From: Mytilus edulis
Lineage: Eukaryota
Assembly (NCBI RefSeq): GCF_963676685.1
Contig: NC_092345.1
Coordinates: 69,130,001 to 69,194,000, forward strand
Reading direction: 5' to 3'
Length of the DNA: 64,000 nucleotides
The notes beneath the pieces were generated by a model that ran no database searches, was not told the origin of the DNA, and saw only the letters and a program-made list of their open reading frames with translations. Shown here piece after piece: positions 1-64,000 of this stretch. Each line of letters starts with the position of its first letter. Positions within the stretch are counted from its first letter, which is position 1. The translations under genes and the position numbers were made by a program.

Positions 1-111
1 CTAATTGATTCAAATGAAATAGACACTTAAGTGTTAAAAAAGTGGTCAAAATCTTTCGTCAGATGAACCTGAAATTTGAGGCCAAAATCGGTCCTTACCG
101 GACCTACTCCT
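1..111. mobile_element. right end of a TTAA-flanked (Kolobok-like) repeat
   Basis: Ends ...GGACCTACTCCT|TTAA. The other end is outside the window, so this rests on recalled resemblance only. Confidence 0.35.
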
Positions 112-2387
112 TTAAACAAAAATGGTAAAGTTCATCACTTGAAGATCAATTCAATAACATGAAGTCGACTGCAAATTTAGACGTCAATAGACAATACATA
201 GGTAGAGCTCAACATTCGGAACAGTTCTTCTAGTATTAGAATTTTTCTATTACAAGCTATTTCAAAAAAATAGACAAAACCAGAGGTATTTTTTTTAAAT
301 CATTTTTAACCATGTCGGCCTGTTTGGTTGGCAAGCAGGATCATCGGACACAATTTTAAACTAGATACGCTAATGATGATTGTGATCAAGGTTGATTAAA
401 TGTGGCCCAGTAGTTTCAGATTAGGAGATTTTTTTAAAAGAACATATAGGTTTTAGTCATGACATATCATATTTATAAATGTACATTGAAACACAAATCT
501 ATTGAATATATATGTTAACAAATTTGTTGTGATCAACTTCTATATATTTTATAGTACGGACTATTTAATTTTTGTGTCCCTCATTATTCTATTTATTCAA
601 CTATTGCCACTCCATATTCCACTTCGACTCTCAAACTTGTATGATATATGTTTCCCTCATTTTAATACATGTTAAATATTTACATGCTGTTCCTAATATC
701 TTATTTTATCATTTTTGCAAATATATAACAATGAGTTGATAAGTGTGTATTAACATTGACGGTACAAAATTATTGGACCAATAAATGTCAAATACAATAG
801 GTCTGTATCAATAGATAATGTATTTTGTTGGATCAAGTACAAACAAAGAAAATAAATACCATTTGACCAAATCAAAATAGTCGGTGCCCCTGTTATTATT
901 TTACATCATTAAAACGGAAATTCATGTAACAAGATATAGTTTTTTAAGAAAATTATGGACTTGAAATATGAGATTTTATGATTTTAAGACGAGTTTTAAT
1001 ACGTGTTTCGCCGATTGTATGTTCTTGCTATACAAATATTTATCTATTTTAAAAGAAATCTATCAGTAATATCTCAGAAAATAAAAGAATTCAATACAAT
1101 ACTTTTTGGGGTTTACAGTTAAATTCCAACAAGACAATGATTTTGTATCCAAAATTTTACCAAATTTATGACATAACTTATGTATCGCAACCTGGCCTTA
1201 ATTAAAAACGTTGATATGTAAACTTTTAACAGAACCCTTTCACGTGAAGAAAAATTATTTTGATTCTAATAGGACAAATTCGGTAATTTTGTTAACTATG
1301 AAGTAACATACGATACTGTTTTGGCTGTTCCGTTTTACCCAATTTTGATAATATTAGTAATCTTATATAATTTAATGATTTTTTTTAATCGCATTTTTCA
1401 CTTATATATTTTCTTCCAATGTATTTTTATTCGTTTTGAGGCAACAAGAAGCTTAAAACGCCTGGGATTTACATTTGTTTTTTGTTTGTTTACGGAAACA
1501 TATTTGTGATGTTACATTGTTTCGTTCAATCTCATTACCATTACATTCGCAGTCACGTCTCAGTCATTACATCTGAACGAACGTGCAGGGCCAGCTCTCC
1601 TTTACCCTCTATCTTCGATGAGGGTATACTTTTAGATGATCAACCACTTACTACTTTAGATGACAGAAACCAATCCAACGCTGTACAGTAAACGTTGAAG
1701 TTGGCGTATTCCCGCGTTAACATGCACTCCAAAACCCATTGTAGATGGGGGAGTGTTATGCCGATTGACGTCCGAGGGCTGTATTCTAGGTGTTCGATGA
1801 TTGACCTTCATTTCACTGCCTCACGGCTTTGGGCCTGATAATGCTTCCTGTCATCTTTAGCACTACGTCCTAGACTCATCTACCAGTATTCCATCATCGA
1901 GGTAAGCGGGCTGCCAAGCTGACCAAACTGGTCCTTAAAGCAGCCGTTGTGAAGAAATAACATCAAAATAGTCAACAAACCAAAAAGAACTCACAAGATG
2001 GCGACCTCTAAAATGGCGTCCATCACCTGTTTCTGACCGATGGCACAATTATTATTTTAACGCTCATCAATCGCCTTCGGGCACCGAGCCGACCGTGAGA
2101 GGGCTGTATAGCCAGTCAAGGTTGTTAAAAACTTCCATTTGTTGTTGTTTCGTTGCCATACCAAGACAATAACATCATTTCGCGGAATTTTCGCTTTATG
2201 AAATTTTACCATGATAAATAAATTGAAATGTACTGATTTGTTTATTTTGCTGTAGAATAGAGATAGATATATTGTATCTGAATCTTGGCCTTCGTAAACG
2301 GGGGATTTTGACGTCGAAAATAGAGAATAACTGGCAGTATAAATAAGTTGGTCGTAACGTGGAACAACCGTAAAGGTAGATATTAAG

Positions 2388-2531
2388 ACAATAAACGTAT
2401 AGTGTCTTGAAATATGAAATTTATTTGTATGAGGCTTAAAAACGGGAAAATGCGAGGTTTTACCGAGTATTTTCCCGTTTCGTGCCGAATACAAATGAAT
2501 TTCATATTTCAAGACACTATACGTATATTGT
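2388..2531. repeat. imperfect ~145 bp palindrome, probably part of a Crypton-like non-autonomous element
   Basis: ACGTATAGTGTCTTGAAATATGAAATT...ACGGGAAAAT / ATTTTCCCGT...AATTTCATATTTCAAGACACTATACGT. Confidence 0.7.
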
Positions 2532-5254
2532 TTTTATACTGAAATCGATAAAAAAAAAATTTTAAAAATTAAAAAATGTAACAAATATTGTTAAAAAATA
2601 AAGTGTTTGGAATTTCCCTCTTGGGGTACTATTTTGGGGTATTTCACTATGAGCGTAGTCCAGGTGGTAAGACATTGACATTTTAAGGAATTAGAAAGGG
2701 AAAATAAACTTATTAATAACATTTGATAAACACGGTATATATAAATTACCAATTTGAAGACATAACAAGTTTAAATTCATAAAAGTTTGACCATTGTTAC
2801 TACACGTTGTCATGGTTTTGACGTGACGTTGTTGATGAAATACGGTAGTTCCGGTAAGTAGGCGGGGCTAATAGGTTAGTTGGGGTCATTGACGTATAAA
2901 GCTAACGTTTATACGTATAGCTTTATCTGTATAGTAAAATAGCTGATTGCAGTATAAATTGCGATTATACTGGTTGACGATAATAGAATCTACCATTTCC
3001 TACATACAAAAATGCATGTACCAAGTCAGGAATATGACAGTTGTTATTCATTCATTTAATTTGTTTGAGCTTTTGATTTTGCCATTTGATTAGGGACTTT
3101 CCGTTTTGGAGTTTTCCTCGGAGTTTAGGATCTTGTGATTTTACTTTTTACAAAGTACTGTTGACCAACTTCATTCAAAGAATCATGTAAAGAAGTAGCA
3201 AAACACAAAGAAAGGCGGATTTACATTTCAAAATTGGTACACACAGTCTTATACTGATGGAATCGCTACTATCCCTCATTGCGGAAAACATGGAAATTGT
3301 TTACCAAAGAGTTAAACATAGGGGCCATAAACGAAGATTCAACAACATTGCTATTGTGTGTTCTTACCTGAAGCGACAGATAATTGACGATAAGGATGTC
3401 AATATTGTTGCTTTACTTTCATTATAAATGACCACAATCGATGACCGTAATTGGTGACAGCATTGCGATCAAACTCCCAGAGAAACCCTATATCAGATTA
3501 AATCGTACACTGACCATTCAGGGATTAACCAAAGCTTCCGGCAAATACAAACGAATGATGTCAAATACATATTCCGAATGACGCACCAAACTAGATTTTT
3601 TTGACGAAAATATGATTGACATCAGTAATTCTTATGTTTATGTGTACTGCATCCCTGTCACGTAATGTTGTTATTTTAGCAGTATTTGTAACATTGCCAT
3701 AATAGCGGGAGGTTAGGCTAGCCATTAAATTAGGTTCAACCCACCATTTTTCTAAAAACTTCCTGCTCTAAGGCAGGAATATGGCAGTTGTTGTCAAATA
3801 GTCCATTTTTATGTATATTCCCTTTTGTTTTTGTTGCGCTTCAGTGTTTCTGTTATCCCATTGTTCTCCTCTTATAGTTGATGTAATTCACTCGGTTTTA
3901 GTTTGTAACCCGTATTTGTTTTCGCTTAATCAATTTTTGACTTTTGAACAGCGGTATACTACTATAGTCTTTAGTTACGGCTAAAAATTCTGCAATACTC
4001 ATAAAATGCTTTCTGTCAAAGCATCAACATTACTTAGAAAATATCAAGTTAAAGTAGATTGGGATAAATGGTGATTGTGACTTATTAACCCTGGTAGTGG
4101 TGGAATTAGGATCAATGCGTTTAGATATGTCGCATGTGCAATTATTCACACTACTGAGAAATTAAACAAATACTGCAAAATTTATAATGTACCGAATGAT
4201 GATCGTAGCGATAATTTTGACCGATATAAAATTCTTTCAAGACGGTGAGAAGATTTGCAATAATTTTAATAGCAGACAAACATATTCTCTCAAGAATATA
4301 AAATTATTTTCCAAATGCAGTTTAAGCATTTAATCATGGAGTAGAAAGTGCTTATTTTTTTAGATTGCAAAGTTTAGCAAACAGTTAATTTATAATAATG
4401 ACCATATAGATAACTCACGGGTTGGTGATACCCTCGGTGAGGAAACTTCCACTAGCAGTGACATCGACCTGATGGTTGTAAATAATCTCGTCCTTTATAT
4501 ACCAGGATTTGACTTTTTTAAGCAAGACACGAGTTTTGTTTACGAAAGTCACTAATGACAATCGAATCAAAAGAGTTAAACAAGCCAGATCCAGATAAAT
4601 AAGAAGTTGAAGAGTATTGGGAGTCTCAAATTCCGAATTGTTTTTTTTTTTCAAATAGTGCGTTCTTGGGGGTAGAAAATACTTATTTTGTCGAAAAATT
4701 CAAAGTTTTATAAACAGAAAAGAATTACCTACTATAAGCAATTTTAAAATCATTATCAATGACATTTCTATATCTATATTCGTTGCAGTAGCTGATACTA
4801 TATGGGATGCAAGACTTAGAAACAGACGCTGGTCATAGTTTAACTAAAGATATGGAAATCATAAACATTGAAATACTTAGTATGTTAGCCAAAGACGCGA
4901 ACTATTAAATTACCCATCCCATCTACTCGAAGCAGAACTGCAGGTTACTGATAGATGTAGTTGTGGACCCGATGCTTTGTCCTCACTTTACGACACATAA
5001 GTTGTTGTTCCAAAAGACAAGGCTTCAAACAATATTATTCCACTGCATGCTGATTTTGATAGCGAAATCAACATTTGTTTGTTTGAAAATTTCACACGTA
5101 ACGTCGAACAAAATTTCATATTCACCTCTGAGTGTCATAATCCCCTCTGAAACGTCGGGAACGAATCATACGACGTTGCGCGCGGTTTATGTACATAGCG
5201 TTTTGAACTTCTTATCTTCTAAATAGCTTTAGCAAGTATCATTGTTGTATTTAA

Positions 5255-5646
5255 GGATGTCTGCTGGTCATGTTTTTTGAATTCTTGTCATATTTTCGAT
5301 TTTCTCAGGTTTTATCCATCCAAATGTATTAAATTTTTTTTTACACGACACCCCACTTTTGTCTTCATAAATCTGTTCAATAGATCATTTAAAATTTAGT
5401 GATCCGGCGGCATGAAATCCTTGTTATTTTTTCTTGGTTTAAAGGGTAAAAAACAATTCCAATGTTAACAAATAGTAAAGTCTGAAGAAAACCCTTTTCC
5501 CGCCATTTTCTAAATGTCTCGTATTTTGAAAACTACACACGAGACTAATGATTTTATTACTTTGTTTTGTTTAAATATCAAAGTTGTTTTCATTTTAAGC
5601 AACCACATGAAATCCTTGTTATTTTAAGTTAGAGCAGCAGACATCC
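5255..5646. mobile_element. TTAA-flanked MITE (Kolobok-like)
   Basis: TTAA|GGATGTCTGCTG ... CAGCAGACATCC|TTAA. Confidence 0.8.
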
Positions 5647-7772
5647 TTAAATTTATTTCAGACGTTAAAACAAAAAGACTAATTAAATAATTTTAAAATG
5701 TTTATCCGTACTGTTTATCTATATGTTATCGTGTTTAGTAATAAATACAAGCGGATAAGAAAAATGCCGGTATGCAAACTAATATGTGAAGTTTAGATAA
5801 TATACAAAGCTTAGGCAGTGGAATAAAACATTCATTTCCCTTGGCCTCGGGAGATATGAAGATTTGTTTACCCACGAAATATCGTATTTCACGAGGGCTC
5901 TACTCTTCTTCGGTGAACAAATCTTCATATCTCCCTCAGACATGGGAAATAAATGTATATTGTCATATTAAAAAAAACCTAGTTTGCAATGTTTCACTAA
6001 AGTTATCGTATCATCTTCCATTTTGCGAGCGAAATAAAGAAAACACTTGTTTCTATAATGCAAAGAATACAGACAACATAATAATCGTAGCATATAAGTC
6101 ACAATTAAAATTTCAGTATAATCGTTATTTATTCAGGGGTTTCGTTTCCACAAACTAATTGATCCTTTATGTAAATTATTTCGAATAAATACTGCAGCTG
6201 TGTTATTTGCGTTGACAAATTACATTAACCGTATAATCATTTATGGTATAGTACAGTCAGTGACCGTATAACGGCCTGTTTTTGACGTTCATAATAAGTT
6301 TTTGTAGGGTTTTAAATTATGACGTCATTTAAAGTGCAGAGTCGCGGAGTTTTTACGTCGTTCGCCCAAAATAAAAATAAAATGGTTTGTTCCCTTAAAA
6401 TTTAATTTAAAATAAAATTTATCTAACTTGAAACGAGTTTATGGACCTCTTTTTTTAAAAATGCCATTTGGTTTGATAACGTAAGAAGATTATGTGTGCC
6501 AAATTTCATGAAAACGTAAATAGTGCAATTTTTTTTAATTTGATAAATATGCGGCAAAAAATTACGATTTTTTACTACATTCGTGTACATTTGATAAAAT
6601 ATTAGTTATTTGAAAAACAAATTGCACAAATTTAAAGGACATTTATATAAAACAGAATTAACAAATAATTTGACAAAAAAAAGCTTGTGTTTATCTTAAA
6701 AACAAAAAAGGTTATGTATTTCTGACGAAAGGAAAAATACCCCCACAAATCCGAATTTTGAGCAAATATATAAAATGTGGACCTCATTTAACTCAAAACG
6801 AAGCACATGAAGTTACATTTTTTATTACATATTTGATTTAATCAGGCAAAAAATAGCCTATATGCAAATTGTCAAAAAAAACTCAATATGGGATCAAAAC
6901 TGTATCGTATGCCCTTAAAATATACAACCGAAAATTAAAATTGTAAAGTTAAACAACACGATTAACCTTGCTCATCATACAGTAACCTTTAAAAGTTGAC
7001 TTTAGATGAATTTGGCTATTTATTTTAAGTATTTTTTTTTTTGTCATATAGCTCTCCAACGTCTTCGGTACTTTAATATAAATCTTCGGAGTTCAAATGT
7101 TTGGCTTTGAGCGTTCCTGATGAAGGTAAATCCAGAAAAGCGCTTCGGACGCATGAAATTATTAAACGTGTTGTTTTCCATTTTTTAGCTTCTTTTTAAT
7201 CATATCACAACTTATTTTTTAATTAAATTACAACTTATTTTAACATTGTCCGCAGTAGAATTTTATATTGCACGAGCTTGCGAGTTCAATATATGTTCTA
7301 CGCGGGACAATATTCCCCAATATTCATGCAATAACCCTTTTATTGTATAGCAATATAATATTTGAAAAGTAAAAATTGTTTTAAACTATGATTTTGTCGT
7401 TGATGACGTCATGAATTTTGAAGATTTATTCCACTAGTGCAATATTAGAATTTATTGCACGCTAACTTTTGGTTACTTTCTGTTGGAAATATTATATTGC
7501 TATACAAGAATATTTATTTTCAGTTGTAGTAAAACTCATGTTAGAAAATGTTCGGCAGACGACAAAACCGTGTGAGTTATTGATATCCACGGTTACCCCG
7601 TGCTTTCTCCTTTTAATGTTGTAACGTGTTGTTACAATTGAAGACTGCTTCTCTGTTTTTTTTTTTAAATTCTTCCAAGTAAAATATTTCTGTTATAAAT
7701 TATGTGATGTATTTTTATTTTAAATGCAAAAATAAAAACAATGTAGGAAAGGTAGAATTGGTATAAACACAT

Positions 7773-8033
7773 TTAGTCAGCATGGACTTTTTTACTATAC
7801 ACCTGATGAAAAACTATATGTTCCTCTATGACATGGGGGTCGACATTTGAAGAAAACACCATTTTACAAGTTGGACATATACGTTCCGATTTGCCTGGTC
7901 TACGCTGTGGTAATCCTTGTAAATAATCAGAGTTTATTCCAAAATAAGGTCGTAGTTGCTTTGTTATGGCCTCCTGTTTTTGTGTAGCCGCTCCTGTTGC
8001 TCCCATAGGTCTGATTTCTTGGATTGGTCCGTT
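7773..8033 (-). CDS. CALCOCO-like last coding exon (UBZ-type C2H2 zinc finger)
   Basis: ICPTCKMVFSSNVDPHVIEEHIVFH followed by a stop. AATAAA on the minus strand at ~7714-7719. Confidence 0.88.
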   Translation of the reverse strand, partial: NGPIQEIRPMGATGAATQKQEAITKQLRPYFGINSDYLQGLPQRRPGKSERICPTCKMVFSSNVDPHVIEEHIVFHQVYSKKVHAD

Positions 8034-11000
8034 CTGGTTGAAATAGAGAGAGGGTTAAATGTGCATATTATTCAAAGAATATATATGATATACAAAATGC
8101 CCTTAGTCTTTACAGCATTAAAAGACTGGATTTATGGCGTCATGACTAATTGTTATTTTGTTGTTGTTGAAAAACCATGAAATAATGATTATTTTTAATC
8201 AATGAAAGGAACTTGAAATTCACTTGACCAAACATATCTATCCTAATACAAACAGATAAACTTGCAACAGACCAGAGTTCATGTAAGGACCTGTAAATAC
8301 CCCACAAGGAAATCGAATATCAAGTAAATTAATACAGATTATATATTTCAAAATCATAAAAAATTAGTACTTACATTGATCTTTCTGGCAAATTGTCTCC
8401 ATTCTCCTTGCTTTTCTTTAAAGCGTCCACGTAAGATACTTCTGACTCTTTCTGTCATTTCTGTTAGCTTTCTATCAGCCGTTGTCTTTGCCTTGTCTTG
8501 TTTCTTTAAGAAACATATCAAATAAATAAAGTGTATTGAGATGGATAGTTTAAAAATCTAAACTAAATATTATTTGCAACTTGTTTTGATATATTCCCTG
8601 TTTAACTAGTCTAGAAGTTTCAATTATCCTGTGTCGCTGACTTGGCATTTTTGCATAGAATTGATACAATTCATTAAGTATGTTGTCGTAAGTATTTTGT
8701 AAAAAACGCAAACACTGAAAGGTAAACCATCATTCAATAACTCTTTTGTGGCATCGACTCACGATTTCAGCCGTATCAACTTTATTTTTTGTCTTGTCCT
8801 GATGTCCATGCTTATCTCTCATAGATTCTCTCTTAAACTGTCTACTATCGGTCTCAATAGAAAAAACTATTCAACTAAGAACACTACTCCTTTGGGAAAC
8901 CGACTAAAAATTTCGGCAATAATTCCTTATTTGATCTTGCCCCATCGTTATGGCTGTTAACAGTTTGTCTCGTTCGACTATATTTGCCATACAAAAAAAA
9001 TGAAAAAAAACGAAAAAGTAAAATCACAAAAATACTGAACTCTGAGGAAATTAAAACGGAAAGTCGCTAATCACATGGCAAAAACAAAAGCTCAAACACA
9101 TCAAAAGAATGGATAACAACTGTCATATTCCTGACTTGGTACATTCATTTTCTTATGTAGAAACCATCATTCAAGGACAATAACTGCTATAAGCATGATA
9201 AGGAGTTGATTGACGATTTTGGCCTCATTGACCTGGTTTGTTTTTATCTTGTCCTGATGTCTATTTTTGCCTTTTATTGTTTCTCTCTTAAGCTTTCTAC
9301 TATCGGTTTCAACAAAACAAAATAAACAACCAAGGGCAAGAACTCCTATAAGGAATCGACTAACGATTTCGGCAATATTGACATATGATATTGTCCTAAC
9401 ATTTTGGTCATTTATAGTCATCTCTATCGACTTAAATTTCCTTCCAAAAAATACTTTAAAAGTCGATGAGGTCATCATTCAAATTCTAAAGACTAAGCAA
9501 CACAAATCCCACCAAAAACTTGGGGCGATATTATGTGCTCCTGGAGTAAATACATGTAATCCAAAACGGTTAAGTATTTGCAAGGTTGAAAAACAACTGA
9601 GACATTGCAGTTAACATATAGACAGTATTCCAGTGTTAAAAGAAAGACAACTTATGTATTTCGTTACACTTTTCAAGAAGAAGTCATGGACTTAGAATTA
9701 CCAAAACATAAATTCAATCCTAGGGAAACTTGAAACATAGTGACACCAACTATATAGTTGTAAAAGTGACCGACCTACCGAGTGATTTGAATGTAATTTG
9801 TACAAATAATTCATGGTACTACATTGTAATTTGAATATGAATTTAGGGTGATATGAAATTGACAACCTTAGCATTGAGAACTTGATTTTCAAAAAGGTTG
9901 TGTCAAATATAGTTTAGGAAATCTATACCTTGGGTAGAAAATCCTAATATTTTGAAATATTCTAAGTGTTGTAAAGAGTTATATTATAAATATGATCGTA
10001 TCAATGAAAATTCAGACAACGTTTTATTTATTTATCATAGCTTTGTTGACAAATAGTTATAGTCACGGTGGGTATGGTTGTCCTGCGAGAGAACGTACTG
10101 TGCTGGTGATTTGGTCCTGACGGGTGCTGGTGGGTCCTGATTCTGTGCTGGTGGGTTTGTTTACATTGTATCAGAACGGCAATAAAACGACTGTTTTGTT
10201 GCTTAATTTTTCTCTGATTCGTCATAAGTACCATGCAAAGTATATTACAACAATATACAATTGCAAAAGTCGTGCAAGTTCGTTAAACGGAATTGTCCTG
10301 ACGATGTGCTGGTGATAAGAAAAACGGTCCTGGTTCTGTGCTCCTATGTCCTGGTTCTGTGCCTTTATATTTTAGTTAAAAGTGGCAAATATTCAGTCGA
10401 GATCATTGATGCTGTACTGTTATTGACTACTAGTAATTAACTGTTGTCTGCTTTCTTGAAATTGACATTGTTATGAATCTGTTTACTGTTATTATGAGAG
10501 AAAAAAAAAACCTATTTTTTATTCTTTTTATAATCTGTTAATGGAACCCTTCTTGCCCACTTTTAAGATAAGAAAATATGTTTACGATTTTCGGGATTAC
10601 GATCATTTTGCAAGATCAACAAAATACGTTGTAATTTATACAATACTTATATAAAGTAGATGATGTTGTATGTTTGTTGTCAATGGACAAATTTCCATAA
10701 GAAACCAAAGAAAGTATGTGTTAACAACCATACGTCATTGTACGACCTTCAACAATAACCCATAAAATAAAAATGTAAAAGGTTTTGTATAAAAATGGAG
10801 AGCAAAAATATAGAAGAAAGGACTTTCTGAGCGCGTTTGAATCATATGTCTTTAGCAGCTTAAAACACATTTGTTTGTGAAAAATTGAGTGGTGACTATA
10901 AGAATGACAATAGTATTGCGGGTTTGTTTGTTTGGTTTTTTTTGGGGGGATGGGGGATAAGTTAGAGCGAGGTTACAGTGAAAGTGTTAAGCTTGGAATA

Positions 11001-14000
11001 GTTTCCCGTAAGATTTAAAAGCTGTATTTTAAAAGAAAAATGTATCTTACAGCTATTAAGAATCACTTGCTGTATCTGTAAGATTTTTTCAACATATTTT
11101 TTTTGTCTGAACGGTTATCAGGTATTTTTTTCGAAAGTTCGATAGAACACTAAAAAAATCACTATTTTATGAAAGGGCAGACTAGAATATGTCAGAGAAT
11201 ATGTCAGAGAATGAAGACGAGATAACCTAGAGAACATTAACAAAACTAAGATTTCTTAGCTTTTTCATTTCAAAATTCCAAAATAAATAAATATTTTTGA
11301 TAAAGAATTACAGGGGAGGAAGTGAACAATGTGTCCTACTTTTCTATATTTAAATATTTTTATGAATAAAAAATCAAATGTGCCTTAATTATGATTGAAA
11401 ATGAGTAAATGGAAAAACTACCAAACTAAAATACATTTTTATTTTAATATTGGTAATATCACTAAGCTTTTAAGTTTTGTGTGTCAAACACACCATCTCT
11501 GTAGTAATGACTCCTTATTAAGATATTTCACATCTCCATTTTTTTTCTGCATTTTTTTATATTGTGAATTCTTAGTATTATTATATTAAAATGTAGACTT
11601 AATTTATATTTAAAAAAACTGAATCTAAAGCCAGATAAATCAAACATTTTTGTTTCTATCTATCCGTTTTCAGGACTTTAACAATCAACGTAAACACGCC
11701 TGGAAAGTAAAATGCGTACTCGGCTGTCTGTAATCGACCATTTTTAGACACCCTCCTAAAAAACAAGCCGGGGTGGGGGTTCAGAGATGCAAATTAAGTA
11801 CTTAGATCAATATTTTATATTTTCGAGTATGGTTTATCACGCCCTCCTGTGGCCTGTCAATTACGAAAATGTGCAAACTGCAATAGTATCAAAACAGCAC
11901 AGACAATGAATAATAGAGATATAATTTTGTACATATACATGTATCAAGGGGAAACTTCTTGCAAAGCATTATTATTTATAGTTCATTATTGTATTTAGTA
12001 GAAAAAGAGAATTTGGTGAAAATAAAATCACTATTTTTGTAGAAAATTCACAGACCTTTGTACAGAAATGTTTGTTATGTTTAGCATGGGATCAACACAA
12101 GGGTACATTATCCTTAAACTAACGTTTGCTTTGTTAATTGTGCCTTCAATTTCAAAAATTAAAATATCTCGTAACTTCATACTACCAATTGAGTATAAAA
12201 CAAGTAAATAAGTTTAAAAAAGAAACTCTTAGATTAAACACCTAGATTTAACTTTAAAAAGTCATAACAGTTTAAAACAATACAAATCTACACACACAAA
12301 TAACTGGCTTAATTTCAACTGATTTTCAACCCGAATCGCTATAAGATCATATATAAGCTCAACTGTGTCGAGGGATCGTGTGAGGTTCATTTATTGTCTT
12401 TGCGTCCGTATTACAATGACCAAATGTTACCAAATGATTTTTTCAAGAGTGAATCTAGGAAAAACAATATTCATCAACAAACCAGACCACTGTCTGTTAA
12501 AATGTATTCGAGTTTTTAGTTACAGCCGATTCCATTGAGTATGTAGGCAAATGTTATATCTTTGGTTAGCTTGCTTGTTAGCTAAACCGTGAAGTCATTG
12601 TTAGGTAAGGTCTATACCCTCCTTTCGAATTAGCCTGGTCCTACAGACAGAAAGATGTGTCATTTGTCGGACTAGTCTACTCTTAAAGTAGGGTAGTTTA
12701 CATAACCTAACAATGACTTTTCTGTTCAGCAAGCAAGATAACCAAAGATATTCCCTTTGTCTACACACTCATTGAAATCGGCTTTAATATTGCAAATGTT
12801 CAAGCAATTAGGGCAAAACTTACCGAGTAAAAAAAATCAAAATGTCTATCACCTTGCACATTTCAGAAAATTCAGATCAGATAACGCAACTGGGTCCAGC
12901 AACATTTATAAGCAATTTAAGATTTTGACCCTCACAGTTTCCATTCACCACAAATATTCTCGTTACAACGAATCAAATACCAGTTGCAGCCTTTTGTTTA
13001 TCTATTAATATATGTATACGGATAAAGTTATGAAAGGCAGCAGGGTCACCAGGGTGAGGAGTCCATGTCATCTGAAATAAATGCTAAGCATAGATCTAGA
13101 AAGCGGCAGATAATCATGGCATTAAAAAAACTCTCTTCTTTTCGACTTTTTTCGAACAAATTGACACATAAAATGAATTATATAGTATTATGGAATTTTT
13201 AACTTGTGTTCAATTCGTTGGTTACACCTTTTACTAGGATAACAGTCCTGTCAAGTATGAGCTGGGTAAAATATTTCAGAAAAGAAGATGGAAATGTGAA
13301 AGTTTCCGTGCGTCAGGTGCAACAGCATACGAACAGCTAACATGTCTCGTCAGGGTGGAAGCTAAAAAGTCCACGAAAATATGATTTAAAACCTTTATTC
13401 GTTCCAACAAAGATATTGTGATTTTGTTGAGGATTTAACCATCTACGTCAACAAAATTTCTTTTTTTTTTTTAGAATTTACAGCTTTTCTATAAATATAT
13501 GCAAAGCAAACCATTGATTAAATTGCTTGCTATGATTGTTTGGATGTTTGTAAACGACAGGTAAGTAGTCTGTTTACTATATACTACAATTTATTTGGAA
13601 AATAAACATTAACTTCAATTCCTGTCAGTTTGTATTTGTCCAATCAAATCCCAGTATGTATTGAAACTCCGCCTACCTATTGTTTGAAAACATCCAAGCA
13701 AACATAGCAAGCAAGTCAATCAAATTTTTTTTTGCATGCTTTTATAGAAGAGCTGTACTATATAATGCAAGGAAGCGTTTAAGTCTTTCGCCAAAAAATA
13801 CTATCAATTTCTTTTTGTCGTATGTAAACTTACGTACCATTTCCTTCCATTCATGATCATTAAATTGAACTGTAAAATATTGCTTGGTACCTTCTTAATT
13901 CCTTTATGAGTCTTATGTAAACATAATTATGACAATAACTGTTGTGAGAACAAGATTCACTGCACACTTTTAATGTTCTGCTTCATCAAACATTAAAACA

Positions 14001-17000
14001 TGAACTTAAGTTTTGAGACTTGTTTAATCTACACGATTGGGATTTTTGTATATGAGAACATGTTTTATCTATTAGTTGAAAATGCGGCTTTGAACTAGCT
14101 TTCAGTACCTGCAAGCATTCGTTATTCAATAATGTGTGTCTTTGTGTTATTATTTTATGTAATAAATTGTTGTTTTGGTACACCACTGTAACAATGAAGG
14201 AGGAAATGAGGAGGGTTGGTTGGGTGGAAGTGGGGAGGGGTATGCGGAGCGCTAACAAACATGTCTCTGCGGCATTGGCTTTGATCATTGTTGAAGCATC
14301 AATGTAAGGGGCATTTAAAATATCTTAATAAAACTATTCTTATTTTAGATACTATATATTGTTATCTGATATTGGACGAAAGATGTTGCCCTTTTATGTA
14401 ATTATTTAATACAAGTTACGATCATTTCAAAACACATATTAAACAGCCAAATGGATGCACAAGAGCCAAAATAGGAGTCATAGATCCTATTGACAACAAT
14501 TATCTGCCCAATTTTATTGATTTTGTAACATTTGTTTCAAATATGACCAACTTCTTATCCAAAATCACCAGCACCGTATCAGGACCCACCAGCACAATGA
14601 CAGGACCCACCAGCACAGTATCAGGACATGAATAAATTGAGAAAATGCTAAATGTTAATAAATTGCGATGTTTTTTCACAAAATAGTTTTGTCGCGTGGA
14701 TTGCGGTATAGAAAGCGGACTCTATGAGCATTTTTGTTTTATTTTTTCAGTTCGAGATTTTCTGAAAATGAGCATTTCTGTGTTACGCTTACTGAAAAAG
14801 TTTAGAGGGTCAACTTTTTAATGGTTTACATATGAACCCATAAGAAACAAAATTGAAAAATCTCAACCGTTTTCTTCCATTTTTTATGAGTGAAAACGTC
14901 AAAAATCATTATTTTCGTCTTTGTTTACATTTTTTCATTGATCACCAGCACCCGTCAGGACCAAATCACCAGCACAGTACGTTCTCTCGCAGGACAACCA
15001 TACCCACCGTGATAGTGGTCATGACACAACTGACAAGTCATTAATTGTATATGGTGAATTGTATTCTTTCAAATCAAATTACTAAAAGGCATTTAGTCGT
15101 TTACCATGTAGAAATGAAATCGCTGCATCTAGCATTTACATGATGTCATTCACCGGAACAAATAGTGTTATCAAAAGAAAATAAAAGGATATGTAGTAAA
15201 TGTACTTGGGACAAATTCGCACACAGAGAAAAATAGAAAAAGTAGATACAAAGACGGGTCGGCGTTTGGCTATTTGGGTTATGTAAATTCACAGCCGTCA
15301 CTATATAAGTGTGACAATTATGTAGTTTTCCGAAATACCACTCATAACATTGTTAAGACTCCTTATTAATTGTTTCAATTGGTATGACATATAATTTATC
15401 TTACCGATAGTGCTTTCTTAAGTTCCTTGATTTCCTTTTCCTGTTTGTCAATGACAGCACGTTGAACGGCTACATTTCTGTTAACTGTTTGAATGGTTTG
15501 GCTTTGTTGAGATATCACTTTCTGGAGGCGAACTTGAAACAAAAAAAAACATTCCTAAAGTTATATACTATACCCAGTAACATGCCCTCTGTTACATCGT
15601 ATCTCAATTAATACATGTGTGTTTACATTGTATAACAGGGGTGTGCACCTACCACAAATACTGTCCCAACAGTCTTGATGTAGAACGAATGAATTCGACA
15701 TCTCATGATTTTTACGGTCATCATCAAAATTGGTTGTCCGATATGGTGTGTCTGTGTCTCACCTCAATTGCAACAGGTTACCACGGTCTTATATACCAGA
15801 ATAGTCGTCTGGTGTGTACAAATGTATCTGACTCCAGATTGTGAATCTTTGAATGAATTTGGTTTCTTATTGAGAGAATGTATGCAAAGCTAAAGATGCA
15901 CACGGTTTTGCTCATTTTGAAGTTCATGCGGGGTTTTTTTTTTGTATTTTCTTAACTTGAACATCGGTAAGCTACTGTTGCCTCAGATTTAAACCAGAGT
16001 TTAAACAAAACATCCATGGTGTTAACAGCAATTTATGTCAAAGAACAAATAAAAAAAAACAAAAGGAGTGTAAATACATACGCATGCGTTTTGGTTTTTG
16101 TATTTTCCATCCATTTTTCTCTTTATCTGCATCAGAGTTTGTATCCGATGAAATAGTGTTGCAACCTGAAAGTAAGTATCAATAAATTAAAAAAAAATAT
16201 CACTGTATTAAGAAATAAAAAAACTGTAAAACAAAGCGTTATAACTAACATACGTCCGGAGCGCTTTTCTGAAATCGCCGAAATATTTCAAAGTCAATAA
16301 TTATAGAATAATTAATCGAAGAATTCAAATAGAGAAAAATATTCAACGAGTGACCGAACAACACATTAATTCACGAATGCGCGCAGCCCAACTCTGGACC
16401 CAAAGATTTGCTAAGAACTGCTTAGCGATTGAGTTCAAACTAACTTAAGCATGGAACTACATTTTTACTGAACAATTATTTTTAAAGCAAAAATTCTTGA
16501 ACATAGTGGAGATACAAACACAATACAAATATCTGTGTCTGAACAAGATGAATGTGCTAATATTATCCAATGGGAGTGTGGAGATAGAACAAGCTAGTTC
16601 CTAAAAAAAAAAAACTCGTTAGGTGTAGAAATCTCGTATTTATAGTTTTATAGGGTATTTTGGATATCAAATATATAGCTATCTCCATTTTTATCAAAAG
16701 TCGATCCATAACACTTTAAAACTCACCCGACGAAATGTATTACGATATAGATAATGCAACATACCGCTATCTGTTGTTTCTTTCTCCGTCAAAGCTTTAA
16801 CAGCTTCTTTGATTAGATGGTCTGTAGTTTGTGTTCCCTGTGTATTATCATCATGTATAATCTGTAAACAATATCATATATCTTATCTGTTAGAATTTCA
16901 AAGAGGGGTTACATAATTTGAACAAGTTTCTGCTAAGTTATATTATCTTCGTTTTTATAACATCAGCATTTTTTATAGACGAACATGAACATTTTATCTT

Positions 17001-20000
17001 TATAACAACTTTTACTGCATTACTGCTTACACTTTTTATATTAAAGGATTTTTTTTCTTTTTTAGAACAATACAAATTTAAAACCAAATCTTTTAGGGAT
17101 TGCTTCTAAACTGTTTTGGGGGTAGACGTCACAGAGGCAAGTTATGGGAAAAAAGCGTCACAGAGATAGTAACACAACGATACATAATTACACAAAATAC
17201 ATCTTCATGGCAAATACTGTCTTCAACAATTGACAGGGTTCTATGATTAAAATATGACTTGAATTTGCCATGACTTCGGATGAGCACATACATATGTTAC
17301 TGGGCTTAACATTTTTTTATGTATATTTGTAAAAATGAACCAAATAAACTCATTCAAAAATCCAAGCCTTTTCTTTCTTCTATTCATTCATTCGTTAAGA
17401 AAATACCTCTAAAATACCAAAAGAAGATTATTATACCTGAATATTCTCAGTCAACTTGAGGTTTTTTGCCTCTCGTTGACTAATCAAACATTCGTTCTTC
17501 CAATGTTTAGCCTGTTTTAACAGACCACTGTTCTTCCTCAAAAGATCCCCTATTTTCTTCTTAAAGAACAGTTCTTCTTTCGATCCTTGGAATGGTTTGT
17601 AATGTCTCCTTTCCTTCTTCTTCACAATCACTTCCTAAATAGGTTTTAAAAAGTTTCATTTTTTTATAACTGTATTAACAACGAAGCAATTATAAATTTG
17701 CTTCGTTGTAAATGATGTATCCGTATACCAAGTTATATACGATATTTCTGTGCTTGTATTTCCTATCATGATTTTTTAGATAGAGGGTTACTGCTCACAA
17801 GGGAGCTATTAAATTATGAGTTTGACTGTACCTTTGGTATCTTTTGTCTCTCTTTTAGTTATATGATTGTATGTCATTTTGTACCGCGGAGACGCACACG
17901 CACGAAAGCGCTGTGAATACAGTAACATCAACTTTATTGCGGCGAATTAAACATAAGGGAACAAGCTAGAAGTTTGTGAAAAAATAAATTCTAAGTAAAC
18001 TTAATATAAAGATCGCGGTAGAAAAAATTTTCTTCTCATATCAAATTTTAATCTAAAATGTCAAGATGCACCAACGCAAGAATAACGTCTATCTTTTATT
18101 TTAAAAACTCCTAGAATAAAAGTTTGTTTTATTGAAGATACACAACTAAGATATGAACGAGGAGTTGTACCTTTACTTTCACAGCTCCAAGATCTGACTT
18201 CAAGCTCTTGATTGTTGTTTCATGCATTTGTTCACGGTGTGCTAATTCTGATATGACGACCTTGCTGAGACTACAGAACGCACACGACCCAGCTCCTGCT
18301 GTAATTATCTCCAGAAGACCTTGTGGTCCCGGAAGTAATGGTAGTCTTATGGGAAATTCAATACAGCGAGGAGACAGTGGGTACGGTATCAATGCCTGAA
18401 AAGGAAAGATGGTAATCTTATGGGAAATTCAATTTTAATACAGTGAGGAGACGGTGGAACCGGTATCAATGCCTGGAAAGGAAAGATGGTAGCCTTATTG
18501 GAAATTCAATACACCGAGGAGACAGTGGGTACGGTATCAATGCCTGAAAGGAAAGAGCGCAACCAGGTATCACTGTTATATGGAACATGATAATTTTATT
18601 TCATCGCGACGGAATGGTAAATAGTCTGGCCGCTGGAAAGAAATAAAAATCATGAATTTTTAATCGTTTCCACATTTATCATGACCTTATTTGGGACAAT
18701 ATCCCTAATGCGCCTTGAAATGAGGAACTCAAAAGTCACGTGTAAACAAAAAAATCTCTGTGTAGTGATATTTGACACTTTTCTATGATAAACAAGTGAC
18801 TGAGCTTAACCATTTGAGTTAATTGAGAAAGAAGGGGAACACAGAATAAATGTGTAAAATATATGGAGTTATTAAATGTGTTCAAAGTATTAAATTTTCA
18901 AAGAACTTATTGTGTTAAAAATGGGATTTTTTACCACGAGGAGCCGCATCACAAAAGGATACTCGGGTTTGCTAATTTACGGAAAAGGTAATCTCACTTC
19001 GTACCCCGAAAATTTAACCACATATGTCAAAATGTCTCAGCTTCGAAACGAGCCATCACACATATCCAAGTTAACAACATGGACTGAGCAAATGAAGAAA
19101 ACGTTACCATTACCGCCCATAGAGAAACTAATACGCATCTTGACCCATTTGTAAATGTAATCATGTATTATATATTTTATGTCGATAAGTTTGATAGGAT
19201 AAACAAATATACAAAGACGTTCAATAAAATCAACCTAAAAGATGTATATTTTATATAATGGATCTGAGAAAATGACCATGCCTTTGGAAACAACACTCAC
19301 CAGTTCTTCCGTTATCCATTTAGCATTCTGAGTTTTAATGTCATATATCAGCTTTTTCTTGGAGGATTTGTTCTTTCCAGCTACAGCAACCTGTGCATAG
19401 GTAGCTTTGTTGTCATTTTTCGGTAGGGGAACAATTGGGACATAAGAAACAACAGCTTGTTCATTGTCATTGTACTCTTTAACAACGGGCTGCTTTACAA
19501 TGTTAAAAGTTTCGGTCCAAGCTTGAGCAGGATTAAAGTCTGACGCCAAGGTGTTGTGATCTTTGTACACTGTTAATATTCTTTCTTTGAAAACTCTTCG
19601 TTTTGATGGTGAACACAATGGTAATCCTGGAGGTAAACTGACAGTGGTTTCTGAAAATTTGAAGGAGAGACAGAATTTATTATTGTTTTTGTTGTACGGT
19701 CTCTAATAAGCCAACCAAAATCTTTGTAAAAAAATCATAAAAAATAAAATAAGGATGAACTTATATATGACGAACAATTACACTTATACTGGGAAGTTTT
19801 CAATATAGTACAACGATTGTTTAATGTGTTATTGTTTTAAATATATATTTTTGCTGGAAGGTTCTTAACAATGACCATTTGAACGAAAGATTTTCTTTTT
19901 ATCGACCATTCCTGTTTGTTTTAATATCGCCTCCATGGCCGCGGTTGTCTCTAGGTCACGTGTTCCCTTCGAGTGCGGGTGATCGTTAATTCAATACCTT

Positions 20001-23000
20001 GCGGTTAAGCCAAAGACTGGACAATTGGTATTTGCTGCTTCTTTGCTAAGCAAGCGGCATGAAGGCGGAAGAACATAGATTGGTCTGAGTCAGAATAATG
20101 TGTCCCGAGTGGTGACATGTCTTTCTGTGGACTAATACCTTGTTACGTTCAAAATTCAACTCAACATGTCGGTCTAGTACAAAGCAGGGATAATATTTAT
20201 ATTACCGTTACATGTTCACGTCCTGAATATGCTTTTAATTTACCGCTCGATTCATCATAATCCTCTAAAAGTCTTAGAAATACCACCTTATTTGATTCTT
20301 TTTTATAAAAAAAATATGGGGAAGTACTTTAATATATTACTAGAACACACCCGCGAAATCGCGGGCATAAACATCTTGTGAACTGTTGTAGGATGAATTT
20401 TTGGTAATAGAAATTATGTATGGGGAATTTCATAAAAGGTATCAAAAGCCCTCTCCCTTTTTCCAAAGTCAGATATGTGTTTCCTTTCTGTTAAATTCAA
20501 CTATTTTCGTGTTTCTGGCCTCAGACCACAATTATTTTTCTTCTTTGCTACAATGCAACTTTTGTTAAAAGTCAATTTAAATTAAAAATTTGCCGCACCG
20601 CTTCAAACATGAAATAAATGTAACTGCTTATCTGTAGACCATTATTAGTATAATAAAAAATGGTTTTAGGACAATCCATCAGTGCCTTTTCTTTTGAGAG
20701 CCTTATTAACATGCCATTGGTAAGATATTAATCTTATATTAATGACTAAGACCGACTCAGGCTTATTTGAGGGGTGGTCGGAGGGGTCCTGATCCCGAAA
20801 TCCCGGACTTAAAACATGAAATCCTGAGATGCAGAATTAAAAGAAATTCATATCGCGAAATCCCGAAATTGAAAAATATATTCCCGGATACCGTAAGTAT
20901 CAATCCCCAAATCCCGAGCTTAAAAATACCCGATCCCGACGTCCCGAAAAAGGTCCTGCCTCCCTCTAATCTCCACCCTACTTCATTTTTGCCAAATCAC
21001 TATTTTCAACAATAGATTTATATGCCCCATTTATGGGCATTATGTTTTCTAGTCTGTGCATCCGTGCGTTAAAAATACCCGACCCCGACGTCCCGAAAAA
21101 GGTCTTCCCTCCCTCTAATCTCTACCCTACTTTTATTTTTGCCAAATCACTACTTTCACTTTCAACAATAAATTGTTATGCCCCTCCCATTTATGGGCAT
21201 TATGTTTTCTAGTCTGTGCATCCGTGCGTTCGTTCGTCCGTCTGTCCCGCTTCAGGTTAAAGTTTTTGGTGAAGTTGAAGTCCAATCAACTCGAAACTTA
21301 GTAAATATAATGCCGATGTGGCATCCGTGTACTATGGACACATTCTTAATTGTTTTCACATGTTTTACTTATTTTAATATATATGCAACTGGTATGACCC
21401 CTTAAATAGTAAATATTTCAAAGAAAACAGTAGACAGAATAGAGAACGTCTCTATATATTAAAGTAGTATAATCGTAGTTAACATGCATATGTAGATAAA
21501 CGCGAAAAATAACTGTCCTCTCTACTCGAAGGCATATGTAGATAAACGCGAAAAATAATTGTCCTCTCTAAGGAGGTATAATAGTTGTGGTTCTTGCGAC
21601 CTAAACACCATAATATGGAGAACGCTCTGATTGGCTTATTTATTTTTCATTTTTGTTATCTATCATACGATTGGTTGTATTTGTGCATGTTTCAAACCGG
21701 AAGTCTTATCTATGACTTAAAGTCAGTCTGATGACGGAACTAATATCCAGGCTACTTTTGGTGTCAGACCACCAATTACTCCCTCCAATTTAGAACGTAT
21801 GTAAAAGTAGTCCTACTTTGACACAAAATAGTGCTTTTGATGTCATTGTTTACTTAAACTAACCAACAAATTTGCAGAAATGAAACTTTTGGTGAAAGGA
21901 AAATATATTTAGACCATTTTGAGCCAAAATTCACTTGTCTATGAGTTTGCATTAAAAATTCAGGATTAATGCGCTACATAGTACACTAATTAACCGGGAG
22001 CTATTTTGGTAGTACCTGTCTTTTCAAAATCAGAAATTTGTTACAAGACTTTAAACATTGGTTGAAAATTGGCATGTAGGAAGGTGATACATGTACAATT
22101 CAGGATATACCTGGTTTCCTTGAAGTTAAACTTAAGGTAAAATATTTAGAAAGCTGTGAAAATTGCAAAATTTGGTTGAACAGATAGGGATTTTTAATTG
22201 GTGGTCTGACACCTTTTTATCGTTTTTCTCCTAAAATAACTCAATCTGAATAATCATAAGAATGGATGACAAATGCGACTATGCATGTTACATAAATTTT
22301 AGAACACAGACACATGGTGATTAATTTATCGTGGAAGGAAGAGAAGCGACACACAAAATAAGGTCTTCTATATATAGTATAGATAATATCAGATGTTTAC
22401 CCTTTTTTGCGCACATCATTTTGTGGAAAAAAGTAAAACTACCGTTAAATGAAATCGTGATATTGAATATGAATTCCTGTATTACATACGTCGTTTCCTT
22501 GATTCTGTTGTTGAATTTGCACCTGCTGATTTCTCTAATGTATCAAAGCAGAAGTCTTCATCATAGCCAGCCACTCCACGGAACTGGAATGTGTTACTGA
22601 TGCCAACCACGTGGTCCCCTTTAGCCACATACAGAAACACAAAATCTACTCCAGGCATCCTCACATGCTAATTTAACAAAATTATTTTTAGATTTAAAAA
22701 AAAAACATGCAAATATGAATTAACAGAATTCATTATAAGTGGCAGAAAATCTGGTGTAACATTTCAATTATTTGAGTCCTTTTCGTTGCGGTCAAGACAT
22801 TGAGCTGCTTGATTATAATTTTATGTATAGAGTTTTCGTCAGTTTGAAAAACTCTTAATTGATTAAAGTATTCTGTTGGTCACTTTCAGTTTACGAATTA
22901 CATTCCAAACTGTACTAAAAAAAGGTTACAATTCTTCAGGAAAATTTGACCTTAGATTATTTTGACTGCTCTGCAGAGGACGTTTTGTTGTTACATTGAA

Positions 23001-26000
23001 TTCTTAGAGATTTATATATTCTCGTGCATACCTGACACGTGTCACGTGCCACTAACAGATATCATATATTTACATTATCTTCATAAACATTTTGACAAAA
23101 AACTTTTGGAAATTAATTTGCTTCATAATGTTTACTCAGCTTTATAAAGGTTGTTGAACTTTCAATAATTAGTAAACAAGTAAAATGCAGTTACATTATT
23201 AAAGACCAAGAGAGTATGAAGTAAAATACAGAAGAAAGAAGAAAATACTCTATTACATATTTATACAGATAAAAATTACATACGCATTACTCCTGGTAAG
23301 TTTTTGTATCAGCTGAAGAAAAACAATACCGAATGTGTGCGAAAAGGTCTTTGAAGTCTTGGATACGATACGTTGAAAGTCCTCAGTAAGGTTGTCCCTG
23401 TTGACAATTTTGATTTCTCTAATATTTATGCTTTACTACCCCATATATAAATATTGAGAAATATTTTTTCATATTTATAGACTTATTTGTTATAGTAATT
23501 ATTAGTACGATTCCATCTGTAGGAATTTGATTCATGCAAAGCATTTTGCTTTTGTATCATTTAAAAGACTAACAAATCTAAGAATCGTCAATTGTTATTG
23601 GCTGTGTATGCTGTTCAATATTTGCGTCTTGACTTTTGTATACATGTATTAACGTTATTATTTGAAATAAGACTTTTGTATACATGTATTAACGTTATTA
23701 TTTAAAATAAGACTTAACTATCAAATGCCTTGTTTGTTTTGAGCCTAGATTGTGTCGTGTACTCATCATGAATATAAATAAGAAGATGTGGTATGATTGG
23801 CAATGAGACAACTCTCTAAAAGAGACCAAAATACACAGAAATTAACAACTATATGTCAACGTATGGCCTTCAACAATGATCAAAGCCCATACCGCATAGT
23901 CAGCTGTAAAAGGCCCCGAAATGACAATGTAAAATAATTCAAACGAGAAAACTAACGGTATAATTTATGAAGTTTATATAACCAATTAAAGTCAGCAACT
24001 TTATCTTTCTGTTTGAGATGCGCCCGAGTCAATTACACTTTAATAGAGTTCGACTGGTAACCGGGAAGAAGAAGACTTCATATAAGTAGTTTGAAGTACT
24101 TCGAGCATGTCGAGCCTGCTTGTCATACGTGTAAACATCAGTTCATATACGGTACTGGTTCTCTCCCCCCTTAATTTGTACTTATGTTTTTGGTCTATTG
24201 AACTTTTGGAAATTAATTTGCTTCATAATGTTGACTCAGCTCTATAAAGGTGGTTGAACTTTCAATAATTAGTAAACAAGTAAAATGCAGTTACATTATT
24301 AAAGACCAAGAGAGTATATGAAGTAAAATACAGAAGAAAGAAGAAAATACTCTATTACATATTTATACAGATAAAAATTACATACGCATTACTCCTGGTA
24401 AGTTTTTGTATCAGCTGAAGAAAAACAATACCGAATGTGTGCGAAAAGGTCTTTGAAGTCTTGGATACGATACGTTGAAAGTTCTCAGTAAGGTTGTCCC
24501 TGTTGACAATTTTGATTTCTCTAATATTTATGCTTTACTACCCCATATATAAATATTGAGAAATATTTATATATATTTTATAGACTTATTTGTTATAGTA
24601 ATTATTAGTATGATTCCATCTGTAGGAATTTGATTCATGCAAAGCATTTTGCTTTTGTATCATTTAAAAGACTAACAAGTCTAAGAATCGTCAATTGTTA
24701 TTGGCTGTGTATGCTGTTCAATATTTGCGTCTTGACTCTTGTATACATGTATTAACGTTATTATTTGAAACAAGACTTAACTATCAAATGCCTTGTTTGT
24801 TTTGAGCCTAGATTGTGTCGTGTACTCATCATGAATATAAATAAGAAGATGTGGTATGATTGGCAATGAGACAACTCTCTAAAAGAGACCAAAATACACA
24901 GAAATTAACAACTATATGTCAACGTATGGCCTTCAACAATGATCAAAGCCCATACCGCATAGTCAGCTGTAAAAGGCCCCTAAATGACAATGTAAAATAA
25001 TTCAAACGAGAAAACTAACAGTCTAATTTATGAAGTTTATATAACCAATTAAAGTCAGCAACTTTATCTTTCTGTTTGAGATGCGCCCGAGTCAATTACA
25101 CTTTAATAGAGTTCGACTGGAACCGGGAAGAAGAAGACTTCATATAAGTAGTTTGAAGTACTTTGAGCATGTCGAGCCTGCTTGTCATACGTGTAAACAT
25201 CAGTTCATATACGGTAATGGTTCTCTCCCCCCTTAATTTGTACTTATGTTTTTGGTCTATTGAACCTTAATAAAATTTGAGTATTATTCTGTACTGATTT
25301 CATTGTGTCCTAGAAGTCAGAAACCTAGTCCGTAAAAGTCTTATGTATATATCGATGCTCTTCTGTAGTATCTGTTTCTATAGATCAGAGCTATTATAGA
25401 CATACGATTGTTGTTCAGTATGGTAATGCGTAGATGCTTTCGTTTATGTGTCGATGGTTTGCTGTTATATTGACTGACGTTTATACCCAAAAGCTCATTC
25501 TTTTTATATTAAAGTGTATCATACATAAATAAATTTATCATTTATACATTAAGTCTAATGGCAGAATAGATCTAGTATCGGACGAAATGTGTTCATCTTG
25601 TCCATTTGAATACAGGAGAAGACTGAGGAATTAAAATCTGACGAGAGACGTAACAACACTAAAACATGATATATGATGTACTTTTTCTTGAACAAATAAA
25701 ACTGAATATACTAAATAATAAAGTCAATTTGATACTTACATCAAGATCAGCATCCGTAAATTGGACACTTCTTCGCCTGAGTGTGTAAGCATGTCGGGGA
25801 ATAAGGGGTGCCCATTTATATGCCAAGAAATCATCTACTGAATTCCACTCGGTATTAAAAAGTCCTACATAATCCAATTCTTCTGGATCAAAACAATCTC
25901 CAATATCCCACTGTAATCTTATTCTGTAATCGTTCGAATAACAATCCCTTACTGGTCGAAAGGTTACTAAATCTGAAGAGGCATTGATGTTTTCTAATTC

Positions 26001-26018
26001 AAAGTCAAAATCTGACAT
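7773..26018 (-). CDS. TAX1BP1/CALCOCO (NDP52)-family protein: SKICH + coiled coil + UBZ zinc finger, ~614 aa. Coding exons 26018-25740, 22667-22490, 19650-19301, 18395-18171, 17634-17437, 16861-16765, 15532-15405, 8503-8375, 8033-7773
   Basis: The nine exons have GT/AG boundaries with compatible phases (0,1,0,0,0,1,0,0) and sum to 1845 nt. SKICH motifs DYVGLFNTEWNSVDDFLAYKWAP and FVFLYVAKGDHVVGISNTFQF, a heptad-rich middle, and terminal CPTCKMVF...IEEHIVFH. Additional small exons cannot be excluded. Confidence 0.85.
8375..8503 (-). CDS. CALCOCO-like coding exon 8
   Basis: KQDKAKTTADRKLTEMTERVRSILRGRFKEKQGEWRQFARKIN; GTAAGT donor. Confidence 0.8.
12523..12785. mobile_element. foldback MITE nested in the Transib-type element
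   Basis: Long imperfect inverted arms starting CAGCCGATT. Same family as 48364-48636. Confidence 0.75.
13481..13755. mobile_element. TA-flanked foldback MITE (Tc1/mariner-like)
   Basis: TA|CAGCTTTTCTATAAA ... TTTATAGAAGAGCTG|TA with long imperfect arms. Confidence 0.65.
15405..15532 (-). CDS. CALCOCO-like coding exon 7 (coiled coil)
   Basis: RLQKVISQQSQTIQTVNRNVAVQRAVIDKQEKEIKELKKALS; GTAAGA donor. Confidence 0.8.
16765..16861 (-). CDS. CALCOCO-like coding exon 6
   Basis: IIHDDNTQGTQTTDHLIKEAVKALTEKETTDS; TTTACAG acceptor, GTATGT donor. Confidence 0.75.
17437..17634 (-). CDS. CALCOCO-like coding exon 5 (basic, coiled coil)
   Basis: EVIVKKKERR...AKNLKLTENIQ, phase 0/0, AG..GT. Confidence 0.75.
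18171..18395 (-). CDS. CALCOCO-like coding exon 4
   Basis: CTTTTCAG acceptor; ALIPYPLSP...LKSDLGAVKVK. The donor could alternatively be 6 nt earlier. Confidence 0.65.
18338..18555. repeat. three tandem ~70-77 bp units spanning a splice acceptor
   Basis: Units at 18338-18408, 18409-18485 and 18486-18555. Confidence 0.9.
19301..19650 (-). CDS. CALCOCO-like coding exon 3
   Basis: TTTTCAG acceptor, 350 nt open frame in the expected phase, GTGAGT donor. Confidence 0.75.
19929..20200 (+). mobile_element. degenerate tRNA-derived SINE (Meta-domain-like)
   Basis: AAGACT..AATTGGTATTTGCTGCTTCT..GCTAAGCA.GC.GCAT core, recalled from mollusc SINEs. A related copy lies at ~29940-30290. Confidence 0.6.
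20340..21470 (-). mobile_element. non-autonomous Helitron-like element with nested insertions
   Basis: Minus-strand 3' end is the hairpin CCCGCGATTTCGCGGG followed by ...TTCTAG|T. The putative 5' end reads TATACTACTTTAATATATAGA. It contains a small GAGGG..CCCTC MITE (~20769-20966), a HINE-like piece (~21176-21348) and a ~165 bp junction duplication. Confidence 0.55.
21760..22213. mobile_element. MITE
   Basis: TIR GGTGTCAGACCACCAATT / AATTGGTGGTCTGACACC. A partial second copy lies at ~45400-45558. Confidence 0.7.
22490..22667 (-). CDS. CALCOCO-like coding exon 2 (SKICH C-half + candidate LIR)
   Basis: HVRMPGVDFVFLYVAKGDHVVGISNTFQFRGVAGYDEDFCFDTLEK...; AG acceptor, GTATGT donor. Confidence 0.88.
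23101..25264. repeat. recent ~1.1 kb tandem duplication within an intron
   Basis: 23101-24200 is repeated almost identically at 24201-25264. Copy 1 has an extra 40 bp internal duplication at 23631-23710. Confidence 0.95.
25740..26018 (-). CDS. CALCOCO-like coding exon 1 (SKICH N-half)
   Basis: MSDFDFEL...VTFRPVRDCY...DYVGLF..W...KWAP...VQFTDADLD, then a GTAAGT donor. An acceptor lies 15 nt upstream of the ATG at 26034-26035. Confidence 0.9.
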
Positions 26019-26208
26019 ATCTAAGGAATGAATCTGAAAAGAAATCAGATATATTGTTTTATACTTGTTAGTTTTTTTTCCTTCTTTGTAATGAGTGTCA
26101 CTTTAGTTATACAAACTAATAAAATAAAAGATGATATAGATTTACTTATTATCGAAAAGCAAATCATGTATTTTTTTTCTAAAAGTGAACGAGTTTTATT
26201 AACAGTAA

Positions 26209-27460
26209 AAACAAGGACAGCAGTGGAGTGGCACCTCTTAAAGCAACAGATGGCCTTACATATTCAGAACCAACGGCAAAAGCGAACATCCTGAACAACC
26301 AATTTTCATCGGTATTTAATTCCAACGAACCAGAAGACAACATCAAACCAATGGGTAAACAGAAGTTCCCGAATATGTTTAACATTAACATCACAGAACC
26401 AGGAGTATTAAAACTACTACAAGGCCTTAAAATCCACAAAGCTACTGGGCCAGATGGATTGTCAGCTAGACTGTTGAAGTTCGTAGGCTCTGAAATAGCA
26501 CCAGTCTTCACAGTCTTTTTCCAGGCATCCATTAACCAAGGAGCGATCCCAAAGGAATGGAAGAAGGCAGACGTAGTTCCTATATTTAAGAAAGGTGCTA
26601 AGAACCGCCCTGAAAACTACAGACCTGTCTCGCTCACATCCATCACCTGTAAAATGCTGGAGCATATAATCACGAGCAGCATAATGAAACACCTAGAGAA
26701 ACACACCATACTAACAGACGCACAGCATGGCTTCCGTAAACACAGATCCTGTGAATCTCAACTTATAATCACTATCCAGGATCTAGCCAAAACAGTCGAT
26801 AACACCGGACAAACAGATGTCATCCTCCTGGACTTCTCCAAGGCTTTCGACAAGGTTCCTCATAAGCGACTTATGCATTAGCTACATCACTACGGAATAC
26901 GGGGTAGTCTCCATAGCTGGATTGAAGACTTTCTCAACGAAAGAACACAACATGTCGTTCTCGAAAACGGTAAATCCAATACTGCACCTGTCCAATCAGG
27001 AGTTCCTCAGGGCAGTGTCCTTGGACCCATCCTTTTTCTACTTTACATTAACGACCTACCAGATTACACAGTCAACAAATCATCAGTTAGACTCTTTGCC
27101 GATGACTGCGTATTGTACAGGGAAATAAAAAACACCAAAGATGCAGAACTACTTCAACAAGATCTGGAAACCCTACAAGAATGGGAGAATGATTGGCTCA
27201 TGGAATTTCATCCCAAAAAGTGCCAAGTCATTCACATTACCAACAAGAGGAAACCAATCAGACAGCCATATATCATCCATGGTCACGTCTTAGAGGAAGT
27301 AGAATGTGCAAAATATCTGGGGGCCAACATCCACCACAAACTAAACTGGACTACTCACATAGACCAAGTAGTAAGAAAAGCCAACAACACCAGGGCTTTT
27401 CTACAGAGAAATATATCACAATGCCCACGAAAGACCAAGGAACTCTGCTACAAGTTTGAG
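26209..27460 (+). mobile_element. non-LTR retrotransposon (CR1-like clade) reverse transcriptase fragment, truncated at both ends, one nonsense codon
   Basis: KATGPDG, VVPIFKKG, NYRPVSLTS, QHGFR, LDFSKAFDKVPH, GVPQGSVLGP, FADD, KYLG. TAG at 26879-26881 with the same frame continuing afterwards. Confidence 0.92.
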
Positions 27461-28036
27461 TTAACAGTAAGTTGATATTTTGATAACCGTATTTCTTTGA
27501 TTTTGTATGACCGATATCTAAATAAAACTGTTCTAACAAAAGTCAGTGGAATTCCATTTTATTTTCCGTGTATAGTGAGTTATTCAAGGTTAAACAAAGT
27601 AGTAAATTGAACTTTTTTGTTCGTTAGGTTATCCATGTACAGAAATTGGAAACAAAATTACACAACTTTTTAGCAACCATCATATGTTTATCTTTGTTCA
27701 TGTTGTTAGTTGTCATTTGTACTGCCATAAGGGTTATTGACTATTAAACTACTTTTGAGACATACTAACTGATTTAACTGACTATATATTACACGCTTAG
27801 TCAAATAACAATTTTGTTCACAATAAGATACGCAAGAGATTTGACAGGGTTTGAAAAATGACACTGCAAAAGTACATTTATATTATTTGCCTGCTTATCC
27901 AAAATTGGCAGGGAGAACTGAAGAACATATAAAAAACAAACATTTCCTTATTGCTACATGTTAGAATGACAATTTTACTGAGATTTATGAAGAAAGAAAC
28001 GAAGAAAATTCTTCTCTGTACTAAACTCCATCTTAC

Positions 28037-28110
28037 CTCTTTCACTGTTCTTTGTAATTAGACTATCACCGTTGACGACGTTTGTTCTTCGAAGATCTCT
28101 ATGACGTTAT
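28037..28110 (-). other. candidate non-coding first exon of the CALCOCO-like gene (5' boundary unknown)
   Basis: Strong GAG|GTAAGA donor on the minus strand, locally CpG-rich. The ATG-containing exon has an upstream acceptor, so an earlier exon is implied. Confidence 0.35.
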
Positions 28111-29939
28111 ACAACAGGGATGTATTCAAATGATCGGCCCGATTGGATCGTCGTATTGGATCAGTAACGTTATAATTATAGTATATAAAGATTTGATTTT
28201 AATAAGATGTTAATTGCAATTTTCCCAGTCAGTTCTGCGGTATAAATACATAAACCTATTTTGAAAATTATACAATTAAAATAACATTAGGAAAAGAATT
28301 GCGCAAGGTTTGTATACCCAAAGTTCATTGTCATTTGTCCTGATCCATCAAACGTAAAAAAAAAAAAGGATTCAACTTTATAATTCGTACTTTTAAGACA
28401 GTTTGTTGTCAATCTACGAAATCAGTGTCGTAAAGCTATAATTGTGTATACATGAGCATCAACAACCCTAAAGCAGGTTATTTAAGCCAAATTGATGCCA
28501 CTGAAATCAACGCGAGACACAAAATTCAATTCATTGGCAACAACCGATAGACTTTTTTTATATAACTATCCACCAGATAAAAAATGCCGTGGATGTAAAC
28601 AACTATATTTCCCCGTTAGGTTATAATAAACAATACCAGTAACTATAATAAAAAGGTTTCGATATGACAAAATATGAAACAATTTAAACGAGAAAACAAC
28701 GGAAAGACTGGTTACGATTCACAGCATCATCACATCATTCCGCATATCAAATTAATTGAAAAAAAGGAGATGCTTAAATATTTATAAAAGTTTGATAAAA
28801 AAAAGACCTTTCACAATTGATGGTTTAATAAAGCAAAGCTTGTATTTTTGTCATATTTATATGTTGTCCGTTTTGTATTCGGAATCATGTTTCTCAGCTT
28901 GGTATTGGTCTTTTATATCGAAAGAGGTTATATGGTTTGGCAAATTCTTCCACAATTAAAATAGGAGCTCCATAAGAGGTCTAGAGCAAAATTTTATAAC
29001 TGGAGCATTTGATTCAGATTTGGAGAATTCAAAATTAAATCAAAGTTTGTCTTTACCAACAATTTGAAGATCTCTAGATATTTTTATCTGCCAAATGCTA
29101 CATAGATCTCTTAAAGAGAACTTTGTTACAAACTCACGACTTTTTTTTGTTTTCATGCAACTCATGCTGTTCGATGCATTTTGATTCATTATGGTTTTTT
29201 TTGGTAATATTTCAGTGAATCAAATGAATAATCTAAATGAATTAATTTTATATCTGGAATACAATAATTTCACGATAACAGCGTAAAACAATTAGACCAA
29301 CTGCCCATTACAGTGATATCAATGGTGAATTTGATAAGTATTTATTTTCTTAGAAACTCCACCCATAAATCTTATATATATCAGTATAAATAAATCAGAT
29401 TATTCTACAATTACAGCTGTTGAGCTGTATATCTAAAGATTATTTTGGACGATAATTAAACAGATTGTTTAAGATACTGAAAGGATATATAATTAGTAAA
29501 TGATAACAAATGCATTTGCAACATCATAATTAACCAATGTATATCTTTCATTTATTGCTTTGTAAACTAACTTTCTCTGAAAAGTGAAAGATTGACTCCA
29601 ATCGATGAGAACGGACATTTTTCTTTTTATTCCGGAAAAGCTATCGTCAGAGTGACGAGATGTTTTCTCCTTTAAACAAGAAAATAGAAATTCCCAACTA
29701 ATTCAATGAATAGTTAATTACTAATTGAAATGCTGCCGAATACGAATACCATACCTTGGATTTCTTCTTTTGAAAACTCAATGATCTTTAACATAGTATA
29801 TTTTTTTTATTTTGGGGGTTTCTCATCTTCATTTAAATTGGCAAATATTTAAGTTGTTGTTTATTTCACTTATCTTTTATATATAAATAATAAAGGACGT
29901 TGATTTTGTAAACAGTCCCCCCTATTTAATCTGCTATTT

Positions 29940-30290
29940 CACCTCGCTGGTCTCGTGGTATTACATGATCGAGTCAAGTGTGGAAAGTCGCGGATTCGTT
30001 CATAGGCAGAGCCAAACTATAAAGGCTTTAAGTCAGTATTTTCTGTTTTTCTTGTAAGCACGCGGCATCTAGAACTGGTCTGCTCGGAGTCTAAAAATGT
30101 GACCGGATATGATGGCATGTCTTCCCGCAGACTTTTTCGTGGGAACTAGCACTATCAAACAGACTCAGTTGGTCAAGTACAAATCAAGGTTCATATTCAT
30201 AACACTTTTTAACACGTTATTGTTCTGCACACATGTAATATTTGCCGCTTGGTGCTATGCACAACTCCATCATCATCATCGTCATCATCA
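29940..30290 (+). mobile_element. degenerate SINE related to the 19929-20200 copy
   Basis: Shared blocks (AAGCACGCGGCAT, GGCATGTCTT, GGTCAAGTACAAA) and a (CAT)n tail. Confidence 0.5.
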
Positions 30291-32051
30291 ACAAAAAATC
30301 ATGACAATTTTTAAAACATTTCCAGTCTTAACCAGGCTTTATGTATCATTGTCTTTTTGCTTAGTTTCTTCTGTTTAATCTATTCTGACATCGGACTCTG
30401 ACTTCTTTTGAACTGAGTTTTACTGTGCGTATTGTTGTGTGTTTGTTTTTTCTACATTGGCTAGAGTTATAGGGGAGGGTTGAGATCTCAGAAAACATGT
30501 TTAAACCCCACCGCATTTTTGCGCCTATTCCATGTTAGGAGCCTCTGGCCTTTGTTAGTCTTGTTTGATTTTTAATTTTAGTTTCTTTTGTATATTTCGG
30601 AGATTTAGTATGACGTCCATTATCACTGAACAAGTACATTTATACATTTTTATTTAGGGGTCATCTGAAGCACACCTTTGGGTACTGGATTTTCTGGATG
30701 CTTTGAAGGCCCATTGGTGGCCTTCGGCTGTTGTCTGCTCTTTGGTCAGGTTGTTATCTCTGATTCATTCCCCATTTCCAATCTCAATTTTATTGCAGTG
30801 TTGTGTGAATGTATGAGCTGAAAAAAACCTTTTGTGTTCGCAGATCAATATCATAGAAAAAAAAGACGAACTGATTTCATTTTGATATTGTATGAACAAG
30901 CCGTATTTTTCAAACAATGAGCACCATGATGACGGGACAATGATCATTTTAAAGAGAAAATGTGCTGTATTAAGCAACTGTGTTGAGTTGAGATAACCCG
31001 TGTTCGTATTATTATGCCCTTACGTACAATAGTGTGCATGCTGTTTTTAAAATAGTCAGTTAGACTTGACGACATTGACCTTAACCACATCTCTCTTTGG
31101 TGCCTATTTTGTCGTGGCTGGGATATAATATAATCCAAGGTTGTTGCTACGGGTTTTGTTTTTTTTTTTAACAAGTAGGACTTTTTAATTACCTCAAATG
31201 TGAATAAATCTTTAGAACAATTGTACTTTTTTACTGTGTAAAAATTTCCGTATCAATTCCAAAGTTATCAAAGCGCAATATGTGCTTTGCTAGACGATAC
31301 CACATGAACGCGTTTTTTTGTGAATGATTTAAAAAGATAAAATTATGTTAAGTCAGTCATAATTAGAAACTCGAAGTCAGTTTTTATAGCACTGCGGTTT
31401 TTACGAAAATTAAAGAAACATTTTATGATGTCTATACGATTAAAAATCACTTTAAATTAATATTTCAGTTATAATCTTATCTAGTTGTGAGGGACCGAGA
31501 GGGAAACCTTTTGTTGATAGAATTTGAGAAATATTAAAATACAGTAAAATGTGTAGATTATTGTTCAACGTCTTGTGAAATTAACTACCATATCAAATCG
31601 TATCGGGTGGTGCGCAGAAGAACAAACTTCGTATACCTGTCGAATACTGAATGTAACTGTTAACAATTAAGAAAAAAATCTAGTGTCGGGTAAAAATTCT
31701 ATAAACTGAATTTACAATATTAATAGTACAACAGAATACCCGAGTGTAAATCAGACTTGACTAGTACTATCCTATAGTAAATATCTTGTCAAAAGAAATA
31801 AAAAGATCTTATCGTTGGTTACTAAGTTTATTATCTACTATACTCTGATGTGTTTTGTATCACGGTTTCTGTTATCACATCTTAGCTTCGGGTTGAATAT
31901 TACTGACAGAACTTTCGACTGGACTGAACTTTTACGCAACGTGTTCAGAATTGATTGTAGTGCTTTATTGGGTATATCGCTAAAAGTTTATCAACAAAGG
32001 GAATATAGTTATGTTTTTGTGAAGAAAATCGGAGTTTAGTTTCATTCAACA

Positions 32052-32291
32052 ATGTCTCTATATAACTTGTTCCAATTGCGAGATGCTATGAATTTCGCAC
32101 GTCTTCTGGCCCTAGGCGTATACTTAATTGCTGTGTGTTCAGGTGCCCCATCAGATTCTTCAGATGACGAAAAACAAGCTAAATTATGGCTAGTGGAGTA
32201 TAATAAAAGGGCATCTGAAATTTATTACCGTGACTCTGTTGCAGCTTGGAATTGGAATACCAATATAACTGACTACAACCAAAATGTATCT
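32052..32291 (+). CDS. ACE: ACE exon 1 (signal peptide, start of domain 1); alternative start ATG at 32088
   Basis: [19 protein letters not shown] hydrophobic leader; [13 protein letters not shown]; GTAAGT donor. Confidence 0.92.
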
Positions 32292-33616
32292 GTAAGTTAG
32301 ATTTTTTCCCTCGATTTGCATTAATAAATTAGAAAATAGTATTCTTAATCTTCCTTTATTTTAAAGTTGTAGAATATCTTACATCATGTTAAGATAAACG
32401 TTCATATGTAGTAACTGTTTGACAAGATTTTATTCGAAGTTTCTGGTTGTCGTTCTATTAAATTATGCAGTCAAGTATTTTATAAATAACAATTCAAAAT
32501 ATTTTCGTTTTTATGCATGTCGCCAAATTAAACAAGTGTTTATGCATTGAACACATGACTAGGAAGGGTATTTAACTATGATATCAACATACTTCCAATG
32601 ACATTAATATCTATTATCTTACTCATTGAATAACAATTACAGAAGTATTGCCAATTTTTCCTGAGTTCATTTTAACACCTGTGATATTTTCAGAGCCATT
32701 AAACTTTTAATTGGTTGAATCCATTATGTCACAGTTTCATGTATTTATGTGCCAATTATTCGGTTACTGTACAATTTATTTAAAAAAATAAGCGTTTTTT
32801 GAGTGTGTGCAGCGTGTAAAATTTTTTTTGTTTTCATGATAGAATCAATAGTTTTCCTTTTTTTCCTCTACGGTTTGACGTGAAATTTTATGAAGAGCTG
32901 AGTAGTGAAACAGGCTGAGGACAAATCTATAATTTGAGTTTCTATAAAATGTCCGAAGCAAGTGACCACATCAAATATTCTTTAAGACTTCGAAAACTAC
33001 AAAAAATCAGTAAAGGTCTGGAAATTCAAAATGCGATTTGGTGCCACACTGCCACGCCGGATATCTCAGAATCTCGAATCTGGCGAGGGAAGTCTTCAGA
33101 ACAAAACAGATCTAACATTGTTGGGTTGATGTTTAGACGGGATGTATATATGTATAAAATATATATACAACTCGTCTAAACATCAACCCAACAATGTTAG
33201 ATCTGTAAATTTTCCTTCGCAATACATGTACAGTGTAGTCAAAAGAATTGTTCTCTGTTAAACAATCCGTTGTATCCATGCCTCCGTTTATTTTTTTAAA
33301 ATACTGTAAAAATGACAGTTACTGAGCGTTAACCATTTTGACTCACTGTATAATGAAAGACTATGACAGAGCTATACCTCGTTGCAATGATGAAGAAACC
33401 CCCAATTAATACTATTACCATAACAATACCCCACCACTATTAAATGTTAATTCAAACCAGTCGAAGTTTCTTATTTTAGAAACTAGCTTACTTGTACGTC
33501 AATCTGGTCACTCTGTCGGAGACTTATTTTTTATATTAATCTTTTTACTTTTTATACGACCGCAAAATTTGAAAAAAATTTCGTCGTATATTGCTATCAC
33601 GTTGGCGTCGTCGTCT

Positions 33617-33648
<32 letters not shown>

Positions 33649-36600
33649 CGAATACTTTTAGTTTTCGCACTCTAACTTTAGTAAAAGTGAATAGAAATCT
33701 ATGAAATTTTAACATAAGGTTTATGACCACAAAAGCAAGGTTGGGATTGATTTTGGGAGTTTTGGTCCCAACAGTTTAGGAATTAGGGGCCAAAAAGGGC
33801 CCAAATAAGCATTTTCTTGGTTTTCGCACTATAACTTTAGTTTAAGTAAATAGAAATCTTTGAAATTTTGACACAAGGTTTATGACCACAAAAGAAAGGT
33901 TGGGATTGATTTTGGGAGTTTTGGTTCCAACAGTTTAAGTATTAGGGGCCAAAAAAGGGCCAAAATAAGCATTATTCTTGGTTTTCGCACAATAACTTTA
34001 GTATAAGTTAATAGAAATCAATGAAATTTAAACACAAGGTCTATGACCACAAAAGGAAGATTGGGATTGATTTTGGGAGTTGAGGTCCAAACAGTTTAGG
34101 AATAAGGGGCCAAAAAGGGGCCCAAATAAGCATTTTTCTTGGTTTTCGCACCATAACTTTAGTATAAGTAAATAGAAATCTATGAAATTTAAACACAAGG
34201 TTTATAACCATAAAAGGAAGGTTGGGATTGATTTTGGGAGTTTTGGTCCCAACAGTTTAGGAATAAGGGGCCCAAAGGGTTCAACATTAAACTTTGTTTG
34301 ATTTAATCAAAAATTGAATAATTGGGGTTCTTTGATATGCTGAATCTAACTGTGTATGTAGATTCTTAATTTTTGGTCCCGTTTTCAAAGTGGTCTACAT
34401 TAAGGTCCAAAGGGTCCAAAATGAAACTTAGTTTGATTTTAACAAAAATTGAATCCTTGGGGTTCTTTGATATGCTGAATCTAAAAATGTACTTAGATTT
34501 TTAATTATTGGCCCAGTTTTCAAGTTGGTCCAAATCGGGGTCCAGAATTTAACTTTGTTTGATTTCATCAAAAATTGAATAATTGGGGTTCTTTGATATG
34601 CCAAATCTAACTGTGTATGTAGATTCTTAATTTTTGGTCCCGTTTTCAAATTGGTCTACATTAAAGTCCAAAGGGTCCAAAATTAAACTAAGTTTGATTT
34701 TTACAAAAATTTAATTCTTGGGCTTCTTTGATATGCTGAATCTGAACATGTACTTTGATTTTTTATTATGGGCCCAGTTTTCAAGTTGGTCCAAATCAGG
34801 ATCCAAAATTATTATATTAAGTATTGTGCAATAGCAAGAAATTTTCAATTGCACAGTATTCAGCAATAGCAAGAAATCTTCAATTGCACAGTATTGTGCA
34901 ATAGCAAGAAATTTTCCATTGCATAGTATTGCGCAATAGCAAGAAATCTTCAATTGCACAGTATTGTGCAATAGCAAGTATTTTCAATTGCACAGTATTG
35001 CGCAATAGCAAGAAATATCTAATTGCACAATATTGTGCAATAGCAAGAAATTTTTTAATTGGAGTTATCTTTCTTTGTCCAGAATAGTAGTTGAATCAAC
35101 TTAAATCATTGTTTTATACAATATACAATGTATATTCACTTTTACTACCAACTGATAAATTAAAACAATCAGTGATAACAAGCACTTTTTTTACATTTTA
35201 ATATTTTATGATGTATTTAAATTAGTAGTTATTGTTGCAAACTCCATTAGAAATTTGAATTGAGATCAGTTTTGGAATAAGGGAAAGGGGGATGTGAAAA
35301 ATATATTCAACAGCATAGTGAATTGCTCAAAGGCAAAACAAAAATTTTAAGTTCATTAGAACACATTCATTCTGTGTCAGAAACCTATGCTGTGTCAACT
35401 ATTTAATCACAATCCAAATTTAGAGTTGAATCCAGCTTGAATGTTGTGTCATACTTGCCCCAACCGTTCAGGGTTCAACCTCTGCGGTCGTATAAAGCTG
35501 CGCCCTGCGGAGCATCTGGTTTAATGTTCAAAGACAGTTGATCTGTTTTATGGATGATTGTTTGTTTTAACCTCGTCTCTCAGTTTTCTCCTGGTCACGT
35601 GATGGTGTGTGACCAATTTGTTCAGTGGCGGATCCAGAACTTTTCCTAAAGGGGGGGGGGGGGGGGGGGGGGGGCACTGACTGACCTAAAAAGGGGGGGG
35701 GGCGCTCCAGTCATGCTACAATGATTCCCTATATAATCAACCAAATTTTTCCCACGAAAAGGGGGGGGGGGGCGGGGGCGGGCCCCCAGGCCCCCTGGAT
35801 CCGCCTATGTTGTTATTGCTCCAGCCATTTTAAAAAGGGGGGTTCCCAACCCAGAGTAAAAGGGGGGGGTTCCAGCTATAAGCTCCCATTCAAATGCATT
35901 GATCGGCCAAAAAAAAGGGGGGAGGTTCCAACCACCGGAACCCCCCCCCCCCTCTGGATCCGCGCCTGTGCTCCTTGACATCTGCATATCATTTGTTGTT
36001 GTTTATACGTGACATTTCATTTGCATCTATACTTTATTACAGGTTCATGTATCATTAGAATCGTCGAAGTTTACGCAGATGGCTGCAGAAAACGCGTCCA
36101 AATACCACTGGGAAGACTTTAATGATGAAGATGTGAAACGCCAGTTTAATATGGTCACGGATCTTGAAACAAGTGCTCTGGACAAATCAAAGCTAGAGAG
36201 GGTAAACATACTTTACTGATATAACGGTTACATGAATAGACTTGCACGAACTTTTCTTTTTTACCTCTAACCTTAATTCCGAAATATACATCTACGCAAT
36301 CATAATTTATGTCTCTGACTATATAAAAGATAACCCTGAGATTACTATAACCAGAGACATGTCTCTGCTATAACAGTTATTTTGTTATTAAGTCCAGATT
36401 TTTCTCATAAGGGAACAATGATCAACAATACTTTCATTAGTTTGTATCTACAAGAAATTCGTCACGGTATTATTAAGTTTTATTTAAAAATGTGTTTTTA
36501 TATGAAAAAATAGGGTTATATTCGATAGGTTAAACATTTTTTTACCAGTAATTTGCATTTGTAAAGTTTTTTTTTTTTATTCTGGCGGAAAGTTCAAACA

Positions 36601-39600
36601 GTAACTTACTACCTTCTGTTTGTTTCTTTTTGACTACCATTAGAGATGCTTTCACGATGATTTATATGTTTCACTTCCCTTACACAAAGATCCCCGGCTT
36701 GTATTGCCATGCATTTCACAGCGATTCATTTATAGCAGAGAGTCTGAGACATACAATACTATGTCTCTGTTTATAGTTAACGCCTTTTAGCAAACGATTA
36801 GTACTATTAAAAATCCTATGTGTAAGTACCAATCTCATTTCAAGAAGGGTTTTGATTTATACAATTAAGGTTCATGTGGATCTAGTCCGAGATTACTCTG
36901 ACGTCCAACGGCTGTTTTGCCAGACAAAAAACAGCCGTTGGACGTCAGAGTAATCTCGGACTAATGTGGATTCTAAGGGCTAACTGAGACTACTATAACA
37001 CAGTAGTCTCAGGGGCTAAACAGCTAAAATGGATGCGTTTTACCGCAAAATTTACTCTGAGAACAGATAAATCTGTGCATCTGGAAGAGTTTTAAGGCAT
37101 AGCATGCCCTAGATAAATAAAATCAAATGCAGCCATTTTAACCAGAGTCAAATATTTCCAGACTGGCACCTATGATGATGATGATTTGATGGGTGCATAC
37201 CTACAGATTGATTATTTTGAAAATAGATATGTTCTGATGAATTGTTTTTGTTATGTAACATTACTAAAATGGAATTTGAATAAATGTATAATTTTAATTA
37301 TTTTCTGAGGTAGTGAACATGTCTACAATTGATCTGAACTTTATTGCTTGTCATTGATTGCAAAAATTGATATTTTTGTGTAAAACCATGCCTTTTGAAT
37401 ATAACATTATGCATAACATGGAAAATCTTTGATTTTATTATTACAGTCATACATGACTTTAGTAATGCCCTTTACTGTCAGGCATTAAACAGTCATTTTC
37501 AGCTACTGTTAGCGTCAAATTGGTTAAAATTGTACCGTGATTTGTCAAAATATCCTTATCGTGATTCGTCAGAGGTCTCAAATAATTGTTGTAAGTATTA
37601 CTTTTGGGAAAAACTTAACGTAATTTATCAAAATCTTTTGATAATTTTATCATAGAAAAAAAGTGCTCATTTTATCTTCGGGCCTTAATAGATAATAGGT
37701 TTGTTTGCCCAAACGCTACCTACCCAGAAAAAAAGCTGCCTTCTCAAATTCTTTTATTGTCCTGATTTGAAGAATTTTTTTTTATGATCAAATAGGCATG
37801 AAGACTAATAAACATCTGATACTTCAATTTCTTTTTTTGAAAAAAAAAGAAGAAAATTCCCACCTACCTACCCACTGTCTCAACCTTTGGGTAATGTTTG
37901 GGCAAACCAAAATATTTTTAAGTGTGGCCTCATGCACCAAATATTATCGTCAATGTCATTTTGCAAGAAAGTTTACCGTCATTCCTCATGAAGGTACCCC
38001 CATTACCACCCTCATGCATGTTATACTCCTCGGAAGATAAGAGATATTGTCACATTTTAGCAGCCAAAGATTAAATTTTTGGGATAGAACCATAATTTTC
38101 AAATAAAAAATTGAAATGAATTATATTGATTTTTCTCGCCCACCTTTTATGATCCAACACAGAAAAGGACTATATGATTAATCTTATTAATTTAAACAAC
38201 CATATTAAAAGCAGATTTTATGAATTAAATAGTAATCAGTTGTTTTTGGAGAAAATCACCATTTTTAGCTAAAGTGCTGAATACATGCATATAAAAGAAG
38301 GTTTAATTAAATCAAAGCAATTCCATGTAAAGATTGCTCAATTGAATTGATTATATAGAATACAACACTTTTGATCTTAGAAATTACCTGGTGCTGACAA
38401 ACTTCCTATTTTACAAGATATAAAAGTTTTCATGAGATTCTAAAGATCCTTGATCGGCCATCACCGCTGTGTCACACCCAGTCCTAACATTATTTACATG
38501 GAAAATAAAAAAACAAGAAAAGATCAACTGTTCTGTAATCTTTCAGACAAAATAGCAATAGTAATTGCATGATACAAAAATGTATTCAGTACATGTAGAT
38601 ATCCTAAATTTAAAAGAAGGAAGGGATATGTTATATCTTTTCCTGAAACAAAATTACTGTAAATTCTGAAACAATTGCAAGGTTTTTATTAATGCTAATA
38701 ATGCAATTGAATGGGTATCGCAATAATAAGAACACACATTCTGATAAATGAAACAAACATCTGTGTGCATTTTTTTTTTGAAATCGCAATGATTCAACTG
38801 ACATTTTTGTCCATTCTTGAAAAATTGCAATAATAAATGCACACAAATATTAATAATTTCTGAATTTACAGTAATTGAATCCTTAAAAAAATGAAAAGAC
38901 CAAAGTTTTATCAAAGTAAAAAATCTATGTATGTCATTATACATGTACAAATGTACTTAGATTTTAGGTTGCAAATTTGAAGACAGTCTGAACATTTTAA
39001 GATTGGTTTGAATAAACATAGTCATCTGCAATTCACTAATCACTAGGATTGTCGAATATGTTAATAAGAAGATCCTAGTCAACAATTCAATGTAAGGTTA
39101 AATGGTAATATAACTTGGATATAACACTATGTTTAAATACAAGCTGATATAAGTATCATTGTTTTCATGTAAATATATATCATTGAAAATATAATGTATT
39201 GGTGTTATCTTTATCAAAACACAATTAGATTTTTAGTCAGTTTGACAAACATAACAAATCAATGCCTTTCCCATAGTTCATTAGTTTACATGTATCTATA
39301 TTTTGTCTAACCTCCAAATGGAGTTAATTCTTTGGCCCATTTATACATTAAATGAAAAGCATTATCTTTTTCACTGAAAATCTTAAAACTGTCAAACCAT
39401 TCTATGGTTATGAACTTTTGACTTTCTTATTTTGTTTTCACAGTATTAATAAGAGATAATTTAAAGTTCTAAATATAATACAATTTATAACTTACAAGTG
39501 TGATAAACAAGTGATGAAATCTATGGAATGAGTTATCTATAATGGGTCAGATTTTCTTCAACCTGCATATATTCCCTTCAGCATGTTCAGTTATTATGGA

Positions 39601-42600
39601 AACTACAAAAAATTGGCTGTTTCATTACTTTAAGGTTACATTATTTTTACCTTATTATACTCTCCATGCTATTATCAATGTCCTTCATGCATCTTTCTGT
39701 CCTTTTGTCTATCCTTCCTACCGTCTGTCTTTCCATCCTTTTGTCTGTTCTTCCTTCCATCCATGCTTCCAACCTTCTCTCTGTCCTTTCATCCATACCA
39801 TTTCTGTTTTAGAACTCTAACATAAGGACACACTTAAAAATATTTTGGTTTGCCCAAACCCTACCCAACATTAAGATAGTGGGTAGGCAGGCAGGCATTT
39901 TCTTTTCTTTTTTGGCAAAGAGAAATTTAAGTATCAGATGTTCATTAGACTTCATGCCTTTTTGAATAAAACAAAATATTTTCACATCAGGACAATAAAA
40001 GATTTTGAGTAGGCAGCTATTTTCTGGGTAGGTAGGTTTAGGGCAAACAAACCTTTTCTTTTTTATGGCCTAAGTTTGCCTCATGCACATTTCACGACTC
40101 ATACATAACCATAACTTGCTGACAGAGTTAGAATTTGGGCAATGAGTTGCTTAACATTCTTTAGATTTGTCACTTTATAACTTGGAAAATTGGTAATGTT
40201 TTAATTTCCACACTCTTACTTAAGTGTGTTTCTCATCCAAGTTTTATCAAAATCATACACATAGCTAAGAACCAAGAACCCAATATTTGCAAACAGAGTT
40301 CAAATTTGGACAGTCAGCCACTTTCAGTTCTAGAGTTATGCCCTTTATAGCTTGGAAAATTGCAATTTTTTCCGTTTCCACATCCAAATTTGGTGCACTC
40401 ATACACAATGCTAAGAACCATTAGTGAGTCATTTGCTTTTCTAAAGTTATGCCCCTTTTTAACATGGTAAATTTGAGCGTTTTTTGTTTGTTAAAGTCTT
40501 CTTTATACATTGTTATACTGTTTCTTGTGAAAGGTTCTATCTACTGTGAAATAGTTATTTGTTTGTACACCAAAATGAAAATAACGTTACGTCATTGGTT
40601 GAATTTCTATTGTTTATCCTGTTTTAAACCAACCACAACGTTTTGGTGTATGCTTTTGAAAATATTACCCTGAATGCAATAGATTCTGAACCGGCGAATT
40701 AGAACTCATATTCCATGCAATATATGATACAAACATTATTATGCAGATTTGCCTGAAATAGTAATATTTAAAATCACTTTTTTGTCAATTCTCCAAATTT
40801 ACAGTGTTTTGATTCTTTGTAATTTGTCCTTTCTTTAAACTGTATTCACAGAAATTAAGAAACAAATTATAGATTTTTACAGAAATCATATATTCTACCA
40901 AAATTCCCCTTTTGATTATGATATCTATTCTAGCTCTCAAAATTTTATTTTAGAGAGAATGATTTAGGGTAAGGTGGTTAGATATGTTTTTGTCATGATT
41001 TAATGAAACTATATTATATATATTAGGTGGGAAAAAACACATTGCAATTTAATCAGTGTGTGATTAAGTAAAGATTTTAAAATTTGTTAAACAGATTAGA
41101 ACCAGTTAAAATGTACCAACAATTAGAGAAATTAGTTTCTACCACACCAAATTGTTGACTGCAATATTTACCCATTCAAAAGATTAGTTCAAATTTGAAA
41201 AATTAACTTTGAAAATAGATAAATATGTTTCAAAGAGGTTTGCTAGAATGTTTTTGATGTTGACTAAAAGAAAAATGCTAAGTGCCATGCTCAACTAGAT
41301 ATGGCTTGAAATGAATCAAGACATAAAACACCTGAAACAAGTCTGCTATTAAAGGAGTACAATTTGTGCCCATAAGACAACCTAGAACATACCCTTGACT
41401 TTATTAAAAAAGGACAGATGTTTTCCAGGAGAAAATTAAAAGCCTAATTCAGTAAGAAAATTTTAACTCAACCTTATGCTGATATGAAAAAAAACTAACT
41501 AATCTTTGTATTTTTATACTTTAAAGATGAAAATGATTTTCTAACATTGTAGATGAAATCATTTGCAGCAACAAAGAATGTGTGAACTATTCTGCTGCCA
41601 TATTTTTGATTGATTCTCTCACTCTTGCTTTAGAAATCAAAGTTTATTTTGATAACATGATCTGATAGAAGAAACATAAATGTTAAATATTTATCTTGTT
41701 CTATCATATGTTTGATAATAGTATACAGATGAAAAATATCAGTTGTTTGTCTGTTTCCCAATGGGTGTTGAAAGATTGTAGTATAATTAGGATAATCACT
41801 TCTATAAAATACCCTTATCATTAGATTTATGTATTTTTTGTTATATTGGTGAAATTTAAAGCCTCTAAATCCCATTAGAAGTACATGTGCATTTAAATCT
41901 TACCATATCTCACTATGTAAACTTTAATTATACCTCAGTAACAAAACAGCAATAATATATTATCCTTCAATACCCCTAGATTCCATATCGAGGATATTGG
42001 TCAAGGCTATGTAGTGTTGTGTATCAAAATCCATGCTTGTGTCCTTGTAAAACTCATAATTGGCAACCGGTAGTATAACTATAAAGTGTTCCCTGTAATG
42101 GAAGAAAAACTGCCCAGTTTAGCTCACTTGGCCTCAGAGATGCAAAGTTATTTATCGATATCAGTTGCAGCTTATTATGATCTACACCTCTCAATAATAA
42201 AGAACCTAAAATGCTTTACTGTCAGTTTACTATCAGTAAGGTACTGATTAACTTAAACATAACATTTTCTTACCTCTTTCATTTTGTTTGCTATTGAATA
42301 TTATGTTGAAAGAAAGTTTGGAGTAGTAAGGCAACCTTTATACATGTATAATCATAATGCTGAAGATGACATACATGCCAAGAACTGCATGTTTGAATAA
42401 GGAAAACCAGAAAAGCTAGACCTCCTAAAGAACTTTTAATCAAACTGTAAACAAATATGATAGGATGAATCAGGCTGAGATACTGATGCAGTTTGTGTTT
42501 TTTGCCTTTTATCAAGTCTAATTATCAAATAGTATGCATCTAATTCAGAATATTTTTCAACACCACTTAACTAGGGTGCTGAGACTGCAATTCCAATATA

Positions 42601-45600
42601 CACATGTATGTATAGGTCCATTCTGTGTAGAACTGGATTTATACATGTAAAATATACTTTATTTAAAAGTAATCACAGAAACTGCTGAATGAACTGTCAT
42701 AATCATGTTTCAAAATTATTTAAATCTTTGGATTCTTTATTGCTAGAAGATCCTTGGTAAGTTCTGTATGCATGTCTTGTGTATGTGCTTGTGTGCTGTG
42801 GTTCATTCATTGATAAGGTATAAAATTATGCAAAACATAACATGTAGTTAGGATAAAAGATTACTTAGATCTAAGGTTTGAAAAAAAATGAAATATATAA
42901 GTAAATGTGCATAGAATTTAAACAGGATTATTCTATTTTCAGCTCAATAATGTTCAAGCAGAGTTACAGAAAATTTACAGTTCAGGAGAGGTGTGTAACA
43001 TCCCTGGCCATGGTTGCTTACAGATGGAACCAGGGCTTACAGCTCTCATGGCAAAAAGTCGTAATTATGATGAATTAGTGGCAGGATGGAAAGGATGGAG
43101 GAATGCTACTGGAAAACAGATGAAAGACCTCTACGCTGAATTTGTAGAACTAAGAAATGAAGGCGCAAAAATATCTGGACGTGAGTATATACTGTATAAA
43201 CCAACTTGACCTCGACCTCATTTCATGGATCAGTGAACTAGGTTAAGTTTTGGTGCTCAATCCCATATCTCAGATACTATAAGCATTAGGTCTAGTATAT
43301 TTGGTGTATGGAAGGACTGTAAGGTGTACATGTCCAACTGGCAGGTGTCATCTGACCTTGACCTTAGTTTAGTTTAAACATATTTAATTATAGTGGATTG
43401 GGAAACAAGTTTTGCAACTTATATTAATCCCTTTCCACTTTGCGGGTGCGAGTGCTGCCTTGTAGCGGCATTAGCCTGCTCTTTTTCGAAATCTACAAGG
43501 GTGTCTTTAACGTGCAAGAGATATGGCTCTCACTTAACACGGGTCAGCCATTTATCGTCCCCTTCTGATGGACTATCATCGTTTCCTAAAGACCATACTC
43601 GCAAATGGTGTCAAGGTAGCGCCGAAAATTCAGTCCCTGAAATTTTCATCCCAGACGGGAATCGAACCAGGAACCTTTATGTTAGTAGTCCGATGCACTA
43701 ACCACTACACCACGGCGGCTGACCTCATTTTTATGGTTCAGTGGTTATAGTCATACTTTATGCAATAGTTCTACTATATTTTTTGTATGGAATGATTGTA
43801 AGGTGTACGTGTCTAGCAGGCAGATGTCATCTGACCTTGACCTCATTTTCATGGTACAGTGGTCAAAGTTAAGTTTGCGAGTTTTGGTCTTTTTATCTAA
43901 TACTATATGCCATAGGTCAACTATATTTGGTGTATGGAAATATTTTATGATCAATATGTCAGTCGCGCAAGTTTTATTTGACCTTGACCTCATTTTCACG
44001 GTTCATTGCTCAGTGTTAAGTTTTTGTGTTTTGGTGGATTTTTCTTAAACTATAAGGTGAACTATATTTGTTGTATTGAAACATTGTTAGTTGTGCATGT
44101 CTGCCTGGCATGGTTTATCTGACCTTGACCTCATATTCATGGTTCATTGGTCTTTGTTTAAGTTATCTTGGTTAATGTTAAGCTTATGTGCCAGTTGTAA
44201 TAAAGCTTTATATTTAGGACTATCAACACAATATCAATGATAAGTAAAGAAGGCAAGATATTTCAGCATGTGCACTCTTGTTTAAAGTTTGTCTAATGCA
44301 ATGTATGAATCAGAGAGAGAAAAATCATTGGTTTTCTGTTGCCTATTTTAATTTGTTTATTAGTTTGGTTACATATTTAACTGATAAAAATGCTAGCTAG
44401 GTGTTATGCACCTGTCACATACGTAGAGATCACAAAGGTTTAACACTGTCTGTTTGTTTGTTTTCCTTTATCCATTTTTTTTTGTCTCAACCAAATATTA
44501 TGAAACTTATCCACAATGCTTATTACCATTGAACTCAGATCAAGTTTGAATTTGGTTTGCTTTACTTTCACCATTCTCTAGTTATGTCCCTTTATTATGG
44601 AAAAAGTGCTTAATTTGCTGTTTCTGCACTCTTTCTTTGCTTAATATCCTCAATAGAATGTTATGAAACTTACACACAATACTTTGATTTAGAACTTGAC
44701 ATATTATATAGATAAATTATTTATCAACAGGATACAACGACACTGCAGACAGCTGGATATCATCATATGAGTCAGACACTTTTGAAACAGACCTGGTAGA
44801 ACTGTTGGTCCAGTTACAGCCATTGTATAATGAACTACACACATATGTTAGGTCCAAGTTACAAGAGGTCTATAGAGATCATAAGTTCCCAGCAACAGGA
44901 CACATTCCTGCACATTTATTAGGTAAGAAGCTTGATTTTAATAGTAGGGATTAAAGGAGATTTTAGGTATAAATAGAGGAGACAGCAACCCAACAAAACG
45001 AAAACACAATACAACATCTTAAAGTTAGCATGCAGTTTTCACAGTAAAAAGTGTTAAAACAAAATCACTAATAGTCTAAAGGAATATTTGATTATTTTGA
45101 TGTCCCTTCTGTCAATAGAGGGGACATTAAGTGTTACCCTGTCCGTCCATACATTCAAGATTTTGTTTCCGATCAAGTTCTAATTTGGGGTGTTTCTGAC
45201 GCTTCTACTGTCCTTGAGTTATGCCCTTTTATGTATGGAAAAATACCGCATTTTTGGTTTCCATTCTCTAACTTTAGTTTAACTCAACCAAGTGTAAGAA
45301 AAATTATGCATAATGCTTATGCCTTCACAATATGGACGGTATGCCTCTTTATAACATGGGGGCATCATCTATGTCCATAGACACATTCTCCATTTATTTA
45401 GTCTTGAAAATTTTAAATTTGGCATATAGAAAGGCAATACATGTACAATGCAGAATCTGGTTTCTATGAGTTAAACTCTAGATAAAATATTTAGAAAGCT
45501 TTGAAAATTGAAAAATTTGGTTGGTATATTGGGGTTTTAAATTGGTGGTCTGACACCTCAAAGTCATTTTTAATGAAAACAGGATAATCAAAGAGAATTC

Positions 45601-48600
45601 CTGATAAACGAACAGAGTTTTACACATATTCATTTGATAGAAAGAGAAACATCAAAATTTGAAACATAAATTTTCCATTTCAGGGAACATGTGGTCCCAA
45701 ACATGGGACAATATACTTGATATTGTGCAGCCATTTAAAAATAAAACATCAGTGGATGTAACATCTACTTTAAAGGAACAGGTAGGTAAACAATTAAATT
45801 AAGGTTGGGTCATAAAGGGGGTATATGTCAGTCAAATAAAATAACCAGAAAAATAATGATTCTGAAAGAAGAAAGAAAGTATAATTTCTTCAGTGCCTCT
45901 GAGGCAAACTGGTTGAAATATTTCATTTACTGTATATGGATACATAGACTTTGTTTTAAAAGGAAATCCTTTATTTTATCAAAATTTTCTGAAATGTACT
46001 GCCATTGAAATATTGCGTTCCTATACTCTTAAATTGTTGACATCTTGCAATTATGGAGTTACATTAACTATGACATCTTTGTATTATAATTCCTCAACTG
46101 CACTGTGGGACAAGGGTGAAAGAATAAACTGTGATAAAAGAACAATTAAACAAACATAGAAAAAATATAGGATTGATTGGTATCTGAAAGAAATTCAATT
46201 CAAATCAATTTACAACTTTTATGGCAAAGTTTATTAAACAAAAAAAGGAACACATGGACAATGTAACAAAATACACTTAGTTGTCATGCTCCATGATTCT
46301 GTGTTAATTGTTTATCAATGTCACTAACTTTGGCACAAAAAATCAGAAAGTTAATTAGCAGGCAAAGTTGTGAATCAACCATCAAAGAAGTTAATTTCCT
46401 TTGTAAATGGAAATCTACTCAAGTATTTTAATCCTTAGTACCTCACATCGAATGGAACAATACTGGGGATTTTTTTATTCACTGGAATTTTGTGGATTCA
46501 GGGAAGATTAGATTTTTTGTGGATATTTGGCTAAGTGCTTTTGCAAAGTGTTGCATACAAGCCAATAGGAAGTTGTACCTTGTTTAACATTTAAATACCA
46601 TATATATCTAGCAAATGCAAGAAAATGGTAACCCAAGAGTAATAATGAATGCACAATATTTAAAAAAAAATTGAATATAATTACAGAATTATACAGTACA
46701 CAGGATGTTTAAAACTGCAGAAGACTTCTTTGTGTCTCTGGGATTAAAGTCGATGCCAGAAACATTTTGGAACAACTCAATGTTTGAAAGGCCATCAGAT
46801 AGAAAAGTTGTTTGTCATGCTTCAGCCTGGGATTTCAGCAATGGAAAGGACTTCAGGTAAGTTCATTAAGGTCATCATAACTTGTCATGCAACTGTTAAA
46901 CTCAATGTCTGTCAGAGTTCTTTTAAAAGTCATGTGAAGTTAACAAGTTGGAGAATATAATTTACCATCCTAGATCTCTTGAGAATCATGAAGGGTTCAT
47001 ATATGCCAAATTGTTGCTATTTTAAGAAATTTTCCTTTGATCTTGCTGACTGATATTTTCCTTTCTCAGCGTAGTCTCATGTGATATGAATAATTATTGC
47101 TAGAAACTAAGGAGGCACTTGGTGTTGTCAATGAAATTGATAACGTCATCATAGGTAAAATAGTGATAAACAGATTTACATTGGTCATCTCAACTCAATT
47201 GCTTTTCTCACTGGCTGTACCAGCTCAAGCGAGAAAATCAATCTCCTTGAATTATTCAACAATAATCTATATTTATGGGGAGTTTATGTTTGAAAAATGT
47301 GCTGTTATCTTCTTTGTTGTAAAAAAATGATACAAAAATTATCAGCTGATAACTGACAAACAGGTAATGGAAAAACCAAATTTTGGAAAAGCAAAAATAA
47401 ATAAAAAACAATGTTTTAGATCTATTATAGTCATGATAGTTAATTTATGAGGATTCAGTAATTGTTTGTAAGATGCTAAAGAATGACATAAACAGTCTTT
47501 TTATTTGATTGTTTATCTACCCAAATGCAGATGGACTTTCTGGGTCCTCTTGAATTGAATACTTTTCTTGACTAATTATTATATAGGGACTTCTATTGGT
47601 AATTGATAATAACCAAAGTCAGCATTTAATTGATGAGTTTTCTTCAGAGTTAAGATGTGCCCTGATATAACTATGAAAGAGCTTGTGGTTATTCACCATG
47701 AATTGGGACATATTGTTTATTACATGCAGTACAGCCATCAACCCATTGGGTACAGAGGTGGTGCCAATCCTGGTAGGAAACACATGCACACATAGTCAAT
47801 GAATAATAATTTCTTATCAAGCATCACCTGAAAGTATCATAAATAATATACCCAGAGCAAAGAAGAATTTTACGAGATTTTTTTTTTTATTTCAAATGAA
47901 AATTTTATAAAATGACTTTGTTAACATGGTTGATGTTATTGGTCCTTTGTAGGATTGTTCATATCTTTTTTTTTACTGGTATATCTTATTTATTTAAGAT
48001 CAAGAGATTCAAAGTTCAGCTAGCTGAGTTTAAAAGTGAATTTAAAGAAAAATGGATAATTTTTCGTTAAAATCATATCATTTTAAAAGTGTTCTTTCAT
48101 TTATGGACTTTCAGTTGGTAGAACATAGATCATTGTATAAATGCACTTCATTTAAAAAATAGTTTTGTATACAGTATATTTTATTATTTCTAACACTTGC
48201 AACAAGTAATTATATAAGTTATAGTTTCTTAGTTGTGCATGTGTTTCTGTATTGGCACTGCATGTCATAAGTTTGCATGAAGCTGTGATATATATCATGT
48301 CATTAAAAATATACTTGCAACTACGGTGGCTTAAATAGTTTAATTTATTCATTAAAATGTTTACAGCCAATTGCATTGAGTGTGAAGGTTAAAGTCACAT
48401 CTTTGGTTAGCTTGCCTGCTAGCCGAACCATGAAGTCATTATTAGGTAAGGTATACTACCCTCCTTCGAAGTAGCCTAGTCCTATAGACAGATAGATTGG
48501 TTAACTGTCGCCTGTTGGACTAGTTTACTCTTAACGGAGGGTAGTTTTCCTAACCTAATAATGACTTCACAGTTCAGCTAGCAGGCAAGTTAACCAAAGA

Positions 48601-51600
48601 TATTACCTTTACCTACTCACTCAATGCAATCGGCTGTGATATGAAAATAAGGAGATGTAATCAACTATAGGTCACCATATACCACTTCACCAATTAGCAA
48701 TATCCATACAATATAGAAAGCTATAAAAGGTACAGACATGACAAGATATAAAAAATAAAATGACTGCATCATTTATGCTAAAGCAATAGAGCGAAAACAA
48801 AATGACAGACAGAAACTGATGACAACCACTGGAATCAGGTTCCTGTCTTGAGGTAGAATTACATAATAAATATAGAGGGGTTTATCGTGTTTATCAGCAT
48901 AAGGGTGTGTCATCATGTTTTGATAAGGTTTGTACATGAATAGACAAACTTCCATAGTTTGCTTTTGAATTCATCAAAAGAAGATGTTGATGAAAAAGGA
49001 AAATTGCAATCTGAGAGAATTTTGATTGAGTTTGATTATTTCTTTCAAAATTGGCTAATATGATTAAATAGAGTGGGTTCAGAAAACTTAAATGTCCTGA
49101 TATGCAATATGCTTCATAGATGGTTCTTTCTCCTACGAAAGCGGTGTTTGTGGTAGTGAATCAGTCTTTTTATAAATGATTCTTCTCAAAAATAACAAAA
49201 TTCCTTTTCAGGATCAAGATGTGTACATCAGTCAACATGGCGGACTTGATCACTATCCATCACGAAATGGGACATATACAGTACTACCTACAATATAAAG
49301 ATAAACCATTACTATTCAAAGGGGGTGCTAATCCTGGTAGGTACTTAGTTACCATGGTAAAATTCTGTTCTGAGGCTTTAAAACAAAGGTGGCATATTTA
49401 GATGGGTTGCAAGCAAAGACTAGTGGATCTAATGATATTTAGGGCCTTGTTCCCATGGAAACACAGACAGTTGTATTTTTTATTGGATGATTCTTCTTCT
49501 TACTTTTTTCTGTTAGTAAAAGACCATTGTTAAAAAGGAGATTAGAGTACTTAAAGAAAATTTGAATATTATTCATGTTGAATATATTGAACTGAAATGT
49601 GGATGTGCAGTAAAGGCATGTTTTTGTGCTTTTAAAATGATAAATATTTTGCATGCACCTGTTCTTGTATTGTAAAGTGTTTGTAACTTAATATCTTGTT
49701 TTTATGATACTTGACACTAATTTCTTATTTTGATTTTTTTATGATAGAAATAAACAATAACGAACATAAGAATATAAACATTTAGACAGGAAAAATTTGT
49801 TTATTTAGTTATTCCAAGTTGGTTTTTCATTATTAATGCAATGAAAGGCAAGTTATTTGTATGTCCCTTGGGGGCGAAGAGGGCATTTCGTTTTACCTTT
49901 GTCGTTAGTTTGTACAACTGTATGTCCCAAAATTAATTTTTATTCTCTCACTTAAGTTTGCCTCAACCAAATGTTATGAAACTTATATACACTGTTTATT
50001 ACCACCAAACACAAATCAAGTTTGAATTTAGGTGGCATTACTTTCACCATTCTTGAGTTAAGTCCCTTTATAAAAGGAAAGTTGTCAAATTTGCAGTATT
50101 CTTAATCTAACGTAATTTTGCCTAAACTTAATGTTATAAAACTTATACACACAATGCTTATTACTACCAAACAATGTCGGATCAAGTTCGAATTATGGTC
50201 GGGTCACTTTAGCTTTTCTTGAGTTATGTCCCTTTGTTTATTAAAGATTGCAGAGTTTGCTGTATGTTACAAGCGAGGACATCAGTGTTCCATGTACCAG
50301 TCGTTGACCAATCATATGTCTTTAAATATACAATTCTCTGTTTTAAGGTTTCCATGAGGCTGTAGGAGATGTGATGGCCTTGTCTGTGGCCACACCTAAA
50401 CATCTTAACAAGATTGGTTTATTGAATAAAGTGGAGAATGATAAGGGTAAATACACAAGATCATTTTATTGTAGAACTATTTGATATCTATCAATGTCCA
50501 TGGATATCACTAATTAACCATGAAAAACTTTATTATTGTGTTAACTATAGACGGGTTTATCTACAACTGACCTAGAAAACATGGGCGCATCCATTAACCT
50601 CTCACGTGACCGGTCAGCCATTACAACCGTGAAAAATAAAGCACGTGCATTGATCAAAACATTATCGATTTTCTGTTTACATTTGTATTTCTTTCATTTA
50701 TTAATTTATTTTACTATGGATAGCGCCGAAAGTTATAAAAAAGGTGGAGGCAATTCTTGTGCAGTTAATAGTTGTACAAATAATCGTAGAAAACTCCAGA
50801 TGTGGAAAAAATCAATGTGTGAATTACACAACGAGTTGCACAATGACTGTCCTTGTTTGATCCCATACAAGTTTCATTTGATGCCTTCTGACGAATTAAC
50901 AAAACTCGAGTGGATAAAAGCTATTAACAGAAAAACTTTGCCAAAACATGTTTATGTATGTTCCGAACATTTTCTTGATGGTGCGCCGTCAAAAAGAAAT
51001 CCTTGTCCAAAATTAAAACTTGGTTATGACAGTAAAGTTACACCCGGCAGACGCAAGTTAGCACGTTGTGAAACGGCTGTGAAAAAACTAAAATTAAGTT
51101 ATGAGAATGATTCTGGTGACGATAATGTGTCTGACTCTACTGGTTTTGAAGCTCTGGACATTTCTGTAAATAATGACAATGAAACGTATCCCGAGGCTAC
51201 ATGTAGTTTTAATGTAGCTTATCCTGAAACTGTAACTAAATCTACCCAGTATGATGAGACGGACTTTCTTATTTATGACGACCATCCCTATGCTGAAAAA
51301 TGGTCAGACATGCAGACAACATCAACTCAGACAAAACTTTTATTGACAGAGGAGAAAGGTGTTCAGAGTAAAATAGAAGGGGGGACCATGTCAGCAAATA
51401 CGAACATTGTGACTGACAGTGACGCCTTATTATATACTGGTGTAACCAAGGAAGTTTTTTTTACTTTAGTGGAATTACTACGTGCAGACAATCAATTCAA
51501 TTTTCAACTAGATATTGCAGATCAGCTTTTACTTGTACTGATGAGGTTAAAACTTCATTTGATATTTGATGATTTAGGACGTCGCTTTGGTATTTCAAAA

Positions 51601-54600
51601 AGTTTGGCATGTAAATTATTTAATTCTTGGATGCCAGTTCTTGCTGAACAACTTAAAGGCTTGGTTGTTTGGCTTCCAAGAGAAACAATTCGAGCTTGTA
51701 TTCCCGAATCTTTTCGTGAAAATTATCCTCGTACAACTGTGATAATTGATTGTGCTGAGACATTTATACAAAGACCAACAAATCTTAAGAGTAGGTCAGA
51801 GACTTATAGTAACTACAAGTCACATAATACTGCAAAATATCTTGTTGGCATTGCACCTCATGGACATATAATGTTTATATCTCGGGCTTTTGGAGGTAGG
51901 GCAAGTGATAAATTCATAGTAGAAAAAAGTGGCTTTTGTCAGTATCTTTTGCCAGGAGACGAGGTGATGGCAGATAGAGGTTTCACAATTGATGATTTAC
52001 TTTTCCCACTCAGAGTCAAACTGAATATTCCAGCCTTTACAAAATGTCAACCACAACTTAGTAATGAGGATTTAACAACAACCAGGCGTATAGCAAGAGT
52101 AAGAATTCATGTGGAGCGTGCGATTCGTAGACTTAAAGTTTTCAAAATTCTAAGTAGTACTGTTCCAGTGTCCTCCTTGAAAAACTTTGATGACATTCTT
52201 CTTGTATGTTCAGCCCTTGTGAACTTAAGATCAGACTTAATAAGAGAACCTGATGAATTTGCTGAAATTTAAGTTCTTTATTCAGATAGTTTATTTTGAC
52301 TTGGTCTCATGTGTACAATTTTGTTAATAACCTAACACCTTATAGTTCAATTGATATTTGCCACTGGACATTAAAAAACAATCAATCATCTTTATGTGTC
52401 ATACCAGTCGGATACATGTATACATTTATATATACAAATGTAGGCATAATATTTACTAAACTATATATTGCATGAACATGATGAATGAGTTTCTCTTTCA
52501 ATAAATATATATATATATATATATATAAAGTTAAAAAAGGGGAGGCCAAAAGCATGGTTCATGTATGCTTTCTCTGGATCAATCTTTGTGAACTATTTGT
52601 GCACACATACACATTTATGTATCAGCACCGGCTTCTTTCACCACACAACATGTAGCTTTAAGTAAAATTATTTTTCAAATATGCTTTTCGGGGGGGGGGG
52701 GGGGCTCATTATTGAAGACTGTTTATCTAGGTTACATACATTTGTACATGTATATTTGTTAACATTGTTGTTTTGCTTTTTTTGTTGATACTTATAATTG
52801 AAGTTGTCTTATTGGCAATCACACCACACCTGTACATAAGGGGGGCTCATTGTTGAAGACTGGTGACATAAATTTGTACATGTATATTAGTTAACATTGT
52901 TGTTTTGCTTTTATTGTTGATACTTATTAAGTTGTCTTATTGGCAATCACACCTGTACATATGCATGTACATGCACTACAACTGATTACAGTAAAAAAAA
53001 ATTAAAAATAAAACATAATTTTATTCTTCTTTACATTTGTTTGTCACTGTTTAATGATTCAAATGTACATACATAAATCGGTTCTTATTGACTCAAATGT
53101 ATCCAATTTTATTCTGTTTTATGTTTATATTTGCCATATTTTAAAAAAGGAAGTGTCACTACTTAAAATGAACATGTGAAAGGTTTAACCTAAGTTAAAT
53201 TAAACGAAAGAATAGAAATATCTTGATCAGCTTGTGCAATTTTAATTACTTCATAAAATTTCTAAATATTCTACTTAGTACAAGACGATCATTGTCAATC
53301 TCATCGACTATTCTGTTCAGCATTTTATTAGAATAGAACGTCCTTAATCTGCGAACTAGTTGCTGAATATAATCTTCATCAAAAGCTATATCTATAAGAA
53401 TGTTATCATCTGGACTTCTCCAAATAAAAATTTTAGCTTTATGTAACCCGGTACAAAACATTGTTAATTGTATTTGCATAAAGTAGGCTCTGCTCCCTTT
53501 TTTCTTCAATACATAAATCCCCTCACTATTTTTTTCTACATCATATTTTGTATTGGCAATTAGTTCGTCTAAACAATTCCATTTGTTGGCAATAGGAAAT
53601 GGGCATTTCACTTCCAGTATAGTGTCCCCATTCATTATGCCATCAGGACTAGCTGATAGCCAATTTTCTGTCAACGACACATACATCCCATGATCAGTAA
53701 CGTTATGGCCCTCAGACTGTAAATATTTTTTCGCAATAGGTTCTTGCTCATTACCATATCTTGTAAACTTATTCCCTGTAAACTTAGGGTACAAATGTTC
53801 TCTGATAAATGCAGAGCAATCTGTGGTTTCCTTTATTGGAACTTTGCTAGCACTGCTAGCTGTAAGGCGTATTTTTCTGGCATCCTTCCACAACACACTT
53901 CCACTCTGTCCTTTGGTGTTCATATGTAACTCTTGGACCTTAGCAGGAGTGAGAGAAATGTACTTATTAACGAAGTTAGAACACTTTCCGCATGAGTCTA
54001 AGGCTGTATGATCGCCATGATCTTCTTGAATTATATCCTTAGTGAACGGTTTACATGTAAAACTTTTACTTGCCGTCGTTCCTTTGATGCTGAATAAAGG
54101 AAGTAGTTTAGAACTGTTAACTGCTTCCTTAAACTCTCTATCCAATGTATACATTGGTGTATCCCGACTACCTGGTATGTTATTATCTTCGTCACTGTCC
54201 ATTACATCTTCCCCTGCTTTCGGTTTTTTAAAAATAATGTTCAATAGGGGCTTTGGTTCCACATTTCTCGTTGTTCCACGATTCCATTTTGCATTTTCAT
54301 CCGTGCATGATACACCTGTCAAGTTGTTTCGAACTGCATGTTCAATTTTCCACAAAACAGCCCCAACATGACTACATGTACAAAATGTATGGCCTTGACC
54401 AGCCATACACGAACACCACCCGTTTACTATTGAGCCATCTTCATTACAAAGTACAAATACCTCATTTGTTCTTGAGACTGTTTGAGACGATCTTACTTCT
54501 CCTTTAAACATAATTGTCTTATTATTGTTAATATAATGCGTTGTAACACCAACGTTTCCACTTTGAAAATAGTTAAAGCTTTGAAGGCTTTTAAAGTTTT

Positions 54601-56342
54601 TCATTTGTTGACCGTCAACTGCTTTTGACTCCACAAGAAAGTTGTAAATATCTCCGTACATCATATTTGGCCATACACGCATGTCGTCAATCCATGTTTT
54701 GACTTTATCAACACCCGGAGGTTTCCATTCTTTTGCTACTGATGACATTATGTTGATTTTCTTCGTTAAGATCGATTGACAATAAAGGCTTGTTTACAAA
54801 TTTTTCACGGTTGTAATGGCGGCGCTGTTTACGACGACACCTAGGAGTCGCGTCTCTAACTAAGGGGGATAATCGAAAAAACCTGTCTATATGTACATTC
54901 ACAAAATATGAGTAAAAGTAAATAAAAATCATCATTAGATACCAGGATTAAAATTTTGGATGCCTCACGCATGTTCTACATTTATAGACTCATCAGTGAT
55001 GCTTGAATCAAGAATGTTAAAGGCCAATAAAATATGAAGTTGAAAATTGACTTATTTGACTTTATAGTATTTAATGAGTTGAAAATCTAGATAAACGATT
55101 ATTTAATGTAATTGGTCTACAGTCATTACACACAAAGTTCAAACAAAAAAGCTTATAGTATGGTGATTTTGGGAGGGTGACCAGGCAGAGGAAATGGGTA
55201 GCTATTTTGTGAAATCAATTTATGTCATTTTCAATTCATAGCCTTGAAATTTCACAGAAAAGTTGCACAAATATTGAAAGATTTGTTATCATTGAATTTG
55301 ATAGTGGATTTTTTTCATATTTTCCTGTCAGTTGAACTTAGAGTCTTAGACATTTTTTAGCAAAGGACAGAACCAATTTTCAACTAAGATCTTGAAGTTT
55401 AGCACTTGCTATTATGGAATTGATTGAGTAATAAAAAAAATATATACTTGTCTTTAATACCTCCAGCTAACAAAAGATAATTTATGGTAAATCTAGATGT
55501 TATAATGAGTTCATACATTTTTCAGAATACGATACAAGTTGTGCAAAGTTTGAATAGTATTGTTTATTCCTGAGTATGATTTTAGTGTGACTTTATTACA
55601 GAGAATGTTATAAATTTTCTGATGAGCCAGGCATTAAGTAAGATAGCCTTTCTTCCTTTTGGATACTTAATGGATCAGTGGAGATGGAGTGTATTTAGAG
55701 GGGAAACTCCTAAAGACAAGTATAATACAAAATGGTGGGATTTAAGGTAAAGAAATTCAAAATGTATTTGATATTTTTGATAGTGTATGTTTTAGTATTT
55801 AGAGTTATGTGTAAATTCCTTATCCATATGGGTTTCGTAATAACCTTGTGTGGTAGATGATCAGGAACAATGATTGTCTTCCATTGATTGCAGTTTATAG
55901 AAATGAATAGAGGATAGTAAACACTCATATTTATTACTTTAACCCCCAATTTAGGTTTTAAAGAATGGTGACATGATATATGCAATATAAAGCTATAGAC
56001 CAAAAAGTAATATTAATGAAATGAAATTTGGGGTATATGGTATTGAGACAGTAACTCAAGGACAAAAATAACCATAAAACATCAAGAAGTCAAGATAAAG
56101 TCTTCAACAGTTTAAAAATTATGTCCCCTTGTATTTGAATGAAGGAAACATCACTTATTACTCGATTTATTTCACTTGACTGGGCGGAGTTTAACCGGTT
56201 CGCTCATAATAAACCAGTCCATCTGTAGATGGGTGTTTTAGTATAAACTCATCAATGAAGTGTCCAGTCATTGTTTTGTAAATTCAATTGATGACACTGA
56301 TAGGTGATTAGAAATCAGTAATAATTATACCCCACGCAACGA

Positions 56343-56378
<36 letters not shown>

Positions 56379-59300
56379 CGTCCGTCTGTCCGTCCGTCAG
56401 TCCTGTTTCTTGTCATCGCAACTCCTCTGAAACTACACAACAGAATTTCATGAAACCTTTTCAGATAATAAGGACATACTATGTAGTTGTGCATATCGAC
56501 GGGAAATTATGATTCAATTTTATTTCTAGGAGTTACGCCCCTTTGAACTTATTTGCTTCAATGTACTTCTGCAACAGTTTGTCATCTCAACTCCTCTGAA
56601 AACACACAACAGAATTTCATGAAATTTTGTAGATAATAAGGACATACTATGTAGATGTGTATATTGACAGGAAATTATTATTCAAAATTTTTTCTTATAC
56701 AATTTTTTTTTCTTATACTTATTTAATTTCTCCAATGACAATGTGCGTACGTGGGGTATGTGAGCGTGCTCACTAAGGTTCTTTAATTATAACGGCAATC
56801 ATCCTTATCACACACATCTTAAAATAGACTGTCCTTATGCAAATTAAAACATAAGCTCCGCCCGATCAGATGAAATAACATTGGTAATACAATAAGAGCA
56901 AAAAAACTCTATCAATCAATAGTTTATGTTAGAGCATCTTTTCATCTTTCTGTAAAAGGGTCTTTGCAGAACTATTGATAAGCAGTGTCCATTGCAAAAA
57001 AAACGACAATATTAGAAGTGAATACAATAATAAGAAAAACAACGCTATTCTTGCATAATTATAACTTGAAGTATTTTTTTAATGTAGATGTAAATTCCAA
57101 GGAATATCCCCTCCAGTTGAAAGAACAGAAGAAGACTTTGATCCTGGAGCAAAATATCATATTCCAGGAAATACTCCTTATATCAGGTAAAGATCATATA
57201 TATTTTGATATCATCACTGCTCATAAGTTTACACTGAAATGCAGTCAACTTTAGCGTTTGATAGTTCATTGATAACATTCTGGCATATCACAAACAAACA
57301 ACTTGTAACGTCTCATTTCATTGGCTGAAAGATTCAAATACAACAACAATGATCGTAGTGTGCATGTGAATTGACACAGGTGACTGACTTTGGAATGTAC
57401 TATGTTACTACGAACGTAAAAACAAGGATTTGACAATGTTACAATGTATAGTTTACAAATCTTTGGTCAAAAGAATTAAATAAATGTTTTGTGAATTTCA
57501 AATAGTTGTGTCGAAATATTATACCGCAGCAACATAATTATCTTGAACCGCATTATGAAAAATATATGAATAAAAATAAAATTATGTGACATGTGAATGA
57601 TGTGACGCTTTTATACGGATGATTAAGGAGGGGGGCAATAGGGGGTCCTTTAACATGTTAACAACACCTCGATTTTGGCAAAAACAGTTAACAAAAAATG
57701 CAAAAATGCTGATAACAGTTAACAAAGTGGGGGGGGGGGACAGCTAACAGCTTAAATTGATCTCAGATAACAGTTAACAACACCTTAAAGAGGCCCATAA
57801 CAAGTTAACACAAAAAAGTATTTATAATGGATTTACACAATCCTCTTTTAGTGTTTTCATGCTATAAAACGAACACACCGACAGAACGTTACACAGTAGC
57901 TAAGCGTTTGGTCATTCAGAAATTACGTATCATTTACGGAGCAAATGGTCTCCGAAATATGCATGCGTATTTAAAATGAAATACAAAATCATACATGTAA
58001 GATAAACTGAGAAACAAAATATTAAGAAACTACTGACAGGGATGACTGAATGCATGTACAAGAAGGGACCCACCTTTTTATCAATACATTTAATGAATAA
58101 ACACGCTTTTAAAAACTGATTGTTTTTATGTAACTATTTTAATACATGTATTTACAATAGATAATTACGTTTGTTTTTCAACCGAGAATAGCAACACGGT
58201 TAATAATAAAATTCATTAAGTATATCGCTTGAGTTAACAAAGTACATTACTTCCACTGTGACATGGTTTGCCATCTCCATTTTTCTTTAAACAAAGTATT
58301 GTTGGTTTATACATGTTCTTAATTTACTCAGAATTCTGGATTTTTTTTCTCAAAACTAAGTTTACTGAATCAGAAAAAAATCACACTTTTCTTAGTCGAA
58401 TACCTAAAACCTGCGAAAGATATGAAAAGGCAGGATGAGCAACTTGGCAAAAAAAAAGGCCGGATGACGATTTATCCGGACAAACTAATAAAAAAAAGGC
58501 ATGACCAAATAGACCGAAAAATAAAAAGACAGGACAGAGATTACAACTAAAAAAAGGAACAAAATGTTTTATCCAAGTCCCCCCCTCCCTTCAAAATAAA
58601 ATGGTAGATCTCTTAATTCAGAACCAAATGAGAACACAGTTGAATAATTAAATATTTCGATGTGAAACCTGTTACTAAAAAGTTTTAAAATTTTACTATT
58701 GCACAAAATTATGAATTCAATGAATTTTACATGCACATGTATAAAAGCTAGAATTGCTATTGGATAATCAAGAACACAATCATGTACGTGAATACGATGA
58801 TGGAAGGTTATAACAACCTCGACCAGCTACGTTAATACTAATCAGTCCATTCAACTTGAAGTACGCATGTTCTATTTTCGCAGGTGTGAGGTCGAAGGTT
58901 TGAATTGACCAATATAACGATCGTTCCTTTACGAGTTAATCTAATAAAGTTTGTTTGACTGATTACGTCGCAATACCTTTCGCTAAGCTTTACCACATAT
59001 GAGTGTAGTGCTAAGCAAAGGAAAGAAGAAACACATGTCTTTTTATGTTAATGTTAATATATAAAAGCAAATCGGAAAAGATTCCCTGTTCTTTTAACTT
59101 TTAAAACCTAAAGAATTTTCCAATAATTTAAAAGTTTCTGCCTTTTGACAGAGTTTTGTTTAATACTTTTGAATTCAGTAAGAGTATATTACATGTCACT
59201 ATGGTATTTACTGTTCATGCACAGTACCAGGAGTAAAATCTTATGGGCAGTTGTATTAAAGTTACATAATTTCATTTAATGTATAAAAGTCCTGGGACTG

Positions 59301-62300
59301 GCAAAACAATTAGACTGTTGTTGATAGAGAATCTCTTTACAGATACTTTGTGAGTTATGTGATACAGTTCCAGTTCCATAAAGCTTTATGTGAGGCTGCA
59401 GGACACAAAGGAGCATTACATGAGTGTGACATCTACAATTCTACAGCTGCTGGGAAACTCTTGGGGTAAGATAGAAGGAAGTCTTTGTTGTATCTGAGGG
59501 AATAAAGTTGAATAATAAATAATTCTTTGGTTAAGAAGTGCAACTCTCATTTTATCAAGCAATTTTTTTACTAATTTATGTTGGCATTTTTAAGTATTAT
59601 AGATTATTTTTCTCCCCAAATACAATTGAATGATCAATCAAAGAAAACCAAGAGAAATAGCTGCTTCAACAACCTTTTCTGGTTTGACCTCATGAGCAAC
59701 AAGGTAAATAATTTTGAAATAAAGTTTTTAAGATCAAACATGTTAAATATATATGAATAAAGAAAAGGAAGAATATGTTGGGTGATGAGATAACAACTGA
59801 GGCACTTTATTTTCTTTTTATTTATGAAAAATGATAAACATTATTTTGGAATTATTTAGAGATATGCTGAAAATGGGCCAATCAAAACCATGGCCTGAAG
59901 CTATGAAAGCCATTACAAAGCAATCTAAAATGGATGTTTCTGCAATCTTGGAATACTTTGCACCCCTTATTGAATGGTTGAAAGAACAGAACAAAGGTCA
60001 AAGATCAGGTTGGACTGATTCCTGTCCTAACCCTGTGTCTGGGAAGCTTACAGATGAGGAATCAGCATGGTTATATGTAAACCAGTACAACACAATGGTA
60101 CAAGATGTCAACGCTAAACAAGGAGAAATTGATTGGTCATATGCCACAAATATAACAGATTACAACCAAGAAGTATCGGTTCGTAGATATAGGATATGTA
60201 TATATAATTGAAACAGATGCTTTTACAATCCATTAAAATTGGAGTGTAGCGTATCAGAACATCGGATTTTAATGAGATTGATGCTTTTATTTTAGATATT
60301 TGTATTGACTTTTGTGACATGGTAATAAATTGTTACCCTGAAGGCAAGACCTCAGAATGCTTTTGCAGCAAAGACTGTTTTATTTAAAAGTTTGGATGGA
60401 TTATTATAAATCGAAAGAAGTCAAATCATACATGTTTGTTATATTTTGTCTCTATAGCCTAAAACTCTCAAATTTGTTTTATGTTCACAATATTTGTATC
60501 TTTTGATATCAAAATCACTTTATGTTTTAGGTAAACTATAGTGTGACAGTTGCGAATTTTGAAAAAGAAGCTTACAGGAATGCCAGCATGTACGATTGGA
60601 AAAACTTCAAAAATGAGACTTTAAAAAGATTATTTACAAAGATCACCGATATAGGAACTAGTGCACTGGAAGATAAGGAAAAGCTACATGATGTAAGTAC
60701 AGGTCAATTGTATTGTGATACATTGAACTATTGATTATGGTGGATATATAGGTTTTAAACAATCATTGTAATCATTGTATATGAGTTTAATGTAATTATT
60801 ATGCTCAGCTTTGGGCACTGTGATTAGCAATAAAAATTATTCTATTCTATATGAACCACCCTGTCTGTCTGTCATCTGTAGTTTGAGTTTGTGATTACAT
60901 CAGTTTAAGAAAAATTTCAAATGATATTTCAATGACATTTGGTAAGCTTATATGTTAAACGAATCTTTTTTCATGTAGATTATTTGGCCCCACTCCATCA
61001 GTAATGCATAATGATTTTTTCAGTTTAAATGTTACCTTAGCAAAGCATGTCTCTCTATCAACATTGTATTTCCTTAACCCTTACCATGCGGTGACCGTCA
61101 TATGACGGGCGTACCCAATTAACCGTTATTTGGCTCCAATGGCGTTCCATACTTTTAGAAGTCCACTTTATGATACTTATTTTAAAAGTTATGGATGTTC
61201 CATCAACCTGAGGCTATCCATATTCACGTTTCTCATGTATAAGTAGCATTTTGAGCACAAATACGGACTTGGAAAATTGAAATTGGCTAAAACTCGGTTT
61301 TCTGGAGGGGTGGGCTTCACATCTGTATCTTACACAGGAAGTTCAGAGGCATAAAACTTGCACAAATAGTGCAAACCCACGGCCATATAACTACTGATCG
61401 TTATTATAATTGAAATACGCATAGGAAACAACTACTTCCGGTTTTGGGTCCATTTGAAGTCAAAAATCGGGAAAAATCGTGAAATTCAGTATTTTTGGTC
61501 CAAATGACCTTCTGTAGACTGCTGAACCAAGATCAGATTCACTCCGACCTAACAACTGCTGGGGTCAATTCGTTAACTAGGGTCAACTCTACATGCAGGC
61601 TACAGCTGGATACCTTTACCAGCATCCCTGGGTCTTCTTGGTCAAGAGAAAGAACGAAAAATAGGCAAAATTGACACTTTTTGCACCTGATGACCCAATT
61701 TGGGGAAAATTCCCGCCCACCCACCCCCGCCTCCTCACCCCGACCACCCCACCCCGTGATCACCTATATTAGATTTAAAGGAATCAATATGCTACAGCAA
61801 CAGGGCTAAGCTCATTTGCATATAATTTGCATATTTTTGCAAATAAACGAAAATTAGACATTTTCTGAAAACAATTCAGCATGGTAAGGGTTAAGGCCCT
61901 TGGTAGTAGAAACCAATTTTTGTCCAGTTTTAGCTCAAATTTGGATGTTTTTTCATCTTATTATGGGTCAGAACGGGTCAGGAAGGCCTCCAGATACAGG
62001 GATAAGTTCAAAAACGCTTAAAAAAATATTATATTTTTTTAAGTTTGTTAACCCTTACCATGCGGTGACCGTCATATGACGGGCGTACCCAATTAACCGT
62101 TATTTGGCTCCAATGGCGTTCCATACTTTTAGAAGTCCACTTTATGAAACTTATTTTAAAAGTTATGGATGTTCCGTCAACCTGAGGCTATCCATATTCA
62201 CGTTTCTCATGTATAAGTAGCATTTTGAGCACAAATACGGACTTGGAAAATTGAAATTGGCTAAAACTCGGTTTTCTGGAGGGGTGGGCGTCACATCTGT

Positions 62301-63993
62301 ATCTTACACAAGAAGTTCAGAGGCATAAAACTTGCACAAATAGTGCAAACCCACGGCCATATAACTACTGATCGTTATTATAATTGAAATACGCGTAGGA
62401 AACAACTACTTCCGGTTTTGGGTCCATTTGAAGTCAAAAATCGGGAAAAATCGTGAAATTCAGTATTTTTGGTCCAAATGACCTTCTGTAGACTGCTGAA
62501 CCAAGATCAGATTCACTCCGACCTAACAACTGCTGGGGTCAATTCGTTAACTAGGGTCCACTCTACATGCAGGCTACAGCTGGATACCTTTACCAGCATC
62601 CCTGGGTCTTCTTGGTCAAGAGAAAGAACGAAAAATAGGCAAAATTGACGCTTTTTGCACCTGATGACCCAATTTGGGGAAATTCCCGCCCACCCACCCC
62701 CGCTTCCTCACCCTGACCACCCCACCCTGTGATCACCTATATTAGATTTAAAGGAATCAATATGCTACAGCAACAGGGCTAAGCTCATTTGCATATAATT
62801 TGCATATTTTTGCAAATAAACGAAAATTAGACATTTTCTGAAAACAATTCAGCATGGTAAGGGTTAAGGCCCTTGGTAGTAGAAACCAATTTTTGTCCAG
62901 TTTTAGCTCAAATTTGGATGTTTTTTCATCTTATTATGGGTCAGAACGGGTCAGGAAGGCCTCCAGATACAAGGATAAGTTCAAAAACGCTTTAAAAAAA
63001 ATATTATATTTTTTTGAGTTTGTTAATTAACCCTTACCATGCGGTGACCGTCATATGACGGGCGTACCCAATTAACCGTTATTTGGCTCCAATGGCGTTC
63101 CATACTTTTAGAAGTCCACTTTATGATACTTATTTTAAAAGTTATGGATGTTCCGTCAACCTGAGGCTATCCATATTCACGTTTCTCATGTATAAGTAGC
63201 ATTTTGAGCACAAATACGGACTTGGAAAATTGAAATTGGCTAAAACTCGGTTTTCTGGAGGGGTGGGCTTCACATCTGTATCTTACACAAGAAGTTCAGA
63301 GGCATAAAACTTGCACAAATAGTGCAAACCCACGGCCATATAACTACTGATCGTTATTATAATTGAAATACGCATAGAAAACAACTACTTCCGGTTTTGG
63401 GTCCATTTGAAGTCAAAAATCGGGAAAAATCGTGAAATTCAGTATTTTTGGTCCAAATGACCTTCTGTAGACTGCTGAACCAAGATCAGATTCACTCCGA
63501 CCTAACAACTGCTGGGGTCAATTCGTTAACTAGGGTCCACTCTACATGCAGGCTACAGCTGGATACCTTTACCAGCATCCCTGGGTCTTCTTGGTCAAGA
63601 GAAAGAACGAAAATAGGCAAAATTGACGCTTTTTGCACCTGATGACCCAATTTGGGGCAAATTCCCGCCCACCCACCACTCAGCATGGTAAGGGTTAATG
63701 TCCAATGACAAATATTTCTTATACAGATCAAGAGAATTTAACTAATTTAAAACCCATTTGTGGATTCTTTTAAGTGGGTAAGCAATTTATTTTTTAAGAA
63801 TTTCAGGTAAATCAACAACAAAAATTATTGTTCACTAGGATGTTTTGTGATTTATAAAGAAGTAATTGTACCTTTATTAGCTCAATTTGATAAATTTGTT
63901 TTCAGCTGAGTAATGTTGTAGCCAACATGGAATCAATTTATAGTAAAGCCAATGTATGTTTGTCTGATGGGAATTGTCACCAGATAGAACCAG
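32052..63993 (+). CDS. ACE: angiotensin-converting enzyme (peptidyl-dipeptidase A, family M2), at least two tandem domains, 3'-incomplete in this window
   Basis: Exons 32052-32291, 36043-36201, 42943-43180, 44731-44922, 45684-45781, 46687-46856, [47648-47772 or 49212-49336], 50348-50446, 55602-55746, 57088-57186, 59343-59465, 59860-60178, 60531-60692, 63906-63993. Motifs [24 protein letters not shown], HHEx[27 protein letters not shown]. Confidence 0.97.
33551..35520 (+). mobile_element. Helentron-associated (HINE/DINE-like) non-autonomous element with internal tandem arrays
   Basis: Subterminal inverted repeat TTTATACGACCGCA / TGCGGTCGTATAAA, (CGT)n microsatellite, arrays of ~158, ~135 and ~31 bp units, GC-rich 3' tail, T-rich flanks. 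Confidence 0.8.
35623..35969. mobile_element. two adjacent small poly-G-rich MITEs (GGCGGATCCAG/CTGGATCCGC type)
   Basis: CAGTGGCGGATCCAG ... CTGGATCCGCC, plus a second right end CTGGATCCGCGCCTG. Confidence 0.6.
36043..36201 (+). CDS. ACE: ACE exon 2
   Basis: [53 protein letters not shown], phase 0/0. Confidence 0.92.
36883..36963. mobile_element. 81 bp hairpin mini-element
   Basis: Perfect 36 bp arms TAGTCCGAGATTACTCTGACGTCCAACGGCTGTTTT, flanked by the direct repeat ATGTGGAT. Confidence 0.85.
37682..40072. repeat. two oppositely oriented copies of a ~250 bp MITE (37682-37930 and 39826-40072)
   Basis: The shared blocks TTTGCCCAAAC.CTACC and AAATATTTTTAAGTGT occur in inverted orientation. 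Confidence 0.6.
42943..43180 (+). CDS. ACE: ACE exon 3
   Basis: [18 protein letters not shown]...[30 protein letters not shown]...; GTGAGT donor. Confidence 0.93.
43205..44282 (+). mobile_element. 5'-truncated HINE-like element with TGACCTTGACCT-containing ~150 bp tandem units, interrupted by a SINE
   Basis: Repeated TGACCTTGACCTCATTTTCATGG units and a 3' tail ...GTGCACTCTTG|TTT. Confidence 0.6.
43365..43719 (-). mobile_element. tRNA-derived SINE (Nin/Deu-domain-like)
   Basis: The minus strand starts GCCGCCGTGGTGTAGTGGTTAG (A box) ... GGTTCGATTCC (B box), has a central GCACGTTAAAGA motif and a (TAAAC)n tail, and is flanked by TGACCT direct repeats. Confidence 0.85.
44731..44922 (+). CDS. 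ACE: ACE exon 4
   Basis: [13 protein letters not shown]...[13 protein letters not shown]...GHIPAHLL. Confidence 0.95.
45684..45781 (+). CDS. ACE: ACE exon 5
   Basis: [33 protein letters not shown]. Confidence 0.95.
46687..46856 (+). CDS. ACE: ACE exon 6
   Basis: [20 protein letters not shown]...[17 protein letters not shown]. Confidence 0.95.
47648..47772 (+). CDS. ACE: ACE exon 7a, alternative zinc-binding exon (HELGH)
   Basis: TTTTCTTCAG acceptor; [41 protein letters not shown]; G|GTAGGA donor; 125 nt. Confidence 0.9.
48364..48636. mobile_element. foldback MITE between ACE exons 7a and 7b
   Basis: CAGCCAATTGCATTGAGTG ... CACTCAATGCAATCGGCTG, with ~100 bp imperfect arms. Confidence 0.8.
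49212..49336 (+). CDS. ACE: ACE exon 7b, alternative zinc-binding exon (HEMGH)
   Basis: CCTTTTCAG acceptor; [41 protein letters not shown]; G|GTAGGT donor; 125 nt. Confidence 0.95.
50348..50446 (+). CDS. ACE: ACE exon 8 (third zinc ligand)
   Basis: [26 protein letters not shown]. Confidence 0.95.
50716..52272 (+). CDS. transposase: THAP zinc finger + HTH + Harbinger/ISL2-type DDE domain (ORF is open from 50581)
   Basis: CAVNSC...W..AI.R...VCSEHF (THAP); LLLVLMRLK...DLGRRFGIS (HTH); [44 protein letters not shown] (D-D-E). Confidence 0.95.
   Translation: MDSAESYKKGGGNSCAVNSCTNNRRKLQMWKKSMCELHNELHNDCPCLIPYKFHLMPSDELTKLEWIKAINRKTLPKHVYVCSEHFLDGAPSKRNPCPKLKLGYDSKVTPGRRKLARCETAVKKLKLSYENDSGDDNVSDSTGFEALDISVNNDNETYPEATCSFNVAYPETVTKSTQYDETDFLIYDDHPYAEKWSDMQTTSTQTKLLLTEEKGVQSKIEGGTMSANTNIVTDSDALLYTGVTKEVFFTLVELLRADNQFNFQLDIADQLLLVLMRLKLHLIFDDLGRRFGISKSLACKLFNSWMPVLAEQLKGLVVWLPRETIRACIPESFRENYPRTTVIIDCAETFIQRPTNLKSRSETYSNYKSHNTAKYLVGIAPHGHIMFISRAFGGRASDKFIVEKSGFCQYLLPGDEVMADRGFTIDDLLFPLRVKLNIPAFTKCQPQLSNEDLTTTRRIARVRIHVERAIRRLKVFKILSSTVPVSSLKNFDDILLVCSALVNLRSDLIREPDEFAEI
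53246..54748 (-). CDS. SWIM zinc finger + YqaJ/lambda-exonuclease-like nuclease (transposon ORF2)
   Basis: CSCMAG...CSHVGAVL (SWIM); RLTAS, YGNEQE, LSASPDG, LEVKCP, YFMQIQ (PD-(D/E)xK YqaJ motifs). Confidence 0.92.
   Translation of the reverse strand: MSSVAKEWKPPGVDKVKTWIDDMRVWPNMMYGDIYNFLVESKAVDGQQMKNFKSLQSFNYFQSGNVGVTTHYINNNKTIMFKGEVRSSQTVSRTNEVFVLCNEDGSIVNGWCSCMAGQGHTFCTCSHVGAVLWKIEHAVRNNLTGVSCTDENAKWNRGTTRNVEPKPLLNIIFKKPKAGEDVMDSDEDNNIPGSRDTPMYTLDREFKEAVNSSKLLPLFSIKGTTASKSFTCKPFTKDIIQEDHGDHTALDSCGKCSNFVNKYISLTPAKVQELHMNTKGQSGSVLWKDARKIRLTASSASKVPIKETTDCSAFIREHLYPKFTGNKFTRYGNEQEPIAKKYLQSEGHNVTDHGMYVSLTENWLSASPDGIMNGDTILEVKCPFPIANKWNCLDELIANTKYDVEKNSEGIYVLKKKGSRAYFMQIQLTMFCTGLHKAKIFIWRSPDDNILIDIAFDEDYIQQLVRRLRTFYSNKMLNRIVDEIDNDRLVLSRIFRNFMK
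55602..55746 (+). CDS. ACE: ACE exon 9
   Basis: [29 protein letters not shown]...WWDLR. Confidence 0.95.
56324..56785 (+). mobile_element. HINE/DINE-like element
   Basis: ATACCCCACG ... CGTGGGGTAT inverted repeat, 5' stem-loop, (GTCC)n, two ~160 bp core repeats, 3' hairpin GTGAGCGTGCTCAC. Confidence 0.75.
57088..57186 (+). CDS. ACE: ACE exon 10
   Basis: [33 protein letters not shown]. Confidence 0.95.
59343..59465 (+). CDS. ACE: ACE exon 11
   Basis: [40 protein letters not shown]. Confidence 0.95.
59860..60178 (+). CDS. ACE: ACE exon 12 (end of domain 1, linker, start of domain 2)
   Basis: [14 protein letters not shown]...[13 protein letters not shown]...GW...LTDEESAW...[15 protein letters not shown]. 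Confidence 0.93.
60531..60692 (+). CDS. ACE: ACE exon 13 (domain 2, paralogous to exon 2)
   Basis: [54 protein letters not shown]. Confidence 0.93.
61078..63694. mobile_element. array of three piggyBac-type MITEs (61078-61890, 62052-62863, 63031-63694) separated by a repeated ~155 bp spacer
   Basis: Each unit is TTAA|CCCTTACCATGC ... GCATGGTAAGGG|TTAA. Units are near identical; the third has an internal deletion. Confidence 0.9.
63906..63993 (+). CDS. ACE: ACE exon 14 (domain 2, paralogous to the first part of exon 3)
   Basis: [29 protein letters not shown]; G|GTTAGT donor. Confidence 0.9.
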
Positions 63994-64000
63994 GTTAGTA

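Follow-up and report, generated by a model that had tools for sequence, protein, structure and literature searches.

The domain selectivity of ACE is a live question in drug design, and the contribution of its prime side is hard to isolate. The window analysed here, a 64,000-nucleotide stretch of Mytilus edulis DNA, contains an ACE gene with two copies, 7a and 7b, of the exon that encodes the HEXXH motif, and it raises the question of whether one ACE domain can be given two different active sites by splicing. The initial annotation of the locus proposed that alternative use of the two exons could switch specificity within a single domain, paralleling what mammals achieve with two. The reading favoured here, to which a probability of about 60% is attached, is that the catalytic exon of ACE domain 1 was duplicated in tandem long ago and that the resulting copies, 7a and 7b, are mutually exclusive, with 7b as the main form and 7a as a minor or tissue-restricted form under selection, and that replacement of one by the other would exchange residues on the prime side of the active site.

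Organization of the gene and its duplicated exon

All exons lie on the forward strand. Exon 1 (32088..32291) holds the start codon and a hydrophobic leader read by inspection as a signal peptide, and is followed by exons 2 (36043..36201), 3 (42943..43180), 4 (44731..44922) and 5 (45684..45781), the last of which encodes N277, Q281, T282 and D284 (testis ACE numbering). Exon 6 (46687..46856), the common upstream exon, encodes C352, H353 and A354 and is separated by a 791-nt intron from exon 7a (47648..47772), the first copy of the HEXXH exon and a candidate minor alternative exon, which spans residues 366-408. The second copy, exon 7b (49212..49336), lies beyond an intron of 1439 nt (47773..49211) that contains an element with 102-nt inverted arms (48363-48637), and a 1011-nt intron leads from 7b to exon 8 (50348..50446), the common downstream exon. 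Exons 9 (55602..55746), 10 (57088..57186; K511, Y512, H513, T518 and Y520) and 11 (59343..59465; 123 nt, single copy in the window) precede exon 12 (59860..60178), which encodes the end of domain 1 and the start of a second ACE domain, and exon 13 (60531..60692) belongs to the second domain, with the gene continuing towards the end of the window. Judged from its coding sequence, the gene is a multi-domain ACE with at least two domains. The protein spliced from the window is 54% identical to P0001 of Dreissena polymorpha and 46-53% identical to P0002 of Biomphalaria glabrata, each of which has three ACE domains; their protein records show a single HEXXH segment in each domain.

Exons 7a and 7b are each 125 nt long and bounded by AG and GT, and they are identical at 75 of 125 nucleotides, which leaves 22 of 41 residues the same. 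In PDB 7q3y, human ACE residues 345-385 of the N-domain and 943-983 of the C-domain (corresponding to testis 367-407) align to both copies without a gap, which bears out the testis numbering used in the initial annotation. Both also match positions 332-372 of Pfam Peptidase_M2 (E 1.8e-15 for 7a and 1.9e-18 for 7b), and the two copies as well as exons 6 and 8 score above the cut-off for PF01401. The duplication is not a chance resemblance, in view of these matches and because the remaining domain 1 exons are all single-copy within the window. ACE2 differs from ACE at position 281. The S2' residues Q281, K511, H513 and Y520 (contact list from PMC11880972) are present in domain 1 as in human ACE when aligned to 7q3y, as are C352/C370 and H353, and from its S2' residues the domain is predicted to be an ACE-type rather than an ACE2-type dipeptidyl carboxypeptidase. 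The motif of peptidase M2, described in PMC3235092 as HEXXH followed after 23-24 residues by a zinc-binding glutamate, is found in the gene; with either 7a or 7b the third zinc ligand, a glutamate in exon 8, lies 28 residues after the first histidine.

Since 7a and 7b are each 3n+2 nucleotides long, the reading frame is kept only when a single copy is used. Splicing with 7a alone or 7b alone gives an open frame of 711 codons, while inclusion of both leads to a stop at codon 408 and omission of both to a stop at codon 357. In sequence the copies have hallmarks of homologous mutually exclusive exons, being adjacent, homologous, equal in length and phase, provided with intact splice sites and compatible with the frame only in single use.

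Two devices that could enforce exclusion were considered: steric exclusion was rejected and RNA pairing was set aside as unsupported. The 1439-nt intron is too long for simple steric exclusion, and the AG-free zone before 7b is just 45 nt. Docking/selector cassettes of the Dscam type, which rely on RNA pairing, have strong, conserved intronic duplexes. Competing duplexes suggested by the inverted repeats I2, I4 and I10 near 7a and the acceptor of 7b do not exceed background strength: the best duplex over the 7b acceptor has -17.6 kcal/mol, nine other acceptors range from -15.2 to -25.0, and 5 of 60 shuffles were as strong. Exclusion may operate without any special steric or RNA-pairing device, with products of double use or double skipping presumably removed by nonsense-mediated decay.

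Transcript evidence and probable constraint on exon 7a

Four of the 24 listed runs (X1, X12, X21 and X24) were aligned to the window; the other RNA-like runs contain small word shares, which say nothing about 7a either way. X1 (depth 5.4) and X12 (depth 4.7) were informative; X24 had a depth of at most 0.3 on the cassette exons and no joints, and nothing aligned from X21. Transcript contigs of both informative runs, which come from two organisms, join exon 6 to 7b and 7b to 8 through GT..AG joints and skip 7a. Exon 7b is the main form. Inclusion of 7a was seen in neither informative run at a depth of only about 5, and 7a had zero depth in all four runs; nor was a 7a-7b joint seen in the aligned runs at that depth. 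Protein searches gave no full-length protein with a 7a-type segment, a blank that carries little weight because the exon 12 query did not return the gene's own product either.

The duplication appears to be old. Synonymous sites are saturated between the copies (pS 0.86, pN 0.29), 12 of the 20 identical non-methionine codons differ silently, and no long flanking repeat is common to both. Yet 7a retains its AG, GT, length, frame and all nine invariant residues. In neutral simulations of 20,000 runs per rate, the share of runs that left an exon intact in these respects (AG, GT, frame and nine invariants) was 24% at 0.05 substitutions per site, 0.4% at 0.2 and 0.02% at 0.3; given the first of these figures, 7a could have lost its function recently. 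Exon 7a is among the most divergent ACE segments, lower mean identity being found in only 3% of 172, and high divergence of this kind is also compatible with relaxed selection. Two of its residues are rare, V389 (3 of 172 segments) and P371 (1 of 172). The single segment with P371 is P0133, a peptidase M2 that is identical to 7a at 30 of 41 residues and to 7b at 19 of 41 and has the same apparent exon ends as 7a. In a FastTree analysis of 99 segments and 41 columns, in which only the tips were resolved, P0133 is sister to 7a (SH 0.90). P371 is thus not private decay of 7a. The combination of saturated silent sites with intact splice sites and catalytic residues, along with the 7a-like exon P0133, makes it probable that 7a serves as a minor, mutually exclusive alternative, one that purifying selection would have maintained.

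Active-site residues exchanged between 7a and 7b

Exon 7a encodes K376, E377, V379 and V380 together with P371, V389, Y391, R402 and G403, and exon 7b encodes A376, D377, I379 and T380 together with T371, Q389, Y391, K402 and G403. The initial annotation had read the differences at 371, 376, 377, 379, 380 and 389 correctly, as well as the stretch at 395-402 (SHQPIGYR in 7a, KDKPLLFK in 7b) and the human pairs E376/D354, V379/S357 and V380/T358 (7q3y; PMC7148434). Of these sites, 376, 377, 379 and 380 line S1'/S2' (PMC5366949 Table 2; PMC7148434); positions 371, 389 and 395-401 are in neither of the lists given in the accessible parts of PMC11880972 and PMC5366949. Side-chain orientation was taken from such published contact lists. 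Positions 376, 377, 379 and 380 all differ in 187 of 955 equally divergent pairs of ACE segments, so the four-position difference is not in itself unusual. Subsite residues show no excess of differences between 7a and 7b (5 of 9, versus 14 of 23 elsewhere; p = 1.0), and 14 of the 19 lie outside the listed subsites.

Five of the eight active-site residues exchanged between the N-domain and the C-domain in PMC7148434 fall within the cassette exon. The T358/V380 exchange in S1' is present, with V in 7a and T in 7b. The proposed parallel with the mammalian domains fails at 376 and 379, where the D354/E376 and S357/V379 exchanges are absent: neither copy matches at 376 (K/A), and at 379 the copies have V and I, with no S in 7b. 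In 7b of one related-organism contig position 376 is E (giving K/E), a C-domain residue on an otherwise 'N-like' copy. The Y369/F391 and R381/E403 exchanges in S2 are also absent, both copies having Y391 and G403, and it is 391 and 403 that carry most of the N/C selectivity (254-fold versus 22-fold for 33RE). What survives of the splicing switch is that the exons are usable only singly and that transcripts skip 7a; a close parallel with the N- and C-domains does not, the same pair being found only at 380.

Both forms are predicted to be active dipeptidyl carboxypeptidases because the zinc ligands and the S2 residues Y391 and G403 are the same in both. Replacement of 7b by 7a would alter S1' (D377/T380 to E377/V380), the distal S2' and the subdomain interface (A or E to K at 376, I to V at 379), and the residue that follows the cysteine C370 (T371 to P). 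A moderate shift in peptide and inhibitor preference or in cleft closure would be expected, resembling the difference between AnoACE2 and AnoACE3 of Anopheles and not the human N/C switch. Against such a shift, combining all six S' swaps in human ACE had no effect on kcat/Km for Abz-FRK(Dnp)P (0.27 versus 0.26), and T358V did not change omapatrilat binding (PMC7148434).

Alternative explanations

It is rather unlikely that 7a is a silent relic, formerly an alternative exon and now never spliced in. The zero depth of 7a in both informative runs, the lack of a full-length 7a-type protein in the searches and the rarity of P371 and V389 would fit such a history, but the exon has kept its splice sites, length, frame and invariant residues despite saturated silent sites, it shares P371 with P0133, and rare forms would be lost from contigs at depth 5. 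Nor is it likely that 7a is a real alternative exon that serves activity level, stability, cleft dynamics or, through unproductive splicing, transcript amount, and not substrate choice. The effect of 354/357/358 has been attributed to subdomain hinging and not to direct contact (PMC7148434), which agrees with such a role, as do the many differences outside the listed subsites and the early stops on double use or skipping. Against it, roughly half of the structures surveyed in PMC7024173 show a ligand contact at residue 380, and the split between E377/V380 and D377/T380 recurs among ACE paralogues and domains. E377 is paired with V380 in seven of the eight segments that have E377, and in Dreissena P0001 the E/V versus D/T split separates domain 2 from domains 1 and 3.

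A reading in which splicing gives the domain C-like specificity with 7a and N-like specificity with 7b, in the manner of the two mammalian domains, is highly doubtful. The V380/T380 pair mirrors V380/T358 and V379 of 7a is the C-domain residue, but 391 and 403 are constant although swaps in S2 dominate selectivity, 7b is unlike the N-domain at 376 and 379, the common exons are an N/C mosaic (T282 C-like, T518 N-like, D284 neither), and two or more domains are already present in the gene. It is very improbable that the doubling reflects an assembly artefact or a fragment strayed from a different ACE gene or allele. Contiguity does rest on the assembly and RNA contigs, but the copies differ by 40% in DNA, far beyond alleles, a single exon is doubled in the correct place and on the correct strand, and the order 6-7b-8 is borne out by transcript joints. 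Among the listed runs, three from a single study contain 73-92% of the region's sampled words and may be the source of the assembly.

Tandem copies in other ACE genes

Tandem copies of the HEXXH exon, which may or may not be orthologous to 7a/7b, occur in four other records, L029 from DNA and P0125, P0128 and P0221 from protein calls, and all four pairs differ at 391 and 403. Silent sites are saturated between the L029 copies, which differ at only 4 of 41 residues; two of these are 403 (N/E) and 391, where F/Y corresponds to the human C/N pair. Their 45-nt intron would fit steric exclusion. Records that repeat parts of the exon's 3' half (L007, P0127, P0131 and P0145) or that contain near-exact repeats including upstream coding sequence (P0124 and P0126) were not counted as cassette pairs. 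A tentative generalization, which falls a little short of even odds, is that the zinc-binding exon of animal ACE is a recurrent active-site splicing switch whose copies are used alternately in several lineages, the mussel retuning the prime side (377/380) and others S2. If true, invertebrates would reach by splicing what vertebrates do by two domains and insects by gene families, and gene catalogues would hide a layer of ACE diversity.

Because 7a and 7b exchange a single catalytic segment of 41 residues while the scaffold stays the same, the pair is a natural test of 376-380 at constant S2; the L029 pair offers the converse, a changed S2 with the prime side constant. This value would fall sharply if 7a were never spliced in. 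For mollusc biology the prediction is a hidden ACE isoform, perhaps in the gonad, where oyster ACE acts.

Comparison with known systems

Catalogued tandem-duplicated mutually exclusive exons (PMC7954323; PMC8373072) share with 7a/7b equal length and phase, adjacency, homology and variable residues near a functional site. Unlike most of them, the mussel exon pair encodes the catalytic glutamate together with two of the zinc ligands; alternative exons that replace a metal-binding helix are uncommon in these catalogues, with only nine events affecting catalytic sites (PMC7954323). ACE was not found in the accessible portions of the text of PMC7954323 or of the supplements of PMC7954323 and PMC8373072, and literature searches yielded no report of a duplicated active-site exon in a mollusc ACE. 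CgACE, a molluscan enzyme from oyster, acts as a dipeptidyl carboxypeptidase, plays a part in fertility and is single-domain, in contrast to the multi-domain mussel gene; the word 'exon' is absent from the accessible text of its description, where no alternative active-site exon was found (PMC3235092).

The likeness to human somatic ACE lies in the ungapped cassette alignment, the shared residues (HEXXH and E, C352/C370, H353, Q281, K511, H513 and Y520) and the V/T pair at 380/358. Human somatic ACE, however, uses two domains whereas in the mussel a single domain has two forms, each encoded by its own exon, and 7a/7b do not follow the human N/C pairs at 376, 377 and 379 and are constant at 391 and 403. 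Separate kinetics for AnoACE2 and AnoACE3 were not found in the accessible part of PMC5366949. In Table 2 of that source, AnoACE2 has R376, E377, V380, Y391 and G403, resembling 7a (K376, E377, V380, Y391 and G403), and AnoACE3 has D377 and T380, resembling 7b; the residues given there for AnoACE2 are those of PDB 6s1y, which among single-domain structures matches 7a best. The two Anopheles enzymes are encoded by separate genes and both have F379, unlike the mussel exons, which lie in one gene. By these residues, AnoACE2 versus AnoACE3 is a closer analogue of 7a/7b than the human N- and C-domains.

Gene structure and the duplicated exon

On the plus strand, from position 32088 onward, lies an ACE-family (peptidase M2) gene rich in introns, for which 13 exon positions were assembled, all with AG/GT ends. 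These exons code for one full catalytic domain and the beginning of a second, and the closest named relative is the three-domain protein P0001 of Dreissena polymorpha (54% identity). P0001, P0002 and P0121 are three-domain ACE-like proteins, two of which are named as molluscan; the lophotrochozoan ACE known to the oyster study, as far as its accessible text goes, was single-domain only (PMC3235092). In domain 1 the HEXXH exon occurs as two 125-nt copies on the plus strand, 7a (47648-47772) and 7b (49212-49336), with 22 of 41 residues identical at the protein level and 75 of 125 nt at the DNA level; no doubling of other domain 1 exons was found in the window. Both copies align without gaps to residues 345-385 of the human ACE N-domain and 943-983 of the C-domain (367-407 in testis ACE, whose numbering is used here). 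Exon 11 is 123 nt long. Immediately after the 7a acceptor (47646-47649) comes a second AG, and splicing to it would shift the frame. The donor of exon 12, GTTCGT (60179-60184), departs strongly from consensus.

Exon choice and transcripts

With a probability of roughly 0.6, 7a and 7b form a homologous, mutually exclusive pair in which exon choice swaps the zinc-binding helix and retunes the pocket on the prime side. Inclusion of either copy alone leaves a 711-codon open frame through the end of exon 13, inclusion of both introduces a stop at codon 408, and omission of both introduces one at codon 357. Within the mutually exclusive reading, use of 7b is seen directly in mRNA and use of 7a is suggested by selection. 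Transcripts were checked by aligning four of 24 sequencing runs (X1, X12, X21 and X24) to 44700-50460. In X1 (organism A, depth 5.4) the contigs join exons 4-5-6-7b-8 at GT..AG, and in X12 (organism B, depth 4.7) exons 5-6-7b-8 are joined in the same way; both skip 7a, and 7b is therefore the main form. Depth over the bin containing 7a was 0 in each of the four runs, of which X1 and X12 are the informative ones, and such contigs lose rare forms; X24 reached a depth of at most 0.3 on these exons and X21 had no aligned sequence. A second X1 contig has 9 differences in 92 nt from exon 8 (50348-50438) and probably derives from another expressed ACE domain or paralogue.

Steric exclusion as the cause of single use is ruled out because the 7a-7b intron is 1439 nt long and has a normal acceptor region. 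RNA-duplex pairing found no support, as candidate duplexes were no stronger than at other acceptors and were equalled by 5 of 60 shuffles. Based on established splicing biology, single use of 7a or 7b would most simply be enforced by decay of the frameshifted transcripts.

Selection on exon 7a

Silent sites between 7a and 7b are saturated (pS 0.86; pN 0.29), and no long repeat common to their flanks was found. Exon 7a keeps both splice sites, its exact length and all nine residues shared by at least 171 of the 172 comparison segments. When neutral evolution of such an exon was simulated, this set of features survived in 24% of runs at a divergence of 0.05 substitutions per site, and in 0.4% and 0.02% of runs at 0.2 and 0.3. 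Given the saturated silent sites, the intact features and the simulation, 7a appears to have been under selection during most of its history, and it may have lost its function recently. The record P0133 is a 7a-type exon, identical to 7a at 30 of 41 residues and to 7b at 19 of 41. It has K376, E377, V379 and V380 together with P371, which occurs in none of the other 171 segments, and it clusters with 7a (SH 0.90; 41 columns, 99 segments). Its aspartate at 391 is shared with an ACE2 chain, and it may come from another species or represent a different domain or a paralogue. For the comparison set, segments were required to have C370 and to end in NP, which removed most bacterial rows; many of those retained are related to one another. 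Counting against a working 7a, protein searches yielded no full-length sequence carrying a segment of the 7a type; these searches also missed the window gene's own product.

Recurrence of tandem HEXXH exons

Among 78 metagenome-contig loci from the best 80 of 558 matches, 18 have a HEXXH exon flanked by AG and GT at matching positions; L073 was left out of this count since its upstream coding sequence continues into the exon. One of the 18, L029, has two complete copies (1102-1226 and 1272-1396) separated by a 45-nt intron, and many of the other 17 are so short that a second copy could have been missed. Silent sites of the L029 copies are saturated, with just 4 residue differences in 41 (V372I, F391Y, V399S and N403E). 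Allowing for variability within the family, four differences would cover 391 as well as 403 with a probability of about 3%, in a test chosen post hoc, and by its residues the L029 pair would mimic the human C/N difference in S2 better than 7a/7b does. Three of 150 protein calls listed read through two tandem HEXXH copies, with intron-like spacers of approximately 80 (P0125), 14 (P0128) and 12 (P0221) residues. At 391/403 the copies have T/T versus Y/R in P0125, F/G versus Y/R in P0128 and F/D versus Y/S in P0221; these positions are variable, and the three pairs are known as protein calls alone. The tandem copies in L029 and the three calls suggest recurrence of the duplicated-exon pattern and are candidate alternative exons. 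Locus L007 carries at 247-610 the 3' half of a HEXXH exon with its donor site, followed by four further tandem repeats, and partial repeats resembling this one occur in P0127, P0131 and P0145.

No report of alternative or mutually exclusive ACE exons was found in full-text searches of a literature set with few subscription papers; both isoforms may already be in automatic genome annotations. The oyster enzyme is single-domain, and the word 'exon' is absent from the accessible text (PMC3235092). Nine mutually exclusive events affecting catalytic sites are described in PMC7954323, the accessible part of which does not mention angiotensin. No ACE entry was found in six text-form supplements of that paper and one of PMC8373072, and others could list ACE.

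Other elements in the window

An apparently intact transposon occupies 50551-54820 in ACE intron 8. It has a plus-strand ORF (50716-52272) with THAP, HTH_Tnp_4 and DDE_Tnp_4 domains, a convergent minus-strand ORF (about 53249-54748) with a YqaJ domain, and a perfect 21-nt inverted pair (50617-50637 and 54800-54820), a layout which we take to resemble that of KolobokP elements. Between 7a and 7b lies a MITE-like element (48363-48637) with 102-nt inverted arms that are 86% complementary, repeated elsewhere as judged from high aligned read depth. Exon-like ORFs of another gene lie on the minus strand at 7776-25900 (e.g. 25662-26102, 22485-22667, 18132-18428 and 7776-8054), the product of which, by eye, is presumably a SKICH-domain autophagy-receptor-like protein. 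A reverse-transcriptase-like frame interrupted by a stop (26189-27472) belongs by inspection to a LINE-type element. A repeat with a period of about 975 nt (61000-63900) fills the intron after exon 13, and 63903-63995 weakly matches the next ACE exon.

Subsite residues and comparison with known systems

In the accessible parts of PMC5366949 (Table 2), PMC11880972 and PMC7024173, D377 and V380 are assigned to S1', E376 and V379 to S2', K368 to S1, and F391, Y394, R402, E403, G404 and P407 to S2. Exons 7a and 7b differ at 376, 377, 379, 380 and 402 and are alike at 368, 391, 403 and 404. Differences are not enriched at subsites (5 of 9 variable subsite positions versus 14 of 23 other variable positions, p = 1.0). 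The initial annotation had read 376/377/379/380 as K/E/V/V in 7a and A/D/I/T in 7b; alignment to the human domains bears out all the residues it quoted for both copies, and the human pairs it cited are correct. All four positions differ in 187 of 955 comparison pairs with an equal number of differences. Position 380 is T in 145 of 172 segments and V in 21, and V380 is present in 7 of 8 segments with E377; among the differences, 380 taken with 377 is the informative one. In the X12 contig, C-to-A at 49241 changes A376 of 7b to glutamate, the commonest family residue, although this variant comes from one contig at depth <5 and may be an error. The swap would be expected to alter P1'/P2' preference or cleft closure moderately rather than act as an N/C switch.

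The parallel with the N- and C-domains proposed in the initial annotation is a loose one, favored by the V/T pair at 380 and not by the other four swapped residues in this exon. Five of the eight residues swapped between human ACE domains in PMC7148434 fall in the HEXXH exon, and the same pair occurs only at 380; the analogy is valid at one residue. The human domains exchange 391 and 403, whereas 7a and 7b are identical at both. According to the accessible part of PMC7148434, swapping 391 and 403 cost 33RE 254-fold in affinity, and exchanging all six prime-side residues cost it 22-fold; for SG6 the corresponding factors were 474 and 11. The prime-side exchanges did not alter kcat/Km of the test substrate, and that paper attributes their effect largely to subdomain hinging. 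The human C-domain has E376, as does 7b of the X12 contig, and the shared exons of the window gene are a mosaic (T282 C-like, T518 N-like, D284 neither). Closer analogues of the 7a/7b difference are found in the mosquito enzymes AnoACE2 (R376, E377, V380, Y391, G403) and AnoACE3 (D377, T380), as far as the accessible source describes them, and in the Dreissena protein P0001, between domain 2 and domains 1 and 3.
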